Assembly: GCA_010015585.1 (NCBI GenBank)
Contig: ML975156.1
From: Eremomyces bilateralis CBS 781.70
Taxonomy: Eukaryota
Length of the DNA stretch: 64,000 nt
Reading direction: 5' to 3' (one strand)
This document shows, in pieces, positions 1 through 64,000 of the stretch. The notes below the pieces were generated by a model. That model did not search any database, was not told the DNA's origin, and saw only the letters and a list, made by a program, of their open reading frames with translations. A program made the translations under genes and the position numbers. Numbering within the stretch: position 1 is the stretch's first letter; each line of letters begins with the position of its first letter.

Positions 1-2626
1 TTGCAAGAGACTGATGGTGACCTCAACAACACCATCGAGAGGATCACAGAGGGTGAGTTCGCTGGACACGCCATTGAAGTCGTTGCTAATTATTGTAGGA
101 ACTATGTCACAGTTCAACGACGTCAAAAAGAAAACCAAAGATCGATCTCGATCGAAGGTCAACGACGCAACGCCCGCTTCAATCGAATCGAGCAATACAT
201 CACGTCCTTCGCGAGGGAAATCTTCCCATGATGCACCCCATCGTGCTCGATCTTCGGCTCCGCGTAGCCGCGGTGCCCCTCGTGGTCGCGGCGGGCATTC
301 TTCGACCACCGGCACCCGACCACCGCCAGAACCTGTCTCCGTTCCAACAAACGAATCTTCCGCCTGGGGAGACCCGATTCCAGTTGCCGACACGGATGAT
401 ACTACGTGGGAGAAGACTAGCGAAACCGCGGAGCCTACTGTGGCTCCTAAGACGTATGAGCCGCCCAAGACGTGGGCAAGCATGTTCGCCAAACCCAAAC
501 CCACTCCTACATCAACAAAGAAGACTGCTCCCGAGCAAGTGCCTGTCAAACCCACAGGCTCTGCCGCGGAAGAAGTAGCTGAGCAGAATGGCCTGATTGA
601 CGCGGGTACTGCGGCTGATGTGACCTTATCAAAGGACACTGTTGATGCGCCCGCCCCGTCCATACCTACTATCGAGACGACCAAACCTAGTGATGTGCCA
701 GTCGCAACCGCACCGGATCTCTTCCCTTCACAGGACAAACTGACTGAGAATAACGTGGAGCATCTCCCCGACACTTCGCATCCTGCGCCGACCGGGACTG
801 CTGCAAGCACTGTGGCTAGCTCCGTGGCGCCCTCGGTTAATCAAGCCGTTGGTCGAACCCCGGTGACAGGCTATTCTGCGGTTGCGATGAAAGCGGCTGG
901 AATTGCAGGAAGAAGCGCGAGCTTTACACGTCGTGTCCAGGAACAACAGGAGGCCGTCGTCATGCCGGGCAACCATCCTATCGACCGGGCAACGGTCCAG
1001 TTTGGCAGTCTAGGGTTGAACGGTGATTCGGAAGCCTTGGATGTCGATGACGAACGTGAGGAATTAGAGACGCGTGCTCAACCGCCTCAACATTCTCCCG
1101 TAACTCAACCTCGAACGGCCTTACCACCTTCCCGGCAATTCCCTGCGCAGAACGAGCCATCCATTCAACCTGGCTTGCCCACACCAAAGCAAACGTCGAG
1201 TCTTCCACAGCCTAACCAGATTCCACCCCAATCGATTGCCGCCCAGCAGGGTGTTCCGCAGCCGGGTCCGAGCCAACAGTACAGCCAATTCGGTCGATAC
1301 GGACAGGCGACTACCCAGCCTGAACTGCCTTCACAGCAGAAAGCGTACGATCCGTTCGGACCGCCTCAAAGCCAGCAAAGCGCCTTTGAGCAATTCCAGA
1401 ACCAAACAACTCAGGCCCAACAAAGCCAGGCTCACGCCGGGCCCCAGGTGTCTGCCTCATCCGATTATCCCAACTACTACGCCTCTGAACAATCGCGCGG
1501 TTCGCAACAGAACTACTATGGAGCTCCCTATGGCCAGCAGCCATCTTCACAGCAAGATTCGGGAGCCACCCAACAACGTACCGGAAGCGCTTTCGGTGTT
1601 GCTCCCTCAGACTCGTCGTTTGGGACTAGCCAAGCGCCACAGGTAAGCATTGACTCTTCACTTTCTCCGTAACCCGATTTACCCATTCCAAACCCTTTGC
1701 GCACCAGCGGTCATTATTGCAGGCACTGACGGCAGTTCATTTAGGCACCGAGCCGTTATGGCGAACCTCAGACCAGCGGACAAAATACCCCGAATCCGAC
1801 CATCTCTGGTCAGCAGAACATGGGTTCTCAATCCCACCAATCCCAACATGCGCCTCAACCCCATCAACAGAATCAATATGGAAGTGGCGCACCTTTCGGC
1901 AACCCATACTACAACAGTCATTACTACAACGCCTACATGAACCAGTTTGGCGGTTTCCAAGGTGGATATGGGCCGTACGGCAAGAGCGGAATGTACGGGC
2001 AACCGCACCACAATTATGGCATGTCTCCGCAGACGTCATACGACCAACATTCCTCATCTCCCGGTACCATGGCTGGATTTGGACAGTCAAGCATGCATGG
2101 TCGTGAGGGCATGTCCGGAGGTTTGAGTGAATACTCGCGAACCGGGTCATCCCAACCTCCCAACCAACAGCACTCGAATAGCGGATTTGGAGCGGCTCCA
2201 GATGTCTTTAGCCGATCCCAGGTGGGATTCCCAAGCCAAGCACAGTACGGGCAGCAAGGAAGTGGACCGAGTGGTAGTGATGATGCTCTGAAGGCCTATA
2301 CGGAAAGCAAAGGAACGTCTGGTCCTAGTCAGGCTGCCCTTGGACAACCGGGACGTCCGAATTCGGCCACCAACACCGCTCCCGGCCAAACCAATCCTTC
2401 GGGACTCCCTCCCACCCAATCCAATCAACAAGGATTTGGAGGTTATCCGAACCATGTGAACATGCAGGGTGGCCAGGGTGGACAGGCTCAGTACGGCGGA
2501 CTTTCCGGTCTCGGTGGCCACCAGGGGGCCCAGAATAACCAGAGTGGATACGGCGGCTACGGATCTGGCTTTGGGTCTTATGGGGGATACCGTGGAGGAT
2601 GGGGCAGCAATTACTCCGGTCATTGA
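1..2626 (+). CDS. DEF1: RNA polymerase II degradation factor 1 (5' end lies outside the window)
   Basis: The first exon ends a CUE-like motif (LQETDGDLNNTIERITEG). Introns at 53-98 and 1643-1744 join it to ORFs 14..1672 and 1820..2626. Conserved block EQQEAVVMPGNHPIDRATVQFGSLGL; long Q/G/S/Y-rich low-complexity C-terminus. Confidence 0.85.
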
Positions 2627-3221
2627 AGGAGTGAACCAGTGGGAAGCGGCATTTCGCTCGGGGTTCGTTCTCGATGAAGGATTCATAGGTTATTCGCGTC
2701 AGGTTCGGGTTATATCATCTCTCCCGGCCAGACTGAGTGGAAGTTCTCTGGTCGACGCAGGCTTTTTCGGTTGACTTCATGGCAGTCAGGTATAAAGGTA
2801 GTCTCAGCTCAGCTCTAATTCAATTGAGTTGTTACCTTCGGGCTGGAAATCCGGTACTCGATGGGACTCCTTGATATCGCAGTCACTGCACCCGGTATGC
2901 TATATGTGATTGCAACTCTAAGCCAATCCATACCGTATTCGTATTGAGCAGCTCGATTTGACTGAACCGATGATAACTATTCCGCCTAATTTCCTTGCGA
3001 CGACAATAGATCCATTCCTTCACGACCAGCCCTCGGAGACTGTCATGACCATAGGAGACCCAAATGCTAGAGGATTAATCCGCAGTCCAATTCACGTTTC
3101 TACCAGTTGAATTCCCAAACGCCATGATCGCCATGCACGTAAAAACAGGCCGACGACACGGCACTTGTGCTGCGCCAAAATCCCACACCATTGTTATACA
3201 AGTTCGACGGCTGCTTGAGCA

Positions 3222-3939
3222 TCATGAGTCCGCTGTGACAGTTTGCTAGCAGGTATTAGCCGAGTTGTTCAAGAAAGTAAGATGCCCAGTTGCTAAGCAA
3301 AGAGAGCTCACCGCCAGCCAATCCATCCCTTCATCCACCCCTCTTCCATCGATGGCACTGCATGCAACGATACTCCAATTTCGATCCTTCAAGTCACCGA
3401 GCCTTAACGCCTCTGATATCTCCCCTGCACCTTTCGCACCCGGTTGGTCCTGTTTGTTTGCGAACACCAATAATGCCGCATCTCGCAGTTCCTCTTCGGC
3501 CAACATGGCTGCCAGCTCTTCTTGTGCGGTAGAAAGGCGATCGAGATCGGTGCTATCGATGACGAAGATGACGGCAGCAGTGTTCGCGTAATAACAGCGC
3601 CAATACGGCCGTATCGACGTTTGGCCTCCGAGGTCCTGGTAGATTGTTGGGTCAGAACTTGAAGGGTGACGAATGCAACGTGTGCAAAACTTACCCAGAC
3701 GTTGAAGTTGAGCTTTCCATAGGTCACACTCTCCACGTTGAAGCCGATAGTAGGAATTGTAGAGACCACTTCCCCAATCTTTAATCGGTAAAGCAGAGTC
3801 GTTTTCCCGGCGTTGTCCTGTCTGGATCAGCATCCAATGCTACTCACGGAGAGAATAGGCCTACCAGTCCGAGTATTAAGATGCGGATCTCCTTCTTAGC
3901 CCATATAACGGACATTATCCTTGACCAGCTGCCCCCCAT
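3222..3939 (-). CDS. ARL1: ADP-ribosylation factor-like GTPase Arl1 (multi-exon)
   Basis: Starts [25 protein letters not shown] at 3939. Motifs [28 protein letters not shown] and ANKQD are split by short introns. The last exon QTVTADS* ends at 3222. Confidence 0.92.
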
Positions 3940-4688
3940 TGTGTCTCGTCTGGGTTCGGTCCGAAGAAGATGTGGTATCGAGTCGTCGAGAGTGAGATGT
4001 GTTAAATGGTGACGACAGAGTTAATGTGTGCTGTCGGATTGGTAATGGACCGAGCGAAGCCAACGATTCAAGTTGTAAGCAATCTTAGGGCAAAGATATG
4101 GGAGGTATATATTGATTATTGAATAGGCTGCAGTTTGTTTTGAACTGGAAATATTGGTTGAGGATGAGGACGTATTATTACTTCTAGAGTTACGACATTT
4201 TGTTAGAATCCGAATCCCGGATGTTGTCCGAACCTCCCACCAATTTGGTGAACTGCACGTGCCTCTCCACAGCGTCAATAACTCAATATCGGACCAGTGG
4301 TGTACTAAAGGGGAGGTAAGCAAGTCCTCCATCAAACACCAATGATTACTTCATGTTCTGAGATTACGTATCCGAAGTTGAATCATAGCAAGGTGATATT
4401 TTATATTTCGATTCTAGGAAGTGTGATAAAGCTGGGTACTTGGACATCATCGGAGTATCTGTTCAGATAGATATCCTTGAACAATCAATCATCTTCACTA
4501 CTCTCAGAACTGGCAATGAAATGTCGATTCATTGTGCAAGAAACTAACCATCATATATGACCAGCGAGCTCGCGTTTTAGGATAATAGAACTGCCCGATT
4601 GGGTATGGTGAGCAGCGCAGTGTAAGTTCCCAAACTCTCCTCCATAGTATATAAAAGCATTGCCATTTCGCATTTGATTCGTCAATAC

Positions 4689-7307
4689 TCAGTAAACCTC
4701 CCAATTGAAGTCATCCTCACGACCGGTAAACCTTGTCCCACTTCTATCCTTTCCGTGAAAATAGTTGGAGTCCAACACTTCCTCATCCACTCCACAGTGA
4801 TCCTGTTTATCCCTTCCTCGAAACCACCCTAGTCCATATGTCTTCCCAATCCGCTCCAACCATTCCGTCATTTCCTTGGAGTTGAGTTCCTCGGTGTTCG
4901 TGAAGTCCGGATCCAACATCTTACTTTGATGCACAAACGCAAGGACGGATGCGATCGTCCCCGGTTGCCGGGGAAGGAAGGGGTGGCGCCGGTACACGTA
5001 CACCAAGGTTGCGATCACACTGAGCGAGAGAAGGATGAACTCCGCTAGGGCAAAGGATCCCCAAAAGCTGCGGAAAGTCTCCCCGCTATTGAACTGATCG
5101 CTATCTGGCGGGACGCCGGTTTTGCCAGCGCTCGCTTGGTTTTGACCCACGAAGAAATTTTTCCCATCCACGTTGAATGACGAGACAACCACCGTAAGGA
5201 CCTCGCACATGATCGCTCCTAGACCGACAACGGAAACGAGAATGTGACCGTTAAGGGCGGCTTTGATAATAATCCAGCCAGGGATCGTGCCGGTGTAGTC
5301 CAGCGTCAGCGTCCGGCCGGGTGCCTGCCGTCGGGAGAGGATGTAATACGGTTCGATCACGCGGACGTCGCAGTCGAATGTAGTCCACACCAGTTTGATG
5401 AGAGTCGCGAGAAGGGTGAGAAACCAAGGCAGTTTTTCCGTGACCACGTTTGCGCCAGGTACAAACATCAGGGCTGGAATGAGACCGCCGAATAGGAGGA
5501 GACACACGATATACAGGATCCCCGCGGCTAAGCGAAGCATCCTCGGATGAGGGTTTTCCAATCGGGATGGCGGTGCCGTTTCCGTTTTGACTCTCTCGCC
5601 TTGCCAGAGACAGCTGCGATAGAGTTTGTAGCGCCGATGTTGCAGTCGCTTATGGATGACATGATTCGGAGCGGTATCGAGTTCATGAAAGTCGTTCAAG
5701 ACATGGCTTTTGGTAGCCATGGAGGCCACTCCGGCGATTCCTTTGGGGTCGGATTGGAGTCCTGACTTCCGCCGCAGTTGAAAGATCAAAGCAGTCCCGC
5801 ACAAGGCCACGACGATAAGGAATGCGGTAACAGCGCGAGACCAAGGCGCATCGATCCGAACGAATTTCGGCTCTCCTTCTTTACGGTCTTCTTTTCGAGG
5901 TTCGAGATTAAATGATGCTGATTGCAAAACAGGAACCAGAGAACTAGCCAAAAGATATCCGATCGATGACAGAAGTACGGCCCATTGACGGTGTCGAATG
6001 GCTTTGACTGGTGTTAAGTAGGAAAAGAACGTAAGGTAATCCATATTCAGCGACTCAGCAGCCGTGGCTCCGCCTTCTTTGCTCAACTGGTAGTAGGGTT
6101 CTAAACGTTTGACTTCATAGTCGGTTATCTGCCACCCCACACCGTACGTCACAAGGACTAAGGTTGGCACATATTTCCAGGTGAAAAATAACCATGTAGG
6201 AATCTCGTCGGGGGTTATAAATGTGATAATCCCCTTATTGGTCTTCTCTCTTTGCATGCTCAGTTGGCACAGATATTCTTGAAGACCCGCGAAACCGAGA
6301 GCGATCATTGTCAATACCGCAATGTATTGCCATCGCATACTTACCGGTTTCCAGTTGGGTTTCTCACTTTCCGCGGTTGGAAAGAAGTAACTCGCACTGC
6401 TTTCATCCCGATCTCTCAAGCTCTCCGATTCCTGATTGGGTCCGCTGTAATCCCCACCATGGAAACCGATGTCCATGACCGCAACCACGGCTCCAGTCTC
6501 ATTCGCCTTTTCTTGGGCAGCGTTTCGTGTCTCAACGTTGGTCGCCGAGGTACCCCGACGGCGAATGACCTGCTGATCAACGAACGGTTGGTCGAGAATA
6601 GATGTCATCGCCTCACCAATTGCGCCTCCACCCGTGCGCTCATTATTTTCAAGCCGGTAATACTCTTCTGCAAGTGCCGTCTCCGCAGTTGGTTCGCCCG
6701 CCGGATCCCGCGCTTGCCCGAGTCCATGTTCTCCCCTTGCTTCTGTAGGACTCAAAGGACGAAGGCTAATCGGACCCTCGAACCCTGAAACATCAAAACC
6801 GATATCGTCCACCTCCCTTTCTTCCTCCACGTCCCGCAATCTGATATGATCGTCATCACCATGGTTCGTTATGACCCCATATCTCGACTGCCTTGCCGTT
6901 CGAAGCGAAGTAATCCTTTTCAGGAGACTGGGTCTCCTTGACGTGGCTGGGGGATTATTCTGGTAACTGGTGGGCTGGTAGGACGTATTCTCGGAGAAGG
7001 AGGGCGGAGGAGGGGCGTCGGGGACACGGTATGCTGGTTGAGAAGCTGGCAGCAAGGGGCTTGGTATGGATGTTCTGCGAGGTGAGTTGCGATCCAAATA
7101 GGAGGATTCAAGCGGTGACGCGATTGAAGGTGGCCGGGAGGGGAAATGGGTGGACCCAGGTGACCCAGGTTGTCGGTGGATTGTGTCGTAGGGATTGCTC
7201 GTGGATGAGGCAGATGGAGGGCTGATACGGCCACTTGATGAGTCTCGATTATTGCGGTGAGTATGCTGAGGGGTTCCTACCCGCAGCACGGGAGGAACAT
7301 TGTCCAT
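4689..7307 (-). CDS. Multi-pass membrane protein, DUF3433-like
   Basis: One long ORF, likely ATG at 7307 (MDNVPP). Disordered N-terminus, then two repeated TM modules (D.EVKRLEPYYQLS...SLNMDY and DCDVRVIEPYYILS...TLTLDY) and a PGTIASVLAF motif. Confidence 0.75.
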   Translation of the reverse strand: MDNVPPVLRVGTPQHTHRNNRDSSSGRISPPSASSTSNPYDTIHRQPGSPGSTHFPSRPPSIASPLESSYLDRNSPRRTSIPSPLLPASQPAYRVPDAPPPPSFSENTSYQPTSYQNNPPATSRRPSLLKRITSLRTARQSRYGVITNHGDDDHIRLRDVEEEREVDDIGFDVSGFEGPISLRPLSPTEARGEHGLGQARDPAGEPTAETALAEEYYRLENNERTGGGAIGEAMTSILDQPFVDQQVIRRRGTSATNVETRNAAQEKANETGAVVAVMDIGFHGGDYSGPNQESESLRDRDESSASYFFPTAESEKPNWKPVSMRWQYIAVLTMIALGFAGLQEYLCQLSMQREKTNKGIITFITPDEIPTWLFFTWKYVPTLVLVTYGVGWQITDYEVKRLEPYYQLSKEGGATAAESLNMDYLTFFSYLTPVKAIRHRQWAVLLSSIGYLLASSLVPVLQSASFNLEPRKEDRKEGEPKFVRIDAPWSRAVTAFLIVVALCGTALIFQLRRKSGLQSDPKGIAGVASMATKSHVLNDFHELDTAPNHVIHKRLQHRRYKLYRSCLWQGERVKTETAPPSRLENPHPRMLRLAAGILYIVCLLLFGGLIPALMFVPGANVVTEKLPWFLTLLATLIKLVWTTFDCDVRVIEPYYILSRRQAPGRTLTLDYTGTIPGWIIIKAALNGHILVSVVGLGAIMCEVLTVVVSSFNVDGKNFFVGQNQASAGKTGVPPDSDQFNSGETFRSFWGSFALAEFILLSLSVIATLVYVYRRHPFLPRQPGTIASVLAFVHQSKMLDPDFTNTEELNSKEMTEWLERIGKTYGLGWFRGRDKQDHCGVDEEVLDSNYFHGKDRSGTRFTGREDDFNWEVY

Positions 7308-9883
7308 TTTCGTGTCCCCGGGTGAAACCTTCCAAGGCTTGTGTCGTAACGACAAGATGGATTCAAGGCATATCCAAAACGTGTGGCCAGGAAAGTATCT
7401 CTGAAATGCGATAAACTGTTCGAGGAACGAGCGACGTTTTGTTGGTAGCACCCGGTGACTAGATACTGTAATGATTGAACATCGGGAGATATGTCGCACC
7501 CTGAAGGGAGATCAGAAGCACATCGTGGTCGGATAGAAATCGGCCTCAAGTTATAGACAAGACATTAACGATTAGCGCGTGAAGGCGACAACTATGCGAA
7601 CCAGAAATATAGATATAGATTGTCATTCCAAGAGATAATGAATCGGCGACTTTTGGCGGAAGGTGAAGTTATTGGGAGACAGAACAGTCGACAGCGCATG
7701 GACAGCTAGAAACAGTCGCAGTTCAGCCTCATTGGCGAAACCGAGATGGGCGAGATCCGGTCAGCCTTACAGAGTATTATTGACTGGGGTATTGAATTCG
7801 GTAACTAGTAACTTTGAAAGCAATAAACCGGGGGAAGAATCCATATTGCGTGATGCGTCCGATATGGATCAGATTCCTTCGCGCCCATGACACGTACATA
7901 TCAGTCGCGTCGCTCCACATATGGAGAACCTCACCATTTCTTTCCTCTCTTTTTCTGCTGCCATGTACGGAATATTATTATCGGATTGTATCTGCATCGA
8001 CTTCGCTGCTTTCTTTGGCGAGGTTCAGGGTCTTTGATGATTGGAGTCTATAAATAGTAGCGGTAAAGCTCCTGGATAGGAGGGTAATTCCTCGGGTCAT
8101 CGATTCTCCCGCGCGTACTTGTTAACTTGTAGGGTGGCTGCTTTCCCCTGACAGCAGGACTTGACATTTCATCCAACCATGCCGTTCCGATTCGGTTCGA
8201 TGTCGTTCGATGTGGTTGCATTGTTGATTTCCAAATGCACGCCCGTTCTTCCGAGCCCCTGAGATGGCTGAGCTGAACAGTAGGCGTTGATGAGTGGGTC
8301 TAGAGATTCAAAATGTAGTGCCTTGATTGGTACCTCGGAGGCTCGGACATCCATCTTTTAACTTTATTGCCTACCGTGCCTACCCAACTCTCTAGTTACA
8401 TGTACCAATCTGTCGCGCCAGGCAATGCTTCACGGTTTAACTTCGTCCTGTATTCTTGGCGTGTGGGGTTTCCGTATCGTGGATGAAATTGATCGAACTG
8501 TGCCTTTGACATCCTCATCCAGGCCCTAGAACCAGAGACATATCAGCCCCCATTCAAACCAAGCATACCCACGAAGCTTCCAAGGGATACCCATTTGACG
8601 GCCTTCCCTAGTTGAGTCCGACAGTTATCTCTTTTAGGTCCGATCGCTTTACTCATGCTGGTAGCGAATGAAACAAACCAGCTTCTTTCGATAAGCGAAC
8701 GACCGTATACAGTTTCTCCACATGAGGTTTCATTTCTTCCAGGAGAGCACTTACCTGAGCGTTCAATGACAGTCCTGTTTCCTAACTGCCCGGCGCCATC
8801 GGTGAATTCGGTGCTCTCGGCAACCGCACGACTACGATGTTGTACTAGATAGACTAATCCAGAGGACGGTCTGAAGCCAACATCTCCGCGCATTATCAAC
8901 TATCTTGGACCGACACTACCGCAGCTGTGTCATGTTGGCTGCTGTGACCACAGCAGGCCTCTTCTATGATTTCAGCCTGGGACTCAAAGCCGGGAACGAA
9001 ATTACCAAGCTCGGCATGGGACACATTTAAGTTGAGTTTGGAATACTAGATTGAAGTATCCAGGATATCAGATGGTCCTTCACCTTTGGCGTCCGCCCCT
9101 AGGCTCCTGAAATGGAGAATCGAATCGTAAATAGGATCTAGGATCTGGTGGGATGGCTTTACGTTGTGAGATTTCGAACAGTACGAAATATTATCAGGAG
9201 ATATTGTATGAACTGATGAACTTGATGATCTCGTAACTAACTTGATTCAAGTTGCGTACGCATCGTGGTTGATGTTTGAGATATCTCGTGTTTTGTCGTC
9301 TCGAGATAGGGAATGCGGTTGGATGAGCTGCATTCCGTCCTACCAGATTCGCAAGAGTGTTTAGTTTGAATTAGATTGGGCGAGGTCCAAGCAGAAGAAT
9401 CCGAGGCAAGAGAATGTTGAATTCTCGCTCCATGACTCTCATCGATGCTCCTATACCTTCCCGCTATATACTACTCGTTTCCCACCTTCATGAATGGCAT
9501 GATGCCATGATCCAGCTCCGGCGGGGCGTTTCCCGGAGTAGAAAGGTAGAGAGTCCTAACCACATCCTTCCCCTTTTCATAACATTCAAGCTTTAGATCG
9601 CGAAAAGAAGTCGGTCTGTTGTAGACGAAAGCAGAACGATTAGACCGTTGAGGAGATGAAGGAGTGGAAGACTAACTACTTACATGACTATGGAATTAGT
9701 TTCCTTATCGCGTTACCTCACAGATTTGACTCAATTCTATTACTGTCCTTTTGAATCTCCCATCATGGTTTCTGCGGTTCTATTCCAAGGAAATCTATCC
9801 ATGACATCCTATATGTTCAACATACCTAGAGGCACCTTTTACGGACAGTAATTCAATCAATCTTTCCGTCGATGCGTACAACC

Positions 9884-11872
9884 ATGGCATCACGAGTCGA
9901 ACGCGACAATTCAGGTCTTTTGGTGACAACCGCGTCCCGAAATGCTCTTTCAAGTCGTCCTCGGCGCCCCTGTGACGCGTGTCGAAAACGGAAGAGTCGA
10001 TGCGAGCTTCATGAGGGAGAACCAGAATGTGTATTGTGCCAATTCCATCATCAGCCTTGCACTTTTTTAGAAGATCCGCAGCCGCGAAAAAAGCGAAGAG
10101 TTAGCAAGAGTCCCATATCGGAAAATGGTGTCAAATCACCAAATGACCCTCTTTCGGGCCATGGTCAAGAATCGCGGTCAATCGGATCGCAACCTGGTCC
10201 CGTATCAAATGCTATTCGCCAACAGCACCTCGTTGAGGATTATGCCACTTTGAAAGGACCATCACTTCTAAAACAAACGTTGGGTTTACAGAATCACCGT
10301 CACAGTGCCCTAGTTACCGCCTCTTCCGTTTTTGATCCTAAGCTCTTGGAACTCGGAGGGTTTCAAAGTATAGAGGACATTGCCATTGGCAGCTCCGTTC
10401 TGCGAAAAGTTGCGGATAGAGTCGGTTTTCTGCTGACACCCGATCATGGGACAAGAAATTGCGATCAAGAGGTGGATGATCTTGACTCTATTGGAACCAT
10501 CGTCTCTCCTCATGGGCAGGCATTAATAAACATATACTTCCGAATCGTTCACCCCAGCTTCCCTGTACTTCACAAGAAAGTCTTCCTCGAGAAATATTCT
10601 CGTACCCATCGAGAGTTCTCTCCACCACTTCTCGCAGCTGTCTGCATCCTGGCCCTGAACTGGTGGACGTATAGCTCAGAACTCGCCCTACTTCCGAAAC
10701 CAGACCTTCCTCGCCTGGAAGAGATTGCTCTAAAAGCTATGGGTGATGTTGTCCACCGCCCAAAGCTATCCATGATCCAGGCAGGCCTTCTTTTGCTTCA
10801 GCGACCAAATGGGGAATCGTGGTTACTCGTCTCAAATCTGGTAGCATTGGGCCAAGAGTTGGGTTTACATTTGGACTGCTCCCATTGGCAGATCCCTCCG
10901 TGGGAGAAAGGCTTGCGGAAACGTTTAGCTTGGGCATTATATATGCAAGATAAATGGGGTTGTCTGGTCCATGGGCGGCCATCACATATTACAGACGAAG
11001 ACTGGGATGTGACTGAGTTGACTGAAGTCGACTTCCCGGAGCGGGCTGCAGACGAAGACAATGAAGAAGGAAGTACGGAAATGGAAAAGGGTAGGGTTTT
11101 GTTTTGGAAGATGATCGACCTCGCTCGAATATTGGCCGATATCCTCTCCTCCTTCTACTCACTCAAAGCCGATGCGGAACTGCGGCGCAACCTCAAAATT
11201 GACTGGCTACTTGAACATGCTAAACCAATCCAGCTTCAACTGAAAGCATGGTTTACCACCTTACCAGAGGACCTAAAGTTGGCAAACGTTGCAATTCGGA
11301 AGTTGTCTTCTACAGGTACCTCTTCGCCCAAATATCCTTTAGTTTCACGGGTCGACTCACTTCCCTAGGGTACCTCCATCTTGCCTACTACGCAACGGAA
11401 ATAGCACTTCACCGACGCCTGATCTTTTACCTCTCGACTGAACATGACCCGGCCCTGATACAAATATGTCGAGCTGCAGCGCACACTAGGCTAGTCAACG
11501 CGCTCAGGTTTGTCAACAGTCTCCGCCCTGAGCATCTTCAATCATTTTGGTATTCAGCCTCCGCGTACAATTTCGCTCTGATTGCCACCTTCATTGGTCT
11601 TTTATGGGCAACCAGTGAGACAAATGAAGCAGCTGCAATCTACCGTGAAAAACTAGACGAATACCGTTGGGACATTACGGCTTTCAAGCAAGAGCGCGGA
11701 AATCTTCGAGCGGGCCATCAATTTGGCGACGATGAGTACCTTCGTTTTGGTCAGGGCGATTCCGGATAAACCTGGCGCATTTTCGAGATCCAGCGCGGAT
11801 CATAGGATTGACACCGTTGAAGATTTTTCGGGTACAGCAACAATGACGGACCTCCTCGTGGGAGACAACTAG
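9884..11872 (+). CDS. Zn(II)2Cys6 transcription factor, Dal81/TamA-like; apparent +1 frameshift near 11670
   Basis: Zinc cluster CDACRKRKSRC...CVLC...CTF, plus a fungal TF domain (YFRIVHPSFPVL, ELGLHLDC, RKRLAWALYMQDKW). Intron at about 11316-11368, then GYLHLAYY...HLQSFWY. The C-terminal reading continues in the +1 frame after EYRW. Confidence 0.8.
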
Positions 11873-13606
11873 AAAGAGGTGGAAGAATTGCACCATCTAG
11901 CGGCAGTGTCTCATGATCGGCGCTCATTTGAAGCTGGTGTTATAAAGGGTATTCCGAACCTGTTTGATGGCATGAACATGTCGGGTGATGGTGATGTGGG
12001 TATGGTGTGGCCTTCGTAACCACACTCCACCCCGTCTGAGTCTGTAGTCCTCAAAAAGAGTGGAATGGAGGAATGTGGGCTTTCATCGACTCCGCTAGCC
12101 ACTAACTGAAGTTGCGGTCTTCTACACGATGGTATGTCCCACGGGTGACGGAATCCAGGTCGGATAGATCGACGAACTGCGATATACAAGGCGGCGCAGT
12201 ATGGGCTTATTAGAACTCGAAGAACCGGACTTCGCGGAAATCAGCGAGACTAATCAGCTTGTCGAATCCATTACTTTCTAGTCACTTGAGTCAGAATATC
12301 ACAGGTTAACTGCGCATCTTAAAGTCGATGATGCGGTATTGATTTATCACTAAGGCATAAAACCATGAAGTCTCGTGCATGGTGCCGCGGCCAGTCTCTT
12401 CAAACCACCTAGTCAGTGGAAATGACCTTGTCTGAGAAGTATCGATTGATTGCAACATGCACGTCGCCCTCTAAACTTCCACTGCCCAGGTATTTGTCGA
12501 TGACATCCTCAGAAGCTAAAGTGGCTTCAAAGAAGATCTCTCGAAGTAGCTTTGTTGACGGCGGCTTCGGACGTGAACTAAGACTTCGGTACTGGCATTT
12601 TTACGCCTGGGGGTGTGGAGTCCATTCCCTCTGTACTGCTTGAAATACGGTGCAAATGTCCTTTTTCCAACTGCCATTCTCTTCAGCAAAATCCTGGAGA
12701 ACCCAACCATCTGGGTTCATGTTTGATAAGCGTCTTGTGCTGCCATGGAGAATCGACCTGGACTCTCGGGCGTCTTCCCAGGAAAACCTCCAAGTCCCAG
12801 ACTCGGCGTGGTCCTTTTTCTTACCGAACCCCTAATAGCAAACAAACTTTTCCCATTTTCGCATCCGAAACAACGGCGCAAAATAGCCGTGCATCACCTT
12901 CAAAGATGTCTCATGGACTCTCCAGCTCCGCTCCCAAGAGTGACACAGTCGACGATAGCGACGTTGGCTTCACCTCCTTGCGATTCGCGAGGTCCCATCA
13001 TTCTCGTGTGCTCAGTCATCTTCAGCGGGGAACACAGGGACTTGAGGATCTGGATTTGATCCTCAGAGAAGGACATCACGATGACGCCTTTCGCCCATGA
13101 TTTGGTTTTGCTCAGTCTGGCGAGGTTCACCACTAGCTTTAAGATAACAAGTGCCGTCTGAAAATTGTGCCTTGACGGTTGTCGACAGTCGTGATTGGGA
13201 CCCCCAGAGGAAGTCCTTTGATGGCTCGAGTTGTAGGTAGCTGGGAGGGATATGGATCTTGTAGACTGCGATGCTGTCGAATGCATTATCGTATGCAACT
13301 GACCTAGGTGATGACTAGGAATTACTTTACTCGTTAACTAGTTAGCGAAACTTGAAGTAAATTAACTATATCAAAGCACATTAAAATGCAAAATACATCG
13401 CACTTTCCAAAGACTAAAATATAGCGGACTTTGATCCTTTGTCTAAGCAGGCCTTGACAAGAACCATCAGCAGTAGTAGGTGCCCTAACTAGATAGCACA
13501 TTCGTATTAGACCATCCGTTCTCTCATGCAGCTCTCAAAAAAAACATCACACCTGTCTTCCCAAGTTTAGGTGTATCAAAATCCAGACGACGGGCAAAAA
13601 AAAGGT

Positions 13607-13685
13607 CGACCAACTTGGGACTCGAACCCAAAACCTCCACCAAACTCTACCGGAAAGTGGCGATCTACCATTGATCTAGCTGGCC
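13607..13685 (-). tRNA. tRNA-Arg(CCG) with 7-nt intron
   Basis: The reverse complement folds as a cloverleaf: acceptor GGCCAGC/GTTGGTC, D arm GATC-AATGGTA-GATC, anticodon stem CCACT/GGTGG with loop TT-CCG-G-[TAGAGTT]-T, T arm TTGGG-TTCGAGT-CCCAA. A T-run (Pol III terminator) follows, seen as the A-run at 13596-13603 on +. Confidence 0.9.
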
Positions 13686-14152
13686 CGTATCTGCATTGAA
13701 TTTATTAAACTGAATGACAACATAGCGGGGTGATGGATCCAAAGGTCCCACATTGCTCGGCTGTGTTTTGATATGGGACTCCTCGGTTGTGGCGTCAGGG
13801 GTAAGTCTATACTATTGGGACTAATGGTACGCCAGAGCACCACCCCACCAAATATTTAGACATTCAACACCACCTCTGGGCACTTGTAGACTACTACATT
13901 TCATAACACCACAGTTGGAAGCAAGGATTCGAATGAAGTATTTCTCTTGATGATTCTGCTTCGCGATAGTCTTATAGTCGAGTTTGCTCCAATTTGTTGT
14001 GGGCCATTGAATATCCATTTCTAGCGGTGTGTCCTGTTGTGCTGCGTTCTCGATTCTCGCACGAAATATGTCTCGATCTGTTGGTGCCCCAAATCAATGA
14101 CAAGTCAGATTGTTTTATCAATAACGTTTCATTTCAAGGTGATAGCTTGTAG

Positions 14153-15992
14153 TCTTCAAATCGGTCGCCGCCCTATCAGTTTCATACAACATGTCAGACA
14201 TCCCGCGCTGTCTTCAGGCCGGCCTTCTCCACCTTGGAGGTATACGTTTGTATGGTGATGTCTGACTCGCTGTAATCGGTGGGAGAATACCTAACATATC
14301 CTAGGCAAGCTTTGGACTCTCCCAATCTAAGACCCGCAAACCAGTGCGGGCTCAAGATGGTGCTCTCTTCGCATTCTCCGATACAAAGGATGGTTACGTC
14401 CAAGTGTAAGTCCTTGACCTTGACCTAATATCCATGCTGCTAACAAGTCAGGCCGCCATTGTGGTTGAGGTAATACAGCCAGCCATTACTTAGGGAAGAT
14501 GGTCTGACCGATCAGGGACCACTGCCGCTGCCCAACATGTTTCCACCCAGAGACAAAGCAGCGACTCATCGAGACATTCCTTGAAGTAAGTGCACAGATG
14601 TGGCTCTCCCACTAGACTGACGGCATACAAGCTGCCAGAGGATATACATATTTTAGACGTACGGGAGGAAGGGGATTTGGTGCAAGTTTCCTGTCAGTCC
14701 AAAACACCCGCCTACTTTGCATACTATCGCTGATGAGATAGTCTCCGATGGCCATACCTCGCAATATCCCAGAGATTGGCTTGCAGCGAGTGCATTGAAA
14801 GGAAAGACGAGGGCGGTTGGACGACAGGGCACGACTGAGTAAGTCGTTGCACTGTTGCATCTTCCACAACTTATATCGTCAGTGTCGTCCTCTGGTCGAG
14901 TGAAACCGACTTCAAGCAAACGCCGGTCGAGGTTGAATATGCGAAGGTTATGGAATCCGACGAAGGCGTGGGGGAGTGGCTTCTGCTCATTGTAAGTGGT
15001 GGTCCATTCTTGAATGAGTCGACTAATATGATTCAGCGCAAATACGGGTTCGCATATGTCAACGGCTGTCCGGCCACGCCTGAAGCGACGGAGAAACTTT
15101 TGGAAAGAATTTCCTACATTCGAAACACGCATTACGGTCTATAGTACCCATACTTTGATACCCCGACAATGCTAATATTTATAAAGGGGCGTTTTGGGAC
15201 TTCACCGCCAACATGGCAGCTAAAGACACGGCGTATACAACGCTAGCGATCGGCTCTCATACGGACACAACATACTTCTCCGATCCATGTGGCCTGCAGA
15301 TGTTCCATCTTCTTTCCCATACTGGCGGCCAAGGAGGAAAATCTCTGCTTTCCGACGGCTTCGCCACTGCGAAAGCCCTTCGGGATGAAGATCCACAAGC
15401 ATACAAGATTTTGAGCGAAGTGCCAGTTCATTCTCATGCAAGCGGCAATGAGGGTCTCAGCATCCAACCGTTCCAGACATACCCTGTTTTGAACCACGAC
15501 ACTCAATCGGGGGAGCTCATCCAAGTGCGATGGAATACCACGGATCGGGCTGCGATTGACTTGCCACTTGAAGATATGGATCTCTGGTACAAGGCAGCAA
15601 GGTACGCAGTCCGCTGGGACAGTTGAGCTCTACTAACAGGACCAGGAAATGGGCACGGCAACTTGAGCATCACCATTACTGGGAACAATTGCGGCCAGAA
15701 CGTCCACTGAGTATGTATTTCATCCGCACTCACCTTGAAATAATCCTCTCAAGTCAACCCAGCGATCAGCAAGGATTTCATTGCTCTTTGTTCTTCGAAT
15801 CCATCAGTGTCCGAATTATATGCTTACATTCTGATAGTATTCGACAACTGGCGGGTCCTCCATGGTCGGTCGAACTTCACTGGGAAACGACGCCTCTGTG
15901 GTGGATATATTAATCACGACGACTTCATTTCCAGGTTCAAAATGACAAATTTTGGAGAAACAAAGGTCTTGGAACAGGTATCACTAGGGTAA
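14153..15992 (+). CDS. Trimethyllysine dioxygenase (TauD/gamma-butyrobetaine hydroxylase family; carnitine biosynthesis); 5' end unresolved
   Basis: Exons encode LWLRDHCRCPTCFHPETKQR (Zn-binding N-domain), KYGFAYVNGCP, DTAYTTLAIGSHTDTTYFSDPCGLQMFH (HxD iron motif) and FDNWRVLHGR...RRLCGGY. Many short introns; the start coordinate is approximate. Confidence 0.85.
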
Positions 15993-16717
15993 AGCCTAGC
16001 GAAGTTCAAAGCATGACGGACCAGACAACGCGCCAAATTATCATACAAAAAAAGTCCTTCAACAGGGCTAGTATTCACTCTTCCATATCCAGGTTTTCAC
16101 AGCATCCAAAATGGAACGGTTTGAATCTCTTCATACACTAATCTATTTCGTCTATTCAAGTGGGTCTTCACCGTTGGATGCCCTCCTCCGGCTTACGGAA
16201 AAGAGGATTCTATTTCGTTTATTTCAGCGAGTTTTTGGCCGTTGGATGCCCTCCAGCCCACGGCAAATCAGGGTTGTATCAACTTACTAGCCTAATAAGG
16301 GAAAATCCTATATCTTTCGATAAGTAGGAAGCAACGGTATAGGCCTTTCGGCACCCCGAGGATAGGATTCCATGTCCTCAGTTTCTTCCAATTCGAATGT
16401 AACAAACTATAATTTCCTACCTTACTGTGTGTTGTTCTTAAGTTGACATTTTACCAGTATGCTGGTGACTGTGGGTATCTGCTAGTTTCTATCGACTCAT
16501 CCACTTGATGTAGTTATCATGATTGTCCACATGCATTATTACTGATTCATTATCACAAACAATCTTCATCATCATGGATGTTGAATATTTAATGTACTCT
16601 AACTTCAGAACTTCCCCACTTTCTTTTCTTCTGCCAAAACATGTTCTGCTTCTCCGACATTCTGCAGACTTGCTTTTTCCAACCTCACTTCTGTAGAACT
16701 TGTCCAATATCACAAGG

Positions 16718-16787
16718 CGTTCCCTCTCCAGCTTTCCCTCTCTAGCTTTCCCTCTCCAGCTTTTCCTTTCCAGCTTTTCCTCTCCAG
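16718..16787 (+). repeat. Tandem repeat, 5 x 14 bp (CTTTYCCTYTCYAG)
   Basis: Units at 16718 (degenerate), 16732, 16746, 16760 and 16774, read directly. Confidence 0.85.
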
Positions 16788-18652
16788 ATTTCCGTTGTTT
16801 CTGACTAGGCTTTGCTTCCCAAAGCGTACAATCAGCACGATGAGTACCCCACCTCGGAGACCATCCCAGACTGGGCAACCCCCCTTCATCGTCTCAATGC
16901 GATCGTCACAGAGTCCTCGTCCTCCTCAAAGTCCCGGTCATGGCAATTCTTCGCCCTCACCATGTCCCGGTTCTTCCTCATCGACTCCAAGACCATCCTC
17001 ACAGAGTCCTCAGGCTGGTGCGTCGATCTCGCCACCATCAGTGACAAATTGCGAAGTCGGCCGTGAGATGATCATCGTAATTCCTTCTGTCAACAGGACT
17101 GAACCCGGGTAGTTTCGGTCGAAGCCGGTTTTAACTACTCGCAGATTCATCGCCGCGCCAAATTGTCCTTGTCGAGTCGAGAAAGTGACTCCAAGTCCTC
17201 GAGAATGGGATGAAGCTTGCGTAAAAGCGTTTGGGCTTCTATTGTATAGAAGCTTAGCACCATATGCTCATGTTTGGCGGTCGACACGGCGTGATGGAAG
17301 GCCCTCGAGAATCTGATCTTGATTTTTCGCTTCGTCGCAAAACCACCAGGGCATGGAATGTTCCGCAACGATCGTGACCATTTTTTAGAAACTGGCCCGG
17401 AATTATTGCGCATCTGGGCTGGTCACGTCGATAGCGAAAGCCTTGCTCCCAAGTCGGATCCTTTTTGGAACTCGGGTGCATTGTGTGAAACCCACTCCAT
17501 GTGAGCGAGGCAGATTTTTCTTCGAATCTGCTTCGCGGCCTACCATCTCCGTTTTAGGCGCTCGAGCGCTATGAACTAGAGGGTCAATATTTTCTCTATC
17601 TCGAGAAGCAAACCTTTTTTTTAGGAGTGGACAACAAAACTGAACACAAGGACAGGTCTTCTAAAGAAAGATGGAATCCTGGATGCACCCACTTCCGAAC
17701 AAAAACGCAAAGCATGGAATACTGGGTATTCTGTATAGTTTGAGATTTGAGCATCCAGAACTTGCGTATACGACTGAAACCCACTGCGTGAGGACGTAAC
17801 ATCAAATACAGCTAAGTCTCACCGAATCTCATAGTTGGGACACTATTCCGAAGCATGAATTTGATGTGCCAAAAGAAGAAGATTCATGGTACGGCTGGGA
17901 AAGGCTGTCCTTTTGAGGAGGGGAGGGCGAGAAGAAATTACTGAAAATAGGCACTGAAATTGTTTGATGGAGCTGAATTGCAAACGATACTCAAGCAAAT
18001 CGATTCGTGACTCAGGTTATGAATGAACAACAGTTCGGTTGGAACCTGAGAGGATGACGTACCAGTCCAGCCTATGTCACGGAACGCTACACCGATCCGC
18101 CTTGAGATGCAAGTTATATAAAATCAGTTGTAGATTTGAAGATTTGGAAACCCTGGTAGACTTCAGGGCCGTCAATTCCCTCTCCCATCTCTCTTGCGGG
18201 TTGAAAAGGTGGCATCGCCGACCGACTCGGCGGAGAGGATTTCTCAGCTGAGCAGCGGAAGAGCGGGATGAGAGCTGTTGTAGACCGCAAAGGGTTGGAT
18301 GCTGACCAGGTAAAATGAAAGGCTGCTAGACATCGCTGCGACATAGGTCAGGAAAGGAACGTGGGACAAGTGGAATGACTTCGAAGCTCTTTCAAGAGGT
18401 GATTGGTATGACACTATGCTGTGAAGCCACGCCTCCGACAAAAGGGCGTCTCAGCACTATTGAGGCCGGTGGCCAATATTTGACTGCTTTCCGCTCTCTG
18501 TCCGCCGCTTTGCGGTCGGGTTCTGAGCCGTTTGCTCAGTGTTTGTTGTATGCGCATGAATCGCTGACCCCAACCGCCCACCAAAATAGAATGACCATGA
18601 ACACCAGGGAACGCCATTGATGCGTCCTTGAAGGCATTGCAGAGCATCCACT

Positions 18653-19491
<839 letters not shown>

Positions 19492-19526
19492 TCAATGAGA
19501 GAAGCTGTACTTCTGACATATTCGAA

Positions 19527-19558
19527 GACGTGACGGACGTCAGGACGTGACCGACGTG
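19527..19558. promoter_or_regulatory. Cluster of four GACGT (CRE/ATF-like) motifs in the DPM1/U2SURP bidirectional promoter
   Basis: GACGT at 19527, 19536, 19544 and 19553 within a ~320-bp divergent intergenic region. The function is inferred. Confidence 0.35.
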
Positions 19559-19756
19559 TCGTTGACAAACGCACAGACCATATGAAGCTTGAGATGCCAT
19601 TTGGGACATCAAGGTGCCAGTCTGCCAGATAGCCAGTCACATCACTTCTACAATCCTTCTGCTCAGATTCAATCTCAATCTGTTTAGCAGTATGCCCATG
19701 CTCATCTTCATTTAGAGGGTTAATATCACCTGTTCACAACCTCGACGTTAACCAAT

Positions 19757-22147
19757 ATGAGTGAGAAACCGATCAAGCAGTTCCCTTCCCTTGCGACCAA
19801 ACTCAGCGCACCGAGCAAGAAATCCGTCTTTGAACGCCAAAAGGAAGAGGCGGAGGCCAAGCGAACACGAGAAGATGCAGAGACAAAGGCTGCATATGAG
19901 GAATTTGTGAAGAGCTTTGCCGGGGATGAAGACGAGCATGACCGACATGATGCTGGACCCCGAAGGCGGGTTGGAAATGCCGGGTTCGGTGCGACCAAAA
20001 GACACTTCACACCAGTCCAGAGAAAGTCGATGATAGGCAGTGGCCCGGGCAGCTTGGGACCTCCGAGCTCGATTTCAAAGAAGCGAACCGCAGACGGATC
20101 CTCGATACCACGGAATGAAAGAGATCGACCGATATTCGCATACAATGAGGAACATCCACGGCAAACGGCTGTATCCCGATTTGCACTTGACGATGATGAA
20201 GCGGACATCGTGGAAGATCATACCGAAGCGTCGGAGAAAGCAGCAGCCAGGCCAACCCTTCGGATGAGCAACCTACCACCAGGAATGACCGGCATCCTAG
20301 TCAAGTCGCTTCTACCTGGTTTACTGCGAGTCGAGAATGTCCGTATACAATCGAACCGTACAACTCAGTCATTGGACACGGATAGGAGATCCGGAGTAGC
20401 AATCGTGACATTGGCCAAGGACACACCAGCCAGTGACATTGATTCCGCCGTCTCCACACTGCAAGGGCGATATCTGGGTTGGGGATATTATTTGAGCCTA
20501 GGAAGGCATCTCTCCTCCGCAGCACTAGCACCGGGTCTCCCAGATTTGAGCAAGATTTCTGCAAGTCTTCCTTTCGGTGCTAAAGCGATTATGCAACCAT
20601 CCTTTAACCGAGTTCCTCCCGGGGGTTTGAAGGGTTCATTCGCACCACCAGAATCCCTTGGTGGAAGGCAAAATATAGTCAAACAAGCTCCATCACAAAT
20701 CATGGTTGGTCCGCCTTCGGACCTCCAGCAAATCAAAATGATCCACAAAACCGTGGAGGCCATCATCAAACATGGGCCGGAGTTTGAAGCTCTTCTCATG
20801 TCAAGACCCGATGTTCAGAGGCAAGAGAAATGGGCTTGGATTTGGGATGCTCGAAGTACTGGAGGTGTTTGGTATCGTTGGAGATTGTGGAGCATCATGA
20901 CTGGAACCGATCATGAGAACCGTGGAGGGCATGGCCACTCCGGACTCAACGCCGTTTTTGATGGAGGAGCGCCATGGATGGCACCTGATGCTTCATTGCG
21001 TTTCGAATTCTCCACCAACTTCGAACAATTCGTAAGCGATTCCCTCGACTATGACTCGTCGGAAGAGGACCATTCGGATGAAGAGGAAGTTGCAAAGCAG
21101 CGATCAAAACGCGAGGGTCAGGATGTAGACAGCTACGAGGAATCCTATCTAAATCCCCTGCAAAAAGCGAAACTCACATACCTATTGGCACGGCTTCCTA
21201 CATCGACTGGTCGACTTCGAAAGGGAGATGTCGCCCGGGTGACGGCTTTTGCCATTTCGAATGCATCGGCAGGGAAGGAAGTTGCGGATTTGATCGCAGC
21301 CAATGTCGAACGACCATTTGCATATTCCAAGGCGAATCAAGAACCCGACATTGAAGGCGGTCCTGAAGATGACGAACGATTGAAGTTCGATCATATCTCC
21401 ATGGAAGACTCTGAAAATCGAGGGACGAAAGATCAATCGGCATCAAAACTCATTGCATTATATGTTGTTTCAGACACCCTTCAATCTTCCAGCGTGTCGG
21501 GTGTTCGGCATGCTTGGAAATATCGTCAATTATTCGAGGCGGCACTGACTCAAAGGAAGATCTTTGAGCGTTTGGGTGAGATGGAGAAGGTTCTCGGATG
21601 GGGAAGATTGAAAGCCGAAAAATGGAAGAGAAGTGTGATGAATCTTCTCAATCTTTGGGAGGGTTGGAGCGTCTTCTCTACTGAAGGACAGGAGAAGTTC
21701 GTACAAGCGTTCAATCAAGCGGCAAATGCGGAGAAACCCTCGGAGTATCCTGAAGAGAAGCCATTAGTGAAGACGGATCGCTCAAGATGGAAAGCAGTTG
21801 ATGCCGACGAGCCAAGGCAGAATGATGCTTCTCCGAATGCAGAAGCCAAGCCTGGAGAGGGTAGTTCGGGGGACATAGATGCAATGGATCTGGACGGCGA
21901 AGCCATGGAAGACAATCTTGATGGCGAGGCCATGGACGATCTAGATGGTGAAGTAATGGACGAAGAGTTGGACGGTGAAGAAATGGATGAAGACGTCGAT
22001 GGGGTGCCGGTAGGGACCGAGCCGGACGCTGGAGTATCTGAACCGCCAGAACTCAGTAAAACCTCACAACAGGTGAACGAGACAAAGGCACGACCAGTGC
22101 GTCCACGAGCAGTCGACATGTTCGCTGACTCGGACTCGGATAAGTAA
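19757..22147 (+). CDS. U2 snRNP-associated SURP-domain protein (SR140/U2SURP-like; RRM, SURP, CID)
   Basis: 796-aa ORF with an RRM-like segment (PTLRMSNLPP), SURP (IHKTVEAIIKHGPEFEALLM...WYRWRLW), a CID-like region (KLIALYVVSD, WKRSVMNLLNLWEGW) and acidic DLDGEAM repeats. Confidence 0.75.
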   Translation: MSEKPIKQFPSLATKLSAPSKKSVFERQKEEAEAKRTREDAETKAAYEEFVKSFAGDEDEHDRHDAGPRRRVGNAGFGATKRHFTPVQRKSMIGSGPGSLGPPSSISKKRTADGSSIPRNERDRPIFAYNEEHPRQTAVSRFALDDDEADIVEDHTEASEKAAARPTLRMSNLPPGMTGILVKSLLPGLLRVENVRIQSNRTTQSLDTDRRSGVAIVTLAKDTPASDIDSAVSTLQGRYLGWGYYLSLGRHLSSAALAPGLPDLSKISASLPFGAKAIMQPSFNRVPPGGLKGSFAPPESLGGRQNIVKQAPSQIMVGPPSDLQQIKMIHKTVEAIIKHGPEFEALLMSRPDVQRQEKWAWIWDARSTGGVWYRWRLWSIMTGTDHENRGGHGHSGLNAVFDGGAPWMAPDASLRFEFSTNFEQFVSDSLDYDSSEEDHSDEEEVAKQRSKREGQDVDSYEESYLNPLQKAKLTYLLARLPTSTGRLRKGDVARVTAFAISNASAGKEVADLIAANVERPFAYSKANQEPDIEGGPEDDERLKFDHISMEDSENRGTKDQSASKLIALYVVSDTLQSSSVSGVRHAWKYRQLFEAALTQRKIFERLGEMEKVLGWGRLKAEKWKRSVMNLLNLWEGWSVFSTEGQEKFVQAFNQAANAEKPSEYPEEKPLVKTDRSRWKAVDADEPRQNDASPNAEAKPGEGSSGDIDAMDLDGEAMEDNLDGEAMDDLDGEVMDEELDGEEMDEDVDGVPVGTEPDAGVSEPPELSKTSQQVNETKARPVRPRAVDMFADSDSDK

Positions 22148-22221
22148 CGTAGGATACGAAGATGAAATGCTATCAGTTGATTTTGTCAACAGTCCTTCGA
22201 CATTTTCAACCCTCGGAGGTA

Positions 22222-24526
22222 TCACAGCCCTGCAAGTGCAGCACAATATGCCAAATACCAAGTCCTTGAAGCTCCACCATCGATCCAACTCATGTCAAAA
22301 TTTGGTTGAGAAAAGAATTCGAATGCCTTTTTTGGATTCACAAGAGCCAAGTTCGCGTATAAGATCCCTCTCCAGCCTCCATCAACTTGGTTACATCGAC
22401 CATTGCTGAAGTATGTATTCCACTCTTCTTCCACGAATTGAACACTTCGAATAAGGGCTGATGTTGGATTCAAAGGGATCATGTGGATGCCTTGAATATA
22501 TTCGAGGTTGGACCCAAAGTATGTCGCATGATCTCCCTTGTTTTCGAACAAGATGCCTGTCACTTTGTTCCCAATGAATTGAGGAGGATGAATGTTGTTT
22601 TTTGACTCCATGAGAAAATACGTCGGGAATGACCTGGCTTGAATTGCAAGCATGAGATTTCCACGAGCCTCCAAATTTCGATCGCCAGTGACTTTTCCCC
22701 ACATCTTGAGTGCGTAGGAAGCAAAGGCATCTTCACTTGTACTCTCTTGATCTTTGCCATCGGCACTCTCAAAAAGACCCTTCGCCCAACTATGGCCATG
22801 ATACCAGTCAAAGGATCGAGAAAATGGGAAATATTCATCACACACGGGAGAGGCGAAGTCCCGAACGAGCATGTTCACCCAGGACGTATGCCGCAGATCT
22901 TGTAACCAGCTTGGATCAAGATACCCGATCATTGCAGCAGCGTAGACGTGATAGCCGTAGTGGAAGTGATGGTCGTTGTACCATGAATTGCCGAAGTCTG
23001 CACCTGGTCCATCTTTCATTCCTGCGATCGAGATGACCCCTTTCCAGACCTGGTCATAGGCGAGAGGGTTGGGCTGTTTGTTGGAGATGAACACAGCAAA
23101 AACTTGTTTCAATTTCTCCAGTCCGGATTGAACAAGGTCCGGACACTCGACAAGATCGCGGAGGACAAAAAGCATCATTGCAACTATCACAATTAGGTAA
23201 CGGAGCAGCATATTGAGGTTGGCACATACATTTCGCTAATCCTTTGCCGCTAAAATACATGCTATCCAAGCAGCATTGTGAGAGGAAGTCCTGTGCTATT
23301 TCTTTCTCGCCCACAGCTCTTATCGTTCGAGTCGCAGCAGGAGAAACATTTGTTATAGAGCCCTTTGCCGGATGCCATGGTGCGAACCCGATATCAATGG
23401 GAAGCCTCTCCCTCATTGTCCAGCAATCCGACATGACTGCAACCGCCAGTCCTTTCGTGGTTGTCTGCAAATGAAGATTTCGAACCGCCATGACGGTGTT
23501 CCTGTCAAAAGAACTGGCGTGATGCGGAAGCGCAAACCTAGAGTGTGTCAATATGCCAAAAATGAAGTTGGAAATCTCCCCGACGTCAACTCCGGGGATA
23601 TACTTCGTTCTTCCCGGATGCTCTACTTACATCAGAAGCGGGTTTTGTAAGCCAGACTTCGTCCATTTCAAATGATACTGGCAATTATCGTCTGACACCT
23701 CTGCAGATAAATCGCAGGATATGGCATATGTTCCAGCGCAGGTATCGTAAATTTCCTCCGAGGCACCTTTGGGAAGTTTTGCAACTTGAATCATTCCGCC
23801 AAACCCATCACGTCCCTGTAATGTCGTGTTATTGACCATCGAAAGACTTTCTCTGTGGCCTCCATATGGAGTTAGATAGATCATCCAAATCGAGCCATCT
23901 TCGAGAAAAGCGCGAAACTTTGAAGTGATATTCCGGAGCGATCCTGCCGGCTCCATCCCCCTGAATAAGACTGAACTTTGAATAAGGGGCCTGCATGATT
24001 TGTAAAGAGCAGTCACAAAGCCCATGCCTTGAAGCAGCGGAAATGTTATGAGGGGTGGAAATCCAGCCTGTGACAGGTTGACATTCACACTGAATGCTGT
24101 CAATGAATCGGTTGTCAATACGCTTGAAGGATCTAGTTCGGTAGCCGAGAGAATCATAGACTGGATCCCAACAGGGTTGATGAAATATTGTACGGCACCG
24201 CTTGGTTTCAAGGGCCCTAACGCAAGCTGATGACGTTCAATATGAGAGATGCTGATTCCCCAACTCTTTGCATTTCCTCTGCCCTTGGCCCATGAGACTG
24301 AGTACGGATGTGTCCATACCGAGTTTGACCGATCACCCAAGAGCATATTCGCATAAAACTTGTTGGTTTGAAGAGGATACTCGGCGGGAGAACCTAAGGG
24401 AATCTGTCTTGGATCATCCATGGGGGCTGACCTTGTGAAGACACCATCTCTTCGCACTGGATGATCTGAGCGGGATGGGATTGGAGGTGACTCTGAGGAG
24501 ACGGGGGTGAAAATATTGCCAGCCAT
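22222..24526 (-). CDS. Endo-1,3(4)-beta-glucanase, GH81 (Eng2/Acf2-like, no signal peptide)
   Basis: Motifs LQTNKFYAN, DFGNSWYNDHHFHYGY, HSWAKGLFESADGKDQESTSED and IDGGASRTWYL across three exons. Confidence 0.92.
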
Positions 24527-24776
24527 TTTCCCCCATAACAAGAGGATGCGGGTTATTGATTGGAACTGCAGGTCGAGGATTGTGAAGGTTATTCTTGACC
24601 TGCACGGAAAACATCCCGATCCCACCGATGACCGATGTCACAGCGATGACGAAGGTACTACAGCGAACCATAAGATCCACAACGTCAAATGATTCAACTT
24701 CAAACCCCGACTCCAACTGTTCCATCCGCATATCCCTCACACAGCCAGCCACGGATTAAGTCCGAATCTATGAAGT

Positions 24777-25462
24777 ATGTTTGCTCCATATCAAGATGCT
24801 CCACCGGAACAAGCCCGGGCGATGTCCCCCCCTCTTCAAGGCACATCTCCTCGCCGAGTTGCTTCCCCTCCAATCTCCCGTCCACTCTCTCCTCCGGTTC
24901 CAACAAGAAGTCCAGTGTCGTATCCCAGGGCCGATGAACAGTCCGGTGGTATAGACCGAGGAAGGGATGCTGTGGATTTGTTCGCCACGAAGCTTGGATT
25001 ACGGATGGACATCGAGGCATGTTTGGCATATCTGTTGCTTCCACCCGCTGGACCCGTCATGCTCCTTGTCTTTGAGAGTTGGAGTGACTATGTGAGGTAT
25101 GTTCTTTCAGGCGTTCATATCCATCTGATAGTTTCACTGACTGTATGACAGGTTCCACGCATGGCAATCAAGTCTCTTATTCGCCTTTCTCTTCGTACGT
25201 CAGCGCTCCATTCTAGAGGATCGCCTTCTCACGATATTAGATCATACACATCATCTTCTCATGGACGAGCATCATATCATATCTCCTTCTCGTTGTGGAT
25301 ATCCTCCTAATAGCGTGGTTGACATATCGCGCATATAGTGATGGTATGTCACCTTATCGCCTGTGTTTGGATCATCTGCTAACCTATTTAGCGGAGACGT
25401 TGGATCGATATCAGATCCCATTCTTTGGACCATTGGCGAGCTCTATCGTTGACGATGAATAG
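24777..25462 (+). CDS. Small membrane protein, UPF0132/DUF4870-like (multi-exon)
   Basis: LGLRMDIEACLAYLLLPPAGPVMLLVFE..SDYVRFHAWQSSLLF, further short exons, ends ...SIVDDE* at 25462. Confidence 0.7.
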
Positions 25463-25887
25463 AGTACACATCAAGATACCAAAGAGAGGATTGGTGCCAT
25501 GTCATGCACTTCGAATTGATGATACCCATTTGTATAGTAACGGGATGTGAAGGTTGTTTCACTACCTAAGACCTAAGTAATGAGGCGGAATTATGTAAAT
25601 CTGACAATGCAGTGTCATTTCTCATGGAACGATGTCCTTGGCTGTCAGACCCGGTTGCATGAATAATTCCTGTCTCTTTAGAATTTGTATCGCTTCCCTT
25701 GCACCAAGCTAATCGCACAATCGTTAGCAATTACTCCAAGGATACCAGAACAAAGGTCCCCTATGTTCATGGAATGCCCATGTTACGGGATGCCCATGAG
25801 ACCAACAAGCATAGTCTAGTCAATTTCCGGAGAAGAATCACCCCTCTGTGAGGTCCCTATCAACTTGACGAATCGGAAGCCCCTAGG

Positions 25888-27814
25888 TCATAGCTCTTCG
25901 TCCACCGGCTCAATATCCGTGCCTGTCTGAGTCAATGGCTTGGTAGGTTCTTTGGGGAGAATCTTCTCAAACGTCAAAGGAGTTGTGGTTTCGATATCGT
26001 CCACAATTCCCGCAGCACCCGCATCAGAAATACTGGCCCTTTGTCGTTTGAATGGACTGCCGGCGACATCCGTCGACTCTTCCGCCAGCTTGGTTGCCGC
26101 AGTTGTAGGACCCAGAGTCCCATTTCCAACGGTTGGGGAGCCAGCTACCTTCTCTTTGTCTGCCGATTGAGCCCCTGATATAGGTTCAATGTTGACGGTG
26201 GTGCTTGTTGCATCAAGAGATGTGGCGACAGGCTCAGCTGAGTGTTGTCGTTTGAGCTAGGAATGTTAGCGGACACTCGACAGCGCTGTTGGAAGAAGAC
26301 ATACTTTGATTTTTCGCACGCCTTCACTGACACCTTCAAGACGCGCTGCATCCTCAGGACTCAATAGATCTGGTTGTGGATCCTTCTCGTCATCCTCATC
26401 TTCATCCTGGTCATCCTCATCTTCATCGCTCTCCATATCGTCATCTTTTGCGCCATTCTTTCCGGGAATGGACGGTTTAGCATGGGAATCCCGATATCCA
26501 GCGAAGTTTTTGGTTCCGGTTTTCTTGTTGAGCGGCTTCAGATCCCCAAAATCCACCTGTGACCGCCGTTTGGAAGAAGGAGCGGTCGCCTTGGATGGGG
26601 TCGATGTCGGTAGAATGCCCATTTTCTGCAGTTGACCTAAACCATGTATCAGCAACTGATCAAGTAGAGGGTGTGTGATTCTTACGCTGTCCCCTGTATA
26701 GGAACGTGAAGACGGCATATGGTCGATCAGAAGGATCGATGCCGGTCACAGTTTGAGTTGAAATACTCTTGGGATCCAAAGCTTTTGGTTTCGCGAAACT
26801 CGTCGTGTGATCGACATCTGCTTCACTATTCTCTCCACCTTGACTTTGCCCTTCCTCATCATCGTGAACATCGAATTGCGGGCTATATTCGCCTCTCTTG
26901 ATCTCACCTGAAGCAAGGACGCGGAATAATGCGACCTTGATCTGTCCCGCAGCTTCTGGCACGGGCGGATCATCGTCCGAATCGGAGTTGGACGTAAATA
27001 TCGCGTCATCATCCGACAGGGCTTCGACCGGAGCGGAAGTATCTTCACCATATCGCAATACTCCATTCCGTTCCTTGAGCTTTTTTCTCCTAGACTCGAT
27101 GAAGGATTCCAATCCCAAACCCAAGTCCATGCTGTCCATTCCATCTCCATCTCCTTGCTCTTCTTGTTTGATCTTCTCTCTCCGTTCTTGCTTTTCGCGT
27201 CGCTTCCTTTCCAAACGCTGCCTTCGTCGCTCGATTTTCGCGGCTCGATCTTTGTCCTTCCCCTCTAAATCCAATCCGTTGAGCCATCGTTCAAGACCGA
27301 CTTCGCGGAAGATGAAATCGCGCTCGGCAAGCCCTCCACCTTCGGATTCCGGAATTGATACCCATCGGCTGTTCACCCACGTCTCTTCACCACGTCGAAG
27401 AAGGGTCGCAACTTCTTCCTTTGGGCGACCATCGAAATAGATGTATGCCGCGATGGTTTCGTTCGGATTGGAGGTGATTGGAACATAAGGTCCAACAGCG
27501 GGACCCGAGCTGGGAGTAGACTTCTCGCCGTAGCCAGGTAATCCGCTCACAAGCTTCGGTCGAGGATATGGGTTATCTGCGGTTGGTTTCGGAGTGCTGT
27601 ATGGTACCGTTTGACCTGGTGTCAGTAATGTGATACTGATCATGAACTTCGACTGCTCGGGTCGATTGGTTGTGGAGTCTTTGGGTATCGTTGGTGGAGG
27701 AACCGGAATGTAGGCGGTAATTCTCCTATGCTTCGTTTGACGTTGAATGGAATACTCTGGCAAAGGTCCATCCGGAGTATGAACCGACACGGCGAGTCCA
27801 AGAAAGCAGGGCAT
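25888..27814 (-). CDS. Conserved fungal hypothetical protein (multi-exon)
   Basis: 384-aa first exon (MPCFLGLAVSVHT...AAYIYFDGR...AVFTFLYRG) continued by spliced acidic exons. The 3' end is approximate. Confidence 0.6.
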
Positions 27815-28373
27815 GGTGATGTGTGATCAACTGAGCTATGCGGCAAAGAAAGTTGCAGATAAGATCCGCGGATGTTTCGGAGGCGTGGATTCAATCGCAT
27901 GTAGTCCACTGGCTCTATTGGGATAACCAACGTGCTTCTAAGTCTTCTGGAGTCTCGTAGGCTTCAACCCCGCCTTGTGACGCGGTCACTCAACCGCGTC
28001 TTGGTATCGGGAGCAAGGATTTTGGAATAATATCTTCAGAAGGAAGGGCAGAAGGAAGAGCTGCGTGCAAAAAACGTGAAGAAGGGCGCCTATCCGGGTA
28101 AAGTCGAGCGATATAGATTCTGTGAGAAGCTGATTCTGTGATTTTGACATGAGAATCCAAAGGAGCTCTGAATCGACAGTCGGTGCCAAGACGCGCTAAA
28201 CCTATTTAGGTCATCGTGACCTGGACGCTGGAGCCAACACGCTCAATATCACAATGGATGTTCAACCTCACCAATGTCTTTTGAATCTTCTATCGGTATT
28301 ATGGTATCGGTTATGCCAAATTCAGGAGATTATTGACATTTTTGCACTTCATGGTCTTATAAAAGCTACCATA

Positions 28374-29481
28374 ATGGCTCGAACACGCCGAAATCTTCTC
28401 CTGGGTTTGGACGCCTTTGGAACCCTCTTCACACCGAAAAAGTCCATAGCAGTTCAGTATGCGGATGTTGCCCGGTCATATGGGTTGGGGGGAATTGTCG
28501 AAAATGACCTCGACCGTTGTTTTCGAAAAGGTTGATCTTCTGTATGTCGAACAAGTCGGACGTCGCTGAAGCTTGGAAGCCTTTCAGAAACATTCCAATA
28601 GATTCCCAAATTACGGGAAACGTAGCGGCATGAATGCTACGAAATGGTGGGCGAATGTAATCTATCCTACCTTTGAGCTGCCCACCTTGAATCTGAGTAC
28701 CATTTCTCAGAGTCACTGTTTTGCCGTTAAGTCTACACTTTTCCTCTGCCAGACTGACAGTCGCCCACAGGTTATCACCTCGACTTTCCAATGTTTGCCA
28801 AGTTGGAATGAAAAATCGCCTCCGCCGGAGCTGGTTGAAGCTATTTTACATCGTTTCTCATCTTCAGAGGGTTACCAGCTTTTCCCGGATGTCCTACCCT
28901 TCTTCAAAATGTTACGGAACCGGGCATCCGAGGACACATCCACAGTGTGGCCGTGGAATCAGACCGTCGTTGGTATCATCTCGAACTCAGATGATCGGAT
29001 CATTGGTGTGTTGAAAAGTTTCGGTTTAACAGTTGCTTCTCTCCGTGGCACACCCAATCTTGAGAAGAGCCGGACAAACAGTGAAGGGTCCTCTGACATT
29101 TCCTTCATGGCGTTATCGTATGATGTGGGGGCAGAAAAGCCATCGAGATCGATCTTCAACACTGCCGAGAGACTCGCCTTTGAGACAATACACGATCTCG
29201 AAGCCGGGGCAGGTGCTGATAGTTCGCTATCCGATTGGGACAAAGTTTATGTCGGAGACGACATCAACAAGGACGTGGTTGGTGCTTTAAATTCAGGATG
29301 GAAGGCCGCCCTGATCCAAAGAGATTTGACTGATGAAGGAACAACGAATGATCGAAAGGCGATGCGATTGATGGATTGGTCCGACCTAGGAATCCAACCG
29401 GATGGGCCAATCGCATCTCGCAAAGTTCCGCTACTAAACGATCTCAGGGGCATATCTCGGATGCAAATTCTCCGCGATTGA
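28374..29481 (+). CDS. HAD-superfamily hydrolase (HDHD3/REG-2-like)
   Basis: Motif I LGLDAFGTLF, then GIISNSDDR, SYDVGAEKP and VYVGDDINKDVVGA. Two introns. Confidence 0.85.
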
Positions 29482-30129
29482 TCATTGTTAAGCGTACGGC
29501 ATACCTCATTAGGACACAGACGCCCACCTTCACTACCTCAACGATGGTATTTCGTTAGCCAAACAACCAGGAATCACGTTCTTGACTTCTAGTTGTAAAG
29601 CAACATATCGGCTCGTGGCTCTGCTGTCTAGTCTGTTCGTATATCATGTCCTCGGCCGCAATGCAAGAATTAGTGCCTCAGTGGTAGAGCAGGAGTTCAG
29701 ATTTGATCCTGCTCTATGGCTTGACGTAGGATATCCCTTCATCCGAGCGTTGGAACAGTAGCCTGCAATGGATTAATCTTGGGGTTTCAATTGGACGTTT
29801 CCCACCAACTTCCTGTATCCCCACTATCGCTGAGAGGCCCTTGGGAATGTGCATCAACGCGAGATTGTATTGACAGTAAGTTATGTCGAATCAGAATTGG
29901 GAAACACAGACTGATGATATTATATAGTGACAATCAGCAATACTATACAGCGACTCAACGATAGAGGGCGGATATGAACAGATTAAAGCATCCTCGTCAT
30001 GTTCAGGAGTCCCACGAATTCCACTCCCCGAAATCCCCAGCGACGATCCAATTCGATCCGCGATGAACGATTGCGTCTTGCATGGAAGACTCGCAATCAC
30101 ATCTTTTGGAGACGATAAGATACCCCATT

Positions 30130-31172
30130 CTACGATCTAGCCAGGCGACCACTCCGTCGAGGTCGGCCGGATTCCGTCGCGGCCGGTTTCTTCGGCTTCT
30201 CTTTCTTCTGCCCACTCTTCTCCTGAGCCGGCCTTCCTCTTTTCTTCTTTGAGCTTTCATCGTTAGTTCCGGATGAATCCGTCCTCTGCTTCTTTGCTGC
30301 GGGTTTTTCTTCCTTTTCACCCTGGGCTTCCGAGCGTGTCCCATTGACATCCTCCACATCTCGCTTCTCGCCGGTCTTTGGGGTTTTCCCAGTTTCAATG
30401 CTCGGGCCGGCTCCAATTTGGTGTGGAAGCCCGCCAGACATGCTCACATCCTCTTTATCCGTCTCCTCCGCAGGCTTGGCCTCTGAAATGTCTACTACTC
30501 TTTCTACGAAAGTTGCCTCAGGGACTGTCTTAACCCTTTCCTCGAAAGTTTCCTTGACCACCTCGGACCATTCTTCATCATTATCGGTCGTCTCAATCAC
30601 AGATCTCTCTGCAGGCTTGGGGGGCAAGTTTCCCACCGGCTTTTCCATGATAGGTTGCTCGGGCATTGTCTCAGTCCTTTCCTCGAACGTTTCCTCGAGC
30701 CTTTCCTCGGACCATTCTTCATCTTTATCGGCCGTTTCATCCACAGGTCTCTCCGCAGGTTTGGCCGGTAAAATTCCCACTGGATTTTCCACGAGAGGTT
30801 CAGGCATTGTTCCCAGCCTTTCTTCGAATTTTTCCTCAAGTTTCTCCTCGGACAATTCCTCTAGGGGCTGGCCGGGCCTTTCCTGGGACATTTCCATGGT
30901 TTGCTCGAGAATTTTCTCCAGTATTTCCTCCGACTTCCCCTGCTCCTTGTCATCCAACTCATCGGAGGTGTGACCATTTGCTTTTTGCTCAATTTCAAGT
31001 TCATGAGCTCGCTTGAAAACGTCGCTGCCGGGTCGGGCAATGCGAATTGCAGGATCATCCAGATCGACATCCCGGCTGATAGTGTCGCCTTGGTTTGATT
31101 GAAGGGCAAGTTCGGCTTCTCTAAGGACATCTGCGCCTTGCCCGGAGGGCTCTCCCCCACCCCATTTCCAGG
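30130..31172 (-). CDS. Hva1 Tudor-like (DUF2945-like) domain fused to acidic repeats and a basic AT-hook-like tail; first exon unresolved
   Basis: Reading upstream in the frame of ORF 30130..30957 gives SWKWGGGEPSG...GDTISRDVDLDDPAIRIARPGSDVFKRAHEL, preceded by a CTGAC...CAG acceptor. About three ~48-aa Glu-rich repeats follow, then KKKRGRPA. Confidence 0.6.
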
Positions 31173-32002
31173 AGGCTGTACCATTGCCATGTCAGTCTTT
31201 GTGCGAGAAACCACGCAGGATTGTGAATAGAGAACATTGCAGCTTGCGGGGGGTAGGGAGGAGATGGTACGATGAACAGACACGCCCCAGAAGTTGCGCT
31301 ACTCTTGAGCATGTTTGCGCGACCATAGAAGTCTAGGCGATGGTTTTCGCAAAGTCTCAAAGTCATCGACCCAATTGGGAAGTATCACTGTGTGATAACA
31401 TGCAAAAGACTCACCTTGGTTACCCGTTTCAATAGTATAGTCCGACATGGTTCCTTGATGTTGTATGAAGAGGTTGATGGATGTGAGAAGAAGATTGTCG
31501 CACCGAGGGAGGTTGCGGTCGCTTTGCGACTCGTTACGTCAGCGAGTCACCACGAACCGGATGGACAACGGATATGTAGAAGCTCCGGTGGGGATGAATG
31601 GGTTCCCTGTAGTGGTCGTCACTCAACTTTGAGACGGCTTGATGGCTCTGATGTCATTCTTAAACGGGAAGATTTGAAGGCATATTTGGGACGAGATTTG
31701 TATAAATATCTTGACTCGTACTGCGTATGGATAAACTGAAGCAAAAGCTTGTGATTGATGTCCTGCTTCCTTGCCACACATCTGATACATCCACAAAACA
31801 GCTTGAAGCTTCCAGTTAGTTCAGTTGGCAGCCGATCAGATGCTTTGGCATCAAAATGTGGCTTAAACCGGCATTCTTGCGTCATGATTGGCTGTTGATC
31901 GTGATGATTTGCGGAGAACCCTGCCTGGAGCTTCCATTTGGTTTAATTCTCGACACTGGAAATGGTAGAACTCAGGTACCTGCGTCCTGCAGCATTCCAA
32001 AT

Positions 32003-32011
32003 TGAAAAATT
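32003..32011 (+). promoter_or_regulatory. RRPE-like motif (TGAAAAATT) upstream of UTP21
   Basis: The motif lies about 400 bp upstream of a ribosome-biogenesis gene. RRPE is known from yeast RiBi promoters. Confidence 0.35.
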
Positions 32012-32410
32012 CCCGCTCATCAACGGAACATTGTAATTTGTAGCCATATCACATTGGAGTTGAGCCACTGTTCATACAAAACGGAAGTTTCATTTTCACG
32101 TTGTTAGGCAGTTTGTTGATGTTAGATGAAGCATCCAAACGTCATTGTAGAGAATGATGTCGGAGGGTCGAGTGGAACAAGGCGTCAAGGTGTCAAGGCC
32201 ATAAGAACAGGCATCGAGGCAGCAAATTGAAGATTTCGCGGTAAATCTTCGGTGAAATGTACCAACTTCGTCGCATCCCAAAATAATTTCCAAGTGCCAA
32301 AGTCTCTGAAGGACGTTATTTCAAACCGCCGATTTATAACAATCGGCTACCTAAAGCTGACTTTATGGTCTCAATGTCTATGACTTCCAGCTCACAGGTT
32401 ATAAATGGGC

Positions 32411-35400
32411 ATGGTTCCCTTGAGCGCCCTGCCAAAAGGACCAAAATCCATGTCAATGACAGCGATGGACCGAAGAGCTCTTATCCTGCCACTGGAAGAA
32501 TATTTGCGCCATTTCGAGTTCGTACTTGTTCCTTTATAAAATAATTTTACGATACTAACTGCCGCAGACAATAGGTCTAGTATCTCCTACATCGGTCCCG
32601 TTCACCTCCATTCCGCTCGGGAAAACGACGTTTCAAATCACCACTTCAACCGGAAACAGTCTCCAGACCTACGACTTGAGGAAAGGGCTCGCACTCCAAT
32701 TCATTACTCGACCTCGGACGCCTCAGCATATCACAACTTCGTTGGCATGGAAGGATCGAATATTCGCTGCATGGGGAGGAGACTCACCTGGGACCAGTCG
32801 AGGAATCTGGGTCTTCAAACGAGGGAAAAGAATACAAGAAGTGGATATCCCTGTCAAGTTCCAGGAAAACATCCGTCAGCTATGCATATTCGGTGACTGG
32901 ATGGTTGGATGCTGTGACACCACTATCGAAATCTGGACAATTGCAACTCTGGAACATTATACCTCCCTGACGTCCCCATATTCGGTTCAGGGTGGAGTAA
33001 GCTATACTGGCGGTATCTGCAATATGCCCACGTATGTGAACAAGATTTTTGCCGGGAAAACGGATGGGAGTGTGGAAATATGGAATGTCAAAAGCGGAAA
33101 ATTGCTGTACACCATACTGCCGGAAACCTCTGAACTCGGAGCGGTTACCATGATGGAGCCAACACCAACTCTGGGACTGATTGCCATTGGATATCAATCA
33201 GGGGCTATCGCCATCCACGATATCCACACCGACACTGGCCTAATGCTTTTAAGCACGGGTTCAAACACGGCACCGATTACGACCATTTCCTTCCGAAGTG
33301 ATGGGATCGGAGCTGGAGATGATGGGACGCTACCCGGAGTGATGGCAACGGCATCTAGTCAAAGCGGTGATGTCACACTCTGGGACCTGAACCAGGGTGG
33401 TCGGAGGAAGGGCGTTCTACGAGCGGCACATGGTTCACCAGATGCAGGGCGTGGCGTTCCTGGAGGCATCAGCAAACTCGAGTTTCTACAAGGTCAAGCA
33501 GTTATGGTGACAACCGGCCTGGACAATTCTCTCAAAACTTGGATCTTCGATGAAACGCCGTTCTCACCGATTCCTCGACCTCTCCATGCACGAAGCGGAC
33601 ACGCAGGTCCAGTCGCATGTCTCAACTTCCTTCCAACCCCAGCCGATGGCGCCGATGTTGAAGGAAAGTGGTTGATGAGTGCTGGAAAAGATCGTAGTTT
33701 GTGGGGATGGAGTCTCCGAAAAGATTCCCAGAGTGTGGAGCTAAGCCAAGGCAGCATCATCAAGAAGGCAAAAAAGCTTGGTGTCTCGGGAGGCCCATCC
33801 AACTCAAATTTACGCTTCGAAGATCTCAAGGCTCCACCGATCAGCTGTATGGCTTGTTCGCTGAACAGAGACGGAGGCATTGGTGCGATGCCTGGAACGA
33901 AGAATATATGGAACCTTCCAGGACAATCGAAAGGCAAGTCCAGCACAGCCGATAGCAGTTCGACGGGCTGGGAAAGTATTGTCACTGGACATGAGGGTGA
34001 CCGATTCGCAAGGACATGGTTTTGGGGGAGAAAGCGAGCCGGCCGATGGAAGTTTGAGACTGGTGACAAGTCTCCGGTTACTGCCGTGACGGTCTCGCCA
34101 TGTGGCACTTTTGCCTTGATTGGTTCTTCCAGTGGAGGCATTGACATGTTCAACCTCCAATCCGGCAGCCATAGAAGACGGTTTCCACCAAAATTGACAT
34201 CCACTCAAGCACAAAGGCTTGCTGCTCAAAGATCGTCGAACATAGCGAACGGTCGAAACCAGTATGAAAGAGGAGAAGGAAAGCATACCCAGGCGGTATC
34301 GGGAATCATTGTTGATCCTTTGAACCAAAAGGTCATCAGCTGCGGCTTGGATGGGAAGTTGAAATTCTGGGAATTCAGTACCGGCATTCTCCTTCATCAG
34401 ATGGAATGGGCATCTTCGATTCTGGCGATACGACACCAACCTGCCACCGACCTGATTGCCGTGAGCTGCAATGAGGCATGCATCAGAATCGTTGATTTTG
34501 AGACGAAGAAGACGATCCGAGAACTCCGGACTGCTGGGAATACAGTCCAAGATTTTTGTTTCTCCAACGATGCTCGCTGGCTGGTTGCTGCATGCTCGGA
34601 TTCAACGATTCGAATCTGGGATCTACCAACGGGTCATCTCATTGATGCTCTTAGAACACCCAGTCTGTGTCTTGCTCTTGCGTTCTCACCTACTGGGGAG
34701 TATCTCGCAACCGCGTTTGCAGACACTGTTGGGGTTGACGTTTGGACGAATCGGACATTGTTCACTCAAGTTCCAACACACCAGATTTCCGAGGATGAGA
34801 TCGCACGCATAGACGTGCCCAGTAGGTCTGGAGGTGTGGGTCTTCTTGAGTCTGCCTATCAACCACAGGAATCTGGCGAGGTGCCGTCCGGCGCTCAAGT
34901 CAACCTGGAGCAACTCAGTTCCGACTTGATGACATTGTCATTAGTGCCGAAACCCCGATGGCAGACATTGCTCAATCTTGATGTCATTCGAGAACGCAAT
35001 CGACCGAAGGAAGCACCAAAGCGTCCAGAGAAGGCTCCATTCTTCCTGCCTTCAATCACAGACACGAAAGCAGATGCCATGGCCATTGAACCTGTCCGTG
35101 ATTCTCGTATTGCTGGTGCGAACTTATCGGTCAAAGTTCGAGGAGCGGATCCGATTGCGAACATGCATGGCGTGCTTCTTTCAGCGCAGACTCAACAATT
35201 CGAAGATGCGTACATCGATGTGGTCTCGTGTCTTTCACAACTACCACCATCTGCAGCAGACGTGGCAATTCGGTCACTTTCTCCGTCGCCTCCGTACTCG
35301 GAGCTGACCACATTCGTGACTGTTCTTGATTGGAGACTCAAGCAACGAAAAGATTTTGAGCTGTGTCTTGTATGGATGCGAGTCTTCTTGCGGTGTCATG

Positions 35401-35543
35401 GAGCGGTGATTGCCGAAGAAGGTCCAGACACGGTACGCGAGACACTCAGGGAATGGATCGATACATTGGAAAAGGAGGACAATCGTGTCAGGGATTTGGT
35501 GTCATTTTGCAACGGGATCGGCAATTGGGTACGGGGTCCGTAG
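32411..35543 (+). CDS. UTP21: U3 snoRNP / SSU processome WD40 protein Utp21
   Basis: MVPLERPAKR...RIFAPFR, an intron, then TIGLVSPTSVPF and many WD40 repeats. C-terminal Utp21 motif LSLVPKPRWQTLLNLDVIRERNRPKEAPKRPEKAPFFLP. Confidence 0.92.
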
Positions 35544-35758
35544 TGGATCTCACACTTGTAGCATCAACGGATTAATACTGCTTGTTCATAGGAGCAGTCT
35601 CTTGCGAGCCCGTCGGCTGATAATACTAGTACAGATCCAGCCAACCATACGTGAGTACAATGTAGTGCCACGCTTTTCTGATCCTTCCTCTGCACCCACA
35701 ACTGTTTTCACAAGTTACGCCATTGTCAACTGCCATCTGTACGCCATCAAGCCCAAGG

Positions 35759-36859
35759 TCATCTCCTACGACCGAAATCCCGCTCTCGGCTTCGGCTAGG
35801 ACTGCGACTGCGACTACCGTAGCTACTATAGCTAGGACTTCGCCTTCTCCTTGGTCCACCTCCACCTCTTGGAGGACTATCTCTGCGCCCAAAACCTCCC
35901 CGTCTACGAGGCGGGGATCTCGATGGAGATCGTGAACTGTATGAACGGCTTCGGCTTCGACGAGGACTACGACGTGGGCTTCGTGGTCGAGACAATGATC
36001 TTCTTCCCCCTCGCACCCAAGTATCTGCGCCTGGTCCGGGTCCCGGTCTTCCATAGCGTCCCGGTGGAGGTCCGAAAGGAGATCGACGACGGGGAGGCGG
36101 TGACCTGAAGCGTCCAGGACCAGAAGGTGGGGGACGAAAGGGCGGACCAGGTCGAGAATCGTAACGATCGAAAGGTGGAGGTACGCGTCGCGGGGGTGGA
36201 GATGGAGAGAATCGTCGACGAGGGAGAACGATGGAAACCGATATCACTGCTCCATCTAGTTGAGCCTCATGCATGTTTGCAATCGCTGTGTCCGCGGAAC
36301 CCGTCGAATTGAATGTAATGTATGCCGTTCCACGGTTCGTCATGACTAGGAACGTTAGTGGAGTGCAAGGGCTCCAGATTGTGACGTACATTGTCGGTTG
36401 ATTGGAAGGTCAAGCTCCTGAATGCTGCCATAGGCGCCAAAGATTTCTCGCAAGTGTTCTGCGTTGACGTTTTTAGTGAGCTTCTCAACCACAATCTTAT
36501 GAGTGTTAGCATTATTGAAGCTATGAGATAGTCGCTTGAAGACGCACCTTGGCACTTCTTGGTGGAGATATATGACCCCTTGGGCTCCTTGAATATGATC
36601 GTCTTCGTTCATGATCTCCGCTGTAACTCCGACCTCGTGAAACACTACGCGTGTTGCTGCGTCTTGTGCCATTTCCCCGACCCAATCGTTCGCTACGCGG
36701 TGTATATGAGCGGGATCGCGATCGGGATCGCGGTGAGAGGGAGCGACGCGGTAGGGGCGCGTGATTTGACGCTGAGCGGGAACGCGACCTGTCTCGCGAC
36801 ATTGACCGTCCTCGTGATGGGGTCCTGGAAGGACTTCTGGATCGAGACGCTGAAGGCAT
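35759..36859 (-). CDS. RNPS1-like RRM / serine-arginine-rich splicing protein
   Basis: RS-rich N-terminus from ATG 36859; RRM (IVVEKLTKNV...EIFGAYG, NRGTAYI...MHEAQLDGAVISV) split by two introns; RS/P-rich tail. Confidence 0.85.
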
Positions 36860-37172
36860 TTCGAGCTTCGTTTTAATTGGAAATGGATAGAAGGACTCGG
36901 AGCGTGCGTCGCGTAATATCAATGTGAATGAATGGAAATGTTCCTTCCTCAAAGACACAAGTATGAGGATGTCCAGAGGTTGGCGGAGGAAACAGTTGAA
37001 CAGTTGAAGCTCAGTTCCGAAAGAATGTTTAGCGCGAGCTGGAGCAAGAATGCGCAAGGTGTCAATAAGCGCGCGGAACACCCACCAATCATTTGGCTCT
37101 AAACATGGAGCAAGCGGCAGGTCTCACAATTCATCGATTTGAGGAACGATTCCAAATTTTTTGTTCAGATAG

Positions 37173-37178
37173 GAGTCA
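37173..37178 (-). promoter_or_regulatory. Gcn4/CpcA-type site (TGACTC) upstream of ARG4
   Basis: GAGTCA on + about 250 bp before the ARG4 ATG. Arginine genes are classic cross-pathway-control targets, but a single hexamer may be chance. Confidence 0.35.
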
Positions 37179-37422
37179 CCAGTAGAAGACCATCACCAGC
37201 ATTTGAATCCTGTTCTTAGATCAATCTCCCGCTCAAACTAAAATCGTCCCGATTTCTATACCATCAACCCATCTTCAGAGTATCTCGTTTCGTCACTCTA
37301 GTAGAGGTCTAGCTCATCCATCTTTAACAGCTCCAAGGGCTACCCATTGGACAATTAGCCATTTCGAACATTGGACGGCGTGAATATCCACCCGTACTTT
37401 ACCGTCCAATCCCTCAGAAAAA

Positions 37423-38970
37423 ATGGCAGAGCAGAAGGCTCCAGATGCATCGACTCGGCTATGGGGAGGTCGTTTCACCGGCAAGTTTCAAAAATCCACA
37501 GAGGGACTTCTCTGACGGATGTAGGCCAATTGGACCCGCTCATGATTGCATACAATGAATCAATTTGGTTTGATCGTGCATTCTGGGCTCAAGATATCAA
37601 TGGATCCATCGCTTTTGCAAGAGCGAATGTTGCAACAGGAATCCTGACCCAATCCGAATTTGCAACCATTGAGAAAGGGTTCAATGCAATCCGAAAAGAG
37701 TGGGAGTCCGATAAATTCGAAATCAAGCCCGGTGTTGATGAGGACATTCACACCGCCAATGAAAGAAGGTTGGGCGAAATCATCGGCAAAGACATTGCGG
37801 GAAAATTGCATACTGGACGAAGCCGCAATGATCAAGTCGCCACCGATCTTCGATTGTGGTTGAGAGATCAACTTCGTGAAATTGAGGCATGTTTAGTTGA
37901 CTTCCTCAATGTCATTGCGGAGCGTTCCGAGAAGGAAATGGATCTGATCCTTCCCGGTTATACTCATTTGCAACGAGGACAACCGGTTCGATGGAGCCAC
38001 TGGCTTATGAGCTATGGCTCTTTCTTCTCGACTGATCTGGAACGGTTACGAGAAGTGCTGAAGCGGGTCAATCGATCTCCTCTTGGATGTGGAGCTCTTG
38101 CTGGAAATGCGTTCAACATCGACCGGGACGCCATGGCCAAAGAACTTGGATTTGACGAGTTGATGCCAAATTCCATGGCTGCTGTGGCTGATCGGGACTT
38201 CATCATCGAGGCTATGCAATGGGGCTCGATGTTAATGCTTCATATTTCGAGATGGAGTGAGGATTTGATCAACTACAGCACAGCGGAATTTGGGTTTGTT
38301 CGACTCGCCGATGCATATACCACGGGCAGCTCCTTGATGCCTCAGAAGAAGAACAGTGAGTTAATGGCAAGAACTCCTAGGACAAGGCTAAACCATTTAG
38401 GTGACTCACTCGAGCTTCTACGAGGCAAATGTGGCCGGTGTTTCGGCCAAATGGCTGGTCTGATGATGACGGTAAAAGGTATCCCATCGACGTACAACAA
38501 GGATCTTCAGGAGAGCGTGGAACCGATGATTGAACATGTCAAGACTGTCAAAGATAGCACATTGATTGCTACTCGAGTCCTTGCTACCCTTACCACTTTC
38601 CCCGATAAAATGCTTGCTGCATTAACTCCGGACATGTTGGCAACGGACCTTGCCGAATATCTTGTCCGCAAAGGTCAGTTGATCATCATCTAATCCAAAT
38701 CCTCTGTAACTGACATCGTTAGGCGTTCCCTTCCGAGAAACACATCATATTTCCGGAAGAGTCGTTGCTCTTGCCGAGGACATGTCGATTCGGATGGACA
38801 AGTTGAGTTTGGAACAATTGCAATCGGTCGATCAACGGTTTGGAAAGGATGTGCTCGAAGTGTTTAATTACGAAAAGGCCGTTGAGTTGAAGTCCGCTAT
38901 AGGTGGAACTAGCCGATCTGCGGTACTGGAGCAGATTAGAGTGCTGCAGAGCAAGGTGCAAGGAAACTAA
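37423..38970 (+). CDS. ARG4: Argininosuccinate lyase
   Basis: [39 protein letters not shown], the signature [10 protein letters not shown], and [12 protein letters not shown]. Three introns. Confidence 0.96.
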
Positions 38971-41366
38971 CGTCGAAGTTGGTTGAACATCATGTTTGCC
39001 TCTACCGTCTCCAAGATGAATGACAAGAAAAGGGATAGAGATCTGGCAAAAGAATTGGGAAATTCGCATTCGGATCTCCGTCTTCAGTGGTCTTAAAAGG
39101 TGTTGTATTCAGGGATGCTTTTCAATGCCTGTCGAGTAGAAGATATATGTATAAGTTCAATCTAAGTTCTTCGCTCTCTTCTCAAGACAAACACTCATCA
39201 CTCACCCATATTTACCCTTGGAGGTTTCGGTCAACCCAATCAAGGGACGATACACGTACTCAGACCCCAAGGATTGAACCGTGAGGCTTGCTATGCACAA
39301 AGCGAAACGAAACGATTTCAAGGATAGAGAGAACCCACAACGATTCTCCTCAAACAGTCATGAAACCGAGAACGGAACGAATAACAACTAGCTGAAACTG
39401 GTCCATGTCACCATAGAAGAGCTTGGCATTGTTGAGCTATCCGTTGCCGGGCTTCCAAAGATGGCGAGATGTTGTTCATGCATAGAATCGCCCTCCTGAA
39501 GATTTGACCTAGAATCCCAGTAGAAGATAGCCCGAGGGCGTCCGTCAAGCAGTCGCGGCATCAATATCGACTAGTCCAGATAGCTCGTTTATTAGAGAGT
39601 CGAATGCGAAAATCCCATGCTCATGAAGAGAGGGGGATAGTCAATGTTCCCGATCAGGATGCGTCCGGTCCATGCTCTTATATGTCCAACAGCCAAAGGT
39701 GGAACCCCCAAGTCCTCGGGAAGAACGTCCGATCCGTACAACCGGAGGCCAGTTATACGCTTCGTCCTGGATTCTGTGAATGCTTCCTCACCTTGACAGC
39801 ATCGGATTGTCATCGCCCGTCCGTTGTTGCTGTGTCCGGGATTGAGCCATTACTCAGGAGAGAGCAGCTGGACAGGTTCAAATTCTGGCCCCTCTTGCGT
39901 CCCTCTTCGCAGTGAATCATCGTCAGCCCTTCGTGGCAACCACTTCTGCAATGCTCTTCTGGTCATACTACATTTCTCTGACGTAGCGTCAGGCTTCTAT
40001 ATCCATTCTCTCAACATATATCTCGCCGGACATTTTCAACTAAAGCATTGTACCCCTATGACACCACTGTTGCCTTTGGACAGGCCAGAAAAATCGGCCA
40101 AGTCCGCGCTAATTCAGGAGAACATTTTCATAGTGTCCAAGTACAACACGACCTGTGGTATGTCCCGTTGCGTTGTCTTAGAATATGCACTGTGATAACT
40201 GTTCGATGAGGCACTGACATCATGCAGTTGAAAACACCACCACCCAAGAGGAACGTATCCAGTAGCCATGGCTTAGTTCCCTATGGACTCTAGGAAAGCT
40301 GACCATTCGCTGGATGCCAGCTCTTCCGTATATTACCCCCGAGTTTGTTACCTTGGCAACATTCCAGCATTGTGCACCGCTGGGCAAGCTAAGAGAGACG
40401 GTGACGGTCATTCGGTGCTGTGGGACTCTTGAAATGTGCAAGTCGTGGAGTTGATTCCAGCTGTCATCAATCGACCCCCCATAAGTGTAATATTTGGGAA
40501 AGCGGGATTCAGCTGTCTCAGTCAAAGCCGGCTGCGAAAGTATAGTTCTTCGTCATCTCGGAGATTTGTTGCGACGTAGTGGTTGGTACCATGAAGAACA
40601 AAAATGAGAAAGAAAATTTCCATTGAAATGAAACCTTGCGTGAGAGATGCTTCCGCGATAATCTCTGGATCTGAAATTGAATATTATACACTTCGAGAAT
40701 CGCGCAGTTACAGTCCTGATCTCGGGCGACGGCGAAACTGCTGCGTGAAGAAGAGACTAAAAATTGAACAGACATCAGTTGCTGCATCAACCATGTTCAC
40801 TCGCGAGACCTATTTGGAATGCTCACGAGAACTTCCTTTCGGCCTTTGAACACCCTAGAGCGCCGACCCCCGAAGGAATGCCCCAGTGGCTATAACGAAG
40901 TGATCTTTAAAGAATGTATGCCTCGACCCGCACAGTAGCTTTGCTCCCTCAAGGCAGCCCCTCGATTCTTCCGTCCGTTGAGTTTGAAGATTGTGTGTTC
41001 GTTTTAATTTGATAGATCTTTAGGCGATAGTGACGATGTAAAGCATTAGAGCCTGGTTGCGCGCAAAGCACCCCGACGATTGTTTGATGGATTATGCCCC
41101 CCAGGAGAAGAGCTATTCTTCCGAGTGTGGTCGTACCGGACGCCTTTTGGTATCAGATCATGTTCAAGATTGAAAAGCACGACTCCATCGTTCGGGATTT
41201 CAATCAGCGTCGATTAGAGGATGATCCTGGACGATACCGGGTACTCCGCGATCATGGTTTAAAACGACCATGTTTGAGCCATCATCGTGCCCTATTTTGA
41301 GACGATTTGCGAGGAGCGAGCAGATCATCTTTGATAGGCTTTCAGAACCCAGTCTGGTCTTAGCCG

Positions 41367-42038
41367 CTACAATGATCGCAAGTCGTGGGCCTCCCATGCA
41401 CCGGTTTTGTCAGCCACCAACAGGATGAGAGTATTCGCATCGATCTTCGGTTTAGACCTCGCACTTTGAATCATTGCGGAATAGTCCAGGTCCCAGTCCT
41501 TCCCTTGCATCAAATAACCAGTCTTTTCCCTCAAATACTGGTCAGATGTGTATGGGAGTACACGCGTCTTGAAGAAAGGGCTCTTGTCATAGCCATCGCC
41601 GAGGTCCTTGGCTCCCCAATTCCGAGATTTTCGAACAACAACCTCAAGCTCTTTGAACCCCGAAACCAGACGCCATGAGGCTGGATTATCCCATTGTCCA
41701 TGTTCACGCTCAAGGAAGAACGTATAAGGCCATCGCCAGATGTATTGCACGAGGAGCGAGTCAATCAGAAGCGATATAGCTCTCCAGAAAATAACCAACA
41801 TGAACGAGGAATCGGATTCGGTGGGCCATCCGCGTCCAAGGAAAATGGGCTGATAGAAAGGAAAAATATAGACAACACGCGCTATGAGCAAGGAAAGGAC
41901 TGCCGTATTGAGCAGAAGTGCCGCGCCAAAAATCAACTTCTTTTGAGGCACCGGGTGATGGTCGACGTGTAGCAGGTAGACTAGGCTCTTGTCTAATCTA
42001 TTCAGGATCGCATCTAGCTTGGATATTTCGCCCTCCAT
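41367..42038 (-). CDS. Hypothetical two-TM membrane protein
   Basis: 223-aa ATG-initiated ORF with two hydrophobic helices and a globular C-terminus (EVVVRKSRNW, KTGYLMQGKDWDLDY). Confidence 0.65.
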   Translation of the reverse strand: MEGEISKLDAILNRLDKSLVYLLHVDHHPVPQKKLIFGAALLLNTAVLSLLIARVVYIFPFYQPIFLGRGWPTESDSSFMLVIFWRAISLLIDSLLVQYIWRWPYTFFLEREHGQWDNPASWRLVSGFKELEVVVRKSRNWGAKDLGDGYDKSPFFKTRVLPYTSDQYLREKTGYLMQGKDWDLDYSAMIQSARSKPKIDANTLILLVADKTGAWEAHDLRSL

Positions 42039-42253
42039 ATTCTTCGGACGGCGTTGGGGGGATATCTGGTACTTTCAATGGCAATGACAGTTTCTGAATC
42101 ATGTACATCAGTCCAAAGCTGTGGAAAGGTCATTTGTTATGGTTTCGTATGAACTGTGTCAAGATGAAGAAAATTGATGTCCTAATTAGTTGTCTAGAAT
42201 GGTACTGTGAGAAAACAGCGGTTCCTGATGTCAGGTGATCTGTAGTACAGTTT

Positions 42254-42287
42254 CAACAACAACAACAACAACAACAACGACAACAAC
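42254..42287 (+). repeat. (CAA)n microsatellite
   Basis: About 11 CAA units with one CGA interruption. Confidence 0.9.
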
Positions 42288-42487
42288 GAATGCTTCTCAC
42301 GGAACCAGATGGATGAAGGGGCAGCTTCTGTCCAATAAGTATGGGGGTATCCCAAGTGCCATTATTTATACACAGCTGAAGTGCCTAAACTCTCGGTACC
42401 TAATCCAAATGATAGAAAATATGGAGTACCTTGCCAGCCATCGGCATCATGTCGGCACGGGCCTTGGTTAGATTCCGAGTCAGGATT

Positions 42488-42671
42488 TGTCGGAAATCCA
42501 CGGCTATTACTTAGTCATTGCACCTTGTAGATTACATAAGATTACATAAGCTTGGGTATATATACCCGTCAAGGTAAACTATCTACTTCTGACCGAATAC
42601 AAGCATCTCACTGCCTCTGAACAGGTATCCTATTGTTTCTGTGATTGATTGACACGCCAAAACGATCAACA
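42488..42671 (+). mobile_element. Solo LTR, family A, copy 1
   Basis: TGTCGG...ATCAACA, about 184 bp, near-identical direct copy at 48442-48624. Contains TATATA. Flanks GGATT/CGTTG, so no TSD. Confidence 0.8.
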
Positions 42672-42776
42672 CGTTGCCTTTATGCACCACCGGCCTATTT
42701 TCAAGGCAAACCTGAAGACCGCATCCTGACATTCAGTTCCTACAAATCACTCACAGTAGAAGCGGGAGCCCGCACT

Positions 42777-44168
42777 ATGAAGTCTCCAATCCCCGACTAT
42801 CTTCGGCAGGTGGTAGAAAATGCGCGCCCAGCCGACTCCGGCGAGGTTGCCGGCTACATCGAAGTTCTGGCCAAAGCGGATGCCTCCAAAATGGCTGTGG
42901 CACTCGCGACGGTAGATGGGAAGATGTACTCGGCTGGAGACGACGAAGTGGAATTTTCTATCCAATCCATTTCCAAAGCCTTTGTTTATGCACTGGCAAT
43001 TCAAGATACGGGGTTGCCACAGGTCTTGGAAAAAGTTGGCGTTGAACCATCTGGCGATGCGTTCAACAAACTGTCGCTGCAACGCAGCACCAATCGGCCT
43101 ATGAACCCCATGATCAATGCTGGTGCTATCGCCACGCACTCGCTGATCGTGGGACCGAATGCTACGGCGGAGCAAAGAGTTGATCGTATATTAAAGGCAT
43201 TGTCCCGACTGGCAGGCCGGCAGTTGCGAGTGGACGAAGCCGTCTACGAGGCCGAGCTCAAGGACGCCAACCGCAATATGGGTCTAGGTTACATGCTCAA
43301 AGCAGCAGGTATCATAGATGGTGATCCACAGGAAGCCGTGCGCGGCTATATCCGCCAATGCTCCATCAACGTCAACGTACGCGACCTGGCCATGATGGCA
43401 TCAACCCTGTGCAATGCCGGTGTACACCCGGTCTCCGGAGAGGGGATCATCCCGCACCAGAGCGTCCGCCAAGTCCTGTCCGTCATGACCACCTGTGGCA
43501 TGTACGATGCCGCTGGGGACTGGGTCTCCAACATTGGCATACCCGCAAAGAGTGGTGTAGCTGGCGGTATCATCGGCGCCCTTCCTGGCCAAGTTGGCAT
43601 TGCTGTCTTTTCACCCAAACTGGACGAACGCGGCAACAGTGTACGAGGCGTCATCATGTGCGAGAAGCTCTCATCCGACATGGGCCTGCACATGATGGAT
43701 ATCAGTCAGGTTGCTAGAGCCACCGTGCGTACTTCGGCCATGACCATTACGGGCTGTGCCGATCAACCCCACGAATACGTACAGGAGGTGCCTATCTTTG
43801 ATCTACGCGGCGCAGTCCGTTTCGCGGGCGCAGAACGTCTTACCCGTGCTATTGTGCATGAGTTCTCCTCCTCGGATACTGAGGACCCCGGCTCGGGACG
43901 CTATACGAACGCTCGCGCGGTTATTTTATCGTTCAGAGACGCCTATTCTCTCAGCGATGTTGCCCAGCGAATCATACTTGAGAACATTCGTCGCCTACGG
44001 GCGGCAGGTAGAAATCTGGTGGTGGTCGATCCTACCAGGGTCCTCAAGCTGCATGGGGATCATGTACCCGAAGACAATGCCCTGCGTGTGGTCAGAGACC
44101 TAGCTGAGGCACGTCGCTACATTGGGGGTACGGGCTGCCGGGCTGTATCTTATAGTGATAGTTGGTGA
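42777..44168 (+). CDS. glsA: Bacterial-type glutaminase (serine beta-lactamase-like fold) with C-terminal STAS-like domain, 463 aa, intronless
   Basis: Catalytic SxxK in FSIQSISK, plus GVEPSGDAFN, PMNPMINAGAI, TCGMYDAAG, PAKSGVAGGI and SPKLDERGNSVRG. STAS-like DLRGAVRFAGAE...LVVVDP. N-terminus MKSPIPDYL. Confidence 0.93.
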   Translation: MKSPIPDYLRQVVENARPADSGEVAGYIEVLAKADASKMAVALATVDGKMYSAGDDEVEFSIQSISKAFVYALAIQDTGLPQVLEKVGVEPSGDAFNKLSLQRSTNRPMNPMINAGAIATHSLIVGPNATAEQRVDRILKALSRLAGRQLRVDEAVYEAELKDANRNMGLGYMLKAAGIIDGDPQEAVRGYIRQCSINVNVRDLAMMASTLCNAGVHPVSGEGIIPHQSVRQVLSVMTTCGMYDAAGDWVSNIGIPAKSGVAGGIIGALPGQVGIAVFSPKLDERGNSVRGVIMCEKLSSDMGLHMMDISQVARATVRTSAMTITGCADQPHEYVQEVPIFDLRGAVRFAGAERLTRAIVHEFSSSDTEDPGSGRYTNARAVILSFRDAYSLSDVAQRIILENIRRLRAAGRNLVVVDPTRVLKLHGDHVPEDNALRVVRDLAEARRYIGGTGCRAVSYSDSW

Positions 44169-44215
44169 CCTAGTTTCAATCGGCTCTACACGAGTATCCC
44201 GGCGTAGATGCAAGG

Positions 44216-44358
44216 CTTGTTGGATATCAACCATCCTCTAGTTACCTCAGCAAGCTCAGGCTATTTGTGGTCGTGCCTGAGGCGACTAACCACACTATAC
44301 CTAATCGATAAATGCAGTTCACGAACAAATAGCCTGAGGATCGGGCAGGATCCTGTCA
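44216..44358 (+). repeat. Repeat family B, copy 1 (LTR-like TG...CA, internal hairpin)
   Basis: Inverted copy at 46368-46495; the first 46 bp are identical. Internal 14-bp inverted repeat at 44255-44268/44325-44338. Confidence 0.8.
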
Positions 44359-44364
44359 ATGGTA

Positions 44365-45911
44365 CGGAAGTTCCCTTCAAAAGTTTTTGCCCACGCTAAA
44401 TACGCCACTTTCTTGGCAGTCCCACAATACCAGCCGAGGAATCCTAAGTACATCGAATCTGTCCTTCATCGCTCCTATTTTGAATCTTATCAAGTCTCTC
44501 TCACGTTACGAAATGCCTTCAAATACTGACACCGCAACACAGGCGCTCATTGTTACTCTTAAGTCACCTATTGGGGGAAAAACAACAGCTGAAATCGCTG
44601 AAAAAACGGGTCTTCCAAAGCGTACAATTAATGCTATTTATGCCCGTGCAATTGAGCGGGGATTTGACCCTAATCATCTGCCTCTGCATATTAGAGACGA
44701 ATGGCTAGAAGATGCACCCCGTCCCGGCCGGCCCAAAAAACAGACGGAGGAGCTATCGAATACCGTTCTTACCAAAGTGCGTCAGGATCGATATGGAAGG
44801 GAGAAGACTTGCGCTGATATCGCGGGCGAGCTTTGTAGAGGCGGTTGGATTGTCTCCGAGTCTACCATCTGGAGAGTGCTCAAGAAAGCCGGCTTCAACA
44901 AGACGAAGCCGACGAGGAAGCCTGGATTGACGAAGAAGATGAAAGCTGAACGGTTGAAGTTTGCGAAAGAGCACGAGCATTGGACACTGGAAGATTGGAA
45001 AAACGTTATTTGGAGTGACGAGACAGCTATCGTATTACTCCACCGGAGAGGTAGTTATCGAGTATGGAGGACGAAAGACGAAGCGCTTGCAAAGACCTGT
45101 ATCCGGGAGCGTTGGAAAGGATATACAGAATTAATGTTCTGGGCCTGCTTTACGTATGATAAGAAAGGCCCTTGCCATTGCTGGATGCCAGAAACGAAAC
45201 AGGAGAAAATCGATGCGGAAAAGGTATTAGAAGAGATGAACGACTTGCTTGAACCTATTCGTCGAGACCAGTGGGAACTTGAGACCGGTATGAGGAGGAT
45301 GGGACTCCGGAATCCCTCTAGAAAGCCAATCTGGAAATGGACGCAGAAGACAGGGAAACTAGTTCGACAGAAAGGAGAAGGAATCGACTGGTATCGATAT
45401 CAGACAAAGATATTAATTCCGAAGCTATTTCCTTTCGTAGAGGAATGTCTGAAGGATCGGCCAGACACGATTGTTCAAGAGGATAAAGCTCCGTCGCACG
45501 CCCATCATGCACAGCAACGAGTATACGATTTGTACGGAGTACAGCGACTTCTTTGGTGCGGGAATTCCCCAGATCTAAATGCTATCGAGCCATGTTGGCC
45601 ATACATGAAGAGAGCGACGACAAGAAAAGGTGCTCCAAAGAATAGGCATGAAGCCATTAAAGCCTGGGAAGCTTGCTGGGAAGGACTCCCGCAGGAGAAG
45701 GTACAGGCTTGGATTGAGCGGATTCCACGACATATTCAACAGATAATTGAGCTAGAAGGAGGAAACGAGTATAAGGAAGGGAGAGACCATACGAGAAAGG
45801 ACTGAGATAACGCGAATGGGGAGGACTTAGCCATTAGTACATGTATCCTAATTAGGAATGGTTTTATTACGGGGTCTTGGCGTGGGCAAGAACTTTTGAA
45901 GGGGTCCTCCG
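44365..45911 (+). mobile_element. Complete Tc1/mariner DNA transposon, 1547 bp
   Basis: 35-bp TIRs (44365-44399 and 45877-45911, 5 mismatches) flanked by TA on both sides (44363-64, 45912-13). Confidence 0.93.
44513..45805 (+). CDS. Tc1-family DD34E transposase, uninterrupted (430 aa)
   Basis: N-terminal HTH, a PGRPKK linker, WSDET, and QEDKAPSH-(34 aa)-SPDLNAIE. Confidence 0.93.
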   Translation: MPSNTDTATQALIVTLKSPIGGKTTAEIAEKTGLPKRTINAIYARAIERGFDPNHLPLHIRDEWLEDAPRPGRPKKQTEELSNTVLTKVRQDRYGREKTCADIAGELCRGGWIVSESTIWRVLKKAGFNKTKPTRKPGLTKKMKAERLKFAKEHEHWTLEDWKNVIWSDETAIVLLHRRGSYRVWRTKDEALAKTCIRERWKGYTELMFWACFTYDKKGPCHCWMPETKQEKIDAEKVLEEMNDLLEPIRRDQWELETGMRRMGLRNPSRKPIWKWTQKTGKLVRQKGEGIDWYRYQTKILIPKLFPFVEECLKDRPDTIVQEDKAPSHAHHAQQRVYDLYGVQRLLWCGNSPDLNAIEPCWPYMKRATTRKGAPKNRHEAIKAWEACWEGLPQEKVQAWIERIPRHIQQIIELEGGNEYKEGRDHTRKD

Positions 45912-46367
45912 TACACACTGACTGTTCGATATTTTCATGTGTTTTTCACGATTTTGGAAACCTCACTTTTGCATATTCTTCAATAACAACATGAAGACTT
46001 ATTATAATTGCACTTAAATCCACTGGGCTGTGCAGCAAGGTATACTTTATCTAGAATTTGAATCTTTTCTACTCCCCATGCTTGTGTCTCGCAAAAAACG
46101 CTGATATGTAAGAAGCCAGACTGCGTCAGAATCGTTAACCAACCACCGCAGTTCAAGCACCTCTGGAGACGTTGGGTTCAGTTGTACGCTGCGCCGAGAG
46201 GAGGTTCGATCTGACATCGTCCAAATTCCACTGGGTTGTCAAGAAACGATAGAGGATTCGATTGAACATGTCAATTTTACTGTGTGATAGCTCGTTGTGG
46301 AGGAAAACGAGGTTGAAGTGATTAAATTGCTCTCATACAAACGATCTTAACTCAGGCCAAAAATCAA

Positions 46368-46495
46368 TGACAGGATCCTCAGGCTATTTGGTAGAGAACC
46401 ATACCAATTAGGTATAGCGCGGTTCGTTGCCTCAGGCACTACCACAATGGCCTGAGCTTGCTGAGGTAACTAGAGGATGGTTGATATCCAACAAG
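46368..46495 (-). repeat. Repeat family B, copy 2 (inverted)
   Basis: The reverse complement CTTGTTGGATATCAACCATCCTCTAGTTACCTCAGCAAGCTCAGGC...GGATCCTGTCA matches 44216-44358. Confidence 0.8.
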
Positions 46496-46507
46496 AATTC
46501 GACAACG

Positions 46508-47878
46508 TCAAATGACCCGCTGAAGAACTCCTGCCTCCACAAGCCTCTGCTGAACTTCCAAGCTCATCAAACTCCGTACCCTCTCCAACGTCTGTCTAAG
46601 TCTCCAATACCTCCTATCCTCATCTTCCCCAGCACTCCCCCACTTAGCATGCAACAGTTCCTTGATAGCCTTTCCCTCGACATCGTTCGCTAGTTCCGTC
46701 AAGCAGGGTGTGCAGCACGAAAGATATTCCCCGTCCCAGAAGTAGAACTTTCCGCCCCATAAAGGGTAGAGATTATCCAGTGTGAGGAACTTGCGGCATT
46801 TGTAGCAAGGAAAGCAGGCGCCTGGGAAGCCCTCCGGAGCAAGTGCGGCGATGATGAGACGCTGGCGGTGACGCCTCTTGACAGTAGGAAGTAGAGAATG
46901 GCGGTCAAAGAAGTCGGATGGGGCAATGAGCTCTGGCAGGTGCCAGAAGTGCTTGCAGGCGCGCTTCAATGCCCACTGAGCTTCGACGCTGGCTTTGGCA
47001 TCATCATACAGAGCCGGCAAGTCCTCGATTGAGTCGGTGTTAAGATGCCGGATGATCTGGTGGTGAAGCTCTATGGGCAAAGACATAAGACAGGCTGATG
47101 CACAAGGGTATGTAACCCTCCTGATCTCGATCTCTGGGCTAGGTTGTTTAGAATCTAGTCCAGCTGTCTCCGCTTCATCCTTGATTATTTCCCGTCCCTT
47201 CTTGACCTCGACGTTCCGGAGCTGCAGGTCATCATCCTCTAGTTCATAATCCGATCCAAAATTGCCGATCGCAAACGCTTTCTTCAGAAACACATTGAAG
47301 AACCTGTAACGCTCGGTGCTGGTTTCATACTTGCGGTAGGCCTCGACAAGGCCGTCGAACGAGACGAGCGCAAACCCCTGACGGTAAGCCCAGATCTCCA
47401 CTTGCCGAAGCTCCTGTCCAACAGTTAGATATCAAACTCGAAAAGGTCGCACAGACGTATATGTTCGAGTTACAAAATCAATGAAGTAGGCCCACTCGCA
47501 TCCAAAACGGTCGAGAAAGCCGGTTTGGTCAGTCAGGTGCTTCAACTTCCCATCCAAGATTTCGAACAGCGCTGCGGTGCCCTGTGTTGTGTACAGTACG
47601 TCGCCCCAGCTGCTGTGACCGCGGGTTCTGCCGCCGAAGTTCTCGTAGTTGTACCCGTATCGCTCGTAGATTTCGACTAGCTCTGTTGCCACTGGAGATT
47701 GATGTACATCGACCCAGGTAAGCTTGTCAACAAGTTTGGCAAGGTGAGCAAGCTCTGCCAGGCTAGTTTGGGCGAGAAATTTGGCGACATCGAAGGCGAG
47801 GTCGTAAGAGTCATAGTGGTTATAAGAACCTTTGCGTTGGTCTTTCTTGCGAAAGCCGAGGATGCCGCTAGTTCCCAT
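46508..47878 (-). CDS. Hypothetical protein: MGTxG...YNHYDSY N-terminal domain fused to an F-box-like motif and Cys-rich tail
   Basis: ATG at 47878. A phase-0 intron at 47414-47473 (GTAACT...CTAAC...CAG) joins WAYFIDF to ELRQVEIW. F-box-like CLMSLPIELHHQIIRHL...LKRACKHF; CYKC...CCTPC. Confidence 0.65.
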
Positions 47879-48441
47879 AGTTGATGAATCGTTGCTAGAA
47901 ATGAAAGCCGTCTCTAGTATTTCACTTGTCCTAATCCTACGGACTGGACTCCTGGAGCAATTCCGGTCAGTCCCATCCACAGTACTCAAATACACATAGC
48001 GAAGAGGAGTGATTAACGGTATATAGAAGCAGAGGAGGGCCAGGAAAGGCCTGACAAGTATATAGATGTAGAGCAGCTAACCGAGCTATTAGTAAGGTGC
48101 AGCGGTTCAGAGCAGAGGAAGCGGAAGCAGCTCTGACGGGAGCGGCTTGATTTCTGAAAGCGAAGGGCGGGAGCACCCTATTTATAGCTGTACACTGCCT
48201 GCCACTAGAGTAAGGCGGCTGGGACTGTCCATGAATTAACCAATCAGTCAACCAATTAATCAATCAATCACCTGAAGCACCGGGACACCTGAGAGACCGG
48301 AACACTTTTTATACTGACACCCGACGTACTATGACGTCCCCTGCACCCTATCCTCGCCAGACAGGACCCGTTCGTGGCGGTGCTCGTATATTCAACATGG
48401 ACGCTCGAATTCAAAAAGGGTCAGTTTCCTGGTGTCCCAAT

Positions 48442-48624
48442 TGTCGGAATCCGCGGCTATTACTTAGTCACCGCATCTTGTAGATTACATAAGATTACAT
48501 AAGCCTGGGTATATATACCCGTCAAGGTAAAATATGTACTTCTGACCGAATACAAGCATCTCACTGCCTCTGAATAGGTATCCTATTGTTTCCGTGATTG
48601 ATTGACACGCCAAAACGATCAACA
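48442..48624 (+). mobile_element. Solo LTR, family A, copy 2, followed by a partial related copy (48625-48658)
   Basis: Direct repeat of 42488-42671 with flanks CCAAT/TATAT. The next ~34 bp repeat the internal TATATACCC..CAAGGTAAACTATGTACTTCTG segment. Confidence 0.8.
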
Positions 48625-49316
48625 TATATACCCTCCAAGGTAAACTATGTACTTCTGTCGCAGACCAAGGTTTCATCTAACGGAGCCCGAGGCTACAAAC
48701 TGCATTATAAACTTGCCACGAATCTCATATATCTGGAGGGCCAGGGGACCAGGCATTGGCATAAGAACACGCAACTTGAACGCAACTTTCAGATACCTAA
48801 CTAGTTAGAACAACTTAGTTACACAACTTTAATGTCACACGGAGGTCACCTGACTTCAGTGTGTGTTGGGTCACGTGGTTTAGTGTTTGCTCGGAGATGT
48901 CTATCTCTATCTCTTCACGCTGTATTTTAGACAGGAGATGCGAACCCGCAAGCGGGTTTCGCTCAAAGAGAGCCTGGAGGAACGAAGCTAGAGTTCGCAG
49001 TCTTCGAATCTCCCTTAAAAGAGTACTCGAATTATATTCACAGAAGCATCATAAAAGGCTTATTTTCCATTGTTCTAGGTTGGTTTTAAGACATGATGCT
49101 ACGGCAGTCATATGATAGGCCAAAGAGTCAACATATTGTATACCATAAAGCAACAAAGCAAGGAATGAATTCGCTATTTTGGATGCGATGATCCTACATA
49201 GAATGATATAGTTTATATTCCCAATTCAATTGTTTTTAGAATAATAGCGACTTGCCTAGTCCGGTTCGAATTTCACTACGACGACGAATCCCTCGAATTT
49301 ATTCATAATACCTCTA

Positions 49317-51045
49317 AGTCAAAGCACCCAGTTTCCGGTCATCCCAGTTTCCGGCCACCACAAACAATCCATTTGATCCACGTATTGCCCTAGAGTTACA
49401 CAAATAGAACAGCCACCATATATATTTCTATACATCTAGTTCAAATACAGAGCATAAGTGCTCGAATCTAGATTTGCGTGCTCTGAAATCCTCTCCGCCT
49501 TTTCCGCAGCTTTCCGCTCCGCTTCTTTGGCCGCCTCCTGCAACGCAACGATTTGCTCAATTGTAGCAAATCTTTCGTTCAAATCAGGCTAGACTCGTTT
49601 CCTTTTCCTCGTAGTCGAACCACCTAGATCTTGAATAGTTTTTTCAAGTTGTAGAACGTGTGCTTTAAGTGCAGCGATTTCGGTATTCTTCTCCGCCAGG
49701 GACTTGGCCAACTTCCCCTAGAATCCCCCGAAGTCTCGCGATGATATTCCCTCAAACTTTTGCTTATATATGTCCTGTAGCCCCTTTAGTATGCTATAGG
49801 TATACGGAATTAGTTTAGGGGTCACACGACTGGGCATTACGGTGTGAATTTCGTTCAATTACGAAACTATTTAATACTTTGGCTGGGTTAAAGGGCACCA
49901 TTCCTGTTCCACGAAACCCTGCACGTATGTTATGCGAATTTAGAGCCGTATTTCGAGATTTATAATATATTTCTATAAAATTATGCTTCTTAACTGGTGC
50001 AGAGTCATCAAGCGAAGATAGGCGGCTCAGTTCTTTATGATATCTTGATTTCAGGGGCGAAAAGCATGCAATATCTAAAGGCTGGAGGACATGGGAAGAA
50101 TGGGCTGGCAAACATAAAATAAATACCTTACTATCTTTCGCCGACTTCATGAGCTGGATCTTAGCATGCGTACCGTGCCCGGCGCATACCAAAAAGCGCT
50201 ATTCTCGGGAGTCTTCTCCTCCATTTTGGTTCAGGGGTTTGGCCTCCCGTAAGAACTTTTTCTCGAGCCATTATAAGCCAATTTCGTTGGATGTCTAGGC
50301 AATTTCTGAGGACGTATAATGCCAGTTCGGGATATCGCGAGAAGGGAACTACGTCGACTGCAGAGATTTGCCTTTAAGGATAATCAGGGGCGTAATTGAT
50401 CGGCCATCTGCATATATGTATTCTAGGATAGAGACCCATTCTCTATCTTTAGGAATCTTCACGTATATCGTGTTCTTCTTCCTCTTTTGCTTCTCCTAGA
50501 CTGGTGTAATTACGCGGCCATTAATTCCGCACCCTAGGGCGATGCTATGCTCATTAAAATTCCACTGGTTATTGGTTTTAATGTTATACCTTTCGATAAT
50601 GCGTGTATAAGCCGAAAAGAACTCCGAAATAACATCTTTTGTGGCAGAATTTATTCTAGAAGCCTCGATCGTCCGTCCGATAATCGTTTCTTACCTCAGG
50701 ATTCCGGAGTAGAAACCCGTCGGTCTAATTTGTGCCGCAGGGAGTGTTATCTCTATTTTCTTTCGCAATCAGTTCTGCCATTTAGCGAACCTGGGCATGC
50801 GAAGGGGCCCTCCCGCAAAGGTCTTCTTCCGTAATCCACTAGACCAGCCATTTTTCTTGATCTTTTGACAACTTTTGCAACTTCTCGGCCCCTTTTTGAT
50901 AGGATTCGGTGCCCTTTTAGATATGTTCTTAGAGAGTAGAGTACTTAACGCCATAAGCCTCCGCAAATTTGTGAATCGATGGGAATTCTCGATCTCAAAA
51001 AGCTTATATAGCTTCAGCAATTGCACTTTCATTTATAGGAGGCAT
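49317..51045 (-). pseudogene. Fot1/pogo transposon relic, RIP-degraded
   Basis: TA followed by a Fot1-like TIR AGTCAAAGCACCCAGTTTCCGGTCATCCCAGTTTCCGGCCACC at 49317. DDE_1 motif LCLPAHSSHVLQPLDIACFSPLK; HTH remnants near 51000; many TAA/TAG stops. No second TIR found. Confidence 0.85.
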
Positions 51046-51935
51046 ATTGAAAAAGAATCCATCGTTGTTGGATTTATTTGCGTTATCAAATTAGTCAGTC
51101 TCGATAATCAGAGGGAAGTCTCGACCATTAGAGTCCGTCTTAACCATCCGAGCCAGACTCAACGATCGGACTCAGTCAGGCGCAAGGTCAGAATCCGGCA
51201 GTGTCTGCGGACGCGAAGTGGACGCCGCGGAGCGTGTAGTTTTATAGTTCGTTCCAATCATATCACAGGGGCTAAAGCGGGGGGGCCGATCGCGATGTCG
51301 ACGAAGGCGTGTCAACGACGGCTGTGGTTGAGGGGGACAAATCACGTGAAACTCACGTGAAAATCATGTGATTTAAGGTTGGGTTGTGATTTTGTGTCTG
51401 TCCCTCGTGCGTCCACAAGGACCTTACGGAACTACGTTCCTCCAGGCATACATCCAATACATCGCTCTTCTCTCTTATACGTGATCTTTGCTCGATTGGA
51501 GTATTCTCCACAGATAAGGTTTGGGGGAAATCTACTTTAAAGTGACCCGTTAAGGATGTCTACGAAGTCATATAACTTGATGAAGCCGGTAGCTCCATTA
51601 GAAATAATTCGAAGATGATTCCCAGCTAATCAGAGATAGCTCGCCATAATTCACAAAATAATGTTGTACTGCTGCGCTATTGTGCTAAGTTACTGTAAGG
51701 AAATCGTGGCGTGGATGAGAGGGTGGTGACGTTATCCCCGTTCGTGCTGTTGATGGAAACTGTTCCAGACATCACAGTCACCCTATCCTGTAATCACGGC
51801 TCCTGTAGTGCTTCTCCTATGAGGATGTTTTTGACACGAACTAAACATAATGGAACCGCATTCGCACTAAACACATTAAGATGTCTTTATCAACCACCAC
51901 GCCCATCACAAGTATGTCCTAACCGAAAATAGATG

Positions 51936-52039
51936 CGCTGATATCGGGTGAGACCAGAAATGGATTCGGGCGGCAGTTCGCCGGGACTCTGAGGTGTCCG
52001 GAAACGGATACGCTGATATCGGGTGGGCCTAGAAATGGA
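51936..52039 (+). repeat. 29-bp direct repeat (51936-51964 and 52011-52039)
   Basis: CGCTGATATCGGGTGAGACCAGAAATGGA versus CGCTGATATCGGGTGGGCCTAGAAATGGA. Confidence 0.8.
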
Positions 52040-53526
52040 CTACTCGAGGGAATTGCAAGGGCCTATTGCTGGAACTTTTTAGATCCACTTCTGGCTCCCA
52101 AAAATGGGGAAGCTTGTTGGACGATGTTTTGGGACAAAATCTGTACCCGACAGCAAGCAAGGAAACACAGTCTTGTTACATGACTGATATTGGCCTGATC
52201 CGTGTTATTATGCGCCGCCTCTCTAAAGGTTACCACTTGCGCTTCGTCTTGGTCTCGTTGCCGCAGTCCTCCTCATTACCGTATAGCTATTGTCGCCGGT
52301 GCCATTACCATCAGAGGCGTCCGAACTCTCGCCTCTCTCTGAATCGAAGGGTTGCTGATGAAACCGTCGGCACAAGCGATTGCGCAGTACTGTTGCAACT
52401 CCAAGCAGGGCCAAGGTAATATCCTTTGCTGCTCCCCGGCAACGCAAGAAATTCGCCAACCAGACTCCCGCAAATACAGCTTCAACCTCGTCTGCTTCGA
52501 GCGGAACGAGAAGCTCTGTGTTCTTTCCAGTTTTAGCACCCGAATTTGGCAGGCAGCTCATTCACCATCGCCGCGTTTGCGAGCGATTTGAAAGAGACGG
52601 ACACTTGCTGCGTCATGCGCCATGATGGTGCCTACTACCGCTGTCAGCTCTACTATGAAGCAAGAAAATAAGATATGGCCATAGAGTGCCCCTAGCGGAG
52701 CCCTCGAAGTTGAAACCCCCGACAACCTCAATGATCACTCCAGTGCAGTGGACGGGATTCAGTCTGTTAGCTTGTCGTCCTCTGATCTAAAAGAGAAGAG
52801 CCGGGACGCTTTCATACCAAATCCATCAATCTCCAAACCCCGGCTGTTGCTCCGTTTGATTGCGTTGGTTGACAGCTCTGCTCGGCCAGCCTCTGGCCGT
52901 TGGTCCTCTACAACACGGTTCGTCGCTTCAAACGTATTTACCTAATTACAAGCCTGACTGATCGGCATTTCTATCTAGAAAGAGCCTAGTACCGGTCATG
53001 CTTCTATAGAATGCTTATCAAATCTCTAAACTCCGACAATTTCAGCGGTAAGTTGCCGGCTTCGTTTCAATGCCTCAGCGATGACGGGTACGGTCTCGGA
53101 AGTGACCATAGAAAAGGGCAGCAAGATGGTTTTCTAATAAATCTATGCCAGTTCCCGCCGCTCGCCGAAAGTGCATTTCCTATTTCGGAGTTACCAGCCT
53201 CTGTGTGTAAACGGATCACCTCACCGCTACTGCGCTCTCCCTTTCGCTAGGCGACGGAATTAGTTATTCCAGAGATTTGGGCCGATAATTCAAATCAATA
53301 GAACAAACGGAGCAACGTGCAATCCCGTTTTTCACTCTGCTTCCGTTCAACACTTTGGGAGGCTAATCATGAATCTAGCTTGTAACCCTATGATATAAAG
53401 GTCACCTGCTGGAAGGAAGACCAATTCTCATGGCGTAAATGGGAGCTTTCATGATTCTTAGCCGTTGACCTAATCGGCCTCGTTTTCCCTGATCAGTTTC
53501 CACATTTGGTTTTCAATCACCCCAAC

Positions 53527-55805
53527 ATGACGGGCCCAGGGTCAAAAATCAGCGGTATAGCCGATCCGGCGCTCCTGAACAAAGTTGACAAACTGTTTGC
53601 GAGCGGAGTTGGAGAATACGTATCTCTTCCGCAGATTGTAGCCGTCGGAGACCAGTCCAGCGGTAAAAGTTCTGTTCTTGAAGCATTAACCGGCCTGCCT
53701 TTCCCAAGGGACAGTGATCTCTGCACCCGGTTCGCGACGCAGATCAGGTTCTGCCGGGCACCAAAACCGGAGATTTCGATCTCCATCATTCCGGCCAGTG
53801 GTAGTAGCGGGGAGCACGTCGAAGCATGCACCGCCTGGTCAAAGTCCGGCCTCGAGGACCTGGACCCAGAAACATTCTCTAGCATCATGAGAGAGGTTCG
53901 CATATCCATCTGGGTTCTATCCACGGCTAACGTCTTTAGGCACATACAATTATGGGAATCGATGGCGGAATCACCTTCTCCGACGACGTGCTCCGCATTG
54001 AAATATACGGGCCGGATCAAGAGCACTTTTCGGTTGTTGATGTCCCCGGAATCTTCAGAAAGACCACCGAAGGGGTCACGACCAAAGCGGACAAGAAAAA
54101 GGTCGAAGCGATGGTCCGGCGATATATGGAGAATCCCCGGTCTATCATTCTGGCGGTCGTTCCTGCCAATGTGGACATTGCAACACAAGAGATCCTGACA
54201 ATGGCCGAGGAGGTGGATCCAGATGGACACAGGACACTTGGGGTCCTGACCAAGCCAGACTTGGTCGACAGAGGGGCTGAATCGGCGTTGATTTCCCTTG
54301 TTGAGGGCAAAAGGCACAAACTGACCTTAGGATGGTGCATTGTTCGCAATCCTGGACAAAGTCAGCTCGAGAATTCATCTGTCAACCGAGAAGCAATTGA
54401 GACGGCCTTCTTCCAGGACAACCTTCCTTGGAACACTCTTGAGAAGGACAGAGTTGGCATCAGTTCTTTGCGGCTTCGACTGCAGGAGATCCTCGCCAGT
54501 AACATCCGTCGCGAGTTTCCAAAGGTGCGTCGAGCCCCCGGCGTTCTGAAGCGATGCTAATCCTGCCGCAGGTCAAATATGAGATCCATAAGAAGCTCAA
54601 TGCCCGCAGAAAGCTTCTCGACAACCTGGGCGCAAAAAGAGAAACGGCGGACGAACAGCGTCAATACCTTTTGGGTATAAGTGAACGGTTCCAAAAATTC
54701 GTGATGTCCGCACTCTCCGCAGATTACGTGGGCGATGATTGGTTTGATAAGTTCCCAAACCTTCGTTTCGCTACTGCGGTTGTGAACCGCAATGAGGCTC
54801 TCGCGAAAATGCTGGCACAATACGGTCACTCGTATATTTTCGACAGAGAACGACGCGTCAGCGCAGAGGACGGAGATCAATGCGACAGCTCAGAGGACGG
54901 AGATGAAAATGACGAAGAAATCGAACGGCAAATTTCAGTCCGAGCCCAGGAGGACCCCGAGGGCTTGGACGAGCTGCCGCCCGGAGAGAACACGATAGTC
55001 AGCCAAACTCCTCGGGGTATTTTTAAGTGGCTATCAAGAGTCTACGAGACGTCGCGTGGTTTTGAGCTCGGTACCTTTGATGGTTCACTTCTTGCTATGA
55101 CGATGAAGACTCAGTCGTCTAAATGGGAGCCAATCGCCGTCGGTTACATCAATGATATCATCAGTATGGCGCATACGTTCGTCCGAGACTTATTGCATCT
55201 GGTCTGCCCGAATCTCCGCGTGTGGGAAGGTCTCATGTCGGTCCTCATGGATGAGCTCTTGGCGAAGTATAAAGCTGCGCTCGGCTATGTCCGTTTCCTC
55301 CTCCATGTCGAGAGGACCGGAACGCCAGCGACTCTGAATCACTACTTCGCCGATAACCTGGAAAAGTGGTAAGTCTATACATCCCGTTTTTGCATCAGCC
55401 GCTTATGATTTTACCAGCCGCCAAAAGCGCATTCGCGCCGATCTGCAAGAGAAAACCTTCGCCGATTGCAGCCACGGCGAAGTTGTCCGCCTCGAAGACA
55501 TTGTGCAGAACCATCACACGTCTAATGTCGAGCATGTCGTCCAAGAGATCCATGACATCCTCGAATCCTACTATAAAGTCGCTCGTAAGCGCTTCGCGGA
55601 TAATCTGTGCATGCAAGCAGCGGACTACCACCTCGTGACAGGGCCTTGCTCCCCGCTGAGATTCTTTGGCACGGCTTTCGTGAGCAACCTGTCCGAAGAA
55701 CAATTGATGGATATCGCCGGGGAAGATGCCGCCTCACGAACGAAGCGTGCTGCTCTGACCAAGGAGATTGCAGATCTTGAAGCCGGAAAGAAAATCGTAT
55801 CCTAA
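53527..55805 (+). CDS. Mx-like dynamin-family GTPase, ~712 aa, intact
   Basis: G1 GDQSSGKS, G2 CTRFAT, G3 DVPG, G4 TKPD and a GED-like C-terminus (YYKVARKRFADN). Introns 53896-53939, 54525-54571 and 55369-55417 restore one frame. Confidence 0.9.
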
Positions 55806-56225
55806 TTTTGGACTGCATGTACTGTAGCAAGGCAGTTCGGTGTTTGAGTACTCCGTAAGTTAGCATTAGTTATCCCTTCTTTTGGTAGTTTTTGCTTGGA
55901 TGGACCGCCTGTTGTGAATGGCGCATATTTAGCCAATCATTTGTAGCAGACTATCTTCCCCGCTCTCCGCCAACCGGTCACGACTTCCTTGCTCCTGCAC
56001 AGTTTGTATTGACATGTTCCGGTGCAATGTCAGTTCTAGTTGAACCAAACCTACCACGCTCTGGTTTAGTACACCATAACGGGCGCCTTGCAGATTAAAG
56101 ATAAAGGAGTGGCATCCAATGGCAGCTATCCACGTTACTCATTACCCTTATATTTCCAATTTATACAAGACATTTAGCTGGCAATCCTTTCGCAGTGCTT
56201 CTCACGACCATTTCCTTCATTTGCC

Positions 56226-57558
56226 ATGTCTAGTCAACCCGCAATATCACCAAAGTTTCTAGAACGCTGGAAAGATGTTCATAATGCTGTCACCACATTC
56301 TCCCAAGTTGCAAAGTCGTTAAATGAGGTCGAAGAGGTTATGATCGAGAGGAGAACACTGGGTGATCAAGTAAAGCGGCTGGAGACGGAAAGGTCCGAGA
56401 GTGCTGGGGAGGTCGCCTCTCTTAAAACAACACATACCGTCCTGATCCAGCAATTTGAGTTAAGGTACAATAGCTGGGAGCTTGAACGCAAGGAATTACG
56501 AGAGCAATACGAAGACGGGAAGCGAAAAGGCCAGCAAGAGCTTGATGATATTAAAAGAGAATTAGCTGCAAGGGAAGGCCAGCTTCGAACCGCGCAGTCT
56601 AGTATAGTAGAGAAGGATGTAAAAATTCTAGGTTTGGAGAGGAGCCTACATGAGGCACTGAACGAACTACGAGATATTAGAGGCGCTATCGGGTTAATAG
56701 ATCTGGACGAGAGTTTGTCAGTATCGGACTCCCACGATATGCGCATTTACTAACGTTAGGGGTTGGCAGTTCCGGCCAACTTTCGGAGATATCGAGCACG
56801 CTGCGGGCGATAGCGCAAGATTTTTTCTTTACAACCCTTCCAGAGAAAAATATGGTACGCGAACCCTTTATGTGATATCTTTAACTAACCTCGTCAAGGA
56901 TACACTGTATCGCCAGCTTCGACAATCTCGTTTCATTGCTCGTCCATTCGTGATACCAATATCTAACAGCATTCCTTCTCAGCACCTCAGGATGGTCGCC
57001 GCACAAGCTCTTATTGCCCGGCAACTTTCAAACAAGATCTTTCGCACTATCCACGTTTCAGAGTCTCCCACACCCCGAGACTTGGACAAGATGTCGACCG
57101 AGTACCCCCTACGTGGCACGGTGTTTCGTGCTATGCACGCGACTGCATTTAATGAACAAGAGAAAGAGCTGATAGACAACGATATTGAAGAAATCACAGA
57201 CAATCTCATTAGAAGTACTCAACCTCTTGTTTCTGACAGCGAAAACCTTAAAATGAGGCTTCGAAAGCTTTTCAAGGATGCGTTATGGCTTTGGCAATAC
57301 GCGAGAAGAAACATAGAGAGAGTCTATTGCTCTATAGACAGTGTAAACTGGAACCATTGCGAAGAGTATCAGAGTCCCACCATTACCAAAGAACGCGACT
57401 TACCAAAGGTGCGGACTTCTGATATAGTTTTGTTCCCTTGCATACATTTGCGGTCAGGTCGCAAGCCTTTCCATCCTGGCTATGTTCTTCGGTCTGACAA
57501 TCCTCTTCTGATGCTAGGTGCGATAGAGGCTACGGAGCAGGATTCTCATGTATCGTGA
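56226..57558 (+). CDS. Coiled-coil protein of unknown function, ~411 aa, intact
   Basis: About 150-aa heptad-rich N-terminus. Introns 56717-56769 and 56855-56898 give a continuous frame into a helical C-domain (IPISNSIPSQHLRMVAAQALIARQL...VLFPCI...HPGYVL). Confidence 0.7.
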
Positions 57559-57774
57559 TCTCCTTTGGGCACACAGGGTAAGGGAAAGTTAAGACTAGCT
57601 TCGAGGGCATATTCAAGGGACAATGCAGCTTTGGCCAGACATCTATTATGTATTTATCTACTATTCTAGGCTCTCCGTTTCAGGGTAACAGTATGTAAAC
57701 GTCGGCTCCGAGATACACTTTAAGAGCCATGCAGCGCAGGTTCACAATATATCCTTCTGGATATCACTGTCTCA

Positions 57775-57962
57775 TGTCATGGGCCCAAACCACGAAGGAT
57801 TTGGTAAGCTGGTAACGCTGTTGAATTGCTAAAGAGAGAAGGAGAAGATCTCTCTTACTGCGATCTGCTATTTACATCTGTGGGCAAACGGTCTACCCAT
57901 CCCTTCTGCCTTAGGCTGCAAGGCCACAACACACAGACTGGGCGAAGCCCAAGACTGTCACA
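57775..57962 (+). mobile_element. Solo LTR, family C, copy 1, with 5-bp TSD
   Basis: TGTCA...GTCACA, 188 bp, flanked on both sides by TCTCA (57770-57774, 57963-57967). Confidence 0.93.
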
Positions 57963-59058
57963 TCTCATCCACATATGTCAAAGAAAATGAGACTTGCACG
58001 TCCGCGTTTAGGTCGCACGACAATCAAGTCTTGCCGCTTCTAGATGATTTATAACTGTTGCATCAACTACTCCAGATCTTAACTTGAAGGGCAGTTGACG
58101 AGGATAAGAATCGGATAATTAAACCTTGGGGGACTGGCCGTCCAGGGGCAGCGGGGTAAAGGATGTGTTCCGAAATCCATTAACCTAACAACCAGTTTCC
58201 TGGATTCTGAAAATGGTAATTTACAGACTCCTATTTATTTCATTTATTTCTTACATCCACCCTAGCCATGCGGTCGCGTCCTACAGTGACGAGCAGAGTC
58301 GGTTTCCAGTTTTACGCTTCAATATGATCTCGACGTACTGTCGCATTACGCGGGGGTGATGATTAAGCAAGTTCGCTGCTTAAGCTCAGTTACCGTACTG
58401 TATAGACACAACGCATGTTGATATTGACGATTCCCATTGTATCCCCGAGTGTGTTTTCGCTAGCTAAACCGTTGAAAATAGGTGTGATGGATCAGAGGTC
58501 CGCAGACCTGGATGCCTTGTGGCCTTGTGGCCCGTTTGCTCTGTAAACACCAGAACAGATAAACGCCTCGCACACCTTAGATAGATTCCTCCTTCATAGC
58601 AACAATTCAATGTTTGCCTCACGATTGGAGATTCCCGACAGTGAGACTCTTACAATAGGCAAATACATAGGAGAAGAGTGAGCAGTCCTAAATAGGCTTA
58701 GCCTAGGGGTAATGGGCAGAGAAAGGAATATTGCGTGGTAGTAGAAACGAACAGGGACATCCTGCGACACATACAGTCCTCCTGGCAAGGGATACGCATC
58801 CTATTTCGTATTAGTGCATTGCAGGGTGAGACTGCGCCATCCGCTGCGCCATGAGCTCTTTTGCACCTTCACACCAGTCCTTGTGTGGACGATGCCAACA
58901 GGTAATAGAACCAATAATGTGGAAGCTGCGTTTTCCCTTTTTCATCACACTATCCCCCCACGTAGTACCAGTAATTATATCCTTTCGCTGAAGATATTCT
59001 TGAGAGAACTCAATCCCCCTAGCGACTTACGTTCGGTTCTTTAAAACCTACCCTCGCT

Positions 59059-61095
59059 ATGCGGCAGCTTAGCAGTGGCCCCAGCGGCAGCTTCCGCCTG
59101 ACCCACTTCCCCAGCGACAGTATTCCCAGCTATGCAATCCTTTCGCACACCTGGGACGCGGATGACCAGGAGGTTACATTCCAAGATATTACGAATACCG
59201 TGGGAACCAGCAAGACAGGCTATAGAAAGATCGAGTTTTGTAAGGAGCAAGCAAAGAAACATGGGCTTCAGTATTTCTGGGTGGACAGCTGCTGCATCGA
59301 CAAGTCAAGTAGCGCCGAGCTCACAGAGGCTCTTAACTCGATGTTTCGCTGGTACGGGGATGCAGCAAAATGCTATGTGTATCTCTCAGACGTTTCAACA
59401 GGAAAGCACACCCGGTCTTCTGAGCTCCCATGGGAACCGGCGTTTAGGCGGAGTCGATGGTTCACCAGAGGCTGGACACTACAGGAGCTTCTTGCTCCGC
59501 GATCAGTCGAGTTTTTCTCCCGAGATGGCAAGCGACTTGGTAACAAAAAGTCGTTAGAACAGCAAATTCACGAGATTACTGGGATTGCAATTGGCGCACT
59601 TTAAGGACATCTGTCTCAATTCAGCAACGATGAGCGAATGTCATGGGCAAAAGAGCGAGAGACCAAGAGGGAAGAGGATCAAGCATATTGCCTCATGGGA
59701 ATCTTTGGCGTCTACCTACCGGTCATCTATGGCGAGGGGAAAAGAAACGCACTCCAACGGCTTCGAAAAGAGATCGAAGAGGGTTCAGACGATACGCGAG
59801 GTAATTCAACCGCAAGTTTTTATGGTTAGCGGACTAATCTGCAAAGTGAAATGGAACGACAAGGAACTAAACTGTATGCAAGCCCTGCGTAATTCAGCTT
59901 CCGACTACGAGCAGTTCAAGGACCGGAACTCTAGCCGACTTAGAGATACCTGCCAGTGGGTTCTCCGTCATGACCATTTCCGAAACTGGAAAGACAGCAG
60001 CTCCTCAAGTCTTCTTTGGATATCTGCGGATCCTGGATGCGGAAAATCAGTTTTCTCTAAATCTCTTCTCGACGAAGATTTCAAAAACACGGACGCTGGC
60101 ACAACTTGCTACTTCTTTTTCAAAGATGACAATGACGTACAGAAAAGTGCAGTTGCAGCGCTTGCGGCACTACTCCACCAGCTCTTTCGGCAGAAACCAA
60201 CACTTATCAAACACGCTATGCCGGATTTCGCCGCTAATGGACATCAACTTTCTCAATCATTTCATATACTCTGGAGTATTCTAATAAAGACGGTGGCTGA
60301 CCGGAATGCCGGGGAAGTCTTTTGCGTCTTGGATGCCCTCGACGAATGCGCAGAAGGAGGGCAGTATCAGATTATTAACGCTCTCAGTTCATTCTACCAG
60401 CAAGCAAGCTCCGGAAACAATGCATCTCGACTCAAAATATGTGTCACTAGTCGTCCTTACCCAGGCATTGAACGGCGCTTCACCGATCTTACTTCTAACT
60501 TTCCTACGATTCGGCTGCACGGCGAGCAAGAATCAGATATAATCAGTCATGAGATTGATCTAGTCATCAAATGGAGAGTATCTCAACTCGGATCTGAGCT
60601 CAAACTCAATAATTCAGAACAGTCAAATCTCGAAACAGAGCTGTTGAGCATGAGCCACCGAACATACCTCTGGTCAACACTCATTTTCGATATCATTCGC
60701 AAAATGATTCGACCGACAAGTCGGAAACTAAAGGCAGTTATTAGTGGCCTTCCGTCCACAGTTGATGAAGCATACGAAGCGATTCTTACAAAAATCGAGG
60801 AGGACGATCGACCACAAGCACGGAAATTGCTCTCTATCGTTGTTGGAGCAACCAGGCCTCTTACACTAACAGAAATGAACATCGCTCTAGCTATAGAAGA
60901 CCGCCATCGCTCCTTCGACGACCTTGAACCTGACCTTGACGATGAAGCGAGGTTTGAAGCGTCGGTGAGACACCTCTGCGGGCTCTTTGTGACTGTAGTG
61001 GATCGAAAGGTCTATCTGATCCATCAAACTGCAAAAGAATTCCTTCTCGCGAAGAGTGAGGCCGCTGCTATTGGATATAAATATTCTCTTGTTCT
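59059..61095 (+). pseudogene. HET-NACHT NLR-like gene with a premature stop, truncated by an LTR
   Basis: HET domain (YAILSHTW, FWVDSCCIDK, SRWFTRGWTLQELLAP). In-frame TAA at 59602-59604; intron 59801-59846. NACHT Walker A ADPGCGKS and Walker B VLDALDE; the winged-helix IHQTAKEFL is followed by the LTR at 61096. Confidence 0.88.
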
Positions 61096-61283
61096 TGTCA
61101 AGGGCCCAAACCACGAAGGATTTGGTAAGCTGGTAACGCTGTTGAATTGCTAAAGAGAGAAGGAGAAGGTCTCTCTCACTGCGATCTGCTATTTACATCT
61201 GTGGGCAAACGGTCTACCCATCCCTTCTGCCTTAGGCCGCAAGGCCACAACACACAGACTGGGCAAAGCCCAAGACTGTCACA
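61096..61283 (+). mobile_element. Solo LTR, family C, copy 2 (no TSD)
   Basis: Near-identical to 57775-57962; flanks GTTCT/CAAAG. Confidence 0.9.
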
Positions 61284-61812
61284 CAAAGTAGAGTTTGTAG
61301 AGGTTGACTTTGATGCGGATCGATTTGATACGGGAAATTCCAGCAGTCCTCGATATCCGTTACTGAATATATGATCGAGAGTTAGTTTCGTCCTGTGGTT
61401 CGGCGCCATATTAGAGGACTGCGTTAAAATGTGACTGCACGCGATCGTGAATGTCCCAGCGCCTCTGCGTGGATCACGAGACTTGATGAGATTAGTGAGA
61501 TCAATCCCGACTAGAACGCCTCGTCACTTGTGATTCGACGCCATTAATCGGCAACAGCCGTAGTTCTGTCCAACCGACCAGCCAGACGCATGCATTAGCG
61601 CCTGGTCAGGTCGCAAAGCGCAAGGCTGAGGTCGCGGAGAACAAGCTGCGAAGTGACCGGAAAACGAACGCAGCCTTATAATGGCCTTTCTCTGCCGTTA
61701 CGGTCGTCGTCCTTGTCCGACTCAACTCTAGCTTCTTCGTTGACCTAGGCGAACCGCACAACCTGTCATTCTACCCGCCCATCTGCTGGCCTAGCGCGCT
61801 TCCCTCCACACC

Positions 61813-63038
61813 ATGGCATCCCGCAACTCTCTCGACAGCCCCGACTCCTATGCGGTCGCCTGGATCGCAGCTCTTCCCATCGAGCGGGCCGCTGCAGAAG
61901 CAATGTTTGACGAGGAACATGCTCCTCCAACTGGCTTCACTAGGCACCAAATCGACGCGAACCGTTATACATGGGGTCGTATGGGAGAGCACAACATCGT
62001 TATCGTCTCCCTTGCCGCCGGAGACTATGGAACCACCTCGGCTGCGTCCACGGCCTCGAGCCTGCTTGCCTCTCTGCCATCCATCCGTGTTGGTCTTCTG
62101 GTCGGCATAGGCGGTGGCATCGCACGACCGGACGATGACCGCGATATCCGGCTCGGCGACATTGTCGTGAGCCAGCCCGATGGGACTGCAGGCGGCGTCT
62201 GCCAGTACGACTTGATTAAGGCAAAGCCTGGTAACAGGCGTGAGCGCAAAGGCTTCCTCGGACGGCCTCCGACGGTTCTCCTCAACGCGCTTGCCAGCAT
62301 CCAGGCCGATCACGAGCGGAAAGACTCCAAAGTTCCCTACTTCCTTCAACAGATGTTAGAGAAATACCCGAAGATGGGCAAGAGATCCAAGACAAGTCCT
62401 GGCTATACTCACCAGGGCTTCGACAAAGACCGCCTCTTCAAAGCTTCTAGTGGCCACGTCTCCGGGTCGGACTGTCGGGGCTGCGACGCGGCTGGCGACG
62501 TTCAACGCGATCCTCGAGACACCACCGACCCCGATATCCACTACGGGACTATCGTATCCGGCAACACGCTGGTCAAAGACGCCGCTGCGCGCGATCGGAT
62601 TATTGCCGACGTCGGCGAGGATTGCATCTGCTTTGAGATGGAAGCAGCCGGCCTGATGAACCACTTTCCCTGTCTTGTGATCCGAGGGATCTGCGACTAC
62701 GCCGATTCCCACAAGAACGATCGATGGCAACGTTACGCCTCGGCCACCGCCGCTGCGTATACTAAGGAGCTCCTGGCGTACGTGCCGGTCGCGGAGGTCC
62801 AGGAGACCAAGAAAGCGCTGGAAATGCTTCAATCAGGTTAGTAATCCATATCCTCCGACAGGGCCCTGGCCTGGCGAATAAATAAGGCGGAGTAATAATA
62901 TCACGTCGAACATATTCTGACCTGCCTTAGTTGAATAAAAAATCGATAGTATGCAGTAGACCATAGGTGTAGCGAAAATAGCCACTGATTCTATCCAGGC
63001 CGACCTTCGTACCGAGAAGATCGAGCGCTGGCTTCGCC
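61813..63038 (+). pseudogene. PNP_UDP (nucleoside phosphorylase) NLR-like gene: intact effector exon, broken downstream
   Basis: YAVAWIAALPIE, LLVGIGGG, DIRLGDIVVS, CFEMEAAGLMN and IRGICDYADSHKNDRWQRYA. Intron 62837-62930. Exon 2 has TAA (62936) and TAG (62957) and ends ...TEKIERWLR at an LTR. Confidence 0.88.
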
Positions 63039-63568
63039 TGTTATGGTTCCAGGCCTGTGGCCTGTCTCCTGAATGATAGTCACGTGACTAAGTCAACTGT
63101 CGAAGTCTTGGACATTGCGCACGCGTCGTAGATAGCTCTTCTTCTTTAGCTTTGCAATAAATGAAAGTGGTTCTCGTAACTTCTGCGATCAAACCGTCTC
63201 ATCTAGGTCCAAATATGCTATTGAGCCGCTAGGTTCGTCCTTAAGGGTTGCCCTTTATAAGGAAGACGAACTCTAGTTCCTTGCTGGCGCCAGCGTTCTA
63301 TTTATAATTCGGCCAACAGGCTGTCACTTCGTTATTATTGGCGCGGCGCGTGTAGCATACTTCTGTTAACAAGATCTACTCGGCGCTGGGAGTCTTGGTT
63401 ACATTAATCCTGGAGCCCAGGTTGTTAAGGCAATTGGGAACGGAGTTTTACGATGGACCGAGGTGTCTTTGATCTAGTTATAGAAACTGGAGAGCTATAA
63501 GTCAATAAGCGGAGCATGTTTGATATTGAAGCTTGGAAGTTCAGAATCTTGAAGTAATGGCTAGTTCC
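63039..63568 (+). mobile_element. LTR-like sequence (63039-63201, family D) plus degraded adjacent sequence
   Basis: Abrupt junction with the NLR exon; TGTTATGG...CCGTCTCA with AATAAA; TA-rich sequence without ORF follows. It is single-copy here, so the boundaries are inferred. Confidence 0.5.
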
Positions 63569-63756
63569 TGTCGTGGGCCCAAACCACGAAGGATTTGGTC
63601 AGCTGGTAACGCTGTTGAATTGCTAAAGAGAGAAGGAGAAGGTCTCTCTCACTGCGATCTGCTATTTACATCTGTGGGCAAACGGTCTACCCATCCCTTC
63701 TGCCTTAGGCCGCAAGGCCACAACACACAGACTGGGCGAAGCCCAAGACTGTCACA
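63569..63756 (+). mobile_element. Solo LTR, family C, copy 3 (no TSD)
   Basis: Near-identical to copies 1 and 2; flanks GTTCC/CAGGC. Confidence 0.9.
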
Positions 63757-64000
63757 CAGGCAGATATTTACAGCGACGGTCGCGCCAACCACCGACTATG
63801 GTGCTCCGATCTGGTTCCCAGGCTCCGCAGGGACAGTAGCCCGTCATATCGAGAGGGCCACCAAACTGGGGGCGAGCGCAATCACGGCCATCTTCAGGTC
63901 CGCGGCGTACGACGTGGTAACTGGCGAGGCCGGGATCGAATCAGTCCAGGATAGGCTCTACGAACTAACGAGGAAACACTGGATTAAGATGCATACGAAA
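63757..64000 (+). mobile_element. Non-LTR retrotransposon (Tad1-like LINE) ORF2 fragment, post-RT region
   Basis: The open frame from 63758 reads RQIFTATVAPTTDYGAPIW...KLGASAITAIFRS...EAGIESV..R...HWIKMHT, resembling the region C-terminal to the RT of fungal LINEs. It is not in the ORF track because it has no start codon. Confidence 0.7.

Follow-up and report, generated by a model that had tools for sequence, protein, structure and literature searches.

Koji moulds possess four types of glutaminase, of which type IV, Gls, is homologous to bacterial glutaminase, is intracellular and is the only salt-tolerant one, according to section 4.10 of PMC8399179. The fungal types GtaA, GahA/B and GgtA catalyze the same reaction as Gls but are separate from it by homology, as classified in that section (PMC8399179). 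The window analyzed here, 64,000 nucleotides of Eremomyces bilateralis CBS 781.70 (contig ML975156.1; C8:930026-994025 of the host genome G000, the contig ending 3.5 kb past the window), carries a gene of the Gls type, gls (42777..44168, + strand). Its product and the Aspergillus oryzae enzyme, for which Masuo et al. 2004 and 2005 are reportedly the primary papers, are 75% identical over their full length, fall in one subclade, share the two-domain build and lack a signal peptide; indeed, a protein labelled 'K-3-type glutaminase [Aspergillus oryzae]' (P0428, in the cluster of match P0013) is identical to Gls at 347/463 positions without gaps. Unlike its A. oryzae counterpart, the copy in the window belongs to a Dothideomycete and is situated behind a solo LTR, where an accessory block of transposons begins or ends. 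Among characterized bacterial enzymes, M. luteus Mglu (PDB 3AGD, 3IF5 and 3IH8) is the top PDB match of Gls both by sequence and by fold (Z 43) and has the same N-terminus, but it is ~45% identical and lacks the ~40-aa C-terminal tail of Gls; furthermore, its domain orientation differs from that of the Gls model (whole-chain rmsd 11-12 Å), which may be model error. Similarly, Gls passed the cut-off of the actinobacterial GlsA-STAS family (NCBIfam PRK00971.1-4, residues 1-442; 566.2 bits versus 557), and its N-terminus reads MKSPIPDYL; the resemblance to actinobacterial enzymes in start and architecture, pointed out in an earlier sequence-only reading, was borne out. The glutaminases of Luteimonas and other Lysobacterales (L002-L011) are 59-66% identical to Gls, of equal length and provided with the tail, and are either sister to the fungal copies as a whole or the group from which these arose; unlike window gls, those of Luteimonas, as yet uncharacterized, are patchy in their genus (10/89) and have a high GC3. 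E. coli YbaS, B. subtilis YbgJ and human GLS agree with Gls in their active site and in the serine beta-lactamase-like fold of the catalytic part, but are 34-40% identical to it and lack a STAS-like tail.

The open reading frame of gls consists of 463 codons, without stop or intron. The Glutaminase catalytic domain (PF04960; residues 22-306, 42840..43694, + strand) was recognized with 382.1 bits versus a cut-off of 27, and TIGR03814 with 341 versus 255. The full active-site set, consisting of Y27, Q63, the SxxK motif (S64-I-S-K67, encoded at 42966-42977), N114, E160, N167, Y191, Y243 and K258-S-G-V261, was present when aligned with YbaS and human GLS, and the catalytic residues are invariant or almost so across a 17-row family alignment. 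The catalytic domain of the structure model superposed on YbaS, Geobacillus and human GLS (1U60, 2PBY and 3VOY; VIA, Z 40-41) with an rmsd of 1.4-2.0 Å over ~280-295 residues. Judged from family membership and the complete active site, the gene product is predicted to be a serine-dependent glutaminase of the M. luteus K-3 type. The Pfam scan of Gls gave no match to GtaA, GahA/B or GgtA; together with the separate homology type given for GtaA in PMC8399179, this agrees with the earlier statement that the family is unrelated to the usual secreted fungal enzyme.

A putative second, STAS-like domain occupies residues ~336-423 (43782..44045, + strand). Pfam STAS matched this region below its cut-off (15.2 bits versus 22.6, E 0.019), and STAS matches at E up to 1 occurred in 10 of 17 family members. 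The C-terminal part of Gls aligns to that of M. luteus Mglu, and the Gls structure model displays a STAS-like alpha/beta order there. Taken together, these three lines make 'STAS-like', the term used in the sequence-only reading, a fair label. The isolated domain was modelled with a pLDDT of 44, too poor for structure search, and an ESM match of 0.82 is a lead only. The ~40-aa tail beyond the domain was common to the fungal and Luteimonas members only of the 17-row alignment.

No signal peptide was evident by inspection, residues 5-16 corresponding to helix 1 of the catalytic domain and not to a hydrophobic leader, which points to intracellular conversion of glutamine into glutamate and ammonium. 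Gls would thus catalyze L-Gln + H2O -> L-Glu + NH4+ in the cytosol. Ser64 of the SxxK motif presumably attacks the amide, assisted by Lys67 and two tyrosines, these roles being taken from the family; a gamma-glutamyl acyl-enzyme would be formed on Ser64, ammonia would depart and water would then free glutamate. By analogy with AoGls, the enzyme is probably salt-tolerant. Acid resistance based on a glutaminase would suggest an adjacent antiporter gene. No antiporter or other transporter gene adjoins gls, and the role in acid tolerance proposed earlier is unsupported.

The gene is part of the fungal nuclear genome. A search of the host genome with the Gls protein retrieved gls itself as sole match. 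Among public-run contigs over 36000-46200, gls was covered at a depth of 212 versus 246-253 for single-copy flanks in DNA run X1, and of 163 versus 172 in DNA run X2, both runs being from one sample that is possibly the assembly source, hence not independent of the assembly. In X1, a single contig starts within the upstream LTR, 25 nt from its border, crosses gls and reaches a downstream MITE, linking the gene to its fungal flanks. A fourth run, X4, which bears the label of another organism, gave no matching contig, which speaks neither for nor against the gene. Run X3, from another sample and study, was recognized as RNA solely on account of spliced joints in neighbouring genes, of which it skips the GT..AG and CT..AC introns; it yielded one unspliced gls contig (42643-44245) without sequence differences at a depth of 52, the depth being ~3 over a silent stretch (39410-40091) and 0 at 42138-42478. 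Host-level DNA depth, the contig anchored in LTR and MITE and the X3 contig indicate that gls is nuclear, present in single copy and transcribed; it is a real fungal gene with an intact frame. In this respect, the earlier description of a complete, intronless SxxK glutaminase of 463 aa, contiguous with fungal LTRs, a Tc1 element and intron-bearing genes, was accurate: reading frame, motif, Pfam domain and unspliced RNA agree, the elements were annotated, and the introns of the neighbours were seen as spliced joints. Furthermore, RIP indices computed on gls gave no sign of RIP, and dN of 0.14-0.21 with dS from 1.8 to saturated, as compared with four metagenome homologues, shows that gls is under purifying selection.

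Left of ~42 kb, the window contains ordinary intron-bearing genes, among which those for argininosuccinate lyase and UTP21; the last gene of this single-copy region (41367..42038, - strand) is divergent from gls and transcribed. Right of ~42 kb, transposons and dynamin, HET-NACHT and PNP_UDP genes occur. The boundary is marked by a solo Ty1/Copia LTR (TG...CA, 184 nt; 42488..42671, + strand), a second one of the same family, 95% identical, being found at 48442..48624 (+ strand). On contig C43, frames for Gag, integrase, reverse transcriptase and RNase H, the order of the domains being judged by eye, are enclosed by two identical LTRs of this family, which have a 5-bp duplication in common. Among 22 full-length LTR copies read, eight stand alone, each within a 5-bp duplication of its own. 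Those of the window, flanked by GGATT/CGTTG and CCAAT/TATAT, lack such a duplication, indicating that they are recombination junctions or mis-joins. The absent duplication could indeed reflect a mis-join, as the public-run contigs break at the LTR and none covers all of its 184 nt, so that the join between left and right flank is that of the assembly alone. Two exact patterns for a reciprocal partner of the junction were not found in the host genome, and a matching flank was absent from all 30 LTR loci examined. An LTR-flanked captured gene or a re-integrated circle was considered too and is unsupported, the two window LTRs sharing no duplication.

The LTR is also a candidate promoter of gls. 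It is separated from the ATG by 105 nt, and its TATA box (TATATATA, 42557-42564) lies ~215 nt upstream of that codon. Recombination at the Copia LTR would have left the unique 105-nt leader (42672..42776, + strand), which has an A at -3 of the ATG, GGAG at 42765-42768 and a 15-codon, out-of-frame uORF (42682-42729) that could damp translation of gls. The X3 contigs cover the junction between LTR and gls and not the one left of the LTR (one study), a weak hint that transcription starts in the LTR. That its TATA box drives gls is an evenly balanced proposition.

From 51513 onward, the window is 85-99% colinear with stretches of contig C23 (707-9100 and 29087 onward), the first of them being 258 nt away from the gene of a DUF3435 captain that precedes it. 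This indicates that the window holds a captain-less Starship-like block (51513..64000, + strand; colinear in parts) with dynamin, HET-NACHT and PNP_UDP genes, all typical Starship cargo. As gls ends at 44168, it lies ~7 kb outside the matching block, on the captain side.

The fungal relatives of Gls are numerous. Its best 119 non-self matches were 64-80% identical, and all 56 species-named ones belonged to the Pezizomycotina (Sordariomycetes, Eurotiomycetes and Dothideomycetes). The fungal homologues, announced as sporadic, hence form a broad clade that includes the characterized A. oryzae K-3-type Gls. In a 50%-cluster library, one full-length fungal-group representative reached 70% and one fragment 63%, the others at most 58%. 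Bacterial genomes were covered by two scans of 80 loci each (143 distinct proteins), the second being a sample. Among the matches listed, ten Luteimonas/Lysobacterales proteins led (59-66%, full length, with the C-terminal tail), followed by Actinobacteria and Acinetobacter with at most 54% over ~420 residues and one partial match of 59% over 318 aa. Hence, among these matches, the nearest bacteria are not actinobacterial, as first supposed, but belong to the Gammaproteobacteria, the Actinobacteria being one step further out. With a Luteimonas-type query, Luteimonas and close kin were retrieved at 70-79%, one protein and Lomentospora at 68%, and then the fungi already retrieved with Gls. The gene is patchily distributed, with 10 carriers among 89 genomes of the genus Luteimonas and three among 250 of the family; the Luteimonas copies (L002-L011) sit in varying neighbourhoods.

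Phylogenetic trees were calculated with 84 rows, with 62 rows (quick search) and with 37 rows (LG+F+G4, 1000 bootstraps), the rows being picked for spread over classes and not at random. In all three, the fungi formed one clade (SH-aLRT 97-99.5; 99.5/91 in the 37-row tree), joined to Luteimonas at a support of 100, within a mostly actinobacterial group. Approximately unbiased (AU) tests on the 37 rows (LG+F+G4, shortened constrained searches) did not reject two topologies with Luteimonas nested in the fungi (p 0.46 and 0.15); the direction of transfer is therefore likely into fungi, and no firmer than that. These relationships would be explained by a single ancient transfer between the Pezizomycotina and a bacterium resembling Luteimonas, more likely into the fungi, the Luteimonas-like gene itself falling among actinobacterial GlsA-STAS genes. 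In 36 metagenome homologue loci, many of them near-duplicates, the gene was uninterrupted in 25, contained an intron (GT..AG, after codon 63) in six and was partial, frameshifted or unchecked in five. Lack of introns is thus the norm in this family and not the sign of capture for which it had been taken. Similarly, GGAG does lie 8 nt before the ATG of gls, as reported, but it occurs at this spacing before 46 of the 1154 ATGs of the window (4%) and in one of 31 homologue loci, a chance-level frequency that argues against a Shine-Dalgarno remnant. A likeness of the leader to the ribosome-binding site of L002 was dropped, as L190, the closest fungal relative with DNA, lacks it. The host-like GC3, the introns gained in six homologue loci and the chance-level GGAG indicate that the bacterium-fungus transfer was old.

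Within the fungi, the gene does not follow the species tree. UTP21 places the host in the Dothideomycetes on a long branch (next matches 55-57%). In a trimmed alignment, Gls shared 82% of its residues with the homologue in Fusarium nematophilum, 78% with that in Phialemonium and 75-77% with those in Aspergillus section Flavi, versus 69-70% with other Dothideomycetes. Accordingly, it grouped with F. nematophilum, Geosmithia and section Flavi, with 97/96 in the 37-row tree and SH-aLRT 99 in both the 84-row and the 62-row trees. AU tests rejected Gls forced with the Dothideomycetes (p 4e-29) or with Pleosporales plus Cladosporium/Aureobasidium (p 0.0015) and, by a narrow margin (p 0.048), Gls attached basally to the main clade of fungi, whereas Dothideomycete monophyly without the window copy was not rejected (p 0.285). 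Monophyly of the classes across the whole family was rejected too (p 4e-81), so that the outcome which the sequence-only reading had named as its own refutation, a broad fungal clade in line with the species tree, is half realized: the clade is broad but not congruent with that tree. The fungal sampling, drawn from best-match lists, is biased. Cross-class identities of 87% (Cladosporium-Verticillium) and 89% (Fonsecaea-A. carlsbadensis) were found, versus 76% within a class (Cladosporium-Cercospora). In the trees, Verticillium stood beside Cladosporium (P0036/P0039), Aspergillus carlsbadensis inside the Chaetothyriales (P0406), and the Microascales formed the deepest fungal branch (P0397). The best nucleotide identity among the homologue loci examined was 73-76%; as these loci include no close DNA donor, a transfer, if there was one, must be old and cannot be dated from them. 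In tblastx comparisons of 18 homologue loci with the window, only generic HET-domain matches were shared (L178, L182 and L194), and synteny with these loci was rejected for that reason.

For the window copy, transfer from another fungus is somewhat favoured by these relationships, old paralogy with losses keeping a substantial share, and transfer would be the simpler reading. The explanation as a whole, namely a K-3-type cytosolic glutaminase that arose from an old transfer between a bacterium and the Pezizomycotina, belongs to a lineage crossing classes and may be expressed from an LTR, can be put forward with considerable confidence. It has to be weighed against several others. That bacterial contamination or a chimeric assembly produced gls draws on the contig breaks at the LTR, and its probability is practically negligible in view of the host-level depth in two DNA runs, the contig that extends into fungal elements on both sides (LTR and MITE), the identical RNA sequence from another sample and the fungal nature of the nearest relatives. 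A recent capture from an actinobacterium by this lineage, with GGAG as Shine-Dalgarno remnant, would fit the absence of introns, the Mglu-like architecture, the position among transposons and a GC content of 56% versus 46-52% in the surroundings. However, all 119 best non-self matches outscore every bacterium found, the named ones all being fungi; the Actinobacteria stay behind Luteimonas among the matches listed; the GC3 of gls (0.59) conforms to that of host genes (0.46-0.67) and is remote from that of Luteimonas genes (0.82-0.90); GGAG occurs at chance level; and six homologue loci have gained an intron. Such a capture is very improbable. Indeed, the exclusively Pezizomycotina origin of the named matches, synonymous sites near or at saturation and the chance-level GGAG all indicate that the gene is not a fresh bacterial acquisition, so that the horizontal acquisition proposed before holds for the bacterial origin of the family and for the presence of gls in fungal DNA, and not for a recent event. 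Alternatively, Luteimonas may have obtained the gene from a fungus and the fungi theirs from Actinobacteria. The few Luteimonas and family genomes with the gene, the fungal matches, Lomentospora first, that follow Luteimonas itself, the nested topology left unrejected by the AU test and the lack of introns in most fungal copies are in favour of this. Yet, in every maximum-likelihood tree the fungi held together as a clade, Luteimonas falling outside it or being paraphyletic, and the Luteimonas copies, mutually 69-75% identical, are as divergent as those of the fungal classes and have a GC content that fits their loci; this route is unlikely.

The main competitor of fungus-to-fungus transfer is purely vertical descent, in which an early duplication gave two subfamilies, the Flavi-type copy was kept in this lineage and transposons piled up around it. 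Synonymous sites are saturated versus the homologues tested, the host lineage is long-branched (UTP21 57% to its next match) and no neighbouring gene beyond generic HET domains is shared with homologue loci, all of which such descent would accommodate. It is harder to reconcile with the identity of 82% between the window copy and F. nematophilum and the other cross-class values, which exceed the Cladosporium-Cercospora one, with the rejected class monophyly and with the position of gls on the margin of an accessory block that has been rearranged; vertical descent is possible, with an appreciable but lesser probability. A further possibility is that gls travelled with a Starship. The block at 51.5-64 kb is colinear with C23 directly behind a captain, DUF3435 has 46 matches over many contigs of the host genome, and the dynamin, HET-NACHT and PNP_UDP genes are what such elements usually carry. 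However, none of these DUF3435 matches is on C8, whereas Starships possess a captain; gls is outside the matching part, C23 has no gls copy, and no publication linking glutaminase with fungal Starship cargo was found. Transport of gls as Starship cargo is hence not supported by its position and is rather improbable. A more far-reaching scenario, in which gls is a shuttling gene that crossed between Luteimonas and fungi, moved repeatedly between fungal classes, arrived in a Starship-derived region and there came under a Copia LTR promoter, is doubtful, if conceivable.

The enzyme type is known and characterized, fungal homologues already being labelled glutaminases in databases, and as it has been studied for soy-sauce brewing, gls itself is no surprise. 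The history of the fungal K-3-type family, with its Luteimonas kinship and class-crossing tree, may be new. The literature search, in which subscription papers were thinly covered, did not turn up any work on how the fungal K-3 type arose, on Luteimonas as sister or on such a tree. The transfer of a fungal K-3-type gene may well be on record in the largest survey, PMC11708051. In the part of its supplement file 3 considered, 'glutaminase' occurs in at least 12 rows, whose best match was in every case one Streptomyces (46-57%), and 'Luteimonas' is absent from the rows listed. The word 'glutaminase' was absent from the supplements of PMC4320630 and PMC4626719, and nothing pertinent was found in the literature on STAS/Mglu and on solo-LTR promoters. 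If confirmed, gls would be a clear-cut example of a gene from central nitrogen metabolism that went from bacterium to fungus and on to another fungus, with a promoter supplied by a transposon. In addition, the variants in fungi and Luteimonas, over 100 in number, represent an untapped set of candidate salt-tolerant glutaminases.

Downstream of gls, an inverted-repeat element (44216..46495) begins 47 nt past the stop codon and has a multicopy MITE core (44242-46470) with ~15 copies in the host genome. Its inverted repeat (44216-44241 and 46471-46495) extends 26 nt beyond the usual MITE ends, as in only one of the other matches listed (C20:160852), and no target-site duplication was seen. A Tc1/mariner element (44365..45911, + strand) is nested in the MITE, with TA on both sides, an ORF of 430 aa (44513-45805) and a 99% identical copy on C7; in X3 RNA, Tc1-family transcripts skip 62 nt (GT..AG, 44776-44839), and the frame of the window copy is open without this. 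Two single-copy ORFs of 192 aa and 148 aa (46508..47878, - strand) lie within the LTR-bracketed block of gls, the former without a Pfam domain. The latter (47432-47878, - strand) weakly resembles phage hypothetical proteins (PHROG 30528, E 2e-7; ESM Atlas 0.94, clusters mostly viral) and may, on this similarity, be another gene in the block that is related to prokaryotes or phages. A degenerate pogo/Fot1-type DDE_1 transposon occupies 49300-51450 and has a 1.55-kb, 100% identical match on C2. In the Starship-like block, the HET-NACHT gene (58653-61095) contains a stop at 59602-59604 between its HET and NACHT parts and is cut by a solo repeat at ~61095; copies are found at the start of C49 (99.5% identical) and on C27, C19, C15 and C1 (90-91%). 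A second LTR-like repeat of ~190 nt occurs at 57775-57963, 61095-61285 and 63569-63757, and has more than 25 near-identical copies in the host genome.

Follow-up and report, generated by a model that had tools for sequence, protein, structure and literature searches.

The clustering of NLR genes, the presence of NLR pseudogenes beside transposable elements (TEs), the occurrence of HET genes together with orphan genes, and the very notion of a 'fungal defence island', are all already published. The study of Sordariales in PLoS Genet 2025 (PMC12258605) takes an NLR cluster to be one of less than 40 kb with fewer than eight intervening genes, and most of the clusters described there combine different N-terminal domains. 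For Podospora (GBE 2026, PMC13449251), an association between NLR genes and TEs is reported, together with NLR pseudogenes that arise through stop codons and TE insertions. HET-domain genes of Neurospora are described as clustering with lineage-specific genes (PLoS Genet 2023, PMC10684091), and the analogy between such fungal loci and prokaryotic defence islands has been put forward as a hypothesis (iScience 2023, PMC10197012; Cell Death Differ 2025, PMC12881547). The fungal Mx-like dynamins, MxF1 and MxF2, are treated by Langley et al. (PNAS 2025, PMC11789081), who give 0-5 copies per genome and describe the family as uncharacterised in fungi. If true fungal defence islands existed, new immune genes could be sought among their neighbours, as has been done in bacteria.

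A candidate for such an island had been proposed, by a reading of the sequence alone, in Eremomyces bilateralis CBS 781.70, within the 64,000-nucleotide stretch of contig ML975156.1 that we analysed (the window; Table 1). The four consecutive + strand genes that it named are present at 53527-63037 with the domains given for them (by Pfam across the 12 ORFs of 53527-63038, and by a modelled coiled coil), and the families concerned, Mx-like, HET-NACHT and PNP_UDP, are those that figure in discussions of fungal immunity or allorecognition. Of the four genes, however, only two are whole; the others are broken. With random strands, four genes would be co-oriented by chance in one case in eight, and their co-orientation therefore carries little weight. 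Upstream lie the remains of a Tc1/mariner element (44333-45805) and a DDE_1 fragment (49815-50198), and before 44 kb there are housekeeping genes (Utp21, a Lyase_1 enzyme and a glutaminase). We consider it likely, for the explanation as a whole, that the region is transposon-rich, ordinary decaying accessory DNA bordering a housekeeping block and not a working defence island. It holds an intact MxF paralogue, a lineage-specific expressed coiled-coil gene and two decaying NLR remnants, HET-NACHT-(ANK) and Pfs-NACHT-ANK, each inactivated by stops and truncated where repetitive DNA begins.

Table 1. Features of the locus; positions are counted from the first letter of the window.
Feature	Position	Strand	Basis
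Mx-like dynamin, MxF-type, intact, 712 aa	53527-55805	+	Pfam, motifs, alignment
Orphan gene, 411 aa, N-terminal coiled coil	56226-57558	+	Spliced contigs, open frame, structure model
LTR-like repeat copy 1, 187 bp	57776-57962		5-bp duplication TCTCA/TCTCA
Highly repeated stretch between genes 2 and 3	58261-58644 (bin-level)		Depth
HET-NACHT(NPHP3_N)-DUF7069-WHD pseudogene	59059-61096	+	Pfam, codon check, relatives
LTR-like repeat copy 2	61097-61283		No TSD: GTTCT upstream, CAAAG downstream
5' fragment of Pfs(PNP_UDP)-NACHT-ANK gene	61813-63037	+	Pfam, tblastn, codon check
Repetitive TE-derived DNA replacing rest of Pfs gene	63038-63569		Depth, contig ends
LTR-like repeat copy 3	63570-63756		No TSD: GTTCC upstream, CAGGC downstream

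For the third gene the label HET-NACHT holds as a description of domains and fails as that of an intact gene. Pfam finds HET (2.1e-13), NPHP3_N (4.4e-43), DUF7069 and GPIID_WHD, and the central NTPase and winged helix of an NLR are thus both present. Inside the HET domain there is an in-frame TAA at 59602-59604 (codon 182), where the paralogue P0241 has R; this stop-bearing stretch and the intron at 59801-59846 both occur in contigs of X3, a presumed RNA run. Similarity to relatives stops near 61091, and the frame enters the second LTR-like copy and ends in it some 30 codons past the WHD. ANK repeats follow the WHD in 8 of the 10 nearest representatives; neither ankyrin nor another C-terminal repeat sensor (WD40, TPR) is found in the remnant, which the 187-bp repeat has cut off and so left without its ankyrin sensor.

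The fourth gene had been called a PNP_UDP NLR, a name that it cannot carry, as the locus has no nucleotide-binding domain belonging to it. What survives is its 5' part, which amounts to 377 codons where some 930 would be expected (amino acids 1-377 of the 934-aa relative P0001), with a PNP_UDP_1 match at 4e-10. Its first exon (61813-62836, 341 aa) is intact and is followed by an intron (62837-62930) and a second-exon fragment (62931-63037) that holds a TAA at 62936-62938 and a TAG at 62957-62959. In a tblastn search P0001 aligns over residues 1-341 at 96% identity and over residues 342-377 with the two stops, after which homology ends at 63037, abutting repetitive DNA. Residues 378-934 are missing from the window, where they match only gene 3, the NACHT of which is unrelated (26% identity). 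Without a NACHT domain the Pfs fragment does not make an NLR at this locus. Among the Pfs matches listed, 117 of 120 carry a NACHT/NPHP3_N annotation, mostly with ANK, in a search restricted by design to proteins of 610-2000 aa.

The DNA around these breaks is highly repetitive. A repeat of about 187 bp with TG..CA termini (TGT...ACA), a candidate solo LTR, occurs in three copies between and after the genes, only one of the three having a target-site duplication (TSD). Against a single-copy DNA depth of about 272, the bins of copy 1 reach 10,296-39,444 and those of all three copies 10,296-53,580. The summed DNA contig depth of the repeated stretch between genes 2 and 3, the ORFs of which have no Pfam match, is 60,892 in X1. 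Copy 2 forms the junction between the truncated NACHT gene and the DNA upstream of the Pfs fragment, and contigs have loose ends around it at 61095/61096 and 61284. Beyond the Pfs fragment the depth is 4,289-17,277, with contig loose ends at 63038. In one X1 contig the LTR-like repeat ends, 12 letters follow, and the sequence then continues from 63039 onward. Those 12 letters begin in a manner that we take to resemble a tRNA primer-binding site. After copy 3 a repeated ORF without a Pfam family continues to the end of the window (depth 31,619 for 63637-64000); no full-length LTR element was seen. The two copies that lack a TSD fit a TE-mediated rearrangement that brought the fragments together. 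The mechanism that we infer is recombination between two separate insertions with deletion of the intervening DNA, which may have left copy 2 without a TSD, and the adjacency of the two NLR fragments would then be at least partly a product of such rearrangement.

Another way to bring these genes together would be a giant Starship-like mobile element that carried in MxF and the NLR genes jointly, as cargo, before they decayed. Starships are described as typically carrying HET and NACHT NLRs (bioRxiv 10.1101/2021.12.13.472469). Paralogues of the NLR pieces exist at 95% DNA identity or more, with depths of 800-2,970 (single-copy about 272), and for the Pfs domain the identity is 90% with Fusarium and 83% with Aspergillus fumigatus proteins. 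Two MxF relatives elsewhere also have Starship hallmark ORFs within 5 kb, DUF3723 at locus L010 and DUF3435 at L012. Against this, the window ORFs scanned include none for DUF3435, DUF3723, patatin or a ferric reductase (24 of at least 150 aa in 1-53500, 26 in 38.7-64 kb and 12 in 53527-63038), and no element boundaries were seen in a window that covers one side of the locus only and ends at 64000. We regard a Starship origin as unlikely.

The first gene shows no decay. Its four exons (53527-53895, 53940-54524, 54572-55368 and 55418-55805, including the stop) are colinear with those of the paralogue P0121 (712 aa, 91.0% identity), the residues of which appear in the spliced contigs over the gene. 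Pfam assigns Dynamin_N (3.9e-19), Dynamin_M (1.8e-11; the middle/stalk domain) and GED (1.2e-4), and no other family, with no PH or proline-rich domain. The GTPase motifs are in place (G1 GDQSSGKSS at residue 41, G3 DVPG at 157 and G4 TKPD at 227), and the protein, colinear with 33 homologues, keeps 183 of the 187 columns that are at least 90% conserved in them. Among solved structures human MxA and MxB come closest (1.9e-31), followed by Vps1 (2.4e-26) and Drp1 (4e-23), and some close homologues are named 'Interferon-induced GTP-binding protein Mx2' in their source records. The gene is a recently duplicated paralogue, predicted to encode a GTP-driven, self-assembling large GTPase; an antiviral role may be proposed for it only from kinship with animal Mx.

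Whether MxF genes keep company with NLR-type genes elsewhere was assessed in 26 non-redundant metagenomic MxF loci of at least 11 kb (320 ORFs scanned, of at least 130 aa, at E<=1e-6), a small sample that includes some distant dynamins (37-43% identity). The neighbours included one NACHT, one HeLo-like N domain and neither HET nor PNP_UDP. An NLR-type neighbour therefore occurs at 2/26 loci (L043 and L064), where about 7% would be expected on a rough estimate made with no matched control, and no conserved Mx-NLR association was found in this small test. At 80 MxF loci, tblastn of the coiled-coil, HET, NACHT and Pfs proteins gave no match (0/80), where MxF exon 3 matched 65. Eight of the 26 loci have an immune-type or mobile-element neighbour within 10 kb: besides L043 and L064, these have deaminase-toxin-type genes (L036, L038), the Starship hallmark ORFs mentioned above, or other transposon ORFs (L003, L035). 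From such neighbours it could be argued that MxF paralogues belong to the 'conflict' genes of the accessory genome and tend to move along with mobile elements and other genes of immune type, and that the present locus is a decayed defence island with MxF as its marker, a view to which we attach a low probability, much as for the Starship origin.

The second gene had been put forward, as an unannotated neighbour, for a candidate immune gene. It is real: its spliced frame (56226-56716, 56770-56854 and 56899-57558, including the stop) is open, its two GT..AG joints are seen only in X3, and an exact contig spans it, so that the gene is expressed and spliced. Residues 9-160 of the protein are modelled as a single helix (mean pLDDT 86), a coiled coil of about 150 residues, and the model of the last 219 aa is poor (pLDDT 36.7). 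It has no Pfam match, no homologue was found among proteins of 156-499 aa, and none of the 80 MxF loci yielded a tblastn match. As the gene is an orphan with no detectable relatives, there is nothing to which guilt by association could be extended.

These results bear on the claim of a functional island itself, in which the Mx-like GTPase, the coiled-coil protein, the HET-NACHT protein and a stand-alone Pfs effector would act in non-self recognition and be kept by selection. In its favour are the immune-type character of all three named families (PMC10197012, PMC12881547), the intact MxF gene, the spliced X3 contigs from genes 2 and 3, and the recurrence of the pattern at L043, where an MxF gene is followed immediately, on the same strand, by an NLR-like gene. 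These have to be set against a HET domain stopped at codon 182 in an NLR with no sensor, a Pfs gene with two stops and neither NACHT nor ANK, a coiled-coil gene for which the searches above found no relatives, and MxF relatives that are not preferentially near NLR, HET or PNP_UDP genes, their frequency of NLR-type neighbours lying near the rough chance estimate. With both NLR-type genes broken, a functional island is distinctly improbable. A two-gene module of MxF and coiled-coil genes, GTPase plus adaptor, is favoured by their co-orientation 420 bp apart and by one X3 contig running from the 3' end of MxF through the spliced coiled-coil gene. It is very improbable, as a contig across two genes is no proof of a single transcript and the coiled-coil protein has neither a homologue of 156-499 aa nor a counterpart at the 80 MxF loci.

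Against our reading of the locus as decaying accessory DNA, the presence of two immune-type families and an Mx-like gene inside 9.5 kb is suggestive. Parts of the region could still function, since MxF is fully intact and the first Pfs exon runs for 341 codons with no stop. The NLR stops could also be strain-specific, because NLR pseudogenes of Podospora are reported to be intact in other strains (PMC13449251). As a source of new immune genes the locus gives no foothold, its NLR members being dead, its unknown member an orphan and its Mx-NLR pairing not recurring in the loci examined. What it offers in practice is a worked example of fungal NLR genes broken and set side by side by TE insertion and recombination, and a warning that domain co-occurrence in TE-rich DNA is not to be read as a functional cluster.

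Set beside the known systems, the locus resembles prokaryotic defence islands in that immune-type genes are grouped beside mobile elements. It differs from them in having no operons and in that, where several functional defence genes should cluster, half of the genes (2/4) are broken; nor was conserved or enriched co-occurrence detected in the small 26-locus test. As in the NLR clusters described for Sordariales (PMC12258605), two NLR-derived genes with different N-terminal domains lie about 0.7 kb apart, comfortably inside the limits set there for a cluster, although here both are fragments or pseudogenes and the organism is not one of the Sordariales. The MxF gene agrees with the published account of its family (PMC11789081) in having Dynamin_N, middle/stalk and GED regions only, in having MxA and MxB as its nearest structures, and in being multi-copy and recently duplicated, in line with the 0-5 copies reported. 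That the orphan gene, in variable DNA, has a HET-domain gene as its immediate neighbour recalls the case described for Neurospora (PMC10684091). Set against the NLR pseudogenes reported for Podospora (PMC13449251), the two NLR remnants gave no strong sign of RIP (TpA/ApT 0.66-0.69; (CpA+TpG)/(ApC+GpT) 1.10-1.28), yet with those pseudogenes the locus shares stop codons, a TE insertion and genes flanked by TEs.

The four co-oriented + strand genes (genes 1 to 4, 53527-63037) come after the remains of Tc1/mariner and DDE_1 elements, and the first 44 kb hold ordinary genes (Arf, a Zn2Cys6 factor, GH81, Utp21, a Lyase_1 enzyme and glutaminase). The analysis drew on the window itself, on databases of proteins, on contigs from metagenomes, on three public sequencing runs and on published papers. 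We judge it probable that the locus is an ordinary TE-rich accessory region with an intact paralogue of the Mx-like dynamin MxF, a coiled-coil gene that is an orphan, and the remnants of two NLR genes. The domain calls of the sequence-only reading were borne out by Pfam on the open frames, which gave Dynamin_N, Dynamin_M and GED in gene 1, HET followed by NPHP3_N/NACHT, DUF7069 and GPIID_WHD in gene 3, and PNP_UDP_1 in gene 4. Its row of four co-oriented genes holds up for the most part, although two of them are wrecks. DNA depth was taken from contigs of run X1, and run X3 was taken as RNA by guess, being the sole run with GT..AG joints while no run is recorded as RNA.

Features of the window, with positions counted along it
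Feature	Position	Strand	Remarks
Tc1/mariner transposase ORF	44333-45805		490 aa, intact-looking
DDE_1 transposase fragment	49815-50198		
Introns of transcript upstream of gene 1	52918-52978, 53048-53151	+	GT..AG, X3 only
Gene 1 (MxF) exons	53527-53895, 53940-54524, 54572-55368, 55418-55805	+	colinear tblastn of P0121
Gene 2 splice joints	56717-56769, 56855-56898	+	GT..AG, in X3 contigs
187-bp element, copy 1	57776-57962		TGT...ACA ends; perfect 5-bp duplication TCTCA
187-bp element, copy 2	61097-61283		TGT...ACA ends; no duplication
187-bp element, copy 3	63570-63756		TGT...ACA ends; no duplication

Direct repeats were also seen elsewhere in the window. Two 177-bp copies, 95% identical (42495-42671 and 48448-48624), flank about 6 kb containing the glutaminase gene, the Tc1/mariner ORF and two minus-strand ORFs without a family match (46508-48076). 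Two 96-bp copies (30561-30656 and 30705-30800), 82% identical and 144 bp apart, sit within a minus-strand ORF bearing an Hva1_TUDOR domain.

Gene 1 is, to judge from its frame and motifs, intact. Its top database match is P0121, a 712 aa protein listed under Eremomyces bilateralis CBS 781.70, and the spliced frame is open over 712 aa with 91.0% identity to it; the GDQSSGKSS, DVPG and TKPD motifs are all kept, and the protein agrees with 183 of the 187 columns whose conservation among 33 homologues is 90% or more, the four mismatches being conservative. Among solved structures it comes closest to those of human MxA and MxB (1.9e-31), followed by Vps1 (2.4e-26) and Drp1. We place the gene, by similarity, among the MxF-type dynamins, where it may be either MxF1 or MxF2; PMC11789081 describes this fungal family (2025) as having 0-5 copies per genome and an uncharacterised function. 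At 55284, 55293, 55305 and 55316 the X3 contigs over gene 1 depart from the window's sequence and give exactly the residues of P0121, and a paralogue about 91% identical is therefore present; the spliced X3 contigs over the MxF gene apparently reflect transcription of this P0121-type copy. X3 cover is absent from bins 54037-54804, which is uninformative on expression either way.

Just 5' of the MxF start codon lies a spliced + strand transcript (52501-53151), seen in X3 only. A protein-coding role was rejected: the longest frame over the spliced stretch is only 128 aa and has no family match, so the transcript is left as one that could be non-coding RNA or else the 5' UTR belonging to MxF.

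Gene 2 is, with X3 presumed to be RNA, an expressed orphan. One X3 contig is identical to the window over 55533-56716, and the spliced frame encodes 411 aa, of which residues 9-160 are modelled by AlphaFold as a single long helix (pLDDT 86), the single-sequence model of the C-terminal 219 aa being poor (pLDDT 36.7). No Pfam family was matched, and no homologue was found among the proteins of 156-499 aa in a set of 5.8 billion.

Gene 3 is, on its reading frame, a broken HET-NACHT gene. A TAA at 59602-59604 falls within the HET domain, in frame from the ATG at 59059, at a position occupied by arginine in P0241, a paralogue with 89% identity. An X3 contig spans 59454-59699 without any difference from the window, and the stop is therefore also present in X3. 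The NACHT-WHD part, which follows an intron (59801-59846), has an open frame, and homology to relatives ends directly after the winged helix ('...KYSL'), with the frame entering the second 187-bp copy at 61097 and then terminating. Of 150 representatives listed, 8 of the best 10 have ankyrin repeats beyond the winged helix, and gene 3 has none there. P0241 (538 aa) stops at the same point past the winged helix ('...WKHS') and also begins inside the HET domain; either a duplication of the already truncated form or a P0241 gene model cut by a contig end may account for this. A 62-base joint at 60728-60789, found in X3 only, has CT..AC ends, equivalent to GT..AG when read on the minus strand, which suggests a spliced antisense transcript over the NACHT remnant or over a paralogue of it.

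The label 'PNP_UDP NLR' for gene 4 has to be withdrawn, since what is present here is not an NLR. Its best relative, P0001 (934 aa), matches by tblastn over aa 1-341 at 61813-62835 with 96% identity and over aa 342-377 at 62930-63037, where stops occur (TAA 62936, TAG 62957), and beyond aa 377 tblastn gave no further match to P0001 other than the unrelated NACHT of gene 3, at 26% identity. When relatives of the Pfs (PNP_UDP) domain were sought, by design only among proteins of 610-2000 aa, NACHT/NPHP3_N was annotated in 117 of the 120 best listed, mostly together with ankyrin repeats. Highly repeated DNA (depth 4,289-17,277 vs about 272) begins at 63038, exactly where contigs have loose ends. 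The spliced X3 contigs over the gene carry paralogue-type differences or run on into an intact paralogue, and as one of them continues beyond 63037 into coding sequence of paralogue type, intact paralogues are the main source of the very deep spliced RNA seen over gene 4.

The Pfs domain itself is conserved to an unusual degree across fungal classes. Exon 1 (61813-62835) has two matches in Eremomyces bilateralis, with identities of 96% and 93%; identity is 90% in Fusarium oxysporum, 82-86% for proteins from Penicillium, Metarhizium and Chaetomium, and 83% for many Aspergillus fumigatus entries that are strain-specific and lie on short contigs, whereas the best matches outside Eremomyces reach 74% for the MxF exon and 73% for NACHT. 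Such a pattern suggests that the domain has spread horizontally, perhaps on a mobile element; a literature search found no paper on its cross-class conservation.

DNA depth in bins holding the 187-bp copies is 10,296-53,580, vs about 272 for single-copy 55573-57492. The element is a plausible candidate solo LTR, short of proof because a full-length element was not seen. A repeat that lacks a target duplication is the expected residue of recombination between two separate insertions. Since copy 2, which has none, lies precisely where the truncated NACHT gene gives way to the DNA upstream of the Pfs gene, a TE-mediated deletion probably helped to juxtapose the two NLR fragments. RIP was considered as the origin of the stops and rejected, as the dinucleotide indices of the genes give no strong signal of it.

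For conservation of an Mx-NLR linkage, the MxF exon 2 protein was aligned with 33 homologues and JGI/ENA metagenome contigs were then scanned, yielding 591 candidate stretches, of which 416 were confirmed and 80 loci kept. The window's coiled-coil, HET, NACHT and Pfs proteins had matches in none of the 80 (tblastn, E<=1e-4); MxF exon 3, the positive control, matched in 65. Loci of at least 11 kb numbered 32, or 26 after removal of six near-duplicates (at least 95% identity over more than 5 kb), and their stop-to-stop ORFs of 130 aa or more, 484 in all, came to 320 once those mostly overlapped by a longer one were dropped. Pfam searches of all 320 (E<=1e-6) found NPHP3_N/NACHT in one locus (L043), where it follows the MxF gene directly and in the same orientation, PF17111, which we take to be the former Helo_like_N of STAND proteins, in one (L064), ankyrin-only ORFs in three (L021, L035, L038), and HET, PNP_UDP and NB-ARC in none of the 26. 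In this small test, which missed short exons, included some distant dynamins (37-43% identity) and had no matched control, NLR-type neighbours occurred in 2/26 loci vs a rough expectation of about 7%, estimated from about 56 NLRs per genome (4,613 in 82 species, PMC12258605) and some tens of HET genes among an assumed 10,000 or so genes, with about 7 neighbours per locus. Conserved Mx-NLR linkage gains no support from these 26 loci, and no publication that connects MxF genes to NLRs came up in a literature search, supplements aside.

Several of the metagenomic MxF relatives have mobile-element or conflict-type genes as neighbours: DUF3723 (L010:3458-6439) and DUF3435 (L012:5503-6534), both Starship hallmarks; an OTT_1508-like deaminase and a dCTP-deaminase-like ORF (L036:12245-13243 and 4547-5221); an ankyrin protein whose C-terminus is an SsdA-like deaminase (L038:9275-10669); and, directly downstream, a gene with a weak HeLo-like domain and NACHT (L043:12302-14688).

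Because 8/26 loci show a mobile or conflict-type neighbour, MxF genes might habitually sit among such genes, a generalisation we find doubtful. Starship cargo includes HET/NACHT NLRs (bioRxiv 10.1101/2021.12.13.472469), and descent of the present locus from a decayed Starship-type cargo region is similarly unlikely. The working defence island of non-self-recognition genes proposed by the sequence-only reading has an intact MxF gene to its credit and two broken NLR genes against it, and we regard it as quite improbable. That MxF and gene 2 form a dynamin-adaptor pair is hardly credible, gene 2 having no tblastn match in the 80 loci encoding MxF relatives.

The favoured reading, an ordinary TE-rich accessory region, can be set beside published fungal systems. 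Fungal analogues of bacterial defence islands, for use in guilt by association, are a hypothesis in two reviews (PMC10197012, PMC12881547). Clusters (less than 40 kb apart, fewer than 8 intervening genes) account for 26% of the 2,349 NLRs counted across 37 genomes of Sordariales (PMC12258605), HET genes of Neurospora are reported to cluster with lineage-specific genes (PMC10684091), and Podospora NLRs are associated with TEs and become pseudogenes through stops, frameshifts and TE insertions (PMC13449251).
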